Assembly: GCF_050717515.1 (NCBI RefSeq) | Contig: NZ_JBOITL010000032.1 | Span: forward strand, 1 to 32,000 | Reading direction: 5' to 3' | DNA from: Clostridium sp. | Lineage (GTDB): Bacteria > Bacillota > Clostridia > Clostridiales > Clostridiaceae | DNA length: 32,000 nt | In this document: in pieces, positions 1 to 32,000 of the stretch | How positions within the stretch are numbered: the stretch's first letter is position 1 | How the letters are laid out: each line of letters begins with the position of its first letter | Program-made: the position numbers and the translations under genes | The notes under the pieces: model-generated | The model's input: the letters and a program-made list of their open reading frames with translations, nothing else | Database searches by the model: none | Told to the model about the DNA's origin: nothing

Positions 1-41
1 CCCATACCATCACTCTCCTAACTTGATGTATTAAGTATAAC

Positions 42-64
42 AAAAAAACCCTACAAAGTAGAGT
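42..64 (-). terminator. Putative rho-independent terminator (minus strand)
   Basis: The minus strand reads ACTCTAC-TTT-GTAGGGT (7-bp stem with one G-U) followed by T7. It lies downstream of the minus-strand GyrI-like remnant. Confidence 0.3.
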
Positions 65-167
65 CAGTTAGTTTTGAGTCAAGTATGGCTCTTTTTTTAA
101 ACTGTCTACCTTATAGGGTCCATTATAAAATTAATTTTCTTATGGCTTTTTATAGAGCAAAAAAGTA

Positions 168-308
168 TTATTTAATAGGTATAAATATGTCAAAATCTCC
201 ATTGCTCATAAATTTCTCATCATATAATTCTAGTTGAGGTCTACAATCTATTTCGTAACCTGAGGCTGGAACGAACTTTTCAAATATATCATTAAAAAAC
301 TCACCTAA
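168..308 (-). pseudogene. C-terminal remnant of a GyrI-like (AraC effector-binding type) domain protein
   Basis: The minus-strand frame reads DIKDLGEFFNDIFEKFVPASGYEIDCRPQLELYDEKFMSNGDFDIFIPIK*. It is bounded upstream by an in-frame TGA (309-311). The SGYE...ELY...IPIK ending is typical of GyrI-like domains. There is no start codon and no N-terminal part. Confidence 0.35.
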
Positions 309-381
309 ATCTTTTATATCTCATTTATAATATGCAAATCAGTGTGTATACGTTGGAATAATATTGCTTAGTAAAATTAAA

Positions 382-436
382 TCTTAAGAAATCTTAAGGT
401 TTAATTACAATTTTCTTAAGTTTATTTTTGTAATAT
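382..436 (+). promoter_or_regulatory. Promoter copy 1 of the VanR-type regulon (upstream of vanY-1)
   Basis: TCTTAAG at 382-388 and 392-398 (10-bp phasing) and at 414-420, then TAATAT at 431-436 preceded by TG. There is no good -35, consistent with activator dependence. The same block recurs at 5235-5289 and 8538-8592. Confidence 0.6.
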
Positions 437-602
437 AAGAGAGTAAGGAATATGCAGTTTACTACGAGCACTATATAAGAAGTTTTAAAAGATTTTGTAT
501 GAAATTCTGAGGGGTGAGAATAAAAATTGCTCCTCCACGATTGAGATACAGTGGGGCCGAGGGTATCTGAGCTTACTAAAAATAAATAAGGAGGAATTTA
601 AG

Positions 603-1307
603 GTGAAAAAGAAAATTACAATAATTTTGATTTTAGGTATTATAGGGCTAATGTATATAAATAGTAGATATGGCGGGCTAAAAGTAATAGGGGGTGTAAT
701 TGAAAGGAGCACTTATGTTGAAACTGTTAAAGATATGTCTAATGAAAATAGCAATGTAGATGATGGTAACTTAATATTAGTGAATAGGAGAAATGAACTA
801 GATAAAGATTATGTTCCCAAGCATTTAAAAGTTCCAAATATCAGATTTTATTCTACCGTGTCAAATGAAGAAATGCAGATGGAAGAGGTTGCAGGCGATG
901 CGCTTAAAAAATTATTTGAAAAAAGTGAACAGGAGGGTATTATACTTTATGGACTATCTGGTTATAGATCTTATGCAACTCAAAAGGACTTATATGAAAA
1001 TAGTATTAAAACAAACGGAAAAGGATATACAGATAATTATGTGGCAATGGCAGGTAAAAGTGAACATCAATCAGGACTTGCAATGGATATAACTAATTCT
1101 AAAAAAAGTACAGGCTTTGAATATACAAAAGAAGGTATATGGCTTAAAGATAATGCTTATAAATTTGGATTTATAATAAGATATGGAAAAGGTAAAGAAG
1201 AGGTTACAGGTTATAATTATGAACCTTGGCATGTAAGGTATGTGGGGACTGAGAATTCAAAAAAAATTTACTTGAAGGATATTACTTTAGAGGAATTTTT
1301 AAAATAA
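603..1307 (+). CDS. vanY: VanY-like D-alanyl-D-alanine carboxypeptidase (peptidase M15B), membrane-anchored, copy 1
   Basis: The ORF track gives 495-1307. The likely start is GTG 603, 7 nt after AGGAGG (590-595). It has an N-terminal TM anchor (KKKITIILILGIIGLMYI). Zn-peptidase motifs SGYRSY, SEHQSGLAMD and EPWHVRYVG are present. It appears about 85% identical to the 8696-9424 copy (rough by-eye estimate). Confidence 0.85.
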   Translation: MKKKITIILILGIIGLMYINSRYGGLKVIGGVIERSTYVETVKDMSNENSNVDDGNLILVNRRNELDKDYVPKHLKVPNIRFYSTVSNEEMQMEEVAGDALKKLFEKSEQEGIILYGLSGYRSYATQKDLYENSIKTNGKGYTDNYVAMAGKSEHQSGLAMDITNSKKSTGFEYTKEGIWLKDNAYKFGFIIRYGKGKEEVTGYNYEPWHVRYVGTENSKKIYLKDITLEEFLK

Positions 1308-1313
1308 TCTATT

Positions 1314-1376
1314 AGATATGGGGAATGTGTAAAAATCTGTCCTACAAAGGCTATAAAAAAAGGATTTAAAATCTAG
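1314..1376 (+). pseudogene. 3'-end remnant of a paralogue of the 4Fe-4S membrane protein gene (compare 16137-16199)
   Basis: Reads RYGECVKICPTKAIKKGFKI*, versus RCGECVTACPTKAIKKGFRR* at the end of the 15369-16199 gene. The core CCTACAAAGGCTATAAAAAAAGGATTT is identical at the nucleotide level. A cluster-ligand Cys is replaced by Tyr and there is no upstream coding part. Confidence 0.6.
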
Positions 1377-1386
1377 GGTCTTAACT

Positions 1387-1647
1387 GTAGTATATAATAA
1401 GATTATTACTTTAACCTCTACAGAATTTGAAATGTTACACGTATTAGCTAATAATACAGGAAGAGTTTTTAGTGCAGAAGAAATATTTCAAAGAGTTTGG
1501 AAAGAAAAATATTATCAATCAAACAATACAGTTATGACTCACATGAGTAAACTAAGGGAAAAGCTTGATGCGGTTTTAGAGGGTGAGAAACTTATTCATA
1601 CTATATGGGGAGTAGGGTATAAAATTGAAAAGAAAACTTATATATAA
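1387..1647 (+). pseudogene. vanR: 5'-truncated vanR (response regulator) remnant: only the C-terminal part of the winged-helix domain remains
   Basis: VVYNKIITLTSTEFEMLHVLANN...HTIWGVGYKIEKKTYI matches residues about 151-236 of the intact regulator at 9641-10351. The whole receiver domain is missing, and homology starts abruptly at about 1387. Confidence 0.85.
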
Positions 1648-2728
1648 ATTAGAGTTAAAAATAGTTTTTAATATATTGATTACTTTCATATTATCAACAT
1701 TAACAATGGCAGTAATTTATATTATGTGGAAGTTTTTTTTGGCAATAGGTGCAAGCTATTTACAACAATTTTTAGATAAAATTTATATGGCAAGGCAATA
1801 TGTGGATTTTACAAAGATAATAATTGCACTATGGATAATTATTTTTATAAGTTATTCTCATTTATTCATTTACAAGAAGCTAAAGTACTTTGTAGAAGTT
1901 GATGAACATATGAAAGCTATAGCCGCGGGTAGGATAGATAAAAAAATACCAGAACAATCGAAAGCAGAGCTTCGGAAAATAGCTAAAAATATGAATGAAA
2001 TAATAAATAAATTAAATAAATCAATAGAAGAAGAGCGGAGAGCAGAACAAACAAAATATGAATTAATAACAAATGTATCTCATGATTTACGCACTCCATT
2101 AACCTCAATATTAGGGTATCTTGAACTCATAGATAATGATAAATATAAAGATGAAGTTGAACTTAGATATTATGTAAATATTGCCTATGAAAAATCAAAA
2201 CGATTGAATAATTTAATCAATGATTTATTTCAGTATACTATAATGAGAAATAGTACTTTAAGATTAAATAAAGAATTAATAAATGTAATTGAACTTTTAA
2301 ATCAACTGGTATTGGAATTTAGGCCACAGTTTAGAAAAGTAGATATAGAGTGTAGGACATATTTTTCGGAGGATAAACTCTTAATAATGGCTGATGCAGT
2401 TAAAATGGCTAGGGCATTTGAAAATCTAATTTCTAATGGTATGAACTATGGTAGTGGGACTGAGTATATTGACATATGTACTAGGAAAGAAAATAATAGT
2501 GCGATTATAGAGATAATTAATTATGGTGAGCCAATACCAAGTATAGATATACCTTTTATTTTTGAAAGGTTCTATAGAGTTGAAAAATCACGTTCAGGAT
2601 TTACTGGAGGTTCAGGATTAGGTCTTGCTATAACCAAAAGTATAATAGAGCTTCATGAAGGTGAAATTTTTGTTGAAAGCAATTATGAGAGAACTGCTTT
2701 TATAATTAAATTGCCCTTGGGTATTTAA
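1625..2728 (+). CDS. vanS: VanS-like sensor histidine kinase, copy 1 (no intact cognate regulator next to it)
   Basis: TTG start overlaps the vanR remnant. It has two N-terminal TM helices with a short loop and a HAMP-like linker. H-box NVSHDLRTPLTSILGY and ATPase motifs NLISNGMNYG and GGSGLGLAITKSIIELHEGEI are present. The C-terminal region resembles Tn1546 VanS (FEKFYR...GGAGLGLAI). Confidence 0.85.
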   Translation: MKRKLIYKLELKIVFNILITFILSTLTMAVIYIMWKFFLAIGASYLQQFLDKIYMARQYVDFTKIIIALWIIIFISYSHLFIYKKLKYFVEVDEHMKAIAAGRIDKKIPEQSKAELRKIAKNMNEIINKLNKSIEEERRAEQTKYELITNVSHDLRTPLTSILGYLELIDNDKYKDEVELRYYVNIAYEKSKRLNNLINDLFQYTIMRNSTLRLNKELINVIELLNQLVLEFRPQFRKVDIECRTYFSEDKLLIMADAVKMARAFENLISNGMNYGSGTEYIDICTRKENNSAIIEIINYGEPIPSIDIPFIFERFYRVEKSRSGFTGGSGLGLAITKSIIELHEGEIFVESNYERTAFIIKLPLGI

Positions 2729-2826
2729 TACAGTTTGAAAATATAGATCTAGATGTATGTTAATATGGTAATATAATTTGGATAGATAAAAATATGCCAA
2801 GTTGGATAAATAATATATTAAATGAG

Positions 2827-2865
2827 TAGCTAGTAAAACTTATTGTATTTACTAGCTATTTTTTT
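2827..2865 (+). terminator. Rho-independent terminator after vanS-1
   Basis: TAGCTAGTAAA (2827-2837) pairs with TTTACTAGCTA (2848-2858), followed by T7. Confidence 0.7.
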
Positions 2866-2913
2866 ATGTCCATTAGGCTAAAACTATTTACTGGTTTTAC
2901 CAAGTCACAGTTA

Positions 2914-2939
2914 CATTGGTGGGTCACATTGGTGGGTCA
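2914..2939. repeat. Perfect tandem duplication of a 13-bp unit, CATTGGTGGGTCA x2
   Basis: 2914-2926 and 2927-2939 are identical. The pair forms a locally GC-rich island in an AT-rich intergenic region upstream of the DUF218 gene. Confidence 0.9.
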
Positions 2940-3051
2940 AGCTTTAAATAATTAAACAAAAGAGTATATTTTAAAAGGTTAGTTTATGATATTCTTGTAG
3001 AAGATATTAATAAATATATAAACTAAGATTGAAGAAAGGAGGCCTTGTAAT

Positions 3052-4101
3052 ATGGAAGCAATAATTATTATAATGACTACAATAGTTACATTAATTGTAT
3101 TTTTAGCATCATTTTTAATAGATAAAAGAAGACTTATAAATGGTTTTTTATTTAATATATTTTTAATGTCACTATTTATGGCTACAACATATTGTGCATT
3201 CAAAACACAAAATCGTATTTTGATTGGTTTTGTACTTATTATATTTATCATATTAGCAATAGTACTATTCTTTGCCGTTTATGCACTGATAATTGCATTA
3301 CTAATTAATTCAAAAATTGTTATAAAGAAAGAAGGACGAAGTATTTCTAATTTGCTAACATTATTTTTAGCAATAGGCTTGATAGGTATATTAATATGGT
3401 CAGCTATTAAGCCAGAAAGATTTTTGCCAGATGAGGCAAATGCGATATTAAGTTGTATTTACTTAATAGGGGTCTACTATTGCATTGATGTATTTAATTT
3501 TTTGGTAGCATCTTTAATTTATCAATTTAATAAACCTAAGTTAAATCAAGAGTTTGTTATTGTATTGGGATGTGGATTAAATAAAGATAAAGTTACACCT
3601 CTACTTGCTAGTCGTATAAACAAAGGAATTGAATTTTACAAAAATCAAGCACAAGTAACTACACCTCCAAAAATAATTTTTTCAGGAGGTAAGGGTAATG
3701 ATGAGGAAATATCAGAAGCACTAGCTATGTGTAGATATGCAATTTCTAATGGAGTTCCAGAGGAAGATTGTATTATGGAGGATAAATCAGTAAATACATT
3801 GCAAAACATGAGATTTTCCAATAAGATTATGGAAAAAATAAAAGGCAGTAGTGAATATAATAGTATATTTATTACTAATAATTTTCATCTATTTAGAGCA
3901 GGAATTTATGCTAAAAAGGCAAAATTGAAATCTCAAGGAATAGGTTCCAAGACAGCAATGTTCTTCATTCCAAATGCATTAATTAGGGAATATATCGCAA
4001 TAGCAGTTATGTATAAAAAAAGACATATAATTGTAGTAAGTATTCTTTTAGCAATAGGTATTGTACTAGCCTTTGTTGAACATTTTGCTATAGTAGGTTA
4101 A
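3052..4101 (+). CDS. Polytopic membrane protein with C-terminal DUF218 (YdcF/ElyC/SanA family) domain
   Basis: RBS GGAGG lies 9 nt upstream of the ATG. About 6 predicted TM helices are followed by VIVLGCGL...LLASRINKGIEFY...IIFSGGKGNDEEISEALAM...SVNTLQNM...ITNNFHLFRA, the DUF218 signature. Confidence 0.7.
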   Translation: MEAIIIIMTTIVTLIVFLASFLIDKRRLINGFLFNIFLMSLFMATTYCAFKTQNRILIGFVLIIFIILAIVLFFAVYALIIALLINSKIVIKKEGRSISNLLTLFLAIGLIGILIWSAIKPERFLPDEANAILSCIYLIGVYYCIDVFNFLVASLIYQFNKPKLNQEFVIVLGCGLNKDKVTPLLASRINKGIEFYKNQAQVTTPPKIIFSGGKGNDEEISEALAMCRYAISNGVPEEDCIMEDKSVNTLQNMRFSNKIMEKIKGSSEYNSIFITNNFHLFRAGIYAKKAKLKSQGIGSKTAMFFIPNALIREYIAIAVMYKKRHIIVVSILLAIGIVLAFVEHFAIVG

Positions 4102-4118
4102 ATACATATAAAATAACA

Positions 4119-4271
4119 TTTCGTTGCGATTTCCCAGAAGGTTATAATGTGGACAATTACAAATTCTTTCAGGACACGCCAACAATGGTTCTAAAAGATA
4201 ATGACATCATTGATATAGGAGGACGTTCTATTCAAGTGCTGCATACGCCTGGTCATTCACCGGGATACTAA
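4119..4271 (+). pseudogene. Internal fragment of an MBL-fold metallo-hydrolase
   Basis: Reads FRCDFPEGYNVDNYKFFQDTPTMVLKDNDIIDIGGRSIQVLHTPGHSPGY*. HTPGHSPG is the MBL-fold motif 3 context. There is no start, a premature stop, and a possible out-of-frame continuation (GSGTFDYKD) to about 4330. It is locally GC-richer than its surroundings. Confidence 0.55.
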
Positions 4272-4476
4272 ATTGCAGCACGGCAGTGGCACTTTTGACT
4301 ACAAAGATTTTGCTATCTGGATATAATTATGTTGACACGCTTTTGACTGCTATGAATAATATGCTACGGCATAGTTGCCGTAACCCCTATTTAGTTGTAG
4401 TTATATTTTATAGTCTCCTTATAGAATCACATTTAATAATTGGTTCAAAATAGTATCATTGTGTTAATTACTGCAC

Positions 4477-4620
4477 TTACAAGTGCACAGGCACTAAATA
4501 TAATTGCTGCCATGCCCATTTGTTTTTTTCACGTTTATGCTTACTTACAAGCAGTCCAATGATACCTACACATAATATTACAAGTGCCAATATACTTCCT
4601 TCAATAAACCCTACTTCCAT
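4477..4620 (-). CDS. Hypothetical small membrane protein (47 aa), below the ORF-track cutoff
   Basis: The minus strand has AAAGGAGAGAGA followed 7 nt later by ATG. It reads MEVGFIEGSILALVILCVGIIGLLVSKHKREKNKWAWQQLYLVPVHL*, with one clear TM helix. No homology is recognised. Confidence 0.25.
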   Translation of the reverse strand: MEVGFIEGSILALVILCVGIIGLLVSKHKREKNKWAWQQLYLVPVHL

Positions 4621-4654
4621 TAATCTATCTCTCTCCTTTTATTCTAAATCCCTC

Positions 4655-5095
4655 TTATTTACATCCTTCCATATCTGAATAAAGGTCCACTGTTTTTTGT
4701 ATCAATAGATCACTCACTATATCAACACCTAGTTGTTTCATCATTTGCTGTAAAAATTTCAACCTATTAACTGTTTCCGAAAGATTACGCTCAAAAAGAA
4801 TAGGATTAATCCATACATTTAAAAGAATCATAAAAACTTCTGCACATTCACTAGGATAGTCTGTTGTAATAGATCCATCTGCTTTCCCTTGCAAAATGAT
4901 CTTAGCAATTTTAGGAGCATCCTTAATAATACAATCCTTAATGCCTGTTACTACAAACTGTGGGTTTTTAACTTGTGAAGTTAGGACATTATTCATAGAC
5001 TGTATATTATTATCTGATAAAATAAAGTCTAATATATTTACAAGTTTTTCTCTGGCATTATTTTCCTGTATGTTTATTAGTAAACCATTAAACAT
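4655..5095 (-). pseudogene. TetR/AcrR-like regulator lacking its N-terminal HTH domain (5'-truncated)
   Basis: The 146-aa ORF has a TetR C-terminal-domain-like helical pattern (KIILQGKADGSITTDYPSECAEVFMILLNVWINP). An in-frame stop lies 21 nt upstream of the first Met, and no HTH is encoded before the repeat boundary at 5154. Confidence 0.45.
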
Positions 5096-5153
5096 TTGAG
5101 TAGTATAATCAGACCTTTACCGCAAAGTGTAAATTTACAACGTTAGTACGCCG

Positions 5154-5367
5154 AGCAAAGGTCAACAGGTAAACGGTTTTTAATAGAAATATCAGCTAAA
5201 CCATTTTGAAAAATTGATAAATTTTAAATTGTAATCTTAAGAAATCTTAAGGTTTAATTACAATTTTCTTAAACTTATTTTTGTAATATAAGAGAGTAAG
5301 GAATATGCATTTTACTTTATTGAAAAATTTTCAAATAAAAAAAATGTGTTATTTACTTAGATTTAAG
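5154..5367 (+). repeat. Left direct repeat (214 nt) carrying promoter copy 2
   Basis: Aligns by eye at about 90% identity with 8456-8665, from AGCAAAGGTCAACAGG to ATTTAAG. Confidence 0.85.
5235..5289 (+). promoter_or_regulatory. Promoter copy 2 of the VanR-type regulon (upstream of vanH)
   Basis: TCTTAAG at 5235-5241 and 5245-5251, TCTTAAA at 5267-5273, TAATAT at 5284-5289. The spacing is identical to copies 1 and 3. Confidence 0.6.
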
Positions 5368-5450
5368 AAAATATTTTACTTCTACGTTAATTTGAAATAG
5401 TATGCGATAAAAGCAAAGAAAAATGTAATATGAAAGGAGAAATCTAAATC

Positions 5451-6410
5451 ATGGCAAAAATAAAAATTACAATTTATGGATGCACACAGGACGAGGCCGT
5501 TTTGTTCCGAGAAATAGCGCCTCGCTTTGGAATTATGCCAACTATCACAGATGCAGTGGTATCTGAAGCTAATATTAAACTGGCATTTGGAAATCGATGC
5601 ATCAGCGTTGGTCATAAAACTCAAATCACAAATTCCATTCTTCTTGCGCTCAGCCAAGCTGGTGTAAGATATATCTCTACAAGAAGTATTGGATATAACC
5701 ATATTAATGTAAAATACGCAAAGAGCGTTGGCATTTCCATTGAAAATGTCACTTATTCGCCTGATAGCGTGGCTGATTACACATTAATGCTCATGCTGAT
5801 GGCGGTACGAAATACAAAATCCATTATTAGCCGTGCAGATATTTATGATTTCAGATTGAATGATGTACGCGGGAAAGAATTACGTGATATGACCATTGGC
5901 GTAATTGGAACAGGACGCATTGGCGCTGCGGTTATTGAAAGGCTGAGGGGCTTTGGCTGCAATATATTAGCCTATGACCATCGGTCCATATCCTCTGATG
6001 ATTACGTTCCTCTTAATGAATTGTTACAGCAGAGCGATATTATAACGCTCCATACACCACTTAAAGAGGATACAAACCATCTTATTAATCGTCAACGTAT
6101 CGAGCAGATGAAGCACGGCGCGTTTATTATCAATACTGGACGCGGTTCACTTATCGATACCGAGGCTCTTATTTCAGCGTTGGAAAGTGGTAAACTAGGC
6201 GGTGCGGCATTGGATGTACTCGAAGGAGAGGAAGGAATATTCTACTTTGACTACAGAAAAAAAACCATTGAAAACAAACTGCTGTTGCGGTTACATAAAC
6301 TAACGAATGTGATTATTACTCCGCACACCGCCTATTACACAGAACACGCCTTGAAAGATACCGTTGAAAATACTATTATCAATTGCTTGAAATTTGAAAG
6401 GAGAGAGTAG
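5451..6410 (+). CDS. vanH: VanH, D-specific 2-hydroxyacid (pyruvate to D-lactate) dehydrogenase
   Basis: Full-length by-eye match to Tn1546 VanH (YGC.QDEA, CISVGHK, YISTRSIG.NHI, YSPDSVADYT, GTG.IG.AVIERLRGFGC, GKLGGAALDVLEGEE, NVIITPHTAYYTE, FERR). GC is clearly above that of the flanks. Confidence 0.92.
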   Translation: MAKIKITIYGCTQDEAVLFREIAPRFGIMPTITDAVVSEANIKLAFGNRCISVGHKTQITNSILLALSQAGVRYISTRSIGYNHINVKYAKSVGISIENVTYSPDSVADYTLMLMLMAVRNTKSIISRADIYDFRLNDVRGKELRDMTIGVIGTGRIGAAVIERLRGFGCNILAYDHRSISSDDYVPLNELLQQSDIITLHTPLKEDTNHLINRQRIEQMKHGAFIINTGRGSLIDTEALISALESGKLGGAALDVLEGEEGIFYFDYRKKTIENKLLLRLHKLTNVIITPHTAYYTEHALKDTVENTIINCLKFERRE

Positions 6411-6411
6411 C

Positions 6412-7452
6412 ATGGATAGGTTAAAAATCGCAATTATATTTGGGGGTTGTTCCGAGGAACATCCTATCTCCGTTAAATCAGCACAAGAGGTCGCAAAAAA
6501 CCTTGATATGGAAAAGTATGAACCGTTCTATATCGGGATTACGAAAAATGGCGTTTGGAAGCTTTGTCACTGCCCTGACGCAAATTGGGAAAATGGAAGT
6601 TGCTGTCCGGCTATACTGTCACCGGACAGAAGCGTACACGGATTGCTTGTTCTGGAGCAGGGACAATACAAAACAATTCGTTTGGATATGGTGTTTCCCG
6701 TCCTGCATGGCAAACTTGGCGAGGATGGTGCGATGCAAGGTTTGTTGGAGCTTTCCGGCATCCCCTATGTAGGCTGCGATGTCCAAAGTTCTGCTCTGTG
6801 TATGGACAAATCCCTTGCTTTTATTGTCGCTAGAAACGCGGAAGTTGCTACGCCAAATTTCTGGACTGTCATGGCCAACGAGAATATTGATGCCGACCAG
6901 CTTACTTATCCCGTTTTTGTAAAGCCGGCCCGTTCAGGTTCATCTTTCGGCATCACTAAGGTATGTCGAAAAGAAGAATTGCTGAGTGCGATGGAAACCG
7001 CAAGACAGTATGACTCGAAGGTGTTGATTGAAGAGGCTATCGTCGGCAGCGAGGTAGGATGTGCGATATTAGGGAACGATATGGATTTGATTGTAGGCGA
7101 GGTAGATCAAATTTGTCTATCTCATGGTTTTTTCAAAATCCATCAGGAGAATAAGCCTGAAAACGGTTCTGAAAACTCAACAGTAATAGTTCCTGCTGAC
7201 ATTTCGTCAGAGGCGCGCTTGCTTGTTCAGGAGACAGCAAAAACCGTATATCGCGCTTTGGGATGCAGGGGACTTTCGCGGGTAGATATGTTCCTTACGG
7301 AAGATGGAAAAGTAATACTTAACGAGGTTAATACTTTGCCTGGTATGACCTCATACAGCCGTTATCCGAGAATGATGGTGGCCGCAGGTTTGCCGTTTGC
7401 CGAAGTGATCGACCGGATTATATCGTTGACAGTGAAAGGAGAAAGGCGATGA
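6412..7452 (+). CDS. VanA/B/D-class D-alanine--(R)-lactate ligase (subtype not assignable by eye)
   Basis: Start ATG 6412 lies 7 nt after AGGAGAG. IIFGGCSEEH, YIGITKNGVWK, HGK.GEDGA.QGL.ELSGIPYVGCD.QSSA.CMDKSL, YPVFVKPARSGSSFG, EVGCAILGN, GEVDQI..SHGFFKIHQE..PE.GSEN and LNEVNTLPG.TSYSRYPRMM are present. The His in KIHQE is the depsipeptide-ligase signature. Several segments (GSEVGCAILGN, HGFFKIHQE) look closest to VanD. Confidence 0.9.
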   Translation: MDRLKIAIIFGGCSEEHPISVKSAQEVAKNLDMEKYEPFYIGITKNGVWKLCHCPDANWENGSCCPAILSPDRSVHGLLVLEQGQYKTIRLDMVFPVLHGKLGEDGAMQGLLELSGIPYVGCDVQSSALCMDKSLAFIVARNAEVATPNFWTVMANENIDADQLTYPVFVKPARSGSSFGITKVCRKEELLSAMETARQYDSKVLIEEAIVGSEVGCAILGNDMDLIVGEVDQICLSHGFFKIHQENKPENGSENSTVIVPADISSEARLLVQETAKTVYRALGCRGLSRVDMFLTEDGKVILNEVNTLPGMTSYSRYPRMMVAAGLPFAEVIDRIISLTVKGERR

Positions 7453-8057
7453 AAAATGATTTTGTCTTTGTAGACGAATTTGTACACGGAATACGTTGGG
7501 ATGCTAAATACGCCACATGGGATAATTTTACCGGCAAACTGGTGGACGGATATGTAGCAAATCGAATTGTCGGTACGAGAGCTTTGTGCGCAGCCCTGGA
7601 AAAAGCACGAGAAAACGCCGCTTCCTTTGGCTTTGGCTTGCTTCTTTGGGATGGTTATCGCCCTCAATGCGCCGTAGATTGTTTTCTGCGCTGGTCAAAA
7701 CAGCCGGAAAATGGCCAGACGAAACTAAAACACTATCCGAATATTGACAAAACCGAGATAGTTGAAAAAGGATATGTGGCCGCTAAGTCGGGGCACAGTC
7801 GCGGCAGCGCAATTGACTTAACCCTCTATCATTTAGCTACCGGTACACTTGTTCCAATGGGCGGCGACTTTGATTTGATGGATTCAGTCTCACATCATGG
7901 AGCAAAAAGAATCACGCAAGTCGAAGCGAGAAACCGTCAATACCTTTGTTCTATCATGGAGGCCTGCGGTTTTGTTTCATATGATTGCGAGTGGTGGCAC
8001 TACACACTGAAACACGAACCTTATCCAAACACTTATTTTGATTTTCCCATCACATAG
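7449..8057 (+). CDS. vanX: VanX D-Ala-D-Ala dipeptidase
   Basis: ATGA overlap with the ligase stop. VHG.RWDAKYATWDNFTGK.VDGY, LLLWDGYRP, SGHSRGSAIDLTLY, EWWHY and PYPN.YFDFP match Tn1546 VanX throughout. Confidence 0.92.
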   Translation: MKNDFVFVDEFVHGIRWDAKYATWDNFTGKLVDGYVANRIVGTRALCAALEKARENAASFGFGLLLWDGYRPQCAVDCFLRWSKQPENGQTKLKHYPNIDKTEIVEKGYVAAKSGHSRGSAIDLTLYHLATGTLVPMGGDFDLMDSVSHHGAKRITQVEARNRQYLCSIMEACGFVSYDCEWWHYTLKHEPYPNTYFDFPIT

Positions 8058-8249
8058 TTGAGGCGGTCAAAAAAATTGCCAAAAGCATTGAAAGTACTTA
8101 TAGCAGCTAATATTTAGGCAACATAATCTATAAAGGTACTGTATTATTTCAATAACTAAATTTTAGATACATAAATATTTAATATTAACAGTTTCATGTA
8201 AACGATGGTTTGCAAGGAGCTGTTATATTTTATTTTAGAAAAGAGGTAA

Positions 8250-8402
8250 GTTCATAAAAAATTTAAACATAGCCTAACTGAATTCTCGGATATAATAGAT
8301 AAAGCAACCCCTGAGGGATTAAAGAATGCTAAGGCTAAAGGTATTAAGTTGGGTAGACCTAACAGGATTTTACAGAAGACTTTAAAAAAATATGAATTAT
8401 AA
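8250..8402 (+). pseudogene. C-terminal remnant of a serine recombinase (resolvase/invertase family)
   Basis: Reads ...SLTEFSDIIDKATPEGLKNAKAKGIKLGRPNRILQKTLKKYEL*. This resembles the AEFER...ERT.EGL..AKA.G...GRP linker region. There is no catalytic N-terminal domain, and an in-frame stop lies at 8247-8249. Confidence 0.5.
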
Positions 8403-8455
8403 AAGAGGGGTGTAACCTTCTTTTTTTATGGAATGAATATATATGCTTGAAAGCA

Positions 8456-8665
8456 AGCAAAGGTCAACAGGCAAAACAGTTTCTAATAGAAACATCAGCT
8501 AAACCATTTTGAAAAATGGATAAAATTTAAATTGTAATCTTAAGAAATCTTAAGGTTTAATTACAATTTTCTTAAACTCATTTTTGTATTATAAGAAAGT
8601 AAGGAATATGCATTTTACTTTGTTGAAGAATTTTCAAAAAAAATGTGTTATCACTTGAATTTAAG
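8456..8665 (+). repeat. Right direct repeat (210 nt) carrying promoter copy 3
   Basis: About 90% identical to 5154-5367. It continues directly into the vanY-2 ribosome-binding site. Confidence 0.85.
8538..8592 (+). promoter_or_regulatory. Promoter copy 3 of the VanR-type regulon (upstream of vanY-2/vanR/vanS)
   Basis: TCTTAAG at 8538-8544 and 8548-8554, TCTTAAA at 8570-8576, TATTAT at 8587-8592. Confidence 0.6.
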
Positions 8666-8695
8666 CTATTAAAGGTAAATAAGGAGGAGTTTAAG

Positions 8696-9424
8696 GTGAA
8701 AAAGAAAACTGGAGTGATTTTGATTTTAGGAATTGTATGCTTAATGTACATAAACAGCAAATATGGTAGTATAAAAGTTATAGGGGATGTAATTGAAAGG
8801 AAAACTTATATTGAATCTATTAAAGATATGTCTAATGAGAATAGCAATGTAGATGATGGAGAGTTAATATTAGTGAATAGAAAAACTACTTTGGATAAGG
8901 ATTATGTTCCACATAATTTAAAAGTTGCAAAGGTTAATATTTATCCTACCGTTTCAGATGAAGAAATGCAAATGGAAGGAAATGCAGCGGATGCACTTAA
9001 AAAACTATTTGATCAAGGTAAGGAGGAAGGAATTATACTTTATGCATTATCTGGCTATAGATCTTATGCAACTCAAAAGGACTTATATGAAAATAGTATT
9101 AAAACAAATGGAAAAGGGTATACATATAAGTACGTGGCAATAGCAGGTAAAAGTGAACATCAATCAGGACTTGCAATGGATATAACTAATGCTAAAAAGA
9201 GTACAGGTTTTGAAAACACTAAAGAAGGTAAATGGCTTCAAAAGAATGCTTATAAATTTGGATTTATAATAAGATATGGAAAAGGAAAAGAAGATATTAC
9301 AGGTTATAATTATGAACCTTGGCATGCAAGGTATGTAGGTGCTGAGAATTCAGAGAAAATTTACTCAAAGGATATTACTTTGGAGGAGTTTTTAAAATCT
9401 GTAACAATCAAAGTATATAATTAA
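8696..9424 (+). CDS. vanY: VanY-like D-alanyl-D-alanine carboxypeptidase (M15B), copy 2
   Basis: The ORF track gives 8645-9424. The likely start is GTG 8696 after AGGAGG (8682-8687). It has the same TM anchor and the SGYRSY, SEHQSGLAMD and EPWHARYVG motifs. Its C-terminus is 8 aa longer than copy 1. Confidence 0.85.
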   Translation: MKKKTGVILILGIVCLMYINSKYGSIKVIGDVIERKTYIESIKDMSNENSNVDDGELILVNRKTTLDKDYVPHNLKVAKVNIYPTVSDEEMQMEGNAADALKKLFDQGKEEGIILYALSGYRSYATQKDLYENSIKTNGKGYTYKYVAIAGKSEHQSGLAMDITNAKKSTGFENTKEGKWLQKNAYKFGFIIRYGKGKEDITGYNYEPWHARYVGAENSEKIYSKDITLEEFLKSVTIKVYN

Positions 9425-9444
9425 AGAATGTAAAATAAAACCTG

Positions 9445-9506
9445 TTTGTTATATATTATCTGTGTTTTTAGTAAATGAACTTGGAATAAGTCCTCCATAT
9501 TTTGTG
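9445..9506 (+). pseudogene. Internal remnant of a paralogue of the 4Fe-4S membrane protein gene (compare 15756-15819)
   Basis: 62 nt align with 64 nt of the intact gene with roughly 8 differences, including AGTAAATGAA.TTGGAATAAGTCCTCCATATTTT. A 1-nt loss in the T-run breaks the frame, and there is no flanking coding sequence. Confidence 0.6.
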
Positions 9507-9640
9507 TTTCTATATTTATGGTCGACAAATATATTTTTAAGCGATATACTTATTAAAAATGTATAAGTTTCAACATTTAGTACACTTAAAAGTTATATAT
9601 TGCACAAAATGCTATCTGAACAAATAAATGGAGTGATTAT

Positions 9641-10351
9641 ATGGGTAAAAATATATTAGTTGTAGATGATGATAAAGAAATAGTTAATTTAATTGAAATA
9701 TATTTAACTAATGAAGGACATAATATTTACAAAGCATATGATGGTGAACAAGCTTTGCAGGTTATAGATAATTATAATATAAATCTTATAATACTAGATA
9801 TAATGATGCCTAAAATTGATGGTATAGAAGTGTGTAACAAAGTTCGCGAGAAACTTAATATACCTATAATTATGTTAAGTGCTAAAAATCAAGATTCAGA
9901 TAAAATAAAAGGGTTATTGTCAGGAGCTGATGATTATATGGTAAAACCCTTTAATCCTTTAGAACTTATGGTTAGAGTTAAGTCTATATTTAGAAGGATT
10001 TACGAATTCGATAAAAATAGTGATGAATTAAAAGATAGAGATACTATAGTTATAGGACCACTTAAAATTAAAAAATCCACTCATCAGGTAGAAGTATATA
10101 ATAAGATTATTGCTTTAACTTCTACAGAATTTGAAATATTACACGTCCTAGCTAATAATCCAGGGAGAGTTTTTAGTGCAGAAGAAATATTTCAAAGAGT
10201 TTGGAAGGAAAAATATTATCAATCTAATAATACAGTTATGACTCACATGAGTAAATTAAGAGATAAGCTTGATGAAGTTTTAGATGGTGAGAAACTTATT
10301 CATACTATATGGGGAGTAGGGTATAAAATTGAAAAGAAAACTTATATATAA
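9641..10351 (+). CDS. vanR: VanR-like OmpR-family response regulator (the only intact copy)
   Basis: Receiver domain (VVDDD, phospho-acceptor context LIILDIMMP, SAKN, DDYMVKPF) plus a winged helix ending NNTVMTHMSKLRDKL...TIWGVGYKIEKK. Compare Tn1546 VanR, which ends NNTITVHIRHLREKM...TVWGVGYKIEK. Confidence 0.88.
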   Translation: MGKNILVVDDDKEIVNLIEIYLTNEGHNIYKAYDGEQALQVIDNYNINLIILDIMMPKIDGIEVCNKVREKLNIPIIMLSAKNQDSDKIKGLLSGADDYMVKPFNPLELMVRVKSIFRRIYEFDKNSDELKDRDTIVIGPLKIKKSTHQVEVYNKIIALTSTEFEILHVLANNPGRVFSAEEIFQRVWKEKYYQSNNTVMTHMSKLRDKLDEVLDGEKLIHTIWGVGYKIEKKTYI

Positions 10352-11432
10352 ATTAGAGTTAAAAGTAGTTTTTAATATATTTCTTGTTTTTCTATTATCA
10401 GCATTAACAATGGCAGTATTTTATATTATGTGGAAGTTTTTTTTGGTAATATGTACAATCTATTCACAACGATTTTTAGATATAATTTATAGGCTAAGGC
10501 AATATGTCGATTTTATAAATATAACAAGTGCACTATGGATAATAATTTTTATAAGTTATTCCCATTTATTGCTTTACAAGAAAATTAAGTACTTTGTAGA
10601 AGTTGATGAACATATGAAAGCTATAGCCGCGGGTAGGATAGATAAAAAAATACCAGAACAATCGAAAGCAGAGCTTGGGAAAATGGCTAAAAATATGAAT
10701 GAAATAATAGAAAAATTAAATAAATCAATAGAAGAAGAGCGGAGAGCAGAACAAACAAAATATGAATTAATAACAAATGTATCTCATGATTTACGCACTC
10801 CATTAACCTCAATATTAGGGTATCTTGAACTAATAGATAAGGATAGATATGAAGATGAAGTTAGGCTTAGATACTATGTAAGTATTGCCTATGAAAAATC
10901 AAAGCGATTGAATACTTTAATTGATGACTTATTTCAATATACTATAATGAGAAATAGTACTTTAAAATTAAAAAAAGAATCAATAAACGTAATTGAACTT
11001 TTAAATCAAGTGGTATTGGAATTTAATCCACAGTTTAGAAAAAAAAATATAGAATGTAGGACATATTTTTCGGAGGATAAACTCTTAATAATGGCTGATG
11101 CAGCTAAATTAGCTAGAGCATTTGAAAATCTAATTTCTAACGGTATGAACTATGGAAGTGGGACTGAGTATATTGACATATGTACTAGGAAAGAAAATAA
11201 TAGTGCGGTTATAGAGGTAATTAATTATGGTGAGCCAATACCAAGTATAGATGTACCTTTTATTTTTGAAAGGTTCTATAGAGTTGAAAAGTCACGTTCG
11301 GAATTTGCTGGAGGATCAGGACTCGGTCTTGCTATAACTAAAAGTATAATCGAGCTTCATGAGGGTGAAATTTTTGTTGAAAGCAATTATGAGAGAACTG
11401 TTTTTATAATTAAATTGCCCTTGGGTAGTTAA
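10329..11432 (+). CDS. vanS: VanS-like sensor histidine kinase, copy 2
   Basis: TTG start overlaps the vanR 3' end. Same architecture and motifs as 1625-2728. The HAMP/DHp region is nearly identical at nucleotide level, while the N-terminal sensor part is much more diverged. Confidence 0.88.
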   Translation: MKRKLIYKLELKVVFNIFLVFLLSALTMAVFYIMWKFFLVICTIYSQRFLDIIYRLRQYVDFINITSALWIIIFISYSHLLLYKKIKYFVEVDEHMKAIAAGRIDKKIPEQSKAELGKMAKNMNEIIEKLNKSIEEERRAEQTKYELITNVSHDLRTPLTSILGYLELIDKDRYEDEVRLRYYVSIAYEKSKRLNTLIDDLFQYTIMRNSTLKLKKESINVIELLNQVVLEFNPQFRKKNIECRTYFSEDKLLIMADAAKLARAFENLISNGMNYGSGTEYIDICTRKENNSAVIEVINYGEPIPSIDVPFIFERFYRVEKSRSEFAGGSGLGLAITKSIIELHEGEIFVESNYERTVFIIKLPLGS

Positions 11433-11477
11433 TAAGATTTTAGAAATTACTTATGAAATATGATTTTGATGTAAAAG

Positions 11478-11515
11478 TAGCAAATGGATAGTGTAAATAT
11501 TTATTTGCTATTTTT
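11478..11515 (+). terminator. Rho-independent terminator after vanS-2
   Basis: TAGCAAAT (11478-11485) pairs with ATTTGCTA (11503-11510), followed by T5. Confidence 0.55.
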
Positions 11516-11633
11516 ATTTGAAATTATGAACCTTACATACTTGTCATATTCCTGTAAGCTTTACAGATAGTAAGTTATACATTATCATTATAGACTATAT
11601 GTATGTTTATAATTAGTTTCGAAGGAGTGGTAA

Positions 11634-12485
11634 ATAATCGATATAATATTTTTAGTAAAAGCAATTATAATAGCAATAGTAGAAGGGCTAACGGAGTTTA
11701 TCCCAGTATCTTCTACAGGACACATGATATTAGTTGGATGGGCAATTGGGTTTCAAGGGAAATTTGCAGAGATGTTTGAAGTTGTAATTCAACTTGGAGC
11801 AATAATGGCAGTGGTTGTTTTATATTGGAAGAAGATTAAAGAAAGTTTAATAGAATTTTTTAAGTTTATATTTACTAAAGGAAAAGAGGGAAAGAAAGGA
11901 TTTAAATTTGGGGTAAATGTTATTATAGCATCTATTCCCATGGGAATTGTAGGAGTATTATTATACGATAAAATCAAATCAAAATTTGTACCAGAAGCTG
12001 TCATAGTAGGATTTATAGTTGGTGGATTATTGTTATTAATAATTGAAAAGAGATTTGGGGGTAGGGATCATAAAGTAGAAAGTATAGATAACATAACACC
12101 TGTACAAGCATTTAAAATTGGGTTATTACAACTTCTTTCTGTATGGCCAGGAATGTCAAGAAGTGCGTCTACAATCATGGGTGGGTGGATTGCTGGATTA
12201 ACAACACCAATAGCAGCAGAGTTTTCATTTTTCATAGCCATTCCCGCTATGATAGGGGCAACAGGTAAGGATTTATTTGAATTTGATTATTCTGTAATGA
12301 CGAAAACATTATGGATTGCATTAATAGTTGGATTTATTGTAGCCTTCATAGTATCTATAATAGTTATGAAAAAATTTGTTGATTACTTGAAAAAGAAGCC
12401 GATGAAAGTTTTTGCAGTATATAGAATAGTAATAGGAAGTCTACTTGGGATATTAGTATTAACTAAGATTATTATTTTAACATAG
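11634..12485 (+). CDS. uppP: Undecaprenyl-diphosphate phosphatase UppP/BacA; the start codon is apparently non-canonical
   Basis: The ORF track starts at Met 11724. The conserved N-terminal motif VEGLTEFIPVSSTGH is encoded in frame upstream (11679-11723). The frame is open only back to TAA 11631-11633 and holds no ATG/GTG/TTG in between. RBS GGAGTGG at 11624-11630 precedes ATA 11634 and ATC 11637. Confidence 0.8.
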   Translation: MIDIIFLVKAIIIAIVEGLTEFIPVSSTGHMILVGWAIGFQGKFAEMFEVVIQLGAIMAVVVLYWKKIKESLIEFFKFIFTKGKEGKKGFKFGVNVIIASIPMGIVGVLLYDKIKSKFVPEAVIVGFIVGGLLLLIIEKRFGGRDHKVESIDNITPVQAFKIGLLQLLSVWPGMSRSASTIMGGWIAGLTTPIAAEFSFFIAIPAMIGATGKDLFEFDYSVMTKTLWIALIVGFIVAFIVSIIVMKKFVDYLKKKPMKVFAVYRIVIGSLLGILVLTKIIILT

Positions 12486-12529
12486 TTGTTGATTTGAGAG
12501 AAAATTATAGAGAGGATGGTTAAATTAAA

Positions 12530-13102
12530 ATGGTTTATTATTTAGCAAATTCTATAAATTTAGGATGGGATCAATTTTTTATTGCCCTTTCAAAATCTTC
12601 AGGCAAAATTCCTCAGCTTTTATTAACCGCATTAGTTTTTATTATACTATATTATTTCAATAAAAAAGTAGAAGCTATTTGCTGTGTATTTAATATCGGA
12701 TTTACTGGTTTTATCAACTTGATACTTAAAAACACAGTAAAAAGAGATAGACCCATGGGAATATGGTTAATGAAGGCTGATGGCTATAGTTTTCCTAGCG
12801 GTCATTCTTCTATTTCTACGGCTATAGGAATTGTACTTATTTATATTATATTTAAACAAATAAAGAATAAAAAAATCGCTTATTTAATGAGTGGGTTTAT
12901 ATTTGCATATTTAATTCTTGTAGGAATTAGTAGGGTTTATGTTGGAGTGCACTATCCGGGAGATGTTTTTGGGGGATGGTTTATAGCTGGAATATGGTCT
13001 TATATTACTATTATAGTTTATAAGTTTTGTATGAAGAAAGGCCTAGATAAATATTTAGATAAACATTTTACCATTAAATTCAATATTTTCAGAAGTAAAT
13101 AA
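12530..13102 (+). CDS. PAP2-family (BcrC-like) membrane phosphatase
   Basis: KRDRP, PSGHS and SRVYVGVHYPGDV are the three PAP2 acid-phosphatase motifs, in a protein with about 5 TM helices. Confidence 0.8.
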   Translation: MVYYLANSINLGWDQFFIALSKSSGKIPQLLLTALVFIILYYFNKKVEAICCVFNIGFTGFINLILKNTVKRDRPMGIWLMKADGYSFPSGHSSISTAIGIVLIYIIFKQIKNKKIAYLMSGFIFAYLILVGISRVYVGVHYPGDVFGGWFIAGIWSYITIIVYKFCMKKGLDKYLDKHFTIKFNIFRSK

Positions 13103-13141
13103 AATCTATTTAGTTTTAATTAAAACCATTTGAATCACTTT

Positions 13142-13168
13142 AGCCCACGAATTATTCGTGGGCTTTTT
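13142..13168 (+). terminator. Strong rho-independent terminator after the PAP2 gene
   Basis: AGCCCACGAA-TTA-TTCGTGGGCT (perfect 10-bp stem) followed by T5. Confidence 0.85.
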
Positions 13169-13246
13169 CATGTGGTAAAATGCAAATACTTAGGTTTATA
13201 AATAAACATATTTGTTCAAAGGGTATTTTATTAATTGGTATAAAAT

Positions 13247-13744
13247 TTATTTTGTAAGCTTAATTATTATATCCTTATGTTGAGAATATTTATTTAAGAG
13301 AGTATCTCTTTCAAATATCTCAAAATCTTTAAAGTCAAAGCCAGGGGATACCATACATCCAACAAGCGAGTACCCTGGAATATTCATAGCAGAACCAAAA
13401 ATGTAATTTTTAGGTACCAAAAACTGTGGAGTTTCTCCATTTTCTATATTAAGACCTAGTTGCTTAGTCGTAAGTTCTCCATTTGGACTTATCATATATA
13501 TTGTAAGAGGGGAGCCTGCATGGTAGTACCACATTTCATCTGATTTTAATCTATGAAAACTTGAGATTTCGCCATCTCTTAATAAAAAATAAATACTAGT
13601 CCAAAGTGTTCTTTCACCTTCAAACTTAGTTTTAAGGTTATTGGAGCTAATATTTTCACAAGAGCAGAAGCTACTTTTGTAAAAACCACCTTCAGGATGA
13701 GCTTCCATATTTAATGTGTCAATAAAGTATTGGGATGAGTACAT
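13247..13744 (-). CDS. Cupin-fold protein (DUF985-like)
   Basis: 165-aa ORF with MEAHPEGGFYK...FHRLKSDEMWYYH.G, typical of the DUF985 cupin family. GGAG lies upstream of the ATG on the minus strand. Confidence 0.65.
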   Translation of the reverse strand: MYSSQYFIDTLNMEAHPEGGFYKSSFCSCENISSNNLKTKFEGERTLWTSIYFLLRDGEISSFHRLKSDEMWYYHAGSPLTIYMISPNGELTTKQLGLNIENGETPQFLVPKNYIFGSAMNIPGYSLVGCMVSPGFDFKDFEIFERDTLLNKYSQHKDIIIKLTK

Positions 13745-13823
13745 AATTTATCTCCTTTGTTAAAAAAAATTTGATTGTATTTAATTATAATCAAATAAGT
13801 CAAAAGTTACAAGGTTATTTAAG

Positions 13824-13851
13824 GTGCCACCCACGTGGCAAGTGGCAAGTT
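13824..13851. repeat. 28-bp GC-rich element, copy a (GTGCCACCCACGTGGCAAGTGGCAAGTT)
   Basis: Exact reverse complement of 16215-16242. It contains the palindrome CCACGTGG and can fold as GCCAC-TTG-CCAC/GTGG-GTGGC. Confidence 0.9.
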
Positions 13852-13868
13852 ATGAAAAGAAATATTTG

Positions 13869-13929
13869 TAAGGTTTATTTAAGGTTAATGTTATCAAGAG
13901 GTAAGGTTAACCTTATATAATGTATTTAT
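13869..13929 (+). promoter_or_regulatory. TAAGGTT-box promoter, copy a (upstream of the TlpA-like operon)
   Basis: 61 nt identical to 16246-16306 except for one base. TAAGGTT occurs twice at 11-bp phasing, followed by the perfect 14-bp palindrome TAAGGTTAACCTTA (13902-13915) and TATAAT at 13916-13921. Confidence 0.65.
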
Positions 13930-13974
13930 TGTATAAGAATAAAAATAGAACTTGCAAATAAAGGAGAATTGATT

Positions 13975-15069
13975 ATGAAAAGAAAATTTCTAACAATTTT
14001 AATAGTAGGAGTGATTTGTATATCCATGGTGGCTTGTAATAAGTCTACGGAGGAAAAATCAAAACAAGCTCAAAATAAAACGGAACAAACAGAAACTAAA
14101 AAAGAAGATGCAGGAAAGAAATTTGAAAATTTAGGTATTGAATATAAATTACCAGATAAGTGGAAAGCAAAAGAGAAAAATATAGATTTACTTGGAATTG
14201 ATGGAGGAGAAAATATAATAGGACAGCTTATGTTTAGCTTTACATCTACTGAAACTATGAACAAGATTGAGAAATCAAATGAGGATTCAAAAAAAATCCC
14301 AGAAACAGACAAAGTAAAAATGGAGAAATTTCAAACAGAATTTATGAATTTATTAAAAGAGAGTAAAGAATTATGTACTATTGTAACTATAGATAAAAGT
14401 AAAACCGCAGGCAAAGCGCAAAAAGAATTGTTCGCCAAGTTTAAAAATAAGGATTTATTAGGTAAAGAAGGTAACTTTGAAATTTACTTATTACATAATG
14501 ATGTACCTGAGGAAAGTGGATTATCGGATAAATCTAAAAAAGATTTTAAAGAAGTATATGGAGAAATTAAAAATTTTAAAAGTTTGATTAAAACATCTAA
14601 ACCAGTATCAGAAAAAGAAAAATTAAACAAATATAAGAAGTTTGAGTTTAAAACTAAAACTTTAGATGGAAAAGAAATAGATAGTAGTATTTTTAAAGAT
14701 AGTAAGCTTACTATGATAAATATATGGGCTACATATTGTGGACCATGTATAGAAGAAATGCCAGATCTTCAAAAGCTTTACGAAGAAGTTAAGGGGGAGA
14801 AGATTAATGTGATTGGTCTTGTTTCAGACACACCTGACGCGGATAATGAAGAATTAGCTAAACAAATTTTACAAAAAAAAGGTGCCAAGTTTACTAATAT
14901 TATTCCAGATGAAAGCATTAAAAATAATATATTGAAAGATGTTTCAGGGGTTCCTACTACATTATTTGTTGACAGTAAAGGTAATATTGTTGGAGACTTT
15001 ATAGTTGGTTCACATAGTAAAGAAGACTATAAGAAAGAAATAGAAGCTAGGCTTAAAAGTATAAAATAG
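13975..15069 (+). CDS. Lipoprotein with C-terminal TlpA/ResA-like thioredoxin domain and a long N-terminal domain of unknown function
   Basis: Start ATG 13975 lies 6 nt after AAAGGAGAA. Signal peptide with lipobox (ISMVAC). About 230 K/E-rich residues with no family I recognise, then INIWATYCGPCIEEMPDL (CGPC active site) and GVPTTLFVD (cis-Pro loop). Confidence 0.75.
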   Translation: MKRKFLTILIVGVICISMVACNKSTEEKSKQAQNKTEQTETKKEDAGKKFENLGIEYKLPDKWKAKEKNIDLLGIDGGENIIGQLMFSFTSTETMNKIEKSNEDSKKIPETDKVKMEKFQTEFMNLLKESKELCTIVTIDKSKTAGKAQKELFAKFKNKDLLGKEGNFEIYLLHNDVPEESGLSDKSKKDFKEVYGEIKNFKSLIKTSKPVSEKEKLNKYKKFEFKTKTLDGKEIDSSIFKDSKLTMINIWATYCGPCIEEMPDLQKLYEEVKGEKINVIGLVSDTPDADNEELAKQILQKKGAKFTNIIPDESIKNNILKDVSGVPTTLFVDSKGNIVGDFIVGSHSKEDYKKEIEARLKSIK

Positions 15070-15190
15070 AAGTGTAAATGAATTATAGTTCAGAAGTAAA
15101 CTACCTCACCTTATATTAGGTGGGGTATATATCATAATTGGGGTTATTAATTTTAAGAGTAAAAATTTTATTATAAGCTAATTATAGGAA

Positions 15191-15376
15191 ATGAAAAAAA
15201 GATGGGATGTGAATTTTATGAATACAAATAGGCTTACTAAAAGCCAAGGATTAATGAAATATGGGATTCTAACAATGAGTATTTTATTTATTTCTACTGG
15301 AATATACAGAAATGAAGTAAGAATTGTATTCAGAAAAGCAATAAATATATGTTTGGAGTGTATAGGCATTGGATAA
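15191..15376 (+). CDS. Small membrane protein with C-terminal CXXC (CD1871A-family-like); start uncertain
   Basis: One TM helix (YGILTMSILFISTGIY) and a C-terminal INICLECIGIG. Alternative starts are M10 and M22. Its stop overlaps the TTG start of the next gene by 8 nt. Confidence 0.55.
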   Translation: MKKRWDVNFMNTNRLTKSQGLMKYGILTMSILFISTGIYRNEVRIVFRKAINICLECIGIG

Positions 15377-16199
15377 AAGAAGAATAACGCAAATTGTTGC
15401 AGCTATAACCACAAATGCAAATGTAAATGGGTTTTTAAAAGGTAATATATATAAAGGCGCCACAAAGAAAGTGTGTGTTCCAGGCTTAAACTGTTACTCT
15501 TGTCCTGGAGCAGTAGGTTCCTGCCCTATAGGTTCACTGCAGGCGGTTATAGGAACTGTAAAATATAATGTTTCATTATATATACTTGGAATCATGTCTT
15601 TATTTGGTGTTATATTTGGTAGATTTGTATGTGGATGGTTATGTCCTTTTGGTCTTATTCAAGATTTATTATATAAAATACCTTCTAAAAAGATAAAAGT
15701 AAATATAAAAGTCAATAATATACTTAAGTATTTAAAATATATTATATTGGCATTATTTGTTATAATATTACCCATGTTTTTAGTAAATGAATTTGGAATA
15801 AGTCCTCCATATTTTTGTGAATACATATGTCCGGCGGGCACACTAGAAGGTGGCATACCATTAGTTTTAATGAATGTATCACTAAGGAGAGCTCTAGGAT
15901 ACTTATTTGTATGGAAGATGTTTGTACTAATTAGCATTATTATTGCTTCAATATTTATATATAGACCATTTTGTAGGTATATATGTCCCTTAGGAGCATT
16001 TTACTCCTTATTTAATAAAGTGAGTTTTTACAAATATGAAGTAGATAAAAACAAGTGTACAAACTGTAGTGCTTGTGTTAGAAAATGTAAGATGAATATA
16101 GAAATATATAAAAATCCTAACAGTGCTGAGTGTATTAGGTGTGGTGAGTGTGTAACAGCTTGCCCTACAAAGGCTATAAAAAAAGGATTTAGGCGTTAA
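15369..16199 (+). CDS. NapH/NosR-like polytopic 4Fe-4S-binding membrane protein
   Basis: Membrane-proximal Cys motifs CYSCPGAVGSCP, CGWLCPFG, CEYICPAG and CRYICPLG. A C-terminal 2x[4Fe-4S] ferredoxin domain (CTNCSACVRKC ... CIRCGECVTACP). About 5 TM helices. Confidence 0.8.
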   Translation: MDKRRITQIVAAITTNANVNGFLKGNIYKGATKKVCVPGLNCYSCPGAVGSCPIGSLQAVIGTVKYNVSLYILGIMSLFGVIFGRFVCGWLCPFGLIQDLLYKIPSKKIKVNIKVNNILKYLKYIILALFVIILPMFLVNEFGISPPYFCEYICPAGTLEGGIPLVLMNVSLRRALGYLFVWKMFVLISIIIASIFIYRPFCRYICPLGAFYSLFNKVSFYKYEVDKNKCTNCSACVRKCKMNIEIYKNPNSAECIRCGECVTACPTKAIKKGFRR

Positions 16200-16214
16200 C
16201 AGCACTTTTTCTTA

Positions 16215-16242
16215 AACTTGCCACTTGCCACGTGGGTGGCAC
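16215..16242. repeat. 28-bp GC-rich element, copy b (inverted relative to copy a); possibly doubles as a terminator
   Basis: AACTTGCCACTTGCCACGTGGGTGGCAC starts 16 nt after the 4Fe-4S gene stop and is followed by TTTT. Confidence 0.9.
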
Positions 16243-16245
16243 TTT

Positions 16246-16306
16246 TAAGGTTTGTTTAAGGTTAATGTTATCAAGAGGTAAGGTTAACCTTATATAATGT
16301 ATTTAT
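16246..16306 (+). promoter_or_regulatory. TAAGGTT-box promoter, copy b (upstream of the ABC-2 transporter operon)
   Basis: Same 61-nt block as 13869-13929. TATAAT at 16293-16298. Confidence 0.65.
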
Positions 16307-16344
16307 AGCAAGATATACCGAAGAAGAATACAAGGAGGAACAAA

Positions 16345-17364
16345 ATGATATATTGGGAACTTAAAAAAATATTCAAATCAAAAACTGGAATAATTGTAGC
16401 AATAATATTTATTTTACTTTGTGTATCAATGGCTTTTATAAAACCAGAGATGGAAACACAAAAGTCACATAGAAATGAGCAATATCAGTTAATTAATGAT
16501 ACAAGACCAGCCACGGTAATTGCACAAGAAAAATTAGATGCAAAAATAGGAACAATAAAGGAAATGTCAAATAGTAAGGACAAAGATGATTTTAGTAAAG
16601 GTATAAAAGAAATATCAACTAAAAAACTGAAAGCTATGGAAGACACTAAGTATAGTGATGTTAGCTTCTGGAAGGTATTCGATTATAGAGCAACCAATAC
16701 ACTTATGGCATTCTTTATGGTGGTAATTCTAATCATAGTTTGTTGCAATATATACACGGATGAAATTGTGTCTACAGTAGAAAATTTGATTCTTACATCA
16801 AAAAATAAAAATAGAGCTTTATATTCAAAATTAGGACTTGGAATATTAATACCAACAGTTTTATATGGGTTTTATCTAGTAATCCAATTTATAATAACAG
16901 CAGTCCAATATGGCCTGCCAATAAATGGAGGGTTACAAGCCATAAGAATAATAGACAACCCTATTTTAGTAAGAGATGCATATACTATAACTCAATTTAT
17001 AATATTAAAGATAGGCATAATGATATTGATATTAGCTACACTAGGTGTAATTGCATGTTTATCTTCATTTTTAACAACAAGCTCAATTGCAGCTACAAGT
17101 GGATTCTTGATGTTTATTATTATTCCAAAATTGTTAACAATGGTAAAAGTAATTCCAGGTAATGTTCAAATGCTATTAAATAGTATTAATTTTGTAAATT
17201 TACTATTCTATTTTAAACAGTTTGCAGGCGTATATTATGGGAATGTAAAATTCTTTGGGATGAACTTTGACTTAATTAATCTTTGCCTTGGAATATTGGG
17301 AATGACTTTAGTGGCAGGAATTACAATGAGCATAGTATCATTTAAAAAAGTATTAGTAAGATAA
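16345..17364 (+). CDS. ABC-2-type transporter permease with an extracytoplasmic loop of about 75 aa
   Basis: RBS AGGAGG. One N-terminal TM helix, a hydrophilic loop (residues about 35-110), then about 5 TM helices. It lies next to an ABC ATPase gene. Confidence 0.65.
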   Translation: MIYWELKKIFKSKTGIIVAIIFILLCVSMAFIKPEMETQKSHRNEQYQLINDTRPATVIAQEKLDAKIGTIKEMSNSKDKDDFSKGIKEISTKKLKAMEDTKYSDVSFWKVFDYRATNTLMAFFMVVILIIVCCNIYTDEIVSTVENLILTSKNKNRALYSKLGLGILIPTVLYGFYLVIQFIITAVQYGLPINGGLQAIRIIDNPILVRDAYTITQFIILKIGIMILILATLGVIACLSSFLTTSSIAATSGFLMFIIIPKLLTMVKVIPGNVQMLLNSINFVNLLFYFKQFAGVYYGNVKFFGMNFDLINLCLGILGMTLVAGITMSIVSFKKVLVR

Positions 17365-17399
17365 TTAATAGATTTTAAAATTAGAGGAGGAATATAATT

Positions 17400-18287
17400 A
17401 TGAATAAGCTTGAGATAAAAAATTTAACAAAAAGCTATGGAAAAAAGAATGCAAACAATAATATAACACTTACTTTAGAAAATGGTGTATACGGACTACT
17501 AGGACCAAACGGAGCGGGTAAAACTACATTAATGAAACAAATAGTAACTTTAACAAAGCCTACTAGTGGAAAAATTATTTATAATGGAAAAAGTATTTAT
17601 GAAAAAGAAGATGAGTATAGAAATATTATTGGATATTTACCACAAGAATTTGGTGCATATAAGAATTTTACAGCAAAACAATTTTTGCAATATGTGGCTG
17701 CATTAAAAGGAATAGACAAAAAAAGTGCTTCCCAAAAAATTGATGAATTACTAAACCTTGTTGGATTATATGAGGTTAAAAATAAGGCAGTTGGTAAATT
17801 CTCCGGTGGTATGAAAAGAAGAGTTGGAATTGCACAAGTATTATTAAATGATCCTAAAATAGTTGTACTAGATGAACCAACAGCGGGCTTAGATCCCCAA
17901 GAAAGAGCAAGGTTTAGAAATCTTATCGCTGAAATATCAAAGGATAAAATAATAATACTTTCAACTCATATTATTTCAGATATAGAAGCAGTAGCAAGAG
18001 AAACTATAATGATTAAAAATGGCAGCGTTATAATAAAAGGAAATCATAAAGATATATTAAATGGCATGAAGGGAAAAGTATATAAGATTACAACAAATAA
18101 AGAAAATGAAGTTATGGATATACAAAGAGATTATAAGGTAGTTAACCTTCAAAGGGGTGCGGATATTACAGAGCTTAGAGTAGTAAGTGATAAAATGCCT
18201 CTATATGCATCAGCGCAGAGCATAGAACCAAGATTCGAAGATGTATATATGTTTTACTTTGATTTAGAAAATACTAAGGAGGTGTAA
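17400..18287 (+). CDS. ABC transporter ATP-binding protein (ABC-2/BcrA-like subfamily with C-terminal extension)
   Basis: Walker A GPNGAGKTT, Q-loop, signature FSGGMKRRVGIA, Walker B VVLDEPTAGLD and H-loop STHI. Confidence 0.9.
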   Translation: MNKLEIKNLTKSYGKKNANNNITLTLENGVYGLLGPNGAGKTTLMKQIVTLTKPTSGKIIYNGKSIYEKEDEYRNIIGYLPQEFGAYKNFTAKQFLQYVAALKGIDKKSASQKIDELLNLVGLYEVKNKAVGKFSGGMKRRVGIAQVLLNDPKIVVLDEPTAGLDPQERARFRNLIAEISKDKIIILSTHIISDIEAVARETIMIKNGSVIIKGNHKDILNGMKGKVYKITTNKENEVMDIQRDYKVVNLQRGADITELRVVSDKMPLYASAQSIEPRFEDVYMFYFDLENTKEV

Positions 18288-18290
18288 CTT

Positions 18291-19055
18291 ATGGGAATTC
18301 TTATAAAATCAGAAATAAGAAAAATGTTATTAAAACCTAGCATAATAATAACTTGGATTGTTTTACTTTTATTTTGTAAAATTTTAATTAGGCCAGGTAC
18401 AGGTGCAGAGGTTTGGGCAGATGTATTTAGTAAAACTTATGGAATCGTACCACTTATAGGATTAATAACCTTTATGATAATTTCAGCTACATATACACTT
18501 GAATATAGCTCTAATATGAATGAACTTATCAATACGACCCAAAATGGAAAGAAAAAAGTTGTAATGGCGAAATGGATTGGTGCAGGCATATCAACGTCAA
18601 TAGTTAATGTATCAATAGTACTTATAATATATATAGATGGATTAATAAAATCTAATTTTAAAGGGTTAGACTTACCATTAAAAGATCTTTGGTATTTTGG
18701 AAATAGTGGTTCAAACATAACTGTATTGCAAATGATGATTATACTTATAATAACTGTTATAATAGGTTCATTCTTTTTCTCAGAACTCGGACTATATCTA
18801 TCATCGATAAGTAAATCAGCTTCTATACCTTTTATTTTTGGGGGTCTACTTATGGGAGTGCCATATATGCTAGGCGGTTTTGTACCTTCAAAATATTTTG
18901 GGGTAACTCCACTTTGGGGAATGATGTCATCAGAATTAATAAGATACAAGGTTCCAATGGCATTAATTATAGTTCAAATAGTAATAGTTATTGCTGGCTT
19001 TGTATTTTTACCAAAGGTTACCCACAAAGCATTTATAAAAGAAGGAAAAAGATAA
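18291..19055 (+). CDS. Second ABC-2-type permease
   Basis: Six predicted TM segments. It starts 4 nt after the ATPase stop, behind GGAGG. Confidence 0.6.
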   Translation: MGILIKSEIRKMLLKPSIIITWIVLLLFCKILIRPGTGAEVWADVFSKTYGIVPLIGLITFMIISATYTLEYSSNMNELINTTQNGKKKVVMAKWIGAGISTSIVNVSIVLIIYIDGLIKSNFKGLDLPLKDLWYFGNSGSNITVLQMMIILIITVIIGSFFFSELGLYLSSISKSASIPFIFGGLLMGVPYMLGGFVPSKYFGVTPLWGMMSSELIRYKVPMALIIVQIVIVIAGFVFLPKVTHKAFIKEGKR

Positions 19056-19102
19056 TCAGTTAGTTTTTATGGTATTATATAGTTAGAAACTTAAAGACAT
19101 TT

Positions 19103-19139
19103 CAAAAGACTAAACAATTAATAATTGTCTAGTCTTTTG
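19103..19139 (+). terminator. Long hairpin after the ABC operon (17-bp stem, one mismatch); probable terminator or attenuator
   Basis: CAAAAGACTAAACAATT-AAT-AATTGTCTAGTCTTTTG. The T-run is confined to the stem end. Confidence 0.5.
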
Positions 19140-19193
19140 AAGTATTTAAGACAAGATCTTTATGTGATGATTTAATTTTAAGGGGTGATAATT

Positions 19194-19913
19194 ATGGAGA
19201 ATTCAATTAATAAAAGCAAAATACTAATAGTTGATGATGAAGAGGACATATTAAAACTTTTATCTACTGTACTTAAAAAAGAGGGTTTTGAAAATATATA
19301 TACTGCAATAGCGGCAAAAGAAGCAATAGATTTAGTATCGCGGTTAGACCCAGATATTATTCTCTTGGATATAATGATGCCAGGTAGAGATGGGTATGAA
19401 GTATGCAAAGAGATAAGAAAGACTTCTAGAACCCCAATTTTATTTATGTCGGCTAAGACGGAAGAGCTAGATAGGATTTTGGGTTTTGCTTTAGGGGCTG
19501 ATGATTATATTACAAAGCCTTTCAGTCCAAAAGAGGTTGCCTATAGAGTAAAGGCTCATTTAAGAAGAAATAATTATATTGATGAAGATAAAACCGAAAA
19601 AGACAAAATCATAGTTTTTGGACCTTTTGAATTAAATGAGGAAAAGATAGAGTTTAAAAAGAATGGTGAGCCAATACAGTTAAAAGCAAAAGAATTTAAG
19701 ATGTTAGCTTATATGTTGAAAAACCCAAACCAAATCCTCAGCAAGGAAAAAATCTGCAGTGGAGTTTGGGGAGAAGATTATATAGGCTTTGACAATACAA
19801 TTATGGTTCACATAAGAAGACTCCGAGAGAAAATAGAGGATAATCCTTCATTGCCCAAATATATAGTTAATATTAAAGGTCTAGGATACAAATTTGTTGT
19901 AAAGGATGAATAG
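19194..19913 (+). CDS. OmpR-family response regulator (second system)
   Basis: The preferred start is ATG 19194, after AAGGGG. Receiver motifs (VDDEE, LLDIMMP, SAKT, DDYITKPF) and a winged helix with FDNTIMVHIRRLREKI...IKGLGYKF. Confidence 0.88.
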   Translation: MENSINKSKILIVDDEEDILKLLSTVLKKEGFENIYTAIAAKEAIDLVSRLDPDIILLDIMMPGRDGYEVCKEIRKTSRTPILFMSAKTEELDRILGFALGADDYITKPFSPKEVAYRVKAHLRRNNYIDEDKTEKDKIIVFGPFELNEEKIEFKKNGEPIQLKAKEFKMLAYMLKNPNQILSKEKICSGVWGEDYIGFDNTIMVHIRRLREKIEDNPSLPKYIVNIKGLGYKFVVKDE

Positions 19914-19915
19914 AG

Positions 19916-21331
19916 ATGAAATGGAAATTAATAGCTAGATTCATGTGGACTGTGGTTTCTGTAGTTATAATTGTAATGATTATAAATATTATTGCAGTGT
20001 TTTCTTTTATTATTTATAATAATACGACAAAAAGCGCCTTAATAGAGAAAAAATTAGAAGATGTAGGGATAGAAAATTATACTAGAGATTTTAGTAAATA
20101 TATTATGATTAGTAAAGAAGCTGTGGATATAGACAAGGATGGTAAATCAAGTTTGGACAATAACAATATTTGGATACAAATATTAGATGAGCAAAGTAAA
20201 GAAGTATATAGTTATAGAAAACCAAAGGGCGCAAAAGAGAGCTATACTCCTTTTGAATTGATTAATCAATATAAATATGTGGATGTAAAAACAGGAGCTA
20301 CTACTTTTATAGGTGAAAAACAGATAAAAGGACGCAAATACAGCTATATAATAGGACTACCACTTGCCAAGGTGCAGAGGGAAGTAATTACTATTAACTA
20401 CGATAATTTTATAGGGATTATTGGTAAATTTATTTATAGCATCTTAATATTAGATGCGCTTATTGCATTGTTTTTTGCATACTTTTTCTCAAGAAGGCTT
20501 ACTAGACCTTTAAGTAATATAATAAATGGGGTTCTAGTATTATCTGATGGAAATTATAATTTAGAATTATCCGAAAAGGGTATATACACTGTGGTCTATC
20601 GAAACCTAAACAACCTTTCATCAACTCTTAAGAGCAATGAAATAGAAAGAAAAAAACTTGATAAGATGAGGGAAGAATGGATTTCAAATATGTCACATGA
20701 TATTAAGACACCTCTGGTATCTATAAAAGGATATGCGGAACTCTTAAGCAGCGATGACTATGATTTATCAAAAGAAGAGGTAAAACAGTATTCAAAAATA
20801 ATAGACAGTAAGGCCAACTATATAAAAGAGCTTGTAGATGATTTGAATTTAACAACAAGATTAAAAAATAAAGTATTGAAGTTAAACAAGAAAAAAGTAA
20901 ATATGGTTAGCTTGGTACGAAATGCTGTAATTGACATACTAAACGACCCGAGTAACGCTGAGGTAGATATTGATTTCATTTGTGAAAGTGAAGATATAGA
21001 AGCTTTTGTGGATGCTAGTCTTATAATGAGGACTATGAAAAATTTAATATATAATGCAATAGTTCATAATGAAGAGGGGGTAAATATAAAAGTATCCGTT
21101 GAAAAGAAGGATAACTTGAAAATTGTTATAAGTGATAACGGAAAAGGAATAAGACCGGAAGAGCTAAACCATATATTCGAAAGATATTATAGGGGTACAA
21201 ATACCGGGAAGGGACATGAAGGTTCAGGGCTTGGAATGGCTATTGCAAATGATATAGTAAAAGCACATGATGGCGAAATTAAGATACTAAGTGAGCTTGG
21301 ACGCGGTACTGAAATAGAAATCTATTTATAA
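19916..21331 (+). CDS. Sensor histidine kinase with an extracytoplasmic domain of about 130 aa (second system)
   Basis: Two TM helices flank residues about 35-165, followed by a HAMP domain. H-box NMSHDIKTPLVSIKGY, N-box NLIYNAIVHN, and G-boxes DNGKGI and GSGLGMAI. Confidence 0.88.
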   Translation: MKWKLIARFMWTVVSVVIIVMIINIIAVFSFIIYNNTTKSALIEKKLEDVGIENYTRDFSKYIMISKEAVDIDKDGKSSLDNNNIWIQILDEQSKEVYSYRKPKGAKESYTPFELINQYKYVDVKTGATTFIGEKQIKGRKYSYIIGLPLAKVQREVITINYDNFIGIIGKFIYSILILDALIALFFAYFFSRRLTRPLSNIINGVLVLSDGNYNLELSEKGIYTVVYRNLNNLSSTLKSNEIERKKLDKMREEWISNMSHDIKTPLVSIKGYAELLSSDDYDLSKEEVKQYSKIIDSKANYIKELVDDLNLTTRLKNKVLKLNKKKVNMVSLVRNAVIDILNDPSNAEVDIDFICESEDIEAFVDASLIMRTMKNLIYNAIVHNEEGVNIKVSVEKKDNLKIVISDNGKGIRPEELNHIFERYYRGTNTGKGHEGSGLGMAIANDIVKAHDGEIKILSELGRGTEIEIYL

Positions 21332-21383
21332 ACAAGTATTTTATTTAAAGTTTTTTAAAGCATAATAAAAATGGGGGTTTACG

Positions 21384-21746
21384 ATGAATTTTATAGGTAA
21401 TATTATTTGGTTATTATTTGGCGGGATTTTTTCAGCTATTGCATGGTCTTTAGCAGGGTTAATTTTGTGTGTCACAATTATTGGAATACCCTTTGGTATT
21501 CAATGTTTTAAGATTTCAGCATTTGTATTATGGCCTTTTGGAAAAGAAATAGAGCTTGGTAATTTTGGGGTTGGAGGATTGGTTTTCAATGTCATTTGGA
21601 TAATTTTTTTAGGCTGGGAGCTTGCCATAGGGCACCTTATTACAGGTGCAATTTTTTGCATAACAATTATAGGCATACCATTTGGACTTCAGCATTTTAA
21701 ATTTGCTAAACTTGGGATCATACCATTTGGAGCAAAAATACAATAG
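21384..21746 (+). CDS. yccF: YccF-family (DUF307) inner-membrane protein
   Basis: Duplicated motif TIIGIPFG.Q.FK in a 120-aa four-TM protein, which is diagnostic of YccF/DUF307. Confidence 0.75.
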   Translation: MNFIGNIIWLLFGGIFSAIAWSLAGLILCVTIIGIPFGIQCFKISAFVLWPFGKEIELGNFGVGGLVFNVIWIIFLGWELAIGHLITGAIFCITIIGIPFGLQHFKFAKLGIIPFGAKIQ

Positions 21747-21896
21747 ATATAAATCAACGCTCTATTATTAATAGAAAATTTAAGACTTATTAATTAGTGG
21801 GGGCTTTCTATATAAAAGTTGATATCTAGCCTGAAAGCCCTCAGTATTTGTAAGATATGTTAGATTGAGAATTTCTTAATAAGCCACTCAGTACCT

Positions 21897-22523
21897 TTAT
21901 AGTTCAAAAGTATTCTCTATAACACCTGGTAATACACTATATATTGACCTTCCCAACTTCTCTTCAAAATATTGTTTATTTTCAAAAGTTATTTTCCATT
22001 TATTAATAATATGCTCATGTATCCCATGCCTTAGTGCTACATCAACCATTCTCTTTTCTATTAAGCAAAATCCATTTGGTAATGCTAGTGCATCACATAA
22101 TTGTATTAACCTATCATAATCATCATATTCTGCTGACTCAATGTAATTTTTAATAAAGTTATATTCTTCATTACTACAATAATCCCATTTTCCAAAACAA
22201 GTTCTTATATCTTGGCACTCAAATGAATGAGTTAAGCAAACCTTTGCTAGCTTATAATACCCCTTTTCCATAGCGAAATTATAACCATGTAAAATATGCT
22301 TCATATAGGAAACCCCAAATCTTACACCGATATCATGTAGCATTCCTAATACTAATGCAACATCTGGATTTAACCCTTTACAATTCTTTGCTATCAATTC
22401 TGCTGCTCTTCCTGCATTAATTGAATGTTCAATCCAAGGACCAGGATTTAATTTTTGTCCTTCTAGTAATAACAATTTTGCCTCCTCTATAGTTGGCACA
22501 CCTTGTTCCAAATAATTTTTCAT
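21897..22523 (-). CDS. HD-domain metal-dependent phosphohydrolase
   Basis: 208-aa ORF with H...HD (GMLHDIG) and a downstream His/Asp pattern. The subfamily is not assignable by eye. Confidence 0.6.
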   Translation of the reverse strand: MKNYLEQGVPTIEEAKLLLLEGQKLNPGPWIEHSINAGRAAELIAKNCKGLNPDVALVLGMLHDIGVRFGVSYMKHILHGYNFAMEKGYYKLAKVCLTHSFECQDIRTCFGKWDYCSNEEYNFIKNYIESAEYDDYDRLIQLCDALALPNGFCLIEKRMVDVALRHGIHEHIINKWKITFENKQYFEEKLGRSIYSVLPGVIENTFEL

Positions 22524-22701
22524 ACTTGTGCATCCCCTTTTATTAACGTATTCTAAGTAACTGGCTTAGGAATGGTATCTAACTATAGTCATTCCCAACA
22601 CCAATGTCTGGCTATATATGAAATATAGACGGATTACCGACGGTGGTCTCGTGTATTACCACTATAGATAACACGTCAAAACATCTTATTTAATTTACTT
22701 G

Positions 22702-22729
22702 ATTATACCATTAATGTAAAAACGCGCAA
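22702..22729 (-). promoter_or_regulatory. Sigma-A-type promoter for the HD gene
   Basis: The minus strand reads TTGCGC, a 16-nt spacer, then TGGTATAAT (extended -10). This predicts a 5' leader of about 170 nt. Confidence 0.45.
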
Positions 22730-22897
22730 GCGATAAATTCATAAGATAACTACTCTATAGAGCAATATGAGAGTATTATTAACGCTAAATTATATGTGTA
22801 ATAAGGTTAAAGGCATAAATGTTATAGAAAAAATACTTATATTTGGGTATAATCTAAATAAAGCTATAATATTTTTTTGTTAAAAGGAGCGATTTAA

Positions 22898-23545
22898 TTG
22901 AATATACTAATTGCTGATGATGAGAAACAAATGGTGAAAATTCTTTCAACTTATTTTCAAAAGGAAGGGTTTAATACAATTACAGCAGTGGATGGCGAGC
23001 AAGCATTAGATTTATTTCATTTGCATAAAATTGATTTAGCAATTTTAGATTGGATGATGCCTAAAGTTAGTGGTGTTGAGGTTTGCAAGTATATTAAAGA
23101 AAATAGTAATGCAAAGGTACTAATTTTAACGGCGAAAACGCAAAATGAAGATGAGATTGAAGCATTAAATTGTGGAGCTGATGAATACATAAAAAAGCCT
23201 TTTGATCCTAGAATACTTTTAATAAGGGCAAAAAAACTTATAAATATTAATGATGTGATAAATATTAATAATATAAAAATAAATACAGATGAGCAAAGGG
23301 TATATAAAAATGGAGAAGTCTTAAAATTAACAAAAATAGAATATGATCTTTTGATTTCCTTTGTTAGAAACAAGGGAATTATTTTATCCAGAGATAAGCT
23401 AATAGATTTAGTTTGGGGGATGGATTATGAGGGAGATTATAGAACGGTAGATACCCATATAAGAAGGCTCCGATCAAAAATAGGTGAGGATAGTATAAAA
23501 ACTTATAGAAGACTTGGTTACAGTATGGAGGCTGATGAAAATTAA
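22898..23545 (+). CDS. OmpR-family response regulator (third system)
   Basis: TTG start after AAAGGAG. Receiver motifs (ADDE, ILDWMMP, TAKT, DEYIKKPF) and a winged helix YRTVDTHIRRLRSKI...LGY. Confidence 0.85.
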   Translation: MNILIADDEKQMVKILSTYFQKEGFNTITAVDGEQALDLFHLHKIDLAILDWMMPKVSGVEVCKYIKENSNAKVLILTAKTQNEDEIEALNCGADEYIKKPFDPRILLIRAKKLININDVININNIKINTDEQRVYKNGEVLKLTKIEYDLLISFVRNKGIILSRDKLIDLVWGMDYEGDYRTVDTHIRRLRSKIGEDSIKTYRRLGYSMEADEN

Positions 23546-24905
23546 AATAAGTAAAAAATTGAGATTGTCTATAGCCTCAGTTATAATTTTTGTAACTATA
23601 ATTTCTATGGTAATAAATATATTCTTTATTGATAGATATTATATATTTAAAAAAACAAAGGCATTAAATAAGATTTCTGAGGGGATAAGCAGAGAAAAAA
23701 TAGATTATACTTTAAAAAATATAGGACAAATAGAAAAGAAAAATAGTGTCACTATAGTTTATTCAGAGCTAAGTAGTGACATTGATAATATTAATAAGGA
23801 GTTAATAACTAAATTTGATTTAAAAAAAATTAAATTAAATAAATTTTGGGTTACAGAAGATACCTTGAGCAAGATATCTAGTACAAGTGTAAATAAGATA
23901 TATGATCAAGGAGTAACAAAATATAAGGTATTAACAAAGTTTATAAAGGTTGATAAGTATATAGTTGCTATAGCAATGCCACTACCTTATATGGGGGAAA
24001 CTATAGATATTGTAAATAAGTTTAATATATATTTAAATATATTTTCTATAATTTTAATATTAATTTTAGTTAATATTTTTTCGAGTAAAATAATAAAACC
24101 ATTAGAACTTATAAAAAATTTATCAAAGGATATCGCTAGTTTAAATTTTAGAAAAGAAGAAATTAAAACAAATGATGAAATAGAAGAACTTGCTATAAGT
24201 ATAAATAGTATGAGTGAAAGCTTAGAGCAGGCACATAAGGAAATTAATCTTCAAAATGAAAGGCTAAAGACTTTGATTTCAGATATGGCTCATGAAATTA
24301 AAACCCCCTTAGCTTTAATAAAAGTATATGGACATGGTATTGAGGATGGGTTAGATGACGGAACATATATGGAGATAATTCAAGAGCAAATAGGCAATAT
24401 GGATAGTTTAGTAGAAAATATTTTATTTTTATCGAAAATTGAAAAAAAAGAATTAAAAAAATCTAGTTTTAGTTTAAAACAGAAGGTTAAAGATGTTTTA
24501 AAAAAATACAAACTACTTATAGATGAAGCTAACATAGAATTCATATTAAATATAGATAAAGATGATGAATGTATTGTTTATGGAGATGAGGAAGGGCTTG
24601 ATACTGTATTAAATAATTTAATTACAAATGCAATAAAGTATACTAATAATAACGAGGTAGAAATAGAAATATTTAAAGAAAACAATAATATAATATTTTC
24701 TATAGTGAATGGATTAGAGGAAAGTAGTGGAGAAAATTTAGAAAATATATGGGATCCTTTTTATGTGCTTGAAAAATCAAGGAGCAAGGAACTTTCTGGT
24801 ACAGGACTAGGTCTATCTATAGTAAAGAAAATATTAGAAAAGAATAATATCAACTTTGGGTTTAATGTAAAAGAAGATAAGATTGAATTTTATATAATAT
24901 TTTAA
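23535..24905 (+). CDS. Sensor histidine kinase with an extracytoplasmic domain of about 140 aa (third system)
   Basis: The preferred start is ATG 23535, behind GGAGG, overlapping the regulator's 3' end. H-box DMAHEIKTPLALIKVY, N-box NLITNAIKYT and G-box GTGLGLSI. Confidence 0.85.
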   Translation: MKIKISKKLRLSIASVIIFVTIISMVINIFFIDRYYIFKKTKALNKISEGISREKIDYTLKNIGQIEKKNSVTIVYSELSSDIDNINKELITKFDLKKIKLNKFWVTEDTLSKISSTSVNKIYDQGVTKYKVLTKFIKVDKYIVAIAMPLPYMGETIDIVNKFNIYLNIFSIILILILVNIFSSKIIKPLELIKNLSKDIASLNFRKEEIKTNDEIEELAISINSMSESLEQAHKEINLQNERLKTLISDMAHEIKTPLALIKVYGHGIEDGLDDGTYMEIIQEQIGNMDSLVENILFLSKIEKKELKKSSFSLKQKVKDVLKKYKLLIDEANIEFILNIDKDDECIVYGDEEGLDTVLNNLITNAIKYTNNNEVEIEIFKENNNIIFSIVNGLEESSGENLENIWDPFYVLEKSRSKELSGTGLGLSIVKKILEKNNINFGFNVKEDKIEFYIIF

Positions 24906-25007
24906 CGACATTTCAGAAGGGAAGACCCCACATCTACAAGTAGAGAATATCTACCATAGCAAAATGAAATTTCAGTGTGAGTCTAAATCTCCTTCTGAAG
25001 TCGTTAA
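24902..25007. other. 106-nt inverted-repeat, multi-stem element (structured RNA or MITE-like remnant)
   Basis: TTAACGAC(AT)TTCAGAAGG at 24902-24920 pairs with CCTTCTGAAGTCGTTAA at 24991-25007 (17 bp with a 2-nt bulge). An inner helix joins AGAC..CACA and TGTG..GTCT, and there is a GTAGA-GAATA-TCTAC hairpin. It is GC-richer than its surroundings and overlaps the kinase stop codon. Confidence 0.5.
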
Positions 25008-25044
25008 TATTGCAGCATCGCAGATGGTGATTTAAATATAGGTT

Positions 25045-25073
25045 TTGTAACATTGGTGTAACATTTCTATAGT
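25045..25073 (+). promoter_or_regulatory. Putative promoter of the large lipoprotein gene
   Basis: TTGTAA, a 17-nt spacer, then TATAGT. TGTAACAT is repeated twice at 11-bp phasing (25046-25053 and 25057-25064), which could be a regulator site. Confidence 0.4.
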
Positions 25074-25096
25074 ATTTTCTTTATGAGGTGATTTAG

Positions 25097-27418
25097 TTGA
25101 AAAAAAGAATATCATTATTTTTAGTAGCGATAACAGTAACAACATTATTTTCAGGTTGTAATAAAGCTGTTTTAAGTAATAACAAAGTAGTTTTAAGTAG
25201 TAGTAAAAGTAATACTATGGTTGAAAATTTAGATTTTAAATTTAAAGTCCAACCTGAAACATTTAAGGTAACAGTAGAATCTAATGGAACCACAGAAACA
25301 GTATCAGAACCCTTAGAAAAAATGGAAGTATCAAATTTAAAGAACAATGGAGATCAAATATCTTGGAGTTATAAAAAGAAAAATATTGATGTGCAAATTC
25401 AAAAGAAAGATAAGTATTTAGACGTATCCATAAAATCCAGTATTAAAGATGTGGAAAATAAATTTTTATGGCCCAAAGTAACGGGAGAAGCATATATGCT
25501 TCCATTAAATGAGGGCAAGTATATTCCAAAGGATGATAAAGTTTGGAAAGAATATTTAAATGATAATGAAATGAAAACTTTTGAGTCTTTTTCTATGCAG
25601 TTTTTTGCAGCAAGCAAAAAGAATTATTCGCTATTATATATAATTAACAATCCTTATAATAATGAAGTTAAATTTGATACTAAAGAAAATATTAAATTTA
25701 CTTTTAATCATGAATATCCTTTAATAAATAAAAATAGGGATTACGGGTTTAGAATTTATCTAACTAAGAATAATCCGGTAGATATAGCTAAAACTTATAA
25801 AAACGTTATTGCTCCACAGGGGAACTTTAAGTCTTTAGAGGATAAGGCTAAGGATAATAAAAATATTGAAAAGCTTTATGGAGCACCACATGTTTATTTT
25901 TGGGATAGGTCAGCAATATCCCAGGAAAATATTAAATGGAATAAGCTAAAAGGAAAAATCCCACAAGATTTAAAACTTTGGATGCAGAAGTTACTAAAAA
26001 CAAAGGTTGAAGATGGTGGAGAGCTAGCTACTGCTTTTAATGATATAGATTCTTTAGAGTATATTGATAAATATACAAAAGATAGAATTATAAAAAGTTT
26101 TAATTCACTAGTACAATTAAAGGAGTTTTACAATCCTAAGCTATTTGTGAATTTAGATAAAAAGAGTAAAGCATTGATAGGAAAGGACATAAATAAGTTA
26201 AATCCATTAGAATTAATAGATTTAAATAAAAGTTTATTAAAATTATCTTTAGGGGATGTAGCAGATCCTATTGAAAAATGGGCAGAGGCTAATTCTGTTA
26301 ATGTACTTTACGATATGAAAAAGTCAGGTATTGATAAAATGTGGCTAGGATTAGATGACTGGCAGGAAGGCTTTTTAAATCCAAAATTAGTTAGTGAGGC
26401 AAATAAACTGGGATATTTAATAGGTACTTATGATTCTTATCATTCAATTCATAAGCCAGGAGAAGAAAAGTGGTCCACAGCAAAATTTTCTGATACATCT
26501 CTTTATGAAAATGCTACTGTAACCAATAAAGAGGGTAAGAAGATAGAAGGATTTAATGGAACGGGAAGGAAATTAAACCCAACTCTTGCTATGCAAAGTG
26601 TAAAAGATAGGGTGTCATCTATTTTAAAGACTGGTTTAAAGTATAATTCATGGTTTTTAGATACAGATGCAACAGGAGAAGTGGTGGATGATTATTCTAA
26701 AGCGCATCCTACAACAGAGGTAGAAGATATAAAGGCAAGAATAGAAAGAATGGAATACCTTCAAAAACAGTTTAATATGGTGGTTGGAAGTGAAGGCGGA
26801 AATGATTTTGCAAGTAAATCCATAGCCTTTGCTCATGGCATAGAAACTCCAGCCTTTTCTTGGATGGATAAGGATATGAGTAAAAATAAGGATAGTGAAT
26901 ATTATGTAGGAAGATATTATTCAAGTAATGGAGGAGTAGCAGAGTTATTTTCAAAGCAGGTACCCATAAAGGATAAATATAAGAAGCTATTTATAGATAC
27001 TGCTTATACAATTCCATTATACAAATTAGTTTATAATGATTCAGTCATAACTTCTCATTGGTGGGGTTTTGGTACATTAAAAATAAAAGATGAAGTGAAA
27101 AATAGAATGTTATATGAGATTTTATATAATGTGCCACCACTTTATCATATTGATAAAAATGAGTGGAATAAGAATAAAGAGGTTATTGTAAAACATACGA
27201 AGACTTGGTCTGATTTTAGTAAAAAGGCAATTACTATGGAAATGACAGATTTTGAAATTCTATCAAAGGATAGATCCGTTCAAATGACTAAATACGGAAA
27301 AGATTTAAAGGTAATAGCTAATTTTTCTAATAAAGAAGTTAATGCTTATGGAGAAAAAATTGCTGCAAAATCTCTTATTATAATTGATGGAAAAAGTAAA
27401 ATTAAATATACCCCATAA
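25097..27418 (+). CDS. 773-aa lipoprotein of unknown function (possibly a glycoside-hydrolase-like barrel)
   Basis: TTG start after GAGGTGA. Signal peptide with lipobox LFSGC. Conserved-looking acidic segments WFLDTDATGE and VVGSEGGNDFA. I recognise no characterised family. Confidence 0.5.
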   Translation: MKKRISLFLVAITVTTLFSGCNKAVLSNNKVVLSSSKSNTMVENLDFKFKVQPETFKVTVESNGTTETVSEPLEKMEVSNLKNNGDQISWSYKKKNIDVQIQKKDKYLDVSIKSSIKDVENKFLWPKVTGEAYMLPLNEGKYIPKDDKVWKEYLNDNEMKTFESFSMQFFAASKKNYSLLYIINNPYNNEVKFDTKENIKFTFNHEYPLINKNRDYGFRIYLTKNNPVDIAKTYKNVIAPQGNFKSLEDKAKDNKNIEKLYGAPHVYFWDRSAISQENIKWNKLKGKIPQDLKLWMQKLLKTKVEDGGELATAFNDIDSLEYIDKYTKDRIIKSFNSLVQLKEFYNPKLFVNLDKKSKALIGKDINKLNPLELIDLNKSLLKLSLGDVADPIEKWAEANSVNVLYDMKKSGIDKMWLGLDDWQEGFLNPKLVSEANKLGYLIGTYDSYHSIHKPGEEKWSTAKFSDTSLYENATVTNKEGKKIEGFNGTGRKLNPTLAMQSVKDRVSSILKTGLKYNSWFLDTDATGEVVDDYSKAHPTTEVEDIKARIERMEYLQKQFNMVVGSEGGNDFASKSIAFAHGIETPAFSWMDKDMSKNKDSEYYVGRYYSSNGGVAELFSKQVPIKDKYKKLFIDTAYTIPLYKLVYNDSVITSHWWGFGTLKIKDEVKNRMLYEILYNVPPLYHIDKNEWNKNKEVIVKHTKTWSDFSKKAITMEMTDFEILSKDRSVQMTKYGKDLKVIANFSNKEVNAYGEKIAAKSLIIIDGKSKIKYTP

Positions 27419-27429
27419 AGGACTAAGGT

Positions 27430-27464
27430 CTAGCTTATAAATTATATATAAGCTAGAGCTTTTT
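27430..27464 (+). terminator. Rho-independent terminator after the lipoprotein gene
   Basis: CTAGCTTATA-AATTATA-TATAAGCTAG (10-bp stem), then AGC and T5. Confidence 0.75.
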
Positions 27465-27550
27465 CATTTAAAAGGTAAAGGCATGTAACATGGGACATTT
27501 ATTTGGATATTAGAATAATTTAAAACTAAAGTTAAAGGATATGATAAAAA

Positions 27551-28378
27551 ATGAGAATGAGAAAAAAAATTATTATTTGGACAATATTATGTATAAGTTT
27601 ACTAGGGATATATACAACATTTATAGAAAGAAATTTATTAATCGTAAAAAGGCATAATGTGACAATCAATAAAAATGGAAAGGAAGAATTAAAGGTAGTG
27701 CAAATTACAGATATACATCTTGGACAATTTTACAATTTAGATCAGCTAGAGAAGGTGGTCCAAAAAATTAATGGTTTAAATGCTGATATAGTGGTATTTA
27801 CAGGTGATTTAATTGATAATGCTTCAACCTATGACGAAATTTACAATGTAGCAGGCACACTTAAAAAAATAAAATGTAGGATAGGTAAATATGCTATATA
27901 CGGCAATCATGACTATGGTGGAGGTGCTGTTAGATACTATGATGATATAATGAATAAAGGTGGATTTAAGGTTTTGAAAAATGAGGGGACAAGCATTTTG
28001 TTTAAGGATAAGCATGTAAGAATTTTTGGAGCAGATGATGGGTTAATGGGAAATCATAATGTAGATAAAACAATGAATGGAATTAACAATAAGTCTATAA
28101 ATTTATTATTGCTACATGAGCCAGATTTAATAGAGGGATATAGTAATTATCCAGTTGATTTAGTGCTTAGTGGACATAGTCATGGTGGACAAATATACAT
28201 TCCACTTTACGGTCCATTAAAGAAAAATGTACTATCAGAAAAATATACAAAGGGATTTTATAAACTAGATAACCCTAGAGGTACAAAAATATATGTTAAT
28301 AGTGGACTCGGAAATACAAAAGTACCATTTAGATTGTTTAATATTCCACAAATTTCGCTTTTTAATTTAAAAATATAA
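27551..28378 (+). CDS. Membrane-anchored calcineurin-like metallophosphoesterase (YkuE/YaeI-like)
   Basis: N-terminal TM helix. Motifs DIHLG, GDLID, GNHD, LLHEP and GHSHGGQ. Confidence 0.85.
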   Translation: MRMRKKIIIWTILCISLLGIYTTFIERNLLIVKRHNVTINKNGKEELKVVQITDIHLGQFYNLDQLEKVVQKINGLNADIVVFTGDLIDNASTYDEIYNVAGTLKKIKCRIGKYAIYGNHDYGGGAVRYYDDIMNKGGFKVLKNEGTSILFKDKHVRIFGADDGLMGNHNVDKTMNGINNKSINLLLLHEPDLIEGYSNYPVDLVLSGHSHGGQIYIPLYGPLKKNVLSEKYTKGFYKLDNPRGTKIYVNSGLGNTKVPFRLFNIPQISLFNLKI

Positions 28379-28442
28379 TATTTAATTGTGTGTAAATGCA
28401 TAACTATTTCTAGTAACAAATATCTTAAAAATAAATGAGGGA

Positions 28443-28946
28443 ATGGTTATTGGAGCAGTATTATCAACACATCTTTTAATAAGTACAAATATTAATGTTT
28501 CTTGGATTATAAATGAAGTAGGGTTAACTATAATAGGCATTGGAGTTGCAATGGTATTTAATTTATTTACAGCACCACTGGAGGATAGTTTTAAAAAAAA
28601 TAAAGAGAAGAAAGAAGAGCTATATAGATATGAGAATGACACAATTAGATGCAATAAAAAAAGAATGAAAAGACATTTTTCAAGGTTCTATATGACCTAT
28701 GAACAAACTAGAATATTATCAGAGTTTACTGAAAATGTTGCAATTAATATTCATGAAGATAATGATTGTATCGAACTTATGAGTAAACTCGACTTACTTA
28801 GGAGTAATTATAAAATGATGGAACTACCGAAAAATAGGAATGAATTTGAAAATAGGGCGTTGCTATTTCAATTTTTAAATGATTTAGAGGATTTTTTAAT
28901 TATTAAAAAAGAATTCAAAGAATCTATTGATAATTTATACAGATAA
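28443..28946 (+). pseudogene. Aromatic-acid-exporter-family (UPF0421/YgaE-like) protein, C-terminal part only
   Basis: Only the last TM segments and the cytoplasmic helical tail (EFENRALLFQFLNDLEDFL) are present. The frame is closed 42 nt upstream by TAA 28401-28403, right after the preceding gene. Full-length family members are roughly twice as long. Confidence 0.4.
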
Positions 28947-28976
28947 AAAAACTAATTAATAACCCAGAAATTGTCG

Positions 28977-29024
28977 TATAAATATAGCACAATAACTTTA
29001 TAAGTTACTGCGGCTATATTTATA
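28977..29024. terminator. Bidirectional hairpin between convergent genes
   Basis: TATAAATATAGC (28977-28988) and GCTATATTTATA (29013-29024) form a perfect 12-bp inverted repeat with a 24-nt loop. Confidence 0.45.
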
Positions 29025-29031
29025 GTAACAA

Positions 29032-29730
29032 TTACTGTTTTACAATAATACCATCTTCTATTATAATAGTTTTTTTGCAAAAGCTTGCAAGTTGTTCGTT
29101 ATGAGTAACCAATATTACTGTGGTATTACTTGTATCATTAATACTTTTTAATATGTTGATAATGTTTAAACTATTAGTTTTATCTAATGCACCGGTTGGT
29201 TCATCTGCTAAAATTATATCTGGTTTATTAACCAAAGCTCTTGCTATTGCCACTCTTTGCTGTTGTCCACCGGACAATTGAGTAATTTTTTTGTTTATAG
29301 ACTCATCCATACCAACTTTTTTTAAAGACTCTATTGCCAATTTTTTTATCTCAGTTTTGCTTAATTGTTTACTTTTACCTAAAAGTAGATTTCTATATAT
29401 AAGGAGTACTTCAACATTTTCAATAACATTATATTCTGTAATCAAAGAAAAATTTTGAAATATAAATCCCATTTTAGTGTTTCTTATTATAGCTAATTCT
29501 TTATCATTATAATTTGTAATATCTTTACCATCAAATTCAAATTTTCCACTAGTACTGTTGTCTAGACATCCAATCAAATTTAATAATGTAGATTTTCCAG
29601 AGCCTGATGTTCCTAAAATGGCTAGCATGTCCCCTTTTTCTATACTTAAATTAACCTTATTTAACGCATAAAGAGTTTCCACTCCATTTCCATATTTTTT
29701 TACGACTTCTGTTAATTTTATATAACTCAA
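29032..29730 (-). CDS. MacB/LolD-type ABC transporter ATP-binding protein
   Basis: Walker A GTSGSGKST, signature LSGGQQQRVAIARA, Walker B ILADEPTGALD and H-loop VTHN. Confidence 0.9.
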   Translation of the reverse strand: MSYIKLTEVVKKYGNGVETLYALNKVNLSIEKGDMLAILGTSGSGKSTLLNLIGCLDNSTSGKFEFDGKDITNYNDKELAIIRNTKMGFIFQNFSLITEYNVIENVEVLLIYRNLLLGKSKQLSKTEIKKLAIESLKKVGMDESINKKITQLSGGQQQRVAIARALVNKPDIILADEPTGALDKTNSLNIINILKSINDTSNTTVILVTHNEQLASFCKKTIIIEDGIIVKQ

Positions 29731-29732
29731 AA

Positions 29733-30923
29733 TTAATTCCCCCTAATCAAATCAACGATATTTTTCTTCAATATATAAGATTTGTATATAAAAAATGTCA
29801 TAGCTAATATAGCAAGCGAAATACTAAAAGAAGGGAAAATAGATTTAATAATTAAAGATATCGTTAAATCCATACCAAAAATATAGCTTGTAATAATTAT
29901 GGGAAAAATTGAGATTAGATTAGTTATAATCAATGCAATTAGAAATTCTCCACATACCAACCTGGATAATTCCTTACTTGTTGATCCTAAAGCAAATCTG
30001 ATTCCATATTCTCTCTTTCTAAAAGTAATATAATTAGTCATTATACCCACAAATCCTACCAATGATAAAACGGATAATAAAACCGCAAATGTTAGCGATA
30101 ATATAATCCAAGGCTTACTATCTTCATATATCTGAGTTATCAAATCATTAACTTCAATATATTTAAAGTTTGAATTATTATTTAATTTAGAAAAATCAGT
30201 AGTAAATTGTTTTAAGTCTTGACTCTTCTTTACTGATACAATTGTATGCCCAGTTTTCATTGTAAAATTAATTCCATTATCATAAAAGTACTGCTTATCA
30301 AATGGTATAATAAGAGAATTTTTTAAAGTATTAATGGATGGTTGACCACCATTTCTAGAATTCCAAAAAACAGCACTACTATTTGTTATTCCTACAACTT
30401 TAAATTTTAAATTTATTAGTTTACTATTTTGAAGCATTTCCATAGTAAGTATACTACCTAAACTCCATTTTTTTGATAAATCATTGCTAATAACAATTGG
30501 GATTTCATCTTTAGATTTTTTATAATTAAAAAGATCAATAGTGCCTTTACAAACATTAATATTATAGAGATCAAAGGCACCTCTATTTAAATAAATCGCA
30601 TTAAATTCTTCTTTTTTAATTTTAATTTTATTCATATGAAAGCTACCTATTTTATTAACCACTTTATTTTGAGATATTTTTTCATAAATTCGGTCAATTG
30701 AATTTATAGGATCCTTATCAATTGAAGGTACTGAAAGTCCAATCATTACTGACTTATTTTTATCAACTAATTTATCAATACTGTATTTTAAGTCTAAATT
30801 TTTATTTATTAAGGTAAACGCAAAATTTAAAGATATAAAAATTATGATAAGTTGAAAAAAAACTAATTTAAATTTTACACCTTGTTTTGATATAGATTTA
30901 AGTATTATTCGTAATCTCCACAT
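29733..30923 (-). CDS. FtsX/MacB-type ABC permease (4 TM with a large extracytoplasmic domain), subunit B
   Basis: One N-terminal TM helix, a loop of about 230 aa, then three C-terminal TM helices with an FtsX-like segment (KREYGIRFALGST). Confidence 0.7.
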   Translation of the reverse strand: MWRLRIILKSISKQGVKFKLVFFQLIIIFISLNFAFTLINKNLDLKYSIDKLVDKNKSVMIGLSVPSIDKDPINSIDRIYEKISQNKVVNKIGSFHMNKIKIKKEEFNAIYLNRGAFDLYNINVCKGTIDLFNYKKSKDEIPIVISNDLSKKWSLGSILTMEMLQNSKLINLKFKVVGITNSSAVFWNSRNGGQPSINTLKNSLIIPFDKQYFYDNGINFTMKTGHTIVSVKKSQDLKQFTTDFSKLNNNSNFKYIEVNDLITQIYEDSKPWIILSLTFAVLLSVLSLVGFVGIMTNYITFRKREYGIRFALGSTSKELSRLVCGEFLIALIITNLISIFPIIITSYIFGMDLTISLIIKSIFPSFSISLAILAMTFFIYKSYILKKNIVDLIRGN

Positions 30924-30924
30924 A

Positions 30925-32000
30925 CTACTCTCCTTTTAATTCTGTTATAAGATTTAACCTGAAGAATTTTCTTACACTCATTATTGATATTAAAAAACTC
31001 ATCACTATAGTTGCCAAAGAGGGTATTATAATATTAAAACTACTAAACTGTAACTCTTTTATATTCAGGATCATTGTAAAGTTCTGCTTAATAAATGGAG
31101 TTAACAAATTAGTCAATATTGATGCGGAAATTATAGAACATACTGATATTAAAATAAGTTCGATAAAAATCTGTTTCCAAATTATTTTTTTTGTTGCACC
31201 AAGTGCAATACTTATTAAAATGCATTTTTTAGTTTTTAACATTAAATAAAATATTAGAATACTTATATTACCTACTGATATTAGTATAATTAAACATCCT
31301 GCAAATATAGTTATAGATAGTTTGTTATAAAAATCGGATAATTGACCATTCATATCAACTTCTCTTACACTTACATTTGATAGTTTGTTTAAATCAACTA
31401 ATAATGCTTTCATTTCATTTTTAGGATTTCCATTATTTTTTAATAAATATATTTCAATTGTTTTTATCTCTTTTTTGTTTTTGTCAGGCAGTGATTCTAA
31501 TGGAATAAATACACTTCCTAAATAATTAGTATAATTCTCTGTTAGTTTACCTACAACACCTATAACGTTAAATTTTTCTCCGCCTATTACTATAGTATTA
31601 TCTAGTTTATTAGTTAGTTTATTAGCGACTACTCCTGCACCAATAACCGCAATTTTAGATTTTGAGCAACTTTCATCTGGTTTTAGATATCTTCCTTTAT
31701 TAATCTTTGGAATCCATTCTGGATTCTGTGTGAATAATACCGGTTGAAGTTGAACTTGCCATTCAGCACCATTACTTGGTATTGTTTCTGTTAATCCATT
31801 TATTCTTATAGCAATTGTTTTTGAATACTTTTTTAGTACATTTACTAATTTATCATAATCTATACTATTTGAATTGTTAATATTTACAGAAATTAACTTT
31901 TGGTGATCGATTTCACCATTTGTCCAATCCAAAGTCATATTTTTGCTAAGATTAACAAAATAAACTCCAAATGAGATGACTAGCAAAACAGTAACATATG
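30925..32000 (-). CDS. FtsX/MacB-type ABC permease, subunit A (5' end outside the window)
   Basis: The frame stays open upstream of the track's TTG (31986) to the window edge (..YVTVLLVISFG). It has the same topology, and the FtsX-like segment is KKCILISIALGAT. Confidence 0.7.
   Translation of the reverse strand, partial: YVTVLLVISFGVYFVNLSKNMTLDWTNGEIDHQKLISVNINNSNSIDYDKLVNVLKKYSKTIAIRINGLTETIPSNGAEWQVQLQPVLFTQNPEWIPKINKGRYLKPDESCSKSKIAVIGAGVVANKLTNKLDNTIVIGGEKFNVIGVVGKLTENYTNYLGSVFIPLESLPDKNKKEIKTIEIYLLKNNGNPKNEMKALLVDLNKLSNVSVREVDMNGQLSDFYNKLSITIFAGCLIILISVGNISILIFYLMLKTKKCILISIALGATKKIIWKQIFIELILISVCSIISASILTNLLTPFIKQNFTMILNIKELQFSSFNIIIPSLATIVMSFLISIMSVRKFFRLNLITELKGE

Follow-up and report, generated by a model that had tools for sequence, protein, structure and literature searches.

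In class II promoters of the PhoB type, the repeats of the pho box are phased by approximately one helical turn, and the proximal repeat replaces the -35 element. VanR-A and VanR-G are both activators, and in Tn1546 of Enterococcus faecium one VanR activates a regulatory and a resistance promoter (PMC4405338). The footprinted sites of VanR-G, likened to those of VanR-A, are three 12-bp direct repeats with the consensus (T/C)CGTANGAAA(T/A)T; the vanG operon of Enterococcus faecalis has such repeats and a poor -35 element in its promoter P_YG, which is under positive control by phosphorylated VanR (PMC4405338). Among van gene clusters, that of Clostridium tagluense CS002 (vanHAXYRS) and the VanI cluster of Desulfitobacterium hafniense have the gene order vanHAX-vanY-vanR-vanS, with an undecaprenyl-diphosphate phosphatase gene downstream, and encode VanH/VanA of actinobacterial type in clostridial hosts of low GC content (PMC9689679). 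The van cluster survey that describes them makes no mention of promoters (PMC9689679).

We analyzed a 32,000-nt stretch of Clostridium sp. DNA (referred to here as the window) that shares the gene order of these two clusters, the downstream phosphatase gene, and the actinobacterial type of VanH/VanA in a low-GC host. It differs from the CS002 cluster in having an extra upstream vanY-vanR'-vanS unit and in being without the MurE gene reported for CS002 (PMC9689679). The features of the locus are as follows.

372..463, + strand: putative promoter copy 1 (P_vanY-1), with boxes and -10; predicted start at ~443
603..1307, + strand: vanY-1, VanY-family D,D-carboxypeptidase; AGGAGG ribosome-binding site followed by a likely GTG start at 603
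1387..1647, + strand: vanR 3' remnant, only codons ~151-236 (winged-helix part)
1625..2728, + strand: vanS-1, histidine kinase, 87% identical to VanS-2 and now without its own regulator
2826..2866, + strand: intrinsic terminator at the end of unit 1, after vanS-1; hairpin and T-run, z = -3.9
5154..5367, + strand: putative promoter copy 2 (P_vanH), left member of a 215-nt direct repeat
5451-6410, + strand: vanH; NCBIfam VanH score of 560 against a cut-off of 540
6394-7452, + strand: D-Ala-D-Lac ligase gene, VanI type; NCBIfam VanI model score of 714 against a cut-off of 700
7449-8057, + strand: vanX; NCBIfam VanX score of 394 against a cut-off of 320
8456..8665, + strand: putative promoter copy 3 (P_vanY-2), right member of the 215-nt direct repeat
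8697..9424, + strand: vanY-2; GTG start at 8697 after AAGGAGG
9641..10351, + strand: vanR, OmpR/PhoB-family VanR-like regulator (best match, VanR family); proposed box binder
10329..11432, + strand: vanS-2, cognate histidine kinase
11473..11520, + strand: intrinsic terminator at the end of unit 3, after vanS-2; z = -5.8

A sequence-only reading of this DNA had placed a recurrent block at 382, 5235, and 8538, and our analysis confirmed the block together with its boxes and -10 hexamers. Boxes 1 and 2 (TCTTAAG) lie at 382-388 and 392-398 in copy 1, at 5235-5241 and 5245-5251 in copy 2, and at 8538-8544 and 8548-8554 in copy 3, with an exact 10-bp phasing throughout. Box 3, 22 bp on from box 2 in every copy, is TCTTAAG in copy 1 (414-420) and TCTTAAA in copies 2 (5267-5273) and 3 (8570-8576). 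Exactly 10 nt beyond it, all three copies have a -10 hexamer: TAATAT in copies 1 (431-436) and 2 (5284-5289) and TATTAT in copy 3 (8587-8592). No TTGACA-like hexamer is found 16 to 18 bp upstream of the -10 in any of the three copies, in agreement with the proposed lack of a convincing -35 element. The motif TCTTAAG-N3-TCTTAAG has three exact sites in the 32-kb window, starting with box 1 of each copy, versus 0.02 expected from shuffles. The shared block is longer than the ~55 nt originally described: all three copies have in common 92 nt (372-463) at 90-93% identity, and a 215-nt segment common to copies 2 and 3 (5154-5367 and 8456-8665) is 90.7% identical. The three blocks are paralogues produced by duplication, and their copy number alone is no evidence of function.

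The earlier description of a 10-bp inverted repeat needed amendment. The repeat AAATTGTAAT/ATTACAATTT is exact in copies 2 (5226-5235/5257-5266) and 3 (8529-8538/8560-8569), and copy 1 lacks it in that form, as described, but has a 15-nt dyad of its own, AATTAAATCTTAAGA/TCTTAAGGTTTAATT. There are also other palindromes: CTTAAG is one, TCTTAAGA is another of 8 bp, and boxes 1 and 2 are near-palindromic as a pair (with N3 = AAT/ATT, a perfect 18-bp palindrome). Because CTTAAG is palindromic, the orientation of the boxes is ambiguous; box 3 comes closer to the VanR consensus when read on the other strand (CTTAAGAAAAT) than when read forward. Since both CTTAAG and TCTTAAGA are palindromic, "direct repeat" is a reading that the sequence does not itself demonstrate, and we assume that VanR binds head to tail.

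Our analysis agrees with the three transcription units previously proposed, the first and third of which end in terminators, after vanS-1 and vanS-2. The units headed by copies 1 and 3 are paralogous vanY-(vanR)-vanS units that are 86-93% identical. Apart from the vanR at 9641-10351, the locus indeed has no intact vanR; the longest open reading frame in the remnant (1432-1647) encodes 71 aa and has no Shine-Dalgarno sequence. VanR, VanS, and VanY find their best matches in van families, yet every score is under the NCBIfam curated cut-off (VanR, 290 versus 350 bits; VanS-2, 266 versus 400; VanS-1, 260 versus 400). We concluded that VanR and VanS are clostridia-native VanR/VanS-like proteins outside the curated enterococcal-type families. 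Downstream of unit 3, bacA/PAP2 has its own promoter-like site at 11560-11588.

We compared the boxes with known VanR sites. Promoters that depend on VanR have one to three 12-bp boxes resembling TCTTA[A/G]GAAAT, placed ahead of a weak sigma-70-type -35 or in its stead. In the window promoters, TCTTAAGAAAT is identical to the box of Tn1546 P_vanR, which contains TCTTAAGAAATTCTTAG, and matches the VanR-G consensus at 9 of 11 specified positions. Tn1546 P_vanH (TTTTAGG-(11)-TCTCAAG-(22)-TCTTAGG, with TAATAT 12 nt on) aligns box for box with the window promoters, the likeness extending to the boxes themselves (TTTTAGGAAAA/TCTCAAGG/TCTTAGGAAAT) and to their spacing (11 and 22 bp there) ahead of TAATAT. 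On these matches, TCTTAAG is the classical, canonical VanR box. There are differences from Tn1546: the perfect palindrome TCTTAAG takes the place of TCTTAGG as the core, box 3 is 10 rather than 12 nt from the -10, vanR stands behind vanY in the order vanHAX-vanY-vanR-vanS, and there are three promoters instead of two, plus a second vanY-vanS unit that has no regulator. The VanR-G sites of P_YG, at -100 to -43, are upstream of the -35, whereas those of the window are predicted at -61 to -23. The vanG operon has the repressor VanU; no vanU-like gene was seen in the locus. As in a pho box, the repeat nearest the promoter stops 10 bp short of the -10, but the boxes are 10 and 22 bp apart, a non-box unit separates boxes 2 and 3, and the box core is palindromic.

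We consider it quite probable that a single PhoB-type (class II) activator promoter, dependent on VanR and native to the Clostridium tagluense group, is present in the three blocks as paralogous copies. The OmpR/PhoB (VanR)-type reading advanced earlier is supported by the box matches to Tn1546 and VanR-G sites and by the conserved geometry of box 3 and the -10, although the earlier claim that the promoter defines the regulon goes further than a 32-kb window allows. Phosphorylated VanR (9641-10351) would bind the TCTTAAG boxes, one dimer on boxes 1 and 2 (about -61 to -45) and a second on box 3 (about -29 to -23) and a degenerate unit just upstream of it. Bound VanR would fill the missing -35 position and recruit RNA polymerase to the TAATAT/TATTAT 10 nt downstream. 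As in Tn1546 and at P_YG, control would be positive, and one regulator would jointly switch on vanY-1/vanS-1, vanH-ligase-vanX, and vanY-2/vanR/vanS-2, the last with positive autoregulation. VanS-1, like VanS-2, may feed the single VanR. The promoter before vanH would have arisen by duplication of the native vanY promoter and would place the acquired VanI-type vanHAX under the resident two-component system. We infer binding, dimer arrangement, start sites, activation of the three units by VanR, the inducer, and the link from VanS-1 to VanR.

An alignment of 12 promoters, from the window and from Clostridium sp. CM028, FP2, C. tagluense, C. argentinense, UBA2485, and UBA6640 (at least seven genomes of Clostridium in all), revealed an invariant 40-nt block plus a TAnnAT -10, with unrelated flanks and six kinds of operon downstream. 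The positions without variation read AATCTTAAGAA.TCTTAAG..TT.ATTA.AATTTTCTTAA in the block and TA..AT in the -10. Besides the three copies of the window, nine Clostridium promoters have the 10-nt gap between box 3 and the -10. The sister strain CM028, whose VanR is 98% identical, likewise carries three copies of the promoter, which precede vanY, an S11 carboxypeptidase gene, and vanW-ligase-racemase (a vanG-type module). In the C. tagluense group, the block is always found together with vanY-vanR-vanS, and copy 1 is 93% identical to the vanY promoter of C. tagluense A121.

We also scanned the whole collection with the three boxes alone as the query and obtained 28 loci, 26 of them outside the lineage of the window. 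TAnnnT lies exactly 10 nt past box 3 in 14 of the 26, and most other offsets have 0 to 3 loci; the one exception is an offset of 21 (7 loci, including L007, L013, and L025, which have an extra box 11 nt further on). In most loci of the scan a co-oriented open reading frame begins ~30-220 nt away, and in four (L012, L016, L026, and L028) the block directly adjoins RR genes. Among near-orthologues (64-77% identical), C. acetireducens and C. difficile have TAAG-11-TAAG-22-TAAG-10-TAnnnT beside RR-HK or vanY-RR-HK, and two other near-orthologue loci (L113 and L115) have TCTTAAG arrays of different geometry, a point against the model. The architecture is missing from 77 of 80 loci (590 kb in total) whose RR-HK pairs are at most 57% identical; the remaining three belong to a single sequence family and precede an RR of 43% identity. 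We conclude that the geometry of box 3, 10 nt, and a -10 with no -35 is conserved over species and unrelated downstream genes; these comparative data favor a function for the block.

Such conservation bears directly on the idea that the block recurs merely as a by-product of segmental duplication of vanY/vanRS DNA and has no regulatory role. Copies 1 and 3 do head paralogous units, and copies 2 and 3 do form a direct repeat. However, the block is an island, with no alignment between copies 1 and 3 before 372 or in the leaders past 463; it is invariant over species with unrelated flanks and downstream genes, and the -10 position is kept in distant taxa. The offset scan and the 12-promoter alignment already contradict this idea, and we give it almost no chance of being correct. 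Another regulator might bind the boxes, whether a different OmpR-family protein or an unrelated dimeric binder of the CTTAAG palindrome, leaving VanR in control of only some or none of the units. The window encodes two further OmpR-type regulators (19185-19913 and 22898-23545) whose near-identical recognition helices are too similar to that of VanR for the boxes to be assigned by sequence; many box-pattern matches in the collection have no VanR-like gene within 8 kb, and boxes 1 and 2 can be read as a palindrome. Against these points, the box is the same as the sites of VanR-A and VanR-G, its association with vanY-vanR-vanS in the C. tagluense group is constant, and the regulator at 19185-19913 adjoins its own distinct promoter family (TAAGGTT boxes). 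We judge a binder other than VanR to be highly unlikely.

The stretch between boxes 2 and 3 raises a different issue. The earlier view that the boxes and not the palindrome are the conserved part holds only for the left arm and in distant taxa, but the right arm (ATTAYAATTT) is as invariant within Clostridium as the boxes. The inter-box stretch TTTAATTAYAATTT, invariant in Clostridium to the same degree, contains TACAAT/TATAAT, with TTAAGA 16 bp upstream; this sigma-70-like pair, TTAAGA-16-TACAAT (9 of 12 positions), occurs in copy 1 at 384-411 and in copy 2 at 5237-5264, and the VanR model leaves both stretch and pair unexplained. The working promoter could be the embedded one, with TTAAGA (box 1) as its -35 and TACAAT (TATAAT in C. 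argentinense) as its -10, boxes 1 and 2 overlapping the -35 and spacer, and box 3 covering the start site; in that case the boxes would serve as an operator for repression or anti-activation, or the block would be two tandem promoters. In the 12 Clostridium promoters, the sole variable inter-box base is a C/T inside the hexamer, and both forms are good -10s. Beyond Clostridium sensu stricto, however, the stretch is not -10-like while TAnnnT at 10 nt is kept in 14 of 26 loci, Tn1546 P_vanH has the same box layout without the internal hexamer, and VanR-A and VanR-G are activators (PMC4405338). We consider this arrangement unlikely and favor the VanR-activated promoter with its -10 beyond box 3.

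The promoter before vanH heads genes of different origin. The GC content of vanH-ligase-vanX (5451..8057) is 38-52%, versus 22-30% in the flanks; the ligase is 74.6% identical to an Embleya ligase, and the native promoter flanks the set as 215-nt direct repeats, with a resolvase remnant alongside. We conclude that the VanI-type vanHAX is foreign to the host. C. tagluense A121, CP077605, and FP2 have the vanY-vanR-vanS module alone. We tentatively suggest, as a reading that may well prove wrong, that the clostridial VanR-box promoter is a portable wiring cassette and that the resident vanY-vanR-vanS is a landing pad for imported modules. Promoter copies would have been set before the actinobacterial-type vanHAX in the window, the vanG-type set in CM028, and an S11-vanG operon in C. 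argentinense.

The regulatory design described here is ordinary and leaves the understanding of VanR action unchanged; the chief point of note is the native promoter copied before imported resistance genes. Our analysis provides a concrete promoter model for the van cluster of a food-spoilage Clostridium, until now catalogued at the gene level only, and suggests a route by which foreign D-Ala-D-Lac genes may become inducible, through duplication of a native VanR-box promoter before them. Searches of Bacillota genomes for VanR-type regulons could take the geometry of three boxes and a -10 as their pattern. If the portable cassette is real, incoming genes would be inducible at once, and the layout box-10/11-box-22-box-10-(-10) would be a Bacillota-wide signature predicting VanR-type regulons.

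The motif TCTTAAG-N3-TCTTAAG occurs at 382-398, 5235-5251 and 8538-8554 and nowhere else in the 32-kb window, as the sequence-only reading had it; 0.02 matches were expected from dinucleotide-preserving shuffles of the window. The three sites lie in promoters P1 to P3, before vanY-1, vanH and vanY-2. The remaining architecture described for them was also found: a third box lies 22 bp past box 2 (TCTTAAG at 414, TCTTAAA at 5267 and 8570), a -10 hexamer (TAATAT at 431 and 5284, TATTAT at 8587) starts exactly 10 nt past box 3, and in none of the three copies does a TTGACA-like hexamer lie 16 to 18 bp upstream of the -10 hexamer. The block put at about 55 nt does recur, but all copies share a core of 92 nt (372-463; 90-93% identity), and P2 and P3 have 215 nt in common (5154-5367 and 8456-8665; 90.7% identical). 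A 10-bp inverted repeat is exact in P2 and P3 and missing in that form from P1, as claimed, but P1 has a different 15-nt dyad. The phasing of the boxes stands as described; since CTTAAG is palindromic, however, their description as direct repeats is a reading and not a fact.

Genes of the locus, ordered by NCBIfam and Pfam matches
603-1307, vanY-1
1387-1647, vanR remnant, between vanY-1 and vanS-1
1625-2728, vanS-1
3052-4101, DUF218 (SanA/ElyC-like) membrane protein gene, 3' of the vanS-1 terminator
4149-4271, MBL-fold gene fragment
4655-5095, minus strand, TetR_C gene fragment
5451-8057, vanH, VanI-type D-Ala-D-Lac ligase gene and vanX, all three exceeding curated cut-offs
~8290-8402, resolvase remnant (serine-recombinase C-terminal part)
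8697-9424, vanY-2
9641-10351, vanR
10329-11432, vanS-2
11724-13164, bacA (undecaprenyl-diphosphatase) and PAP2 phosphatase gene, directly 3' of vanS-2

The region 1389-2730 matches 10093-11434 with 92.7% identity, and the vanR copy in the former is thereby seen to retain just codons ~151-236, with a longest ORF of 71 aa that lacks a ribosome-binding site. The gene at 9641-10351 is therefore the only intact vanR in the locus, as had been proposed. The 71-aa ORF starts at ATG 1432, has no Shine-Dalgarno sequence and overlaps the start of vanS-1; the remnant encodes only the winged-helix part, without the domain's N-terminal beta-sheet. It probably has no activity, although in principle a receiver-less DNA-binding fragment made from it could be a competitor for the boxes. 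The two VanS paralogues are 87% identical and differ mostly in the N-terminal membrane part. VanR and VanS score under the NCBIfam curated cut-offs and are clostridial VanR/VanS-like proteins. The proposed division into three transcription units stands, with strong hairpin-plus-T-run terminators closing the vanS-1 end (2826-2866, z = -3.9) and the vanS-2 end (11473-11520, z = -5.8). No terminator was evident just 3' of vanX, and transcription of unit 2 may run on into unit 3. In E. coli, vancomycin sensitivity has been associated with the DUF218 family; no VanR boxes were found upstream of the DUF218 gene. For the bacA/PAP2 genes there is a separate promoter-like site (11560-11588) as well as a strong terminator (13142-13164). 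In Clostridium sp. FP2 and C. tagluense CP077605, ~7.6 kb (AraC, Mur ligase, symporter and an RR-ABC-HK set) separates vanS from bacA.

We compared P1 to P3 with known VanR promoters, with the VanR-A box as it reads in Tn1546 and as PMC4405338 describes it. The Tn1546 region upstream of vanR reads TCTTAAGAAATTCTTAG, and that upstream of vanH reads TTTTAGG-(11)-TCTCAAG-(22)-TCTTAGG with TAATAT 12 nt on, aligning box for box with P1 to P3. VanR-G has been footprinted on three 12-bp direct repeats with the consensus (T/C)CGTANGAAA(T/A)T (Depardieu et al. 2015, PMC4405338), and these sites were described as analogous to those of VanR-A, one at P_R and two at P_H (PMC4405338). TCTTAAGAAAT agrees with the VanR-G consensus at 9 of the 11 specified positions. 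Judged by these alignments, the TCTTAAG boxes are the classical VanR box. The window promoters have every sequence-testable property of the class comprising Tn1546 P_vanH and P_vanR and the P_YG promoter of the vanG operon, and are predicted to work like them. Assigning the boxes to a regulator by recognition helix was tried and abandoned, as VanR, VanR-A and the other two OmpR-type regulators of the window are too similar.

Twelve promoters were aligned: three each from the window and Clostridium sp. CM028, two from C. argentinense, and one each from FP2, CP077605, UBA2485 and UBA6640. All 12 have AATCTTAAGAA.TCTTAAG..TT.ATTA.AATTTTCTTAA and, in the -10, TA..AT; they differ from one another in the flanks and in the 10-nt spacer. 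Behind them lie vanY, vanH, an S11 carboxypeptidase gene, vanW-ligase-racemase, a VanG-type ligase operon (ligase score 564 bits; cut-off 495) and a redoxin/Fer4_5 operon. With the three boxes alone as the query, a scan of one genome per species (GTDB) returned 28 loci, versus ~1 expected from size alone (an estimate that assumes uniform base composition), and in most of them a co-oriented ORF begins 30 to 220 nt downstream. Of the 28, 26 belong to lineages other than that of the window, and 14 of these have TAnnnT exactly 10 nt past box 3, frequently with an extended TG. The remaining offsets account for 0 to 3 loci each, except offset 21 (7 loci, including L007, L013 and L025, each with an extra box 11 nt further on). 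Three independent lines, the alignment, the scan and the association with regulator genes described below, point to function, and not only recent duplication, as the reason for box conservation. The strict three-box pattern occurs once in C. tagluense A121 (at vanY-vanR-vanS), twice in C. argentinense and three times in Clostridiaceae C70, and these regulons look small. Tandem TCTTAAG arrays of at least four boxes with 10-bp phasing also occur outside Bacillota (L004, L017 and others, on Cyclobacteriaceae, Verrucomicrobia and Kiritimatiellaeota contigs), with no -10 at +10.

The block directly adjoins VanR-like genes in four scan loci (L012, L016, L026 and L028). TAAG-11-TAAG-22-TAAG-10-TAnnnT lies beside near-orthologue VanR genes in C. 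acetireducens (77% identical) and C. difficile (64%; vanY-RR-HK), and two VanZ-RR-HK loci have TCTTAAG arrays of different geometry. A metagenome scan for VanR relatives returned response regulator-histidine kinase (RR-HK) pairs only, at 36-57% identity and with van genes absent from their loci; because these are not orthologues, they serve as a specificity control only. Tandem CTTA[AG]G boxes were present in 0 of 80 such loci with unrelated RR-HK pairs (590 kb), and the relaxed architecture appeared in just one sequence family among the 80.

We consider it likely that one VanR activates all three units; VanR binding, the start sites and the inducer we infer. VanR~P would occupy boxes 1 and 2 (about -61 to -45) and also box 3 (about -29 to -23), probably plus a degenerate unit just upstream, and would there stand in for the -35, bringing RNA polymerase to the -10 located 10 nt away. 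PhoB likewise replaces the -35 at pho boxes. The single VanR would co-activate vanY-1/vanS-1, vanHAX and vanY-2/vanR/vanS-2, the last with positive feedback, and both VanS paralogues could signal to it. In several taxa boxes 1 and 2, with AAT or ATT as N3, together make up an 18-bp palindrome without mismatches, and box 3 agrees better with the VanR consensus if taken from the opposite strand (CTTAAGAAAAT); for both reasons, box orientation is ambiguous.

VanR activation leaves unexplained the inter-box stretch TTTAATTAYAATTT, which within Clostridium is as invariant as the boxes. A sigma-70-like pair, TTAAGA-16-TACAAT, is embedded in the block, and the sole variable base of the stretch in Clostridium preserves a good -10, TACAAT or TATAAT. 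TTAAGA with this hexamer might form a second, basal promoter, or the stretch might be the site of another protein; we regard this as improbable, since outside Clostridium the stretch is not conserved but the downstream -10 is. A leader peptide was rejected: the ATGs at 452, 5305 and 8608 open ORFs of 8, 31 and 16 codons, lengths that are unrelated, and the AAGGA only 2 nt before them also counts against it. As for a leader RNA or riboswitch, there were zero Rfam matches across the window, and the predicted folding of the three promoter leaders is no stronger than that of shuffled sequences (z = -0.6, 0.1 and -0.4). An apparent fourth copy from repeat finding (13240-13304), which falls within a cupin gene at its 3' end, is a chance match without boxes.

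The window has another repeated promoter family, T(G/T)TAAGGTTT(A/G)TTTAAGGTTAATGTTATCAAGAGGTAAGGTTAACCTTATATAAT, at 13867-13921 and 16244-16298. Its geometry is the same (TAAG-11-TAAG-22-TAAG-10 nt-TATAAT), with TAAGGTT as the box. One copy precedes a redoxin lipoprotein/Fer4_5 operon and the other a 339-aa ORF, ABC transporter genes and an OmpR-type RR/HK pair (19185-21331), whose RR shares 38% identity with VanR and probably regulates this family. Upstream of both copies, in opposite orientations, is a ~24-nt element with CCACGTGG (GCCACCCACGTGGCAAGTGGCAAG) at 13815-13848 and 16210-16240. The redoxin/Fer4_5 pair (13969-16199; also L005, L027 and L117) appears to be rewired between species: in the window it has the TAAGGTT-type promoter, in C. 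argentinense and UBA2485 a canonical TCTTAAG block of its own, and in FP2 a place inside the vanY-...-vanR-vanS operon.

The host belongs to the C. tagluense group of Clostridium. Identity between the A121 locus and that of the window is 91-93%, and VanR is 100% identical to a protein of a Clostridium sp. MAG (P0001) and 98% to that of CM028. A gene-level survey lists C. tagluense CS002 as vanHAXYRS with actinobacterial-type VanHA, leaving promoters unmentioned (PMC9689679). An Embleya ligase shares 74.6% identity with that of the window, and GC content is 38-52% in vanHAX versus 22-30% around it. In A121, CP077605 and FP2 the promoter is single, before vanY-vanR-vanS only. Within 5154-8665, the 215-nt direct promoter repeats flank the high-GC vanHAX and the resolvase remnant, and the segment resembles a scar left by insertion or recombination; upstream of the repeats are the MBL-fold and TetR_C fragments. 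CM028 (L116) has the same promoter at 8908, 12483 and 14195, before vanY, an S11 D,D-carboxypeptidase gene and vanW-ligase-alanine racemase, and thus a vanG-type module where the window has vanHAX. From these arrangements we infer that imported genes were wired by duplication of a native promoter. A specialist would expect van genes to be preceded by VanR boxes, and the added value is modest: the exact conserved geometry, the promoter duplication before a foreign vanHAX, and CM028 as a parallel case.

Follow-up and report, generated by a model that had tools for sequence, protein, structure and literature searches.

How does a D-Ala-D-Lac resistance cassette with the base composition of another lineage come to stand behind a clostridial promoter, next to two copies of a vanY-vanR-vanS system? 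The question is raised by a locus in a contig of a metagenome-assembled genome (MAG) from a cold-loving Clostridium sp., whose flanking core genes share about 90% identity with those of C. tagluense. The whole stretch of 32,000 nucleotides that was analysed is called the window. According to a preliminary description, a foreign vanH-ligase-vanX (HAX) cassette had been plugged into a resident VanY-VanRS regulon by duplication of its promoter. We arrive at a modified explanation, to which we assign a probability of about three in four: the foreign HAX cassette would have been imported together with the vanY2-R2-S2 genes downstream of it, and vanH would stand behind a duplicated VanR-box promoter of the clade. 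The features of the locus are collected in Table 1.

Table 1. Features of the locus, in window coordinates.
Feature	Position	Strand	Basis
VanR-box promoter core of vanY1	382..419	+	Exact 38-nt match; type-a tail like C. tagluense empty-site promoter
vanY1, M15 D,D-carboxypeptidase, resident copy	603..1307	+	Pfam VanY 3.4e-38; GTG start with RBS
vanR1 remnant, C-terminal part of DNA-binding domain only	1380..1647	+	Trans_reg_C model positions 14-77 only; alignment to vanR2
vanS1, intact histidine kinase, no partner regulator	1625..2728	+	87% protein identity to VanS2
DUF218 membrane protein gene	3052..4101	+	Pfam DUF218 1.1e-28; in 2.4-kb spacer between the two modules
tetR locus fragment	4371..5118	-	92.6% identical to Clostridium sp. 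CF011 (L081) 10188-11171
Left direct repeat, duplicate of vanY2 promoter region	5154..5367	+	195/215 identical to 8456-8665
Donor-derived vanH leader, including RBS	5369..5450	+	Alignments A3 and A5 with CS002, Dehalobacterium L086, Syntrophomonas L003; BLAST limits
vanH, D-lactate dehydrogenase	5451..6410	+	NCBIfam vanH_gen 560 bits, cut-off 540
D-Ala-D-Lac ligase, VanI/environmental clade	6412..7452	+	NCBIfam VanI 714 (cut-off 700), D_ala_D_lac 635 (cut-off 550); His kept
vanX, D-Ala-D-Ala dipeptidase	7449..8057	+	NCBIfam VanX 394 bits, cut-off 320
Donor-derived 3' flank	8058..8109	+	Right donor/host junction at ~8109, common to CS002; alignment A4, BLAST limits
Serine-recombinase remnant	8250..8402	+	Recognisable over 8313-8393; not in CS002
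Terminator-like hairpin and U-run, between vanX and vanY2 promoter	8401..8431	+	9-bp stem, -10.3 kcal/mol, z = -2.6; kept in CS002
Right direct repeat, vanY2 promoter region	8456..8665	+	Core at 8538-8575
vanY2, M15 D,D-carboxypeptidase, HAX-linked	8696..9424	+	97% DNA identity to CS002 gene
vanR2, OmpR/PhoB-type response regulator	9641..10351	+	Pfam Response_reg and Trans_reg_C; NCBIfam vanR_ACDEGLN 290 bits, under 350 cut-off
vanS2, sensor histidine kinase	10329..11432	+	HAMP, HisKA, HATPase_c; NCBIfam HK_VanS 266 bits, under 400 cut-off

The cassette and its origin

The three coupled genes between 5451 and 8057 are as first described: the coordinates agree, the start of vanX overlaps the end of the ligase gene in an ATGA, and all three products score above the curated NCBIfam cut-offs. 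The ligase has also kept the His ascribed to it, since its segment FKIHQEN aligns with FRIHQE in VanA (1E4E), and the zinc-binding and catalytic motifs SGHSRGSAID and EWWH are legible in the translation of vanX. Between the window and C. tagluense CS002, which carries the same cassette, the genes diverge by 0.012-0.027 at codon positions 1+2 and by 0.044-0.084 at position 3, which points to purifying selection. The locus appears to be complete for glycopeptide resistance of the D-Ala-D-Lac (VanA-like) kind.

The foreign nature of the cassette is seen in its GC content, in the ligase phylogeny, in the direction of its substitutions and in the existence of an empty site in C. tagluense. Measured in 300-nt windows, the GC content lies at 0.37-0.50 over 5401-8100 and falls to 0.23-0.32 on either side; host genes have a GC3 of 0.15-0.24 and those of the cassette one of 0.37-0.45, and both quantities step at the cassette edges. 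The edges had been placed within a few nt of the vanH ATG and at the vanX stop, but the alignments show that donor-derived DNA overshoots both: within BLAST limits it extends from ~5369, 82 nt before the ATG, to ~8109, 52 nt beyond the stop. To this interval is also confined the DNA identity with a Dehalobacterium MAG (L086, 94%) and with the loci L002, L003 and L088 (89-92%). In the donor lineage the layout is vanRS, S11 peptidase, vanHAX.

The ligase is 96.2% identical to that of CS002, 93.6% to that of the Dehalobacterium MAG and 63% to VanA. In the phylogeny it is placed with CS002 and other Firmicutes in a subclade inside the actinobacterial VanA radiation. Comparison shows that the block was acquired horizontally from a higher-GC Firmicutes lineage like that of Dehalobacterium, Desulfosporosinus or Anaerobacterium, and that its ultimate source lies in the actinobacteria. 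On the stem common to the window and CS002 cassettes there are 36 GC-to-AT against 6 AT-to-GC substitutions, and among the substitutions private to the window 26 against 1. Both cassettes descend from a single transfer in a common ancestor, with AT-ward drift since then.

Relatives with and without the cassette

In CS002 (NZ_JAIZZM010000004, locus L082) the cassette is 96.5% identical in DNA over 2607 nt with zero gaps, the donor/host junction 3' of vanX is identical in place, the vanY-R-S genes are of the same allele type (94-98% identical), the VanR-box core stands before both vanH and vanY, and bacA, PAP2, cupin and redoxin genes follow downstream. Since cassette and right junction are the same and 46 derived substitutions are held in common, the acquisition is older than the window genome, and the event can no longer be regarded as private to it. 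Nor is the gene order wholly new, as had been thought when it was compared with known operons, since the vanHAXYRS order of CS002 was published in 2022 (Genes, PMC9689679). CS002 differs in that it has no recombinase remnant, no vanY1-deltaR-S1 upstream, no DUF218 gene and no tetR debris, and in that it retains araC-murE-SDF downstream of vanS. The locus in the window is a variant of a known one, and its new part is the capture of a promoter, which exists in two versions.

A true empty site is found in another C. tagluense genome (L085), where vanY-R-S stands by itself between flanks that are 95-99% identical to those of CS002. Window positions 358-1305 are 92.5% identical to positions 9752-10703 of this locus, and the third-codon divergence of vanY1 from it is 0.132, as for core genes. 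The upstream module, in which vanY1, a vanR remnant and an intact vanS1 are all confirmed, is orthologous to the empty-site locus in both position and sequence. In vanR1, filler DNA stands in place of the receiver domain; within this filler, 1341-1368 is identical to 16164-16191 in 28 of 28 positions.

The empty site had been predicted to carry one repeat copy and an intact tetR gene, and in that form it is absent: L085 has no tetR. The TetR remnant beside the left repeat (ORF 4655-5095, minus strand) has indeed lost its N-terminal HTH, its homology to the intact 216-aa TetR of Clostridium sp. CF011 stopping at 5118 with ~62 codons gone. This tetR was not the target of insertion; what is present is unrelated debris, a 750-bp piece of a locus from an unrelated neighbourhood in CF011. 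The DUF218 gene has no match in the van loci of C. tagluense (L082, L085) or C. estertheticum (L083).

The vanY2-R2-S2 module

Consider now the genes to the right of the cassette. Between the window and CS002, the third-codon divergence of vanY2-R2-S2 is 0.04-0.09, similar to that of HAX, while the flanking core genes diverge by 0.12-0.14. Within C. tagluense, vanY of CS002 is only 68-86% identical to that of the empty site, despite the 95-99% identity of the flanks. The pattern of third-position divergence, together with the sliding-window identity, argues for co-transfer, and vanY2-R2-S2 was probably imported with HAX. The claim that HAX entered a resident VanY-VanRS system fails at this point, because the resident system is vanY1-deltaR-S1. 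That the system and its promoter are native to the clade remains correct, as both are found in C. estertheticum (L083) and C. tagluense (L085).

These data also bear on the original version of the history, in which HAX was inserted on site into the resident vanY-R-S of the window genome, with disruption of tetR and duplication of the promoter in place. The repeats do flank the cassette, the left one 35 nt from the truncated tetR, and the GC content of the promoter is host-like. However, CS002 has the cassette, the right junction and the derived substitutions in common with the window, vanY2-R2-S2 is two to three times closer to CS002 than core genes are, the empty site is without tetR, and the intact tetR homologue lies in unrelated surroundings. 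Insertion on site is largely refuted by these comparisons, and we consider it quite improbable.

Between vanX and vanY2, a serine-recombinase remnant just inside the right repeat had been noticed, and it aligns with residues 139-165 of a plasmid-borne C. estertheticum recombinase of 199 aa, with identity at 23 of 27 residues. Its counterpart in CS002 has been deleted between AAAGAGG micro-repeats.

The promoter of vanH

The cassette has no donor regulator. What precedes it, fused to the donor leader, is the vanY2 promoter region in a copy of 214 bp, and the duplication of a promoter before vanH is supported. The two direct repeats, put at ~90% identity in the preliminary description, are 90.7% identical, including 80 nt of upstream sequence that is not promoter. 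As described, the left repeat remains homologous as far as 5367, 84 nt short of the vanH ATG; the right one extends to 15 nt before the vanY2 RBS, with the vanY2 start a GTG at 8696. After the 80 upstream nucleotides the left repeat contains the VanR-box core (5235-5272), a -10-like TATAAG (5287-5292) and a type-b tail. Its GC content is 0.23-0.27, and it is 93.5% identical to the vanY promoter of CS002 (L082 9759-9971). The fusion reads ATTTAAG joined to AAAATATTTTAC, with microhomology to the donor sequence, and in the 82-nt leader a TGTAATAT element is retained immediately 5' of the RBS. In CS002 the vanH promoter is instead the resident type-a promoter with ~150 nt of donor leader, and the direct repeat is 84 nt long.

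The core itself, TCTTAAGAAATCTTAAGGTTTAATTACAATTTTCTTAA, is 38 nt long and occurs exactly at 382, 5235 and 8538 in the window, where chance would give 0 occurrences. Two TCTTAAG boxes stand 10 nt apart, a third follows 22 nt on over the -35 position, and then comes the -10-like element. Nine promoters, drawn from four genomes of the C. tagluense/estertheticum complex, carry the core without change (alignment A2), and it aligns with PvanH and PvanR of Tn1546. In C. estertheticum it stands before vanY, before an S11 carboxypeptidase gene and before vanW-vanG-vanT.

Cryptic van clusters occur in clostridia, e.g., vanG in C. difficile. The HAX cassette could likewise be silent, or be transcribed independently of VanR, for instance from the donor leader, with the promoter copy idle. 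Besides this precedent, the TGTAATAT element would make some VanR-independent transcription of vanH possible, and the scores of VanR2 and VanS2, which lie below the curated cut-offs, make them relatives of characterised VanRS proteins rather than certified members. Against a cryptic cassette stand the three intact genes with purifying selection in two lineages, and the perfect preservation of the core in the left repeat while the flanks of the core have drifted. Furthermore, two distinct rearrangements have each put the same core before vanH, which is hard to explain except by selection for VanR-box wiring. A cryptic state is therefore an unlikely account, though the least unlikely of the alternatives considered.

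The left and right repeats differ by 9%, while the right copy and CS002 differ by 4-5%. A recent duplication within the lineage does not fit this; either the event is older, as the divergence suggests, or the left copy has decayed faster. It is reasonable to suppose that recombination between the repeats could make the cassette unstable.

The left junction and the tandem order of the two modules are known from the MAG assembly of the window alone. One may therefore ask if the contig fuses two co-occurring strains into an order that is present in no cell, the first strain having an empty locus of type A and the second a HAX locus of type B. The two modules are indeed two allele types, each found separately in isolates, and the repeated promoter cores might misguide an assembler. 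Yet 2.4 kb of unique DNA without relation to them (DUF218 and fragments) lies between the modules, and no repeat joins them; reads must have crossed both the filled vanR1 deletion and the left junction of HAX, each of which is unique in sequence; the HAX-vanY2 side is independently present in the isolate CS002; and the repeats are just 69-91% identical outside the ~85-nt core block, with a longest unbroken match of 68 nt. An artefact of this kind is very improbable, even more so than insertion on site.

Proposed working and history

With an imported module and a duplicated promoter, the locus could work as follows. VanS2 would detect the glycopeptide and phosphorylate VanR2, the sole intact VanR in the locus, and phosphorylated VanR2 would activate the three promoters PvanH, PvanY2 and PvanY1; it is the conservation of the boxes that suggests control by VanR2. 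From PvanH, the enzymes VanH, ligase and VanX would be expressed on a transcript ending at the hairpin 8401-8431, and the precursors of the cell wall would be rebuilt with D-Ala-D-Lac ends. PvanY2 would give VanY2, probably with read-through into vanR2-vanS2, and PvanY1 would give VanY1 and the orphan VanS1.

As to history, HAX and vanY2-R2-S2 may have travelled jointly, as a single module, among genomes of the C. tagluense/estertheticum complex. In the window genome this module would have come to lie next to the resident vanY1-R1-S1, whose regulator was lost afterwards. A secondary event would account for the junction at the vanH promoter, with its type-b promoter and microhomology join, which is different from that in CS002; a likely route would start with the HAX unit being duplicated in tandem, after which the upstream copy was lost.

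Comparison with known systems

With the Tn1546 vanA operon (vanRS-vanHAX-vanYZ) the window has in common the enzymatic logic, a VanR-type vanH promoter with the three-box layout and an associated serine recombinase of the resolvase type. It differs in that its ligase is only 63% identical to VanA, in the order HAX then YRS, in being chromosomal without transposase genes or terminal inverted repeats, and in a promoter that belongs to the host clade, where it is common to vanG-type and vanY operons. With the vanI cluster of Desulfitobacterium hafniense (Kruse et al. 2014, PMC4229326) it shares a ligase that passes the VanI model and the Firmicutes subclade within the actinobacterial radiation (PMC9689679). 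While the D. hafniense loci have no vanH orthologue in the cluster (PMC9689679), vanH, ligase and vanX of the window are contiguous and translationally coupled, with the regulator downstream together with an M15 vanY. Finally, the vanG-type cluster of C. estertheticum (L083), which consists of vanY-R-S, an S11 peptidase and vanW-vanG-vanT, has DNA identities to the window of 98% for vanR, 92-95% for vanS and 84-91% for vanY, and the identical promoter core stands before each effector operon. The effector is there a D-Ala-D-Ser ligase with a serine racemase, and in the window it is vanHAX.

Results

The HAX genes and their class

The preliminary description had claimed three tightly packed genes, and ORF listing and family scans agree on vanH, a D-Ala-D-Lac ligase gene and vanX (together HAX), each product scoring past its curated NCBIfam cut-off (see the table). 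A single nucleotide separates vanH from the ligase gene, which shares an ATGA overlap with vanX. The D-Ala-D-Lac class is defined by an omega-loop His that replaces the Tyr of Ddl enzymes. The His previously read in the KIHQE segment of the ligase is present: FKIHQEN aligns with FRIHQE of VanA (1E4E), His on His, at a place where the local vanG-like ligase has NDYIEKY. With this ligase type, and with VanH and VanX encoded beside it, the cluster has the enzymes of the D-Ala-D-Lac (VanA-like) class. Identity of the ligase is 63% with E. faecium VanA (1E4E) and 74% with permafrost VanA (3SE7), and the enzyme also passes the VanI model, with 714.4 bits against a cut-off of 700 (715.6 for the ligase of C. 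tagluense CS002). The HAX enzymes are intact and conserved. The flanking genes are those listed earlier, i.e., vanY1, a vanR remnant and vanS1 on one side and vanY2, vanR2 and vanS2 on the other. Candidates for a dedicated two-component system lie adjacent, a regulator (VanR2) that is intact and of OmpR type and a kinase (VanS2) with HAMP and HisKA domains, and VanR-like boxes stand 5' of vanH; both proteins fall short of the NCBIfam Van cut-offs, VanR2 with 290 bits against 350 and VanS2 with 266 against 400. In the literature searched, no phenotype was found for CS002, nor one of inducible resistance with UDP-MurNAc-pentadepsipeptide precursors.

Positions of features in the window
Feature	Position	Remark
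38-nt core	382; 5235; 8538	three exact copies
vanY1	603-1307
vanR remnant	~1380-1647	part of DNA-binding domain
DUF218 membrane protein gene	3052-4101	intact; weak NCBIfam match to ElyC
patchwork of gene fragments	4101-4655	GC 0.36-0.37; no long ORF
metallo-beta-lactamase-fold fragment	4149-4271	40 codons, with HTPGHSPG
tetR piece	4371-5118
left direct repeat	5154-5367
vanH	5451-6410	vanH_gen 560 bits (cut-off 540)
ligase gene	6412-7452	starts at ATG; D-alanine--(R)-lactate ligase equivalog (D_ala_D_lac) 635 bits (cut-off 550); VanI 714 (cut-off 700)
vanX	7449-8057	VanX 394 bits (cut-off 320)
serine-recombinase remnant	~8250-8402	27 codons matched
hairpin and U-run	8401-8431
right direct repeat	8456-8665
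vanY2	8696-9424	then vanR2, vanS2
bacA	11637-12485	ORF list: from ATG 11724
ferredoxin-type gene	15369-16199
67-nt sequence	16243-16309	3' of ferredoxin-type gene
ABC transporter, two membrane proteins	16345-19055
OmpR-type two-component systems	19185-21331; 22898-24905	two more
GH129 glycosidase	25097-27418
MacB/FtsX-type ABC system	29032-31986

Origin of the cassette

The cassette is foreign to its host, as had been supposed. The step in base composition that had been counted by hand is reproduced by computation, both in GC (0.37-0.50 within the cassette, 0.23-0.32 outside) and in GC3 (0.37-0.45 vs 0.15-0.24). Homology to donors is limited to ~5369-8109, and cassette DNA shares 94% identity with a Dehalobacterium MAG, 87-92% with Anaerobacterium, Syntrophomonas, Desulfosporosinus and a JGI contig, and 70-82% with actinomycetes. 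The ligase phylogeny proposed earlier, carried out as a neighbour-joining tree, puts the ligase among these Firmicutes, inside the actinobacterial radiation, which is also the placement given to the CS002 ligase in PMC9689679. In the nearest donors the gene layout is vanRS - S11 peptidase - vanHAX, and from this follows that the clostridial lineage obtained HAX without its regulator. The base composition of the cassette is drifting towards that of the host: when substitutions are polarised with five outgroups, GC-to-AT and AT-to-GC changes number 36 and 6 among those common to the window and CS002, 26 and 1 among those private to the window, and 18 and 4 among those private to CS002.

Empty and occupied sites in relatives

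Three informative loci were found via VanY homologues, while a ligase search of genome contigs returned no Clostridium sensu stricto locus among its matches. In one C. tagluense genome (L085) the order is WYL-gene remnant, promoter, vanY-R-S, araC, murE, SDF transporter, bacA, PAP2 gene, cupin and redoxin gene, and HAX is absent. C. tagluense CS002, the strain named in a 2022 paper (PMC9689679), has these flanks too, at 95-99% identity, and there HAX is inserted between promoter and vanY. An empty site exists, without the intact tetR that had been expected with it; in Clostridium sp. CF011 the TetR is intact, and van genes are not near. The tetR piece of the window is 92.6% identical to part of that CF011 locus. 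The third locus, from C. estertheticum, reads vanY-R-S, S11 carboxypeptidase, vanW-vanG-vanT (VanG 544 bits, cut-off 495; VanT-G 565 bits, cut-off 460); a second, partial vanS copy (3' half, 94% identical) lies there 7 kb downstream, at 19653-20366, beside a VanZ-like gene.

The core genes that flank the van genes in the window are 89-93% identical to those of C. tagluense, and therefore the host is a species of its own within the psychrotolerant C. tagluense/estertheticum complex. The window is MAG sequence; its TetR remnant is 100% identical to a protein of a Clostridium sp. MAG, in which the accession numbers of vanY1, the remnant and vanY2 follow the order of the window. Near 11461-11475, between vanS2 and bacA, ~4 kb are missing relative to both C. 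tagluense loci, in which genes for an araC-type regulator, MurE and an SDF-family transporter lie at this place.

Probable co-transfer of HAX and vanY-R-S

The proposal that HAX had been plugged into a resident regulon is not supported by the comparison of third-codon divergences. Between window and CS002 these are 0.044-0.084 for HAX, 0.041 for vanY2 and 0.059 for vanR2, and 0.123-0.141 for bacA, PAP2, cupin and redoxin, so that HAX-linked genes are separable from core genes. Between window and L085 they are 0.132 for vanY1 and 0.201 for vanY2. The two C. tagluense loci, CS002 and L085, are 14-32% divergent in vanY, against only 1-5% in the flanks. The split in divergence and this contrast indicate that HAX travelled with the downstream, type-B vanY-R-S module from one lineage of the complex to another. 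In the window the type-B module with HAX sits 2.4 kb 3' of the resident type-A module, in which vanY1 and an intact vanS1 are kept while the receiver domain of vanR is gone. At least five genomes of C. tagluense, FP1 and FP2 contribute to the type-A VanY cluster; the HAX-linked VanY type is seen only in CS002 and the window MAG.

Where the vanR1 receiver domain has been replaced (1308-1380), 28 nt at 1341-1368 are identical to 16164-16191, the 3' end of the ferredoxin-type gene, in which they encode CPTKAIKKGF in frame; this stretch looks like filler copied during the vanR1 deletion.

A VanR-box promoter in front of several kinds of genes

The direct repeats around the cassette, described as ~90% identical, are equal at 195 of 215 aligned columns. 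The window has three exact copies of a 38-nt core, TCTTAAGAAATCTTAAGGTTTAATTACAATTTTCTTAA, where none is expected by chance. In an alignment of nine promoters from four genomes (three from the window, two from CS002, one from L085 and three from C. estertheticum), the pair of TCTTAAG boxes is the same in all nine, as are the distance of 22 nt to the third box and the TCTTAA within it, and only a few positions vary in the -10 region. The box starts are 10 and 22 nt apart, and the third box covers the -35 position without a TTGACA-like hexamer, an arrangement typical of promoters that need an activator of OmpR/PhoB type. These features, with the likeness to Tn1546 promoters given below, make a good case on sequence grounds for the core as a putative VanR-type operator-promoter. 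The vanH promoter in the window is a copy of this clade-native VanR-box promoter.

The promoter precedes vanY, an S11 carboxypeptidase gene, vanW-vanG-vanT, vanHAX and two ORFs on a metagenome contig. In C. estertheticum promoter regions at 9836-9971, 13296-13385 and 15023-15116 have the identical core, before vanY, the S11 D,D-carboxypeptidase gene and the vanW-vanG-vanT operon, and therefore one sensor system appears to serve a D-Ala-D-Ser cluster there. On the metagenome contig (JGI, L092) the exact core lies at 2450-2487, minus strand, 5' of ORFs of 157 and 115 aa (1827-2300 and 1473-1820) that run divergently to a PcsB/3D-domain peptidoglycan hydrolase gene; neither has a Pfam match, and both may belong to the cargo of this regulon too.

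Two different junctions in front of vanH

The tail 3' of the core is of two kinds. Type a is found at PvanY1 of the window, PvanH of CS002 and PvanY of L085, and type b at PvanH and PvanY2 of the window, PvanY of CS002 and PvanY of C. estertheticum. In CS002, vanH is read from the type-a promoter of the resident locus, to which ~150 nt of donor leader are joined, with donor homology beginning at 6780 of the CS002 locus. In the window, vanH has a copy of the type-b promoter together with 80 nt from upstream of PvanY2, fused to just 82 nt of donor leader. The join reads ...ATTTAAG|AAAATATTTTAC, and since the donor reads GAGTGAAGAAAAG there, the join is one by microhomology. CS002 retains ~46-68 nt more donor leader, so the left junction of the window is a later rearrangement, and the converse, that it was ancestral to that of CS002, was rejected for the same reason.

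On the right side the two genomes agree: donor homology stops near 8109, the AT-rich sequence beyond is common to both, and up to the vanY promoter the sequences are identical apart from the recombinase remnant, which is in the window only and is flanked by AAAGAGG micro-repeats. This common right junction, together with 46 derived substitutions that the two cassettes have in common (vs five outgroups), favours one acquisition; the sequences argue for HAX having been acquired once, before the window and CS002 cassettes split. A hairpin with U-run, found by folding and not detected by a consensus terminator scan, probably terminates the HAX transcript.

Debris and mobile DNA

The serine-recombinase remnant noticed earlier just inside the right repeat is real, and corresponds to residues 139-165 of a serine recombinase, 199 aa long, that C. 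estertheticum plasmids encode. It was the only match when window positions 1-25000 were compared by megablast with 72,556 plasmids. Apart from these 27 codons, nothing of a transposase or of conjugation genes is present, and no terminal repeats of transposon kind enclose the van genes. That the TetR and recombinase remnants came from one plasmid segment was considered and dropped, the TetR encoded beside the plasmid recombinase being unrelated to the TetR remnant in the window. Together, the tetR, metallo-beta-lactamase-fold and recombinase pieces hint that plasmid-like DNA from within the clade carried the module or recombined with it.

The patchwork of fragments between the two van modules contains a 47-aa ORF that accompanies tetR in CF011. 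The DUF218 gene, likewise between the modules, is not in the van loci of C. tagluense or C. estertheticum.

The rest of the window

The shorter ORF of bacA might suggest a truncated gene, a reading rejected because the ATC start that C. tagluense calls use, 29 codons earlier, is present here at 11637. The stretch between this ATC and the ATG at 11724 encodes the usual EGLTEFIPVSSTGH motif, and bacA therefore probably starts at the rare, conserved ATC. The 67-nt sequence 3' of the ferredoxin-type gene recurs in C. tagluense, ~90% identical, where it separates the cupin gene from the redoxin gene (18928-18994 in CS002, 18920-18986 in L085), and may be a small intergenic repeat of the clade. Many modules of envelope-stress type occupy 16345-24905 and 29032-31986.

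Discussion

A further-reaching interpretation, to which we give a probability of roughly 0.4, is that the ~85-nt VanR-box promoter behaves as a regulatory module portable within the C. estertheticum/tagluense complex, with at least five kinds of cargo, and that vanHAX, acquired once, was captured by it in two separate ways. The window would then be a snapshot of a regulator-less foreign operon becoming inducible in a new host, with 214-bp repeats that leave excision or amplification possible. In CS002 the capture would have been a deletion-type fusion to the resident promoter, and in the window a microhomology-joined duplication of the vanY2 promoter, probably the remnant of a tandem cassette amplification. 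As a hypothesis, the preferred route to the window junction is that tandem duplication of the HAX unit would yield the novel junction (type-b tail to leader position -82) in one step, and that a later deletion reaching into the upstream HAX copy would leave the present structure. At 9%, the divergence between the left and right repeats exceeds that between the right copy and CS002, which argues against a very recent event, on a count of 215 sites that does not date the duplication relative to the CS002 split. In the finished arrangement, VanS2 and VanR2 would drive PvanH, PvanY2 and PvanY1, HAX and vanY2 would be separate transcription units, and the repeats would permit loss or amplification of the cassette.

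Clusters of vanHAX in anaerobes of the environment and the food chain are watched as possible stepping stones from soil actinomycetes to clinical Gram-positives. The window and CS002 loci show a route by which a regulator-less cassette may become inducible, through capture of the promoter of the host's existing sensor system. The three related states (empty site, one fusion, a different fusion) make this wiring step directly testable, and the direct repeats predict loss or amplification of the cassette, visible as heteroresistance.

The gene order, earlier thought to be new, is not so in its HAX-YRS part: gene content and this order were published in 2022 for CS002, with no mobile-element genes near the locus except one distant ISNCY transposase (PMC9689679). 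The enzymes and their position beside vanY-R-S being already published, the gain is mechanistic detail and not a new kind of system. No published description was found of the promoter module that these loci share, of the empty site, of the difference between the two promoter-vanH junctions or of the transfer together with vanY-R-S.

Compared with known systems, the window resembles the CS002-type module and departs from it in the promoter-vanH junction, type-b with 82 nt of leader instead of type-a with ~150 nt. It passes the ligase model of the vanI type and lacks the vanI organisation of D. hafniense, whose van cluster is without vanH (PMC9689679), whereas in the window vanH stands directly 5' of the ligase gene. 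It does not match an element of Tn1546 or Tn1549 type, its bracketing repeats being direct promoter copies and not transposon ends. PvanH of Tn1546 can be aligned with the core of the window at every box; its spacing, 22 nt, is equal, and it has a TAATAT element. PvanR of Tn1546 contains ATCTTAAGAAATTCTTAG.

Follow-up and report, generated by a model that had tools for sequence, protein, structure and literature searches.

The window (the whole 32,000-nt stretch of Clostridium sp. DNA analysed here) carries two consecutive operons on the plus strand, each preceded by a copy of the same promoter (P1 and P2). The first encodes a TlpA-like lipoprotein, a small CXXC protein and a polyferredoxin (the trx operon), while the second encodes an ABC transporter and, at its end, a response regulator and a histidine kinase. 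The features of this region are as follows.

13818-13851, minus strand: REP-like GC-rich hairpin (core 13823-13849), folding at -12.7 kcal/mol on the minus strand; inverted relative to 16215-16248
13866-13929, plus strand: promoter copy P1; half-sites 13869-75, 13880-86 and 13902-08, -10 element TATAAT at 13916-21 (conserved in alignment A2 and 43 genome-scan sites)
13891-96, plus strand: conserved TTATCA of P1
13975-15069, plus strand: TlpA/redoxin-family lipoprotein (Pfam Redoxin/AhpC-TSA; homologues)
15191-15376, plus strand: small CD1871A-family CXXC protein (NCBIfam NF040920, 67 bits against a cut-off of 32)
15369-16199, plus strand: NapH/MauN-like membrane polyferredoxin (Pfam Fer4_5 and 4Fe-4S dicluster)
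16215-16248, plus strand: second copy of the REP-like hairpin (10-bp stem, -18 kcal/mol, z -2.4)
16243-16306, plus strand: promoter copy P2; half-sites 16246-52, 16257-63 and 16279-85, -10 element at 16293-98
16345-19055, plus strand: ABC transporter operon (permease 16345-17364, ATPase 17400-18287, permease 18291-19055)
19101-19141, plus strand: AT-rich hairpin between the ABC and regulator genes (-23.1 kcal/mol, z -6.0; strong, with no clear T-run)
19194-19913, plus strand: OmpR/PhoB-family response regulator (RR), proposed activator of P1 and P2 (Pfam Response_reg, PF00072, and Trans_reg_C, PF00486)
19916-21331, plus strand: histidine kinase (HK) of 471 aa (Pfam HisKA and HATPase_c)

The gene assignments of the initial annotation were confirmed by Pfam. 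In the lipoprotein, an N-terminal region of approximately 200 aa of unknown domain precedes the thioredoxin fold; its NCBIfam TlpA/ResA matches fall under the cut-off, as does the napH match of the polyferredoxin. The CXXC gene overlaps the start of the polyferredoxin gene and its start codon is uncertain (relatives are 46-60 aa in length), and an ORF is called at the equivalent place in L007, L009 and L010. The ATPase belongs to Pfam ABC_tran, the two permeases (339 and 254 aa) fall into no family in Pfam or NCBIfam, and the permease-ATPase-permease order is kept in all orthologous loci. Exact-sequence look-ups of a window permease and of its 100% representative (P0001) gave no match, and homologues were used instead. 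The solved structures nearest to the RR are those of RegX3, MtrA and PhoP, and its recognition helix is FDNTIMVHIRRLREKIE. The kinase has two predicted transmembrane segments around a loop of approximately 130 aa, as judged by eye from the sequence. A frameshift suspected in uppP was ruled out; this gene is intact and has a non-ATG start.

P1 and P2 form a 64-nt direct repeat (13866-13929 and 16243-16306) with two mismatches. When the inner 61 nt (13869-13929 and 16246-16306) were re-measured, the single-base difference given in the initial annotation was recovered and corresponds to A13877 versus G16254. The heptamer TAAGGTT, which had been described as occurring twice with 11-bp phasing, is indeed present in P1 at 13869 and 13880, with a third in-phase copy at 13902 and a reverse complement at 13909; the equivalent P2 positions are 16246, 16257, 16279 and 16286, and the distal pair of P2 reads exactly TTTAAG-N5-TTTAAG. 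The window contains 17 copies of this heptamer (compared to 9.2 +/- 2.7 in shuffled sequences), eight of which fall inside the P1 and P2 blocks. The perfect 14-bp palindrome reported to abut TATAAT was likewise located (TAAGGTTAACCTTA at 13902-13915, with TATAAT at 13916-21), and transcription is predicted to start near 13928 from P1 and near 16305 from P2. A sigma-70 consensus scan (at least 4/6 in both hexamers, spacing of 16-18 nt) called neither copy, so the description of the blocks as lacking a -35 consensus was right. The proposal that conservation ends at the block edges holds for the direct orientation, but a GC-rich 34-nt element lies ahead of both copies, its two occurrences being inverted relative to each other. 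Misassembly does not explain the duplication, as the two-promoter layout also occurs in the isolates Clostridium sp. FP1 (L007) and C. tagluense A121 (L027/L069).

Promoters of this type, with the form kTAAGrTTTAwTTAAGrTT-N4-TyATyA-N5-TAAG-N10-TATAAT, are situated 5' of orthologous ABC, RR and HK modules down to approximately 45% protein identity, and the box is present in every orthologous module examined (CF011, CM028, L003, FP1, L009, L005 and Gottschalkia acidurici). The invariant columns of alignment A2 are TAAG, TTT, TAA, TT, T.AT.A, G.TAAG and TA..AT. A pattern scan of one genome per species produced 62 matches, 43 of which have TAnnnT exactly at +47, a position left unconstrained by the pattern, and are nearly all in Clostridia; the remaining 19 are mostly outside Firmicutes. 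Because the pattern used for the scan itself included T.AT.A and TAAG, the conservation of these columns in the 43 scan matches is by construction, and unbiased support comes from the 11 promoters found via protein homology. The phase of the half-sites (offsets 0, 11 and 33) is the same in all 11 of these promoters and in the 43 scan matches. The TAAG-N10-TATAAT spacing is invariant, while the sequence between the half-sites drifts. Half-site variants include GGTT, GATT and GCTT. The palindrome had been considered part of the site, and this is correct for its left half, which is the third in-phase TAAG half-site; the whole 14-bp dyad is lineage-specific, being perfect only in the window and L003 and missing from FP1 P2, L009, L005, L006 and most scan matches.

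The two 34-nt hairpin copies are 94% complementary in inverted orientation, and share a 27-mer found with 0 and 1 mismatch where none is expected by chance. The left copy lies in a 47-nt insertion flanked by TATTT/TATTT that is absent from C. tagluense and FP1 (alignment A1). The right copy probably acts as an intrinsic terminator at the end of the trx operon: the U-tract of this hairpin extends into the first P2 half-site, and a T5-6 run follows the orthologous hairpins in both FP1 and C. tagluense. In 662 kb of genome loci, the element was identified only at the trx terminator and within the ABC leader of the C. tagluense group, but the view that it is locus-specific was overturned by a metagenome scan in which an exact 26-mer of the hairpin was found in 127 distinct other contexts. 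Most hairpin contexts (107/124) lie outside ORFs of at least 80 aa, and close inverted doublets occur in L082, L129, L139, L150 and L182; the hairpin is thus a short palindromic unit with many intergenic copies, as is typical of a REP/REPIN sequence. This dispersal suggests that the element is or was recently mobile. An Rpn/YhgA-like gene is flanked by inverted hairpin copies in L117, but a link between the two is unsupported, with related sequences in 3/119 loci. No Rfam family matched the window at the gathering threshold, or L069/L007 at E ≤ 1, so that the leaders and hairpins belong to no described RNA family.

Orthologues of the RR adjoin the box in approximately 20 loci, across quite different genomic neighbourhoods. 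The initial annotation had proposed a single OmpR-type regulator, with the pair encoded at the end of the ABC operon as the candidate. Both proposals gain comparative support: heptamer direct repeats in 11-bp phase, the lack of a -35 element and the fixed N10 distance to the -10 element place these promoters in the PhoB/CiaR class, and the box travels with orthologues of this RR-HK pair. As the two operons have near-identical copies of a promoter that many Clostridia keep beside one uncharacterised sensor-regulator pair, they are very probably switched on together by the module RR. The explanation that we favour, with a probability of roughly 0.75, is that P1 and P2 are copies of an activator-dependent sigma-A promoter under the control of the RR encoded at 19194-19913.

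The sequence anatomy, its conservation, the co-occurrence with the regulator and the operon fusions were observed; binding, activation and the signal are what we infer. The phosphorylated RR would bind head-to-tail to TAAGrTT half-sites 11 bp apart, of which those at about -59 and -48 make up a strong distal pair. A proximal pair would consist of a degenerate upstream half (TGTTAT/TTATCA, at about -37) and the conserved TAAG at -26, ending 10 bp before TATAAT, and it may substitute for the -35 element and recruit RNA polymerase. Since the P1 and P2 sites are nearly identical, the TlpA-CXXC-polyferredoxin and ABC-RR-HK operons would be expected to answer the same signal, and since the 16215-16248 hairpin probably ends the first transcript, each operon would depend on its own promoter copy. 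Against this model, a half-site at the proximal position (-26 to -20) could equally serve repression.

Several other explanations were weighed against this activator model. It is unlikely that a different regulator binds the boxes, either one of the other OmpR-type RRs of the window (9641-10351 and 22898-23545) or a repressor acting on the proximal site or on the palindrome over the spacer. TTAAG-type half-sites are used by several OmpR-family RRs, including CiaR (PMC3091779), so half-site sequence alone cannot name the regulator; furthermore, the L044/L065 box sites adjoin an RR with just 41-42% identity to that of the module, and the proximal site spans -26 to -13, where operators typically lie. 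However, the neighbouring two-component systems vary between box loci while the module RR is always there, the two other RRs of the window are 36-38% identical to it and have unlike recognition helices, and the dyad is perfect only in the window and L003. Considerably less probable is the reading of P1 and P2 as ordinary constitutive promoters, with an identity that stems from recent duplication or gene conversion rather than from shared control. The FP1 and C. tagluense copies are 7/61 apart, and the near-identity of the window copies thus reflects recent history and is not proof of selection, but half-sites and phase that are kept down to approximately 45% neighbour-protein identity, the absent -35 element and a box that precedes functionally linked genes at unlinked sites speak against constitutive promoters.

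A MerR-type promoter, in which a dimer on the spacer palindrome realigns TTATCA and TATAAT, would fit the 19-bp spacer between these hexamers (13891-96 and 13916-21 in P1), whose length is conserved and which holds the perfect palindrome. This very improbable reading was rejected because the dyad is not conserved; in addition, no MerR-family gene was found among the ten neighbouring proteins scanned or in orthologous loci. An ECF sigma factor, suggested by a sigma/anti-sigma pair upstream in L003 and CF012 (L055), was also rejected because the -10 element is the canonical TATAAT and the pair is missing at other loci. Finally, the inverted hairpins might bound a mobile or invertible 2.4-kb cassette (13818-16248) carrying a promoter copy, given that the 34-nt repeats flank P1 and the three genes of the trx operon and that the hairpin element is dispersed. 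There is very little chance that this is so: FP1 and C. tagluense have the cassette and both promoters with no left hairpin, its insertion being private to the window lineage, and on this basis a cassette of this kind was rejected.

P1 and P2 differ at 1/61 positions in the window and at 7/61 in both FP1 and C. tagluense. Orthologous P1 sequences group together and the P2 sequences do likewise. The presence of both copies in FP1 and C. tagluense indicates that the duplication is old. We infer the direction of gain and loss as follows: the promoter would originally have belonged to the ABC/two-component module and been copied in a common ancestor of the window lineage, FP1 and C. tagluense, with the two window copies homogenised later by gene conversion. 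The single promoter of relatives without the trx operon (CF011, CM028, L003 and CF012) looks like a product of recombination between P1 and P2. The related genomes may also offer a natural series of regulon change, comprising one operon, two operons with duplicated promoters, cassette loss by inter-copy recombination and homogenised copies. Activation by an OmpR-type regulator bound to direct repeats is a textbook mechanism, and the locus would be a sound but fairly ordinary case of regulon growth by promoter copying.

Besides the ABC module and the TlpA/CXXC/polyferredoxin operon, the box precedes traX genes and genes for a few small membrane proteins. There are approximately 22 ABC modules downstream of a box, accompanied within a few kb by an RR orthologue (58-98% identity), and approximately 10 traX genes; trx operons follow the box in L027 and L049. 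The two-operon regulon that had been proposed is sustained in the window, FP1 and C. tagluense, where the trx and ABC operons share the promoter, but elsewhere the set is wider and extends to traX and small membrane peptides. In four species (L009, Tepidibacter mesophilus [L037], L046 and L066), the trx and ABC genes are fused into one operon. Anaerophilus nitritogenes has a box 5' of an unlinked trx-cxxc-fdx operon (L049, contig 43) and another 5' of traX-perm1 in the same genome (L063, contig 9). No box was found by PWM scan at the trx operon of Gottschalkia acidurici (L010), which indicates that trx is not always in the regulon.

A tentative and rather doubtful extension is that genes with the box belong to an uncharacterised envelope-stress regulon found throughout Clostridia. 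At its core would be the ABC exporter and ferredoxin-driven electron delivery outside the cell, possibly running from the NapH-like polyferredoxin to the small CXXC membrane protein and on to the TlpA-like lipoprotein, with TraX-like acyltransferases and small membrane peptides as optional members. If so, such a regulon would detect an antimicrobial that contains disulfides or reacts with thiols, and would then reduce it, expel it or do both, with a reductive route independent of CcdA/DsbD. The analysis also connects three little-understood gene sets through one proposed signal: a family-less ABC-2-like exporter, the TlpA/CXXC/NapH-like trio and the firmicute TraX proteins. The system was not described in the literature searched (CD1871/CD1871A, CTn5, TraX with two-component systems, TlpA/NapH, and REPIN/RAYT in Clostridium). 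The 53-nt promoter signature, candidate regulator and list of target families turn a one-genome curiosity into a testable regulon, and C. tagluense A121 and Clostridium sp. FP1 are culturable and have both promoters.

Several of these features resemble known systems. The hairpin is like REP/REPIN sequences in being an imperfect palindrome of approximately 28 nt with many near-identical, mostly intergenic copies in either orientation and in inverted doublets. It differs in its occurrence in low-GC Clostridia, in a 7-nt tandem repeat (CTTGCCA CTTGCCA) that allows two alternative stems, and in that no RAYT-type transposase was identified. Bce modules of Firmicutes sense and detoxify peptide antibiotics, and pair a two-component system with an adjacent ABC transporter whose promoter the RR activates. 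As in these, an OmpR-family RR and HK adjoin the ABC transporter and accompany it from genome to genome, and the RR box is 5' of the operon. The module is nevertheless not of the Bce type: it has two separate permeases without an FtsX domain in place of a single BceB-type permease, its kinase has an outside loop of approximately 130 aa (by eye) whereas Bce kinases are intramembrane-sensing with a minimal loop, and its regulator genes are at the end of the transporter operon. True FtsX modules are present elsewhere in L001 and L005. LanFEG/CprABC lantibiotic immunity was rejected as well, with TIGR03740 scoring 177 bits against a cut-off of 309.75 and the permeases having no NCBIfam match.

The promoters have the hallmarks of the OmpR/PhoB type, namely a receiver and winged-helix RR encoded with the target, 11-bp direct repeats and a proximal site in place of the -35 element. 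Pho boxes bound by PhoB consist of 7-bp direct repeats separated by 4 bp; they stand in for the -35 element and are sometimes in tandem. P1 and P2 share this 7+4 bp periodicity, the tandem boxes, the -35-less sigma-70 promoter and a winged-helix RR predicted to bind head-to-tail, but the half-site is TAAGGTT rather than CTGTCAT, and the signal and regulon differ. With respect to CiaR, no CiaR model is among the best 25 NCBIfam families for the RR, and all RR models listed there score below their cut-offs. In streptococci, CiaR recognises NTTAAG-N5-TTTAAG located 10 bp before TATAAT, with a critical G and no -35 element, and the published search rule is TTTAAG-5-TTTAAG-10-TATAAT (PMC3091779). 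The likeness consists of a proposed OmpR-family activator, TTAAG-type hexamers every 11 bp with an invariant G, a last hexamer ending 10 bp before TATAAT and the absence of a -35 element (PMC3091779). In contrast to the CiaR arrangement, the exact TTTAAG-N5-TTTAAG pair of P2 is placed 22 bp further upstream, and the pair in the CiaR position has the degenerate first hexamer TGTTAT, so that the site spans four helical turns. The targets also differ from the CiaR regulon, being here an ABC exporter, TlpA/polyferredoxin and traX.

Comparison of the window with itself revealed a direct repeat of 64 nt, mismatched at two positions: 13866-13929 (P1) preceding a thioredoxin (trx) operon and 16243-16306 (P2) preceding an ABC module with a response regulator (RR) and histidine kinase (HK). 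One of these mismatches falls within the 61 nt that the initial annotation had described as near-identical. Its 11-bp phasing of TAAGGTT was also borne out: both blocks carry this heptamer at offsets 0, 11 and 33, and its reverse complement at offset 40, immediately after the offset-33 copy. These last two elements together form the reported 14-bp palindrome, which does abut TATAAT (13916-21 and 16293-98). As expected from the reported lack of a -35 element, neither block was called by a consensus sigma-70 scan. Window-wide there are 17 TAAGGTT copies (versus 9.2 ± 2.7 in shuffles), 8 of them in the two promoter blocks. The flanks are not unrelated: an inverted second repeat, the GC-rich element GGTGCCACCCACGTGGCAAGTGGCAAG, lies directly 5' of each block (plus strand at 13823-49, minus strand at 16217-43).

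Pfam agrees with the gene calls: a minus-strand cupin, the TlpA/redoxin lipoprotein, the Fer4_5 polyferredoxin, an ABC ATPase flanked by two unassigned permeases, the OmpR-type RR, the HisKA kinase and YccF. Between the thioredoxin and ferredoxin (fdx) genes, NCBIfam identifies a CD1871A-family CXXC mini-protein (cxxc). The TlpA-like lipoprotein, this mini-protein and the NapH-like membrane polyferredoxin (13975-16199) form a trio conserved in many Clostridia that could carry out ferredoxin-fed reduction of extracellular disulfides without CcdA/DsbD. The RR has a standard receiver and winged helix architecture (Pfam), its closest solved relatives being RegX3, MtrA and PhoP; no NCBIfam equivalog was found at or above cut-off. 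Within the window, the two remaining OmpR-type RRs share only 36-38% identity with it and have a different recognition helix. One of them belongs to a two-component system (9641-11432) that, together with the uppP and PAP2 phosphatase genes after it (9641-13102 overall), resembles a bacitracin-type resistance cluster; the uppP gene is intact, and is shortened in the ORF list because of its non-ATG start codon near 11636. The gap separating the RR gene from the last ABC gene contains an AT-rich 19-bp hairpin (19101-19141, -23 kcal/mol, z -6) with no clear T-run; in L005, L006, L014, L017 and L021 (L numbers denote loci fetched from other genomes or metagenomes), this gap contains a conserved 67-aa ORF instead.

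Homologues of the first permease led to orthologous permease-ATPase-permease-RR-HK modules:
L001 and L002: module of Clostridium sp. CF011 and CM028
L003: module of a MAG, 87% identity
L005: module of an uncultured Clostridium, 54% identity
L006: module of Gottschalkia acidurici, 53% identity

Each of these five loci has one promoter of the window type, and the thioredoxin operon is absent at this place in all of them. Three more layouts were reached via homologues of the thioredoxin protein. Clostridium sp. FP1 (L007) is arranged exactly as the window, including the two promoters. In contig L009, a single promoter drives trx-cxxc-fdx-ABC-RR-HK, with a gap of 11 nt between fdx and the permease gene. 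The G. acidurici trx operon (L010) is at a separate location and lacks the promoter box, including by position-weight-matrix scan; it has two S11 peptidase genes and VanZ on its flanks. C. tagluense, with 91-98% protein identity to the window, has both P1 (L027) and P2 (L069); the source of the window is therefore a C. tagluense-like organism.

In an alignment of 11 promoters, all located through protein homology, the invariant positions are TAAG.TTT...TAA..TT....T.AT.A...G.TAAG and TA..AT. The palindrome is unconstrained in its right half (AACCTTA, GACCTTA, GGGGTTG, GGTTTTA, GAAGGGT or GAGGAGT), and the palindrome is thus an accident of the window/L003 lineage; what the alignment conserves is a third TAAG half-site that keeps the phase of the preceding two. 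Nine of these sites were combined into a position-weight matrix, which identified two extra sites in the fetched loci, each 5' of a TraX-family gene (L005, L006). When one genome per species was scanned with TAAGNTTTNNNTAANNTTNNNNTNATNANNNNNTAAG, 62 matches were found in 60 stretches. TAnnnT, a position outside the search pattern, is present at +47 in 43 of the 62, almost entirely from Clostridia; the other 19, mostly from unrelated phyla, are taken as chance. The downstream gene is the ABC module in approximately 22 cases, and an RR orthologue (58-98% identity) is found near these sites whenever the 8-kb stretch extends that far. The trx operon is downstream in C. tagluense A121 (L027) and Anaerophilus nitritogenes (L049), the latter having the box at both its trx operon and its traX-ABC locus on separate contigs, while Tepidibacter mesophilus (L037), L046 and L066 carry a trx gene within the ABC operon. 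Other downstream genes encode a few small membrane peptides, a 139-aa lipoprotein (L019) and a 221-aa membrane protein (L068). This recurrence of the box at RR-linked ABC and trx loci supports the proposed two-operon regulon with a shared regulator.

The downstream gene is traX in approximately 10 cases. TraX-family (PF05857) box sites include L005 (3883), L006 (8946), L011, L015, L022, L026, L028, L032, L060 and L062-L064, one being a Clostridium sporogenes contig. As the same box precedes TraX in about 10 Clostridia, firmicute TraX appears to be a member of this regulon. Metaclostridioides mangenotii (L044 871, minus strand; L065 3697, plus strand) has a looser TTAAG repeat run with no -10 at +47, 5' of a membrane-anchored S11 D,D-carboxypeptidase gene and beside another two-component system (RR identity 41-42%). 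The S11 peptidase and VanZ neighbours hint at a connection with cell-wall stress.

In FP1 as well as in C. tagluense, 7/61 positions distinguish P1 from P2; between these species, the P1s differ at one position and the P2s at five. The duplication thus predates these species. The window copies, with one difference versus 7/61 elsewhere, were therefore homogenised in the recent past, gene conversion being the simplest route. The single promoters of CF011, CM028, L003 and CF012 (L055) are P1-like in their left part and continue on the right into the P2 downstream flank TATAGCAAGAT..., and P1/P2 recombination would leave exactly this arrangement. Insertion with duplication as the origin of the two-promoter layout would look the same, so the pattern fits either direction of change.

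The GC-rich element, in the orientation aaCTTGCCACTTGCCACGTGGGTGGCACy (13823-13849, minus strand; 16217-16243, plus strand), folds into a hairpin with a 10-bp stem (-12.7 to -18 kcal/mol). The 16215-48 copy is probably the trx operon terminator, since FP1 and C. tagluense have a T-run after the post-fdx hairpin; the U-tract of the window copy and the first P2 half-site overlap. The 13818-51 copy lies within a 47-nt insertion, bordered on both sides by TATTT, that is missing from FP1 and C. tagluense. An extra copy just 5' of the ribosome-binding site in the ABC leader of L003 (9962-9990), CF012 (L055 6015-6060), FP1 (L007 12495-12545) and C. tagluense (L069 1440-1480), followed by a T-run in the last three, resembles a leader terminator or attenuator; no such hairpin is present in the window P2 leader.

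An exact 26-mer of the hairpin was found in 119 JGI metagenome stretches (L071-L189) with 127 distinct flanks, in DNA averaging 31.5% GC. Copies occur in both orientations, frequently as inverted doublets; 107/124 fall outside ORFs of ≥80 aa, and approximately 20 precede a Shine-Dalgarno sequence by ≤25 nt. The hairpin is a dispersed, REP-like element found in low-GC Clostridia, separate from the regulatory block; a literature search returned no report of elements like this in Clostridium. In L117 (see also L123), inverted copies flank an Rpn/YhgA-like putative transposase gene (PF04754, 229-1332), but as no more than 3 of the 119 stretches hold related sequences, no association is claimed. 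A second dispersed repeat of ~140 nt forms a long hairpin (-38 kcal/mol, z -5) with no Rfam match. Copies are found in the window (24896-25045, 3' of the kinase gene 23514-24905), in the ABC leaders of C. tagluense (L069 1271-1435) and FP1 (L007 12329-12493), where they are inserted with a TTTAACG duplication at the ends, and, as related copies, in at least 8 metagenome loci.

PhoB-like-activated promoters, like those here, combine 11-bp heptamer repeats with a good -10 at a constant distance of 10 bp and lack a -35. The CiaR promoter search rule is TTTAAG, 5 nt, TTTAAG, 10 nt, TATAAT, with an indispensable G (PMC3091779). The proximal pair in the window promoters reads TGTTAT-N5-GGTAAG-N10-TATAAT, and a stronger half-site pair, exactly TTTAAG-N5-TTTAAG in P2, lies two helical turns upstream. 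Based on this spacing and the stronger upstream pair, we propose that two head-to-tail dimers of the module RR would occupy the two half-site pairs, the proximal dimer contacting RNA polymerase. By analogy with PhoB/CiaR-type activated promoters, which the window promoters would resemble in their working, we infer that the RR binds and activates both. At the level of the module, the system resembles Firmicute detoxification units that combine a two-component system with an ABC transporter; Pfam and NCBIfam did not reveal the features that define Bce-type and LanFEG/CprABC transporters, and a literature search returned no description of this promoter/RR/ABC system. Among regulatory systems of this familiar type, it is a new example that is widely conserved and uncharacterised.

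Follow-up and report, generated by a model that had tools for sequence, protein, structure and literature searches.

A conserved gene triad of anaerobic bacteria as a candidate iron-sulfur route of electrons to an extracytoplasmic thioredoxin-fold lipoprotein

Three co-oriented genes in a 32,000-nucleotide stretch of Clostridium sp. DNA (contig NZ_JBOITL010000032.1, hereafter the window) encode a TlpA-like lipoprotein, a small CXXC membrane protein and a NapH-like polyferredoxin (Table 1). Sequence comparison indicates that this triad is a widely conserved module of anaerobic bacteria. In the reading favoured here, to which we assign a probability of roughly 60%, the small protein and the polyferredoxin export electrons to the lipoprotein in place of CcdA or DsbD. 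They would form a complex that brings cytoplasmic reducing equivalents across the membrane to its outer face, where the CGPC site of the lipoprotein would be held in the reduced state, a task of CcdA or DsbD elsewhere. To our knowledge, these two are the sole bacterial proteins that supply reductant across the membrane to extracytoplasmic thioredoxin-like proteins.

Literature searches with annotation phrases, C. difficile locus tags and the topics TlpA, NapH-like and CcdA returned no experimental study of the triad. The C. difficile homologues CD630_15070 and CD630_15080 are mentioned in omics lists only. The family of the small protein already carries a name in NCBIfam (CD1871A family CXXC motif-containing protein); CD1871 itself belongs to the CTn5 region of C. 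difficile strain 630, and other strains annotate it differently.

The three proteins and their predicted topology

The sequence-only reading had described three co-oriented genes for a lipoprotein ending in a CGPC thioredoxin fold, a one-helix peptide of at most 61 amino acids ending in CLECIGIG, and a polytopic protein with cysteine motifs and a 2x[4Fe-4S] domain. All three open reading frames were found as described. An Rfam scan of the window gave no match.

Table 1 Features of the triad and its surroundings in the window.
Feature	Position	Strand	Description
Triad promoter region	13866-13929	+	64-nt copy, 97% identical, at 16243-16306
Lipoprotein, 364 aa	13975-15069	+	Signal peptide with lipobox, N-terminal alpha/beta domain, C-terminal TlpA/ResA-fold domain with YCGPC
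Stem-loop	15102-15125	+	RNA fold between lipoprotein and small genes; 10-bp stem ACCUCACCUU...AGGUGGGGU, without U-tract
Small membrane protein, 52 aa	15218-15376	+	Basic N-terminus, one TM helix, amphipathic helix, C-terminal CLECIGIG
NapH-like polyferredoxin, 276 aa	15369-16199	+	Four predicted helices (H1 weakly hydrophobic), C-terminal domain predicted to bind 2x[4Fe-4S]; Pfam Fer4_5, Fer4
Terminator-like hairpin	16215-16248	+	After polyferredoxin gene; about -18 kcal/mol, then UUUU
Second promoter copy	16243-16306	+	Precedes ABC transporter operon; conserved in Clostridium sp. FP1
ABC transporter operon	16345-19055	+	Appears co-regulated with triad; ABC_tran match
ABC operon permease, 339 aa	16345-17364	+	Matches no family
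ABC operon ATPase, 295 aa	17400-18287	+	ABC_tran
ABC operon permease, 254 aa	18291-19055	+	Matches no family
Two-component system	19185-21331	+	OmpR-family response regulator 19185-19913, histidine kinase 19916-21331

The N-terminus of the lipoprotein (MKRKFLTILIVGVICISMVAC) is a signal peptide with the lipobox ...ISMVAC, and the protein is predicted to be extracytoplasmic. Pfam Redoxin (E 6.5e-15) and AhpC-TSA (E 5e-14) matched amino acids 220-354, with the active site YCGPC at 254-258; the preceding domain (approximately amino acids 45-218, about 200 residues) matched no family apart from a sub-threshold PsbP_2 hit. These N-terminal residues nevertheless fold confidently in the structure model (pLDDT 85.9 for the whole protein). 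Foldseek placed the model with ResA, Etrx2, SdbA, StoA and TlpA at a TM of about 0.8 and E down to 7.5e-12, and gave the N-domain no assignment of its own, as the thioredoxin domain dominated the fold search. The thioredoxin fold, its CXXC active site and the TlpA-type insertion all agree with the TlpA/ResA/DsbE type. Scores against the individual TlpA, ResA, StoA and DsbE models stayed below their cut-offs (60.4 against 230, 60.2 against 170, 46.6 against 210 and 53 against 123), by which the lipoprotein is a family-level relative and not an orthologue of any characterised member. A 'TlpA family protein disulfide reductase' from Clostridium sp. FP1 is 92% identical to it. A peroxiredoxin function was rejected: the CXXC lies in a TlpA fold and a Prx active site is lacking. 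The stem-loop that follows the lipoprotein gene keeps its stem, with an altered loop, in Clostridium sp. FP1; a role in processing or stability, or as a partial terminator, is possible.

The open reading frame of the small protein extends at most from 15191 to 15376 (61 amino acids). Its start is likely at 15218, since homologues are called as 52-residue proteins. It scored 67.2 bits against NCBIfam NF040920 (cut-off 32) over amino acids 25-61, which places it in the CD1871A family, and it shares the ending CLECIGIG with 42 of 78 relatives. Across 76 loci its C-terminal residues never change, whereas their codons differ freely at synonymous sites, a sign of selection at the protein level. The stop codon (15374-15376) lies within an 8-nt overlap with the polyferredoxin gene, which starts with TTG at 15369. 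The prediction that the CXXC tail points outwards has two grounds. The long forms with five TM helices have K+R counts that alternate between loops (3,3,9,0,12,2 and 2,1,11,1,7,1) and put the tail on the K/R-poor side. Among the short forms, the more basic flank of the helix is the N-terminal one in 55 sequences and the C-terminal one in 7. Two relatives are probably artefacts: a read-through fusion of lipoprotein and small protein without a signal peptide (P0144; annotation or sequencing), which was left out of the topology argument, and a protein with an internal duplication (P0095; assembly).

The polyferredoxin matched Pfam Fer4_5 twice and Fer4 twice, and is a member of the Fer4_5 family (PF12801) by 79.4 bits over two stretches against a cut-off of 22. 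Its cysteines form a CX5CX2CPX5CP motif in loop 1 (C36, C42, C45, C52), three CX3CP motifs (C88/92, C150/154, C202/206) and two CX2CX2CX3C motifs. Two of the CX3CP motifs are predicted to sit at the inner ends of TM2 and TM4, and the third lies in loop 3. All 18 cysteines are conserved in 80-81 of 81 homologues. Together with the C-terminus of the small open reading frame, which is invariant despite free synonymous variation, this indicates that the triad genes are real and not chance open reading frames. In an alignment with E. coli NapH (24% identity overall), CGWLCP and CRYICP stand opposite CSWVCP and CGHICP. The family's cysteines without a counterpart in E. coli NapH are precisely the four of loop 1 and the CX3CP of loop 3. 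NapH and MauN models scored well below their cut-offs (TIGR02163, 78.7 against 213.05; NF007013, quinol dehydrogenase NapH, 72 against 234). No nap or mau genes were found by Pfam in the window or among the recurrent neighbours of the 80 loci described below.

The orientation of loop 1 is inferred from lines of evidence that do not all agree. In one homologue, P0377, a Fer4_20 plus Pyr_redox_2 module (GltD-like, NAD(P)H) is fused to the N-terminus, and this cytoplasmic module supports an N-in orientation. With the N-terminus and loop 2 cytoplasmic, H1 and TM2 would both span the membrane and loop 1 would therefore lie outside. The loops equivalent to loops 1 and 3 are reportedly periplasmic in NapH (work attributed to Brondijk et al., 2004). 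Loop 1 is K/R-rich (mean 4.3 K+R versus 0.5 D+E) and H1 is weakly hydrophobic (mean Kyte-Doolittle 0.8), so the positive-inside rule speaks against an outside location. The structure model has helices at 4-24, 70-91, 113-142 and 170-196, with a pLDDT of 66.9 that falls below 50 in the cysteine loop.

Conservation and genomic context

At least 598 matches were found in a one-genome-per-species collection, and protein clusters at 50% identity numbered 574. Synteny was scored in 80 loci from Clostridia, Lachnospiraceae, Oscillospiraceae, Selenomonadales and Treponema. The earlier proposal would have been refuted had the genes not been syntenic outside this genome, and the opposite was found: the small gene lies directly upstream of, or overlaps, the polyferredoxin gene in 78 of the 80 loci, and 62 loci have a thioredoxin-fold gene no more than 1.5 kb away in the same orientation, upstream in 54 of them. 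A lipobox is present in 41 of these 62 partner proteins, and their active-site dipeptide varies (CSPC, CPPC, CGYC and others). The thioredoxin-fold gene is not adjacent in the remaining 18 loci. Natural chains of polyferredoxin, one hydrophobic helix and a TlpA-like domain account for 41 of the best 150 cluster representatives of the family; in such a chain the thioredoxin and ferredoxin domains must be on opposite sides of the membrane. Fusions of the small protein to the polyferredoxin were absent from the same best 150. The P0377 locus, the single example of a donor fusion, is flanked upstream by a CD1871A gene of 44 aa and downstream by a gene for a TlpA-like lipoprotein.

As had been claimed, neither ccdA nor dsbD is present in the window, where Pfam on open reading frames of at least 90 amino acids and phmmer with E. 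coli DsbD found no homologue. None was found in any of the 80 loci either, a result that applies to the loci rather than to whole host genomes. Reduction by CcdA or DsbD, a further hallmark of the TlpA/ResA/DsbE type, thus has no visible counterpart within the window and these loci. Besides the triad, the families recurring near the 80 loci are two-component kinases (24 loci) and generic ABC ATPases, with no others. A ResA-like role in cytochrome c maturation and the supply of methionine sulfoxide reductase were rejected accordingly, the former because resB, resC or ccm genes do not recur there and the latter because msr genes do not.

In the window, the triad and the ABC transporter operon are plausibly co-regulated, because a 64-nt promoter region is duplicated in front of both and kept in Clostridium sp. 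FP1, where the triad copy stands upstream of the orthologous gene. The triad promoter carries a direct repeat, TAAGGTTtatTTAAGGTTA, at 13869-13887 with the 11-bp spacing typical of OmpR-type response-regulator boxes, a palindrome, TAAGGTTAACCTTA, at 13902-13915, and TATAAT at 13916-13921. The box pattern occurs three times versus 0.15 expected by chance. The two-component system directly after the ABC operon, whose position is also conserved in Clostridium sp. FP1, may be what regulates the two TAAGGTT-box promoters. The van-type two-component system (9641-11432) was rejected as triad regulator; its promoters carry a CTTAAG-N5-CTTAAG box. An inverted copy of the terminator-like hairpin behind the polyferredoxin gene (34 nt, 94% complementary) lies upstream of the triad promoter at 13818-13851 and is absent from Clostridium sp. 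FP1.

The response-regulator-box promoter shared with the ABC transporter, and the location beside undecaprenyl-phosphate recycling genes and the van cluster, suggest that the triad acts as an inducible envelope-stress function in this genome. An inducible defence against a disulfide-dependent or thiol-reactive compound, together with an immunity-type ABC transporter, had been proposed, and it is supported in part. The duplicated promoter makes co-regulation plausible, but the three ABC genes stand beside the triad in only 1 of the 80 loci (L002, Oceanirhabdus) and in the close relative Clostridium sp. FP1. The label 'immunity-type' is a guess. Of the subfamily models, those for DrrA, GldA and lantibiotic protection come nearest to the ATPase, each with a score short of its cut-off (177 against 309.75 for the LanFEG-like model TIGR03740), and the permeases matched nothing in Pfam or NCBIfam even at E up to 10.

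The proposed electron route and its alternatives

In the proposed route, a cytoplasmic donor, either reduced ferredoxin or an NAD(P)H/FAD/Fe-S module of the kind found in fused relatives, would pass electrons to the two [4Fe-4S] clusters in the C-terminal domain of the polyferredoxin. From there they would move to the CX3CP pair at the cytoplasmic ends of TM2 and TM4 and on to an outer cysteine-rich site, to which loop 1 would contribute C36, C42, C45 and C52, loop 3 C150/C154 and the small protein its CXXC. This site would exchange thiols and disulfides with the CGPC of the lipoprotein, which would in turn reduce extracytoplasmic substrates. Both the nature of the outer site, which could be a disulfide relay or a metal cluster, and the direction of electron flow are inferred; the CGPC motif and the ResA/Etrx2/TlpA fold of the lipoprotein fit the reductase direction. 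For the CX3CP motifs of NosR and RdhC the published view leans to redox-active disulfides (PMC5928378).

The earlier suggestion that the polyferredoxin replaces CcdA, with the small CXXC protein as a relay, is well supported by comparative evidence: synteny, fusions, the P0377 donor module, the lack of CcdA and DsbD in the loci, and a predicted topology that puts the family-specific cysteines and the CXXC tail outside. Several points count against the route. The crossing of the bilayer from the inner CX3CP motifs to the outer cysteines lacks an explanation, and an Fe-S cluster at the outer face would need an export path, of which none is evident. The loci without an adjacent thioredoxin gene, the singularity of the NAD(P)H-module fusion and the modest model of the polyferredoxin also weigh on this side.

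The eight conserved cysteines placed at the outer face exceed what a simple relay needs, and the polyferredoxin could, like CcoG with Cu(II), form together with the small protein a terminal enzyme whose substrate on that side of the membrane would be a metal ion or a small molecule. The TlpA-like protein would then keep the outer cysteines reduced, aid assembly or hand over metal; TlpA-type proteins (TlpA, ScoI, CoxB) are known to service the assembly of metal centres. A match of the CcoG model to the ferredoxin part and the 18 loci without a neighbouring thioredoxin gene are in keeping with this. However, the recurrent neighbours in the 80 loci include no gene for a metal transporter, a chaperone or any other candidate substrate, the thioredoxin would still need a reductant of its own with no CcdA or DsbD nearby, and fusion of thioredoxin and polyferredoxin as often as is seen would be more expected of an electron donor and its acceptor than of an enzyme and its maintenance factor. 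We regard a terminal enzyme as unlikely.

The variation in partner active sites, and the presence among the fold matches of SdbA, an example of the thioredoxin-fold lipoproteins that can be oxidases, would also suit a flow in the reverse direction, in which the lipoprotein oxidises extracytoplasmic thiols and the polyferredoxin disposes of the electrons, as a DsbA/DsbB analogue for anaerobes that lack quinones. Electron transfer from thiols to low-potential [4Fe-4S] clusters of the ferredoxin type is uphill, however, and the window lipoprotein has CGPC, the classical motif of reducing thioredoxins. The fused NAD(P)H/FAD module also suggests a donor rather than a sink, though such modules are reversible, and reverse flow appears improbable at about one chance in ten or so by our judgement.

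Mere co-transcription, with the polyferredoxin a redox sensor, regulator or part of an unrelated membrane process and the thioredoxin reduced otherwise, could draw on the frequent two-component neighbours (24 of 80 loci), a 'transcriptional regulator NosR' model among the matches and the history of NosR-family proteins being annotated as regulators (PMC5928378), but is very improbable given the lack of a DNA-binding domain and given that translational coupling, cross-phylum synteny and fusion into one polypeptide in 41 independent cluster representatives are the classical signature of direct functional coupling.

Relation to known systems and significance

The polyferredoxin shares with the NapH/MauN/NosR/RdhC (PceC) module a core of four predicted helices with RRxxQ at the start of helix 1 and a CX3CP after each of TM2 and TM4, and with NapH and NosR also the C-terminal 2x[4Fe-4S] ferredoxin domain. 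Unlike NapH, it has the four extra loop-1 cysteines and a third CX3CP in loop 3. Unlike NapH, NosR and RdhC, it has an obligatory small CXXC partner and a thioredoxin-fold partner, while an FMN-binding domain and the partners NapG/NapA, NosZ or a reductive dehalogenase are missing. The Fer4_5 membrane module is used in a modular way to link cytoplasmic or membrane electron pools with extracytosolic partners, and the combination seen in the triad is missing from the systems catalogued (PMC8238504). DUF4266, a very small protein of DsbD/DUF3570 clusters with a C-terminal cysteine pair, has been proposed to undergo redox cycling (PMC8238504). Like the triad small protein, it has its gene within a cluster for extracytosolic redox functions and its C-terminal cysteine pair is conserved; it is, however, of another family, secreted, carries CXC and works with DsbD, whereas the triad protein is membrane-anchored, ends in CXXC and accompanies a polyferredoxin.

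The CcdA-ResA/StoA/Etrx and DsbD-CcmG/DsbC/DsbG pathways resemble the triad in their acceptor, a membrane-tethered TlpA/ResA-fold thioredoxin with its CXXC at the outer face, and in the presumed task of exporting reducing power. CcdA and DsbD are cysteine-only transporters fed by cytoplasmic thioredoxin, whereas the carrier of the triad is an iron-sulfur protein whose donor is presumably ferredoxin or NAD(P)H via Fe-S and FAD. One-electron centres would therefore have to couple to two-electron disulfide chemistry. In ferredoxin:thioredoxin reductase and heterodisulfide reductase (HdrB), Fe-S clusters reduce a disulfide with low-potential, ferredoxin-type input; the analogy is mechanistic only, as these enzymes are soluble or cytoplasmic rather than membrane-spanning and no sequence relationship was detected. 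The triad may stand for a third, iron-sulfur-based class that exports reductant to extracytoplasmic thioredoxins independently of DsbD and CcdA and is widespread in quinone-poor anaerobes (Clostridia, Lachnospiraceae, Oscillospiraceae, Treponema), a tentative view to which we give slightly less than even odds. The NapH-like polyferredoxin and its CXXC subunit would then couple one-electron [4Fe-4S] centres to a two-electron disulfide at the outer face, in a chemistry resembling a membrane-spanning ferredoxin:thioredoxin reductase.

The number of species-level matches and protein clusters suggests a conserved alternative to DsbD and CcdA. If so, it would explain reduced surface thiols in many strict anaerobes, among them gut Lachnospiraceae and Oscillospiraceae, C. 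difficile and oral treponemes. What the CX3CP motifs do in NapH, NosR and RdhC has been left open in published work (PMC5928378). The route proposed here, if true, would give these motifs of the NapH/NosR/RdhC superfamily their first assigned chemistry. As the triad couples this motif family to a simple and assayable acceptor, a thioredoxin, the role of CX3CP would become directly testable: the donor-polyferredoxin and polyferredoxin-thioredoxin fusions are ready minimal reconstitution systems, and the C. difficile genes CD630_15070/15080 are genetically tractable.

Components and conservation of the three-gene unit

Three co-oriented genes, encoding a TlpA-like lipoprotein, a small CXXC protein and a NapH-like polyferredoxin (the triad), occupy 13975-16199 of the window, and every particular that the sequence-only reading gave of them proved correct, from the ORFs and domains to the 8-nt overlap of the last two genes. 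The triad is real, functionally coherent and far more conserved than is visible from the window sequence alone. Scanning a collection with a single genome for each species yielded at least 598 stretches encoding polyferredoxin relatives, and the window proteins were compared by phmmer with all stop-to-stop ORFs of the best 80 loci, which span Clostridiaceae, Peptostreptococcaceae (including C. difficile), Lachnospiraceae, Oscillospiraceae, Selenomonadales and Treponema. Among these best 80 of at least 598 loci, an ORF of the small-protein type (CD1871A) lies directly upstream of or overlaps the polyferredoxin gene in 78, and a thioredoxin-fold gene on the same strand within 1.5 kb accompanies it in 62, upstream in 54; a lipobox is present in 41 of these 62 thioredoxin-fold proteins. 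A lack of synteny outside this genome, which had been named as grounds for giving up the unit, was thus not what the loci revealed. Unbiased clustering within ±5 kb of the same best 80 returned no other recurrent neighbour family except histidine kinases (24 loci) and generic ABC ATPases.

The lipoprotein carries an N-terminal signal peptide with the lipobox …ISMVAC and, at residues 220-354, a C-terminal Redoxin/AhpC-TSA thioredoxin-fold domain with a YCGPC site (Pfam, E 6.5e-15). It scores far under the NCBIfam equivalog cut-offs of TlpA, ResA, StoA and DsbE, and its thioredoxin domain is a member of the TlpA/ResA-fold family and an orthologue of no characterised one. An alignment of 62 homologues gave a confident AlphaFold model (pLDDT 85.9), in which the C-terminal domain can be superposed on ResA, Etrx2, SdbA, StoA and TlpA at a TM-score of about 0.8. 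In the same model, an alpha/beta domain at residues of about 45-218 is predicted well, but Pfam and profile searches assigned it to no family.

The small ORF ends in CLECIGIG and belongs to NCBIfam NF040920, the "CD1871A family CXXC motif-containing protein" (67.2 bits vs a cut-off of 32); its start was placed at 15218 because orthologues are annotated at 52 aa. In 76 of the best 80 of at least 598 loci the C-terminus reads K-A-x-x-I-C-[LM]-E-C-[IV]-G-[IVL]-G-stop. Across these 76, synonymous codons of the invariant residues vary freely (Cys as TGT in 43 and TGC in 33, Gly with all four codons), so that selection acts on the protein and not on the DNA; these sequence patterns mark the small ORF as a genuine gene. 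A 367-aa protein of Clostridium sp. Marseille-Q7071 named "CD1871A family" (P0144) results from reading through from the lipoprotein gene, minus the signal peptide, across the intergenic region into the small gene. It was rejected as a true fusion of the two proteins; an artefact of annotation or sequencing is the probable cause.

In C. difficile, the triad adjoins the MATE transporter CD630_15060. Its lipoprotein CD630_15070 has 194 aa and a WCGPC site, and its small ORF ends in …MICLECIGIG; the family name CD1871A derives from another copy, which strain 630 carries in its CTn5 region. Expression of CD630_15070 is altered at 5% O2 according to Neumann-Schaal et al. 2018, as cited in PMC8767335, and is unchanged at 1.5% O2 by qPCR (PMC8767335), while CD1508 mRNA is enriched with Hfq. 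A literature search returned no functional study of CD630_15070 or CD630_15080.

Promoters and neighbouring genes

The promoter regions of the triad and of the ABC operon that follows it are 97% identical over 64 nt and contain TAAGGTT-N4-TAAGGTT, the palindrome TAAGGTTAACCTTA and TATAAT. The window has three occurrences of the 19-nt TAAGGTT box vs 0.15 expected by chance. The palindrome, a perfect 14-nt one, separates the direct-repeat box from the -10 hexamer and could be the operator for a second, dimeric regulator. A terminator-like hairpin separates the two units. An insertion of ~40 nt 5' of the triad promoter holds an inverted copy of this hairpin (34 nt, 94% complementary) and is missing from the same place in Clostridium sp. 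FP1, the closest relative by the window proteins (lipoprotein 92% identical). The stem-loop between the lipoprotein and small genes is kept there (L081, ~11118-11145), where only the loop has changed; this stem-loop lacks a U-tract and might set unequal expression of the lipoprotein vs the membrane subunits.

Both promoters and the entire gene order (UppP, PAP2, cupin on the minus strand, triad, ABC, response regulator, kinase, YccF) are retained in FP1. With the near-identical promoters, this supports the co-regulation with the ABC transporter proposed in the sequence-only reading; the immunity function and thiol-reactive inducer proposed along with it gained no support. The ABC permeases matched no family in a profile search. 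Among the best 80 of at least 598 loci, these same ABC genes adjoin the triad in Oceanirhabdus (L002) and in no other. We infer that the two-component system 3' of the ABC operon would be the obvious candidate regulator of both promoters. The van-type system upstream was considered for this role and rejected; van promoters carry a different box. This element, aatCTTAAGAAATCTTAAGGtttaattacaattttCTTAA, is common to the upstream regions of both vanY genes and vanH and is probably a VanR-type box, distinct from the TAAGGTT box.

The vancomycin-resistance-type cluster spans 495-11432. GC in the window is low, about 0.28, and rises to 0.44-0.46 at 6001-8000, which suggests horizontal acquisition of the van genes. 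Directly 3' of each vanY gene lies a short fragment of a second polyferredoxin gene, one 85% identical to 16133-16191 (59 nt) and the other 92% identical to 15756-15815 (60 nt). As two other loci (L001 and L006) have a response regulator and kinase directly 3' of the polyferredoxin gene, a second triad copy beside the VanRS-like system was probably destroyed by insertion, after which the vanY-fragment-kinase segment was duplicated. The UppP/BacA ORF begins at position 22-30 of its family profiles, and two assemblies differ on the length of the FP1 orthologue (282 and 253 aa); translation may really begin at a non-ATG codon further upstream, or a frameshift may affect the 5' end.

Positions of features in the window and of the C. 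difficile triad
Feature	Position	Remark
VanY	495-1307	
VanS-like kinase	1625-2728	
DUF218	3052-4101	
TetR-like gene	4655-5095	minus strand
VanH	5451-6410	above NCBIfam cut-off
D-Ala-D-Lac ligase	6394-7452	above VanI cut-off, 714 vs 700
VanX	7449-8057	
Second VanY	8645-9424	
VanR/VanS-like genes	9641-11432	
Elements upstream of vanY#1, vanH, vanY#2	~385-420, ~5236-5275, ~8540-8580	
Polyferredoxin gene fragments	1310-1368, 9445-9503	
UppP/BacA ORF	11724-12485	253 aa; region 11603-12485
Insertion	13818-13865	
Duplicated promoter region	13866-13929, 16243-16306	5' of triad, 5' of ABC operon
Palindrome	13902-13915, 16279-16292	
Lipoprotein	13975-15069	364 aa
Stem-loop	15102-15125	
Small CXXC protein	15191-15376	maximal extent
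Polyferredoxin	15369-16199	TTG start, 276 aa
Terminator-like hairpin	16215-16248	about -18 kcal/mol
Two-component system	19185-21331	
C. difficile triad	L073 7231-8858	CD630_15070, unannotated 49-aa ORF, CD630_15080

Cysteines and topology of the membrane proteins

The polyferredoxin has two Fer4_5 and two Fer4 matches in Pfam and is a member of the PF12801 NapH-like superfamily, although it reaches 78.7 in the NapH/MauN model vs a cut-off of 213. Aligned with E. coli NapH (24% identity), it shares the eight ferredoxin cysteines as well as the CX3CP after TM2 and that after TM4. Its family adds to these C36, C42, C45 and C52 in loop 1 and, in loop 3 opposite a 19-residue gap in NapH, a third CX3CP (C150/C154). 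Each of the 18 cysteines is kept in 80-81 of 81 sequences. Some members (among them P0295, P0296, P0310 and P0332) are extended N-terminally by 140-200 aa that include additional TM helices, and others, e.g. P0282, P0285 and P0289, have C-terminal multi-TM extensions without a thioredoxin domain.

Across the family, loop 2 is rich in K/R and the segment after TM4 is basic, which suggests that both are cytoplasmic; the neutral charge of loop 3 suggests an outside location. Loops 1 and 3 of NapH are said to have been found periplasmic by Brondijk et al. in 2004. In one representative of 789 aa (P0377), a GltD-like module (Fer4_20 + Pyr_redox_2) is attached to the polyferredoxin N-terminus, which supports a cytoplasmic position of that terminus; with loop 2 also cytoplasmic, an even number of crossings would precede loop 2 and loop 1 would fall outside. 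As loop 1 is itself K/R-rich (4.3 K+R vs 0.5 D+E) and helix 1 weakly hydrophobic, which speaks against an outside location, this placement is probable rather than settled. In long, 5-TM forms of the small protein, K+R counts per loop alternate (3,3,9,0,12,2 and 2,1,11,1,7,1), with the CXXC tail on the K/R-poor, outer side. Among short forms, 55 sequences have the more basic flank on the N-terminal side and 7 on the C-terminal side, so that both forms agree on a tail predicted to lie outside. The picture is of a putative outer-face site rich in cysteines, up to eight of them conserved, that adjoins an outward-facing thioredoxin.

A putative electron route to the lipoprotein

No DsbD/CcdA family member was detected in the window by Pfam and NCBIfam scans of all ORFs of at least 90 aa. 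Phmmer searches with E. coli DsbD, full length and membrane domain, against every ORF of at least 60 aa in the window and the best 80 of at least 598 loci gave a single marginal match (E 0.009), between a thioredoxin-fold ORF and the thioredoxin-like domain of DsbD itself. The absence of ccdA and dsbD, already remarked from the window, is thereby borne out for these 80 loci too.

When 1.84 billion cluster representatives were searched exhaustively with HMMER, 574 polyferredoxin clusters emerged at E ≤ 1e-30. In 41 of the best 150 of these 574 representatives, the polyferredoxin is joined to a TlpA-like domain after it in a single chain, by a linker that usually contains one strongly hydrophobic segment, as Pfam bears out for P0292, P0299, P0310 and P0332 (active sites WCGPC or WCGGC). 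The thioredoxin domain must therefore lie across the membrane from the ferredoxin domain while physically tied to the polyferredoxin. Upstream of these fused types lies a gene for a 5-TM protein ending in …KICSECIGLG or …NICTECIGLG, which makes the CXXC module a universal partner. The module on P0377 is of the NAD(P)H-, FAD- and Fe-S-binding type and suggests a cytoplasmic source of reductant; the locus also encodes a 44-aa CD1871A protein (…KAIRICLECIGIG) upstream and a TlpA-like lipoprotein (WCAPC) downstream.

The explanation to which we give a probability of about 0.6, on sequence grounds, is that electrons would pass from the cytoplasm through the polyferredoxin and the small CXXC protein to the CGPC of the lipoprotein. 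A cytoplasmic donor, either ferredoxin or, in fused forms, the NAD(P)H/FAD module, would reduce the two [4Fe-4S] clusters, from which electrons would reach the inner CX3CP pair and then an outer cysteine site built by the CXXC of the small protein together with loops 1 and 3, by a route of charge over the bilayer that the scheme leaves unexplained. Thiol-disulfide exchange would carry them on to the CGPC, and the reduced lipoprotein would act on envelope substrates. For the CX3CP motifs of NosR/RdhC, disulfide or metal binding has been left open, with disulfides favoured (PMC5928378); both chemistries would fit the proposed route.

The same outer cysteines could also make the polyferredoxin itself the terminal reductase with the thioredoxin as a helper, an unlikely arrangement beside a thioredoxin-fold gene so often adjoining or fused. 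Somewhat more doubtful still is a reversed system working as an oxidase; the outward reducing direction is favoured by the donor-module fusion, by the CGPC of the lipoprotein and by the low potential that ferredoxin-type clusters have. That the genes are co-transcribed without coupling, or that the polyferredoxin is a sensor, is the least credible reading, histidine kinases nearby notwithstanding, given the single-chain forms.

The preferred route to the lipoprotein CGPC makes the triad functionally like the CcdA-ResA/Etrx and DsbD-CcmG pathways with a carrier of a different kind, and the nearest mechanistic analogies are ferredoxin:thioredoxin reductase and HdrB. The polyferredoxin differs from NapH/MauN in falling below their cut-offs and lacking their genomic partners. 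A survey of NapH-like extracytosolic systems describes FMN-linked variants and mentions thioredoxin-like proteins solely as DsbD clients (PMC8238504), and a literature search found no published link of a NapH-like protein to a thioredoxin. The triad is thus probably, as far as sequence comparison can tell, a NapH-like transmembrane electron-transfer module with a thioredoxin as its extracytoplasmic mediator, standing in for CcdA/DsbD. Such a module would surprise specialists in envelope redox biology, and it renders the role of the CX3CP motifs testable.
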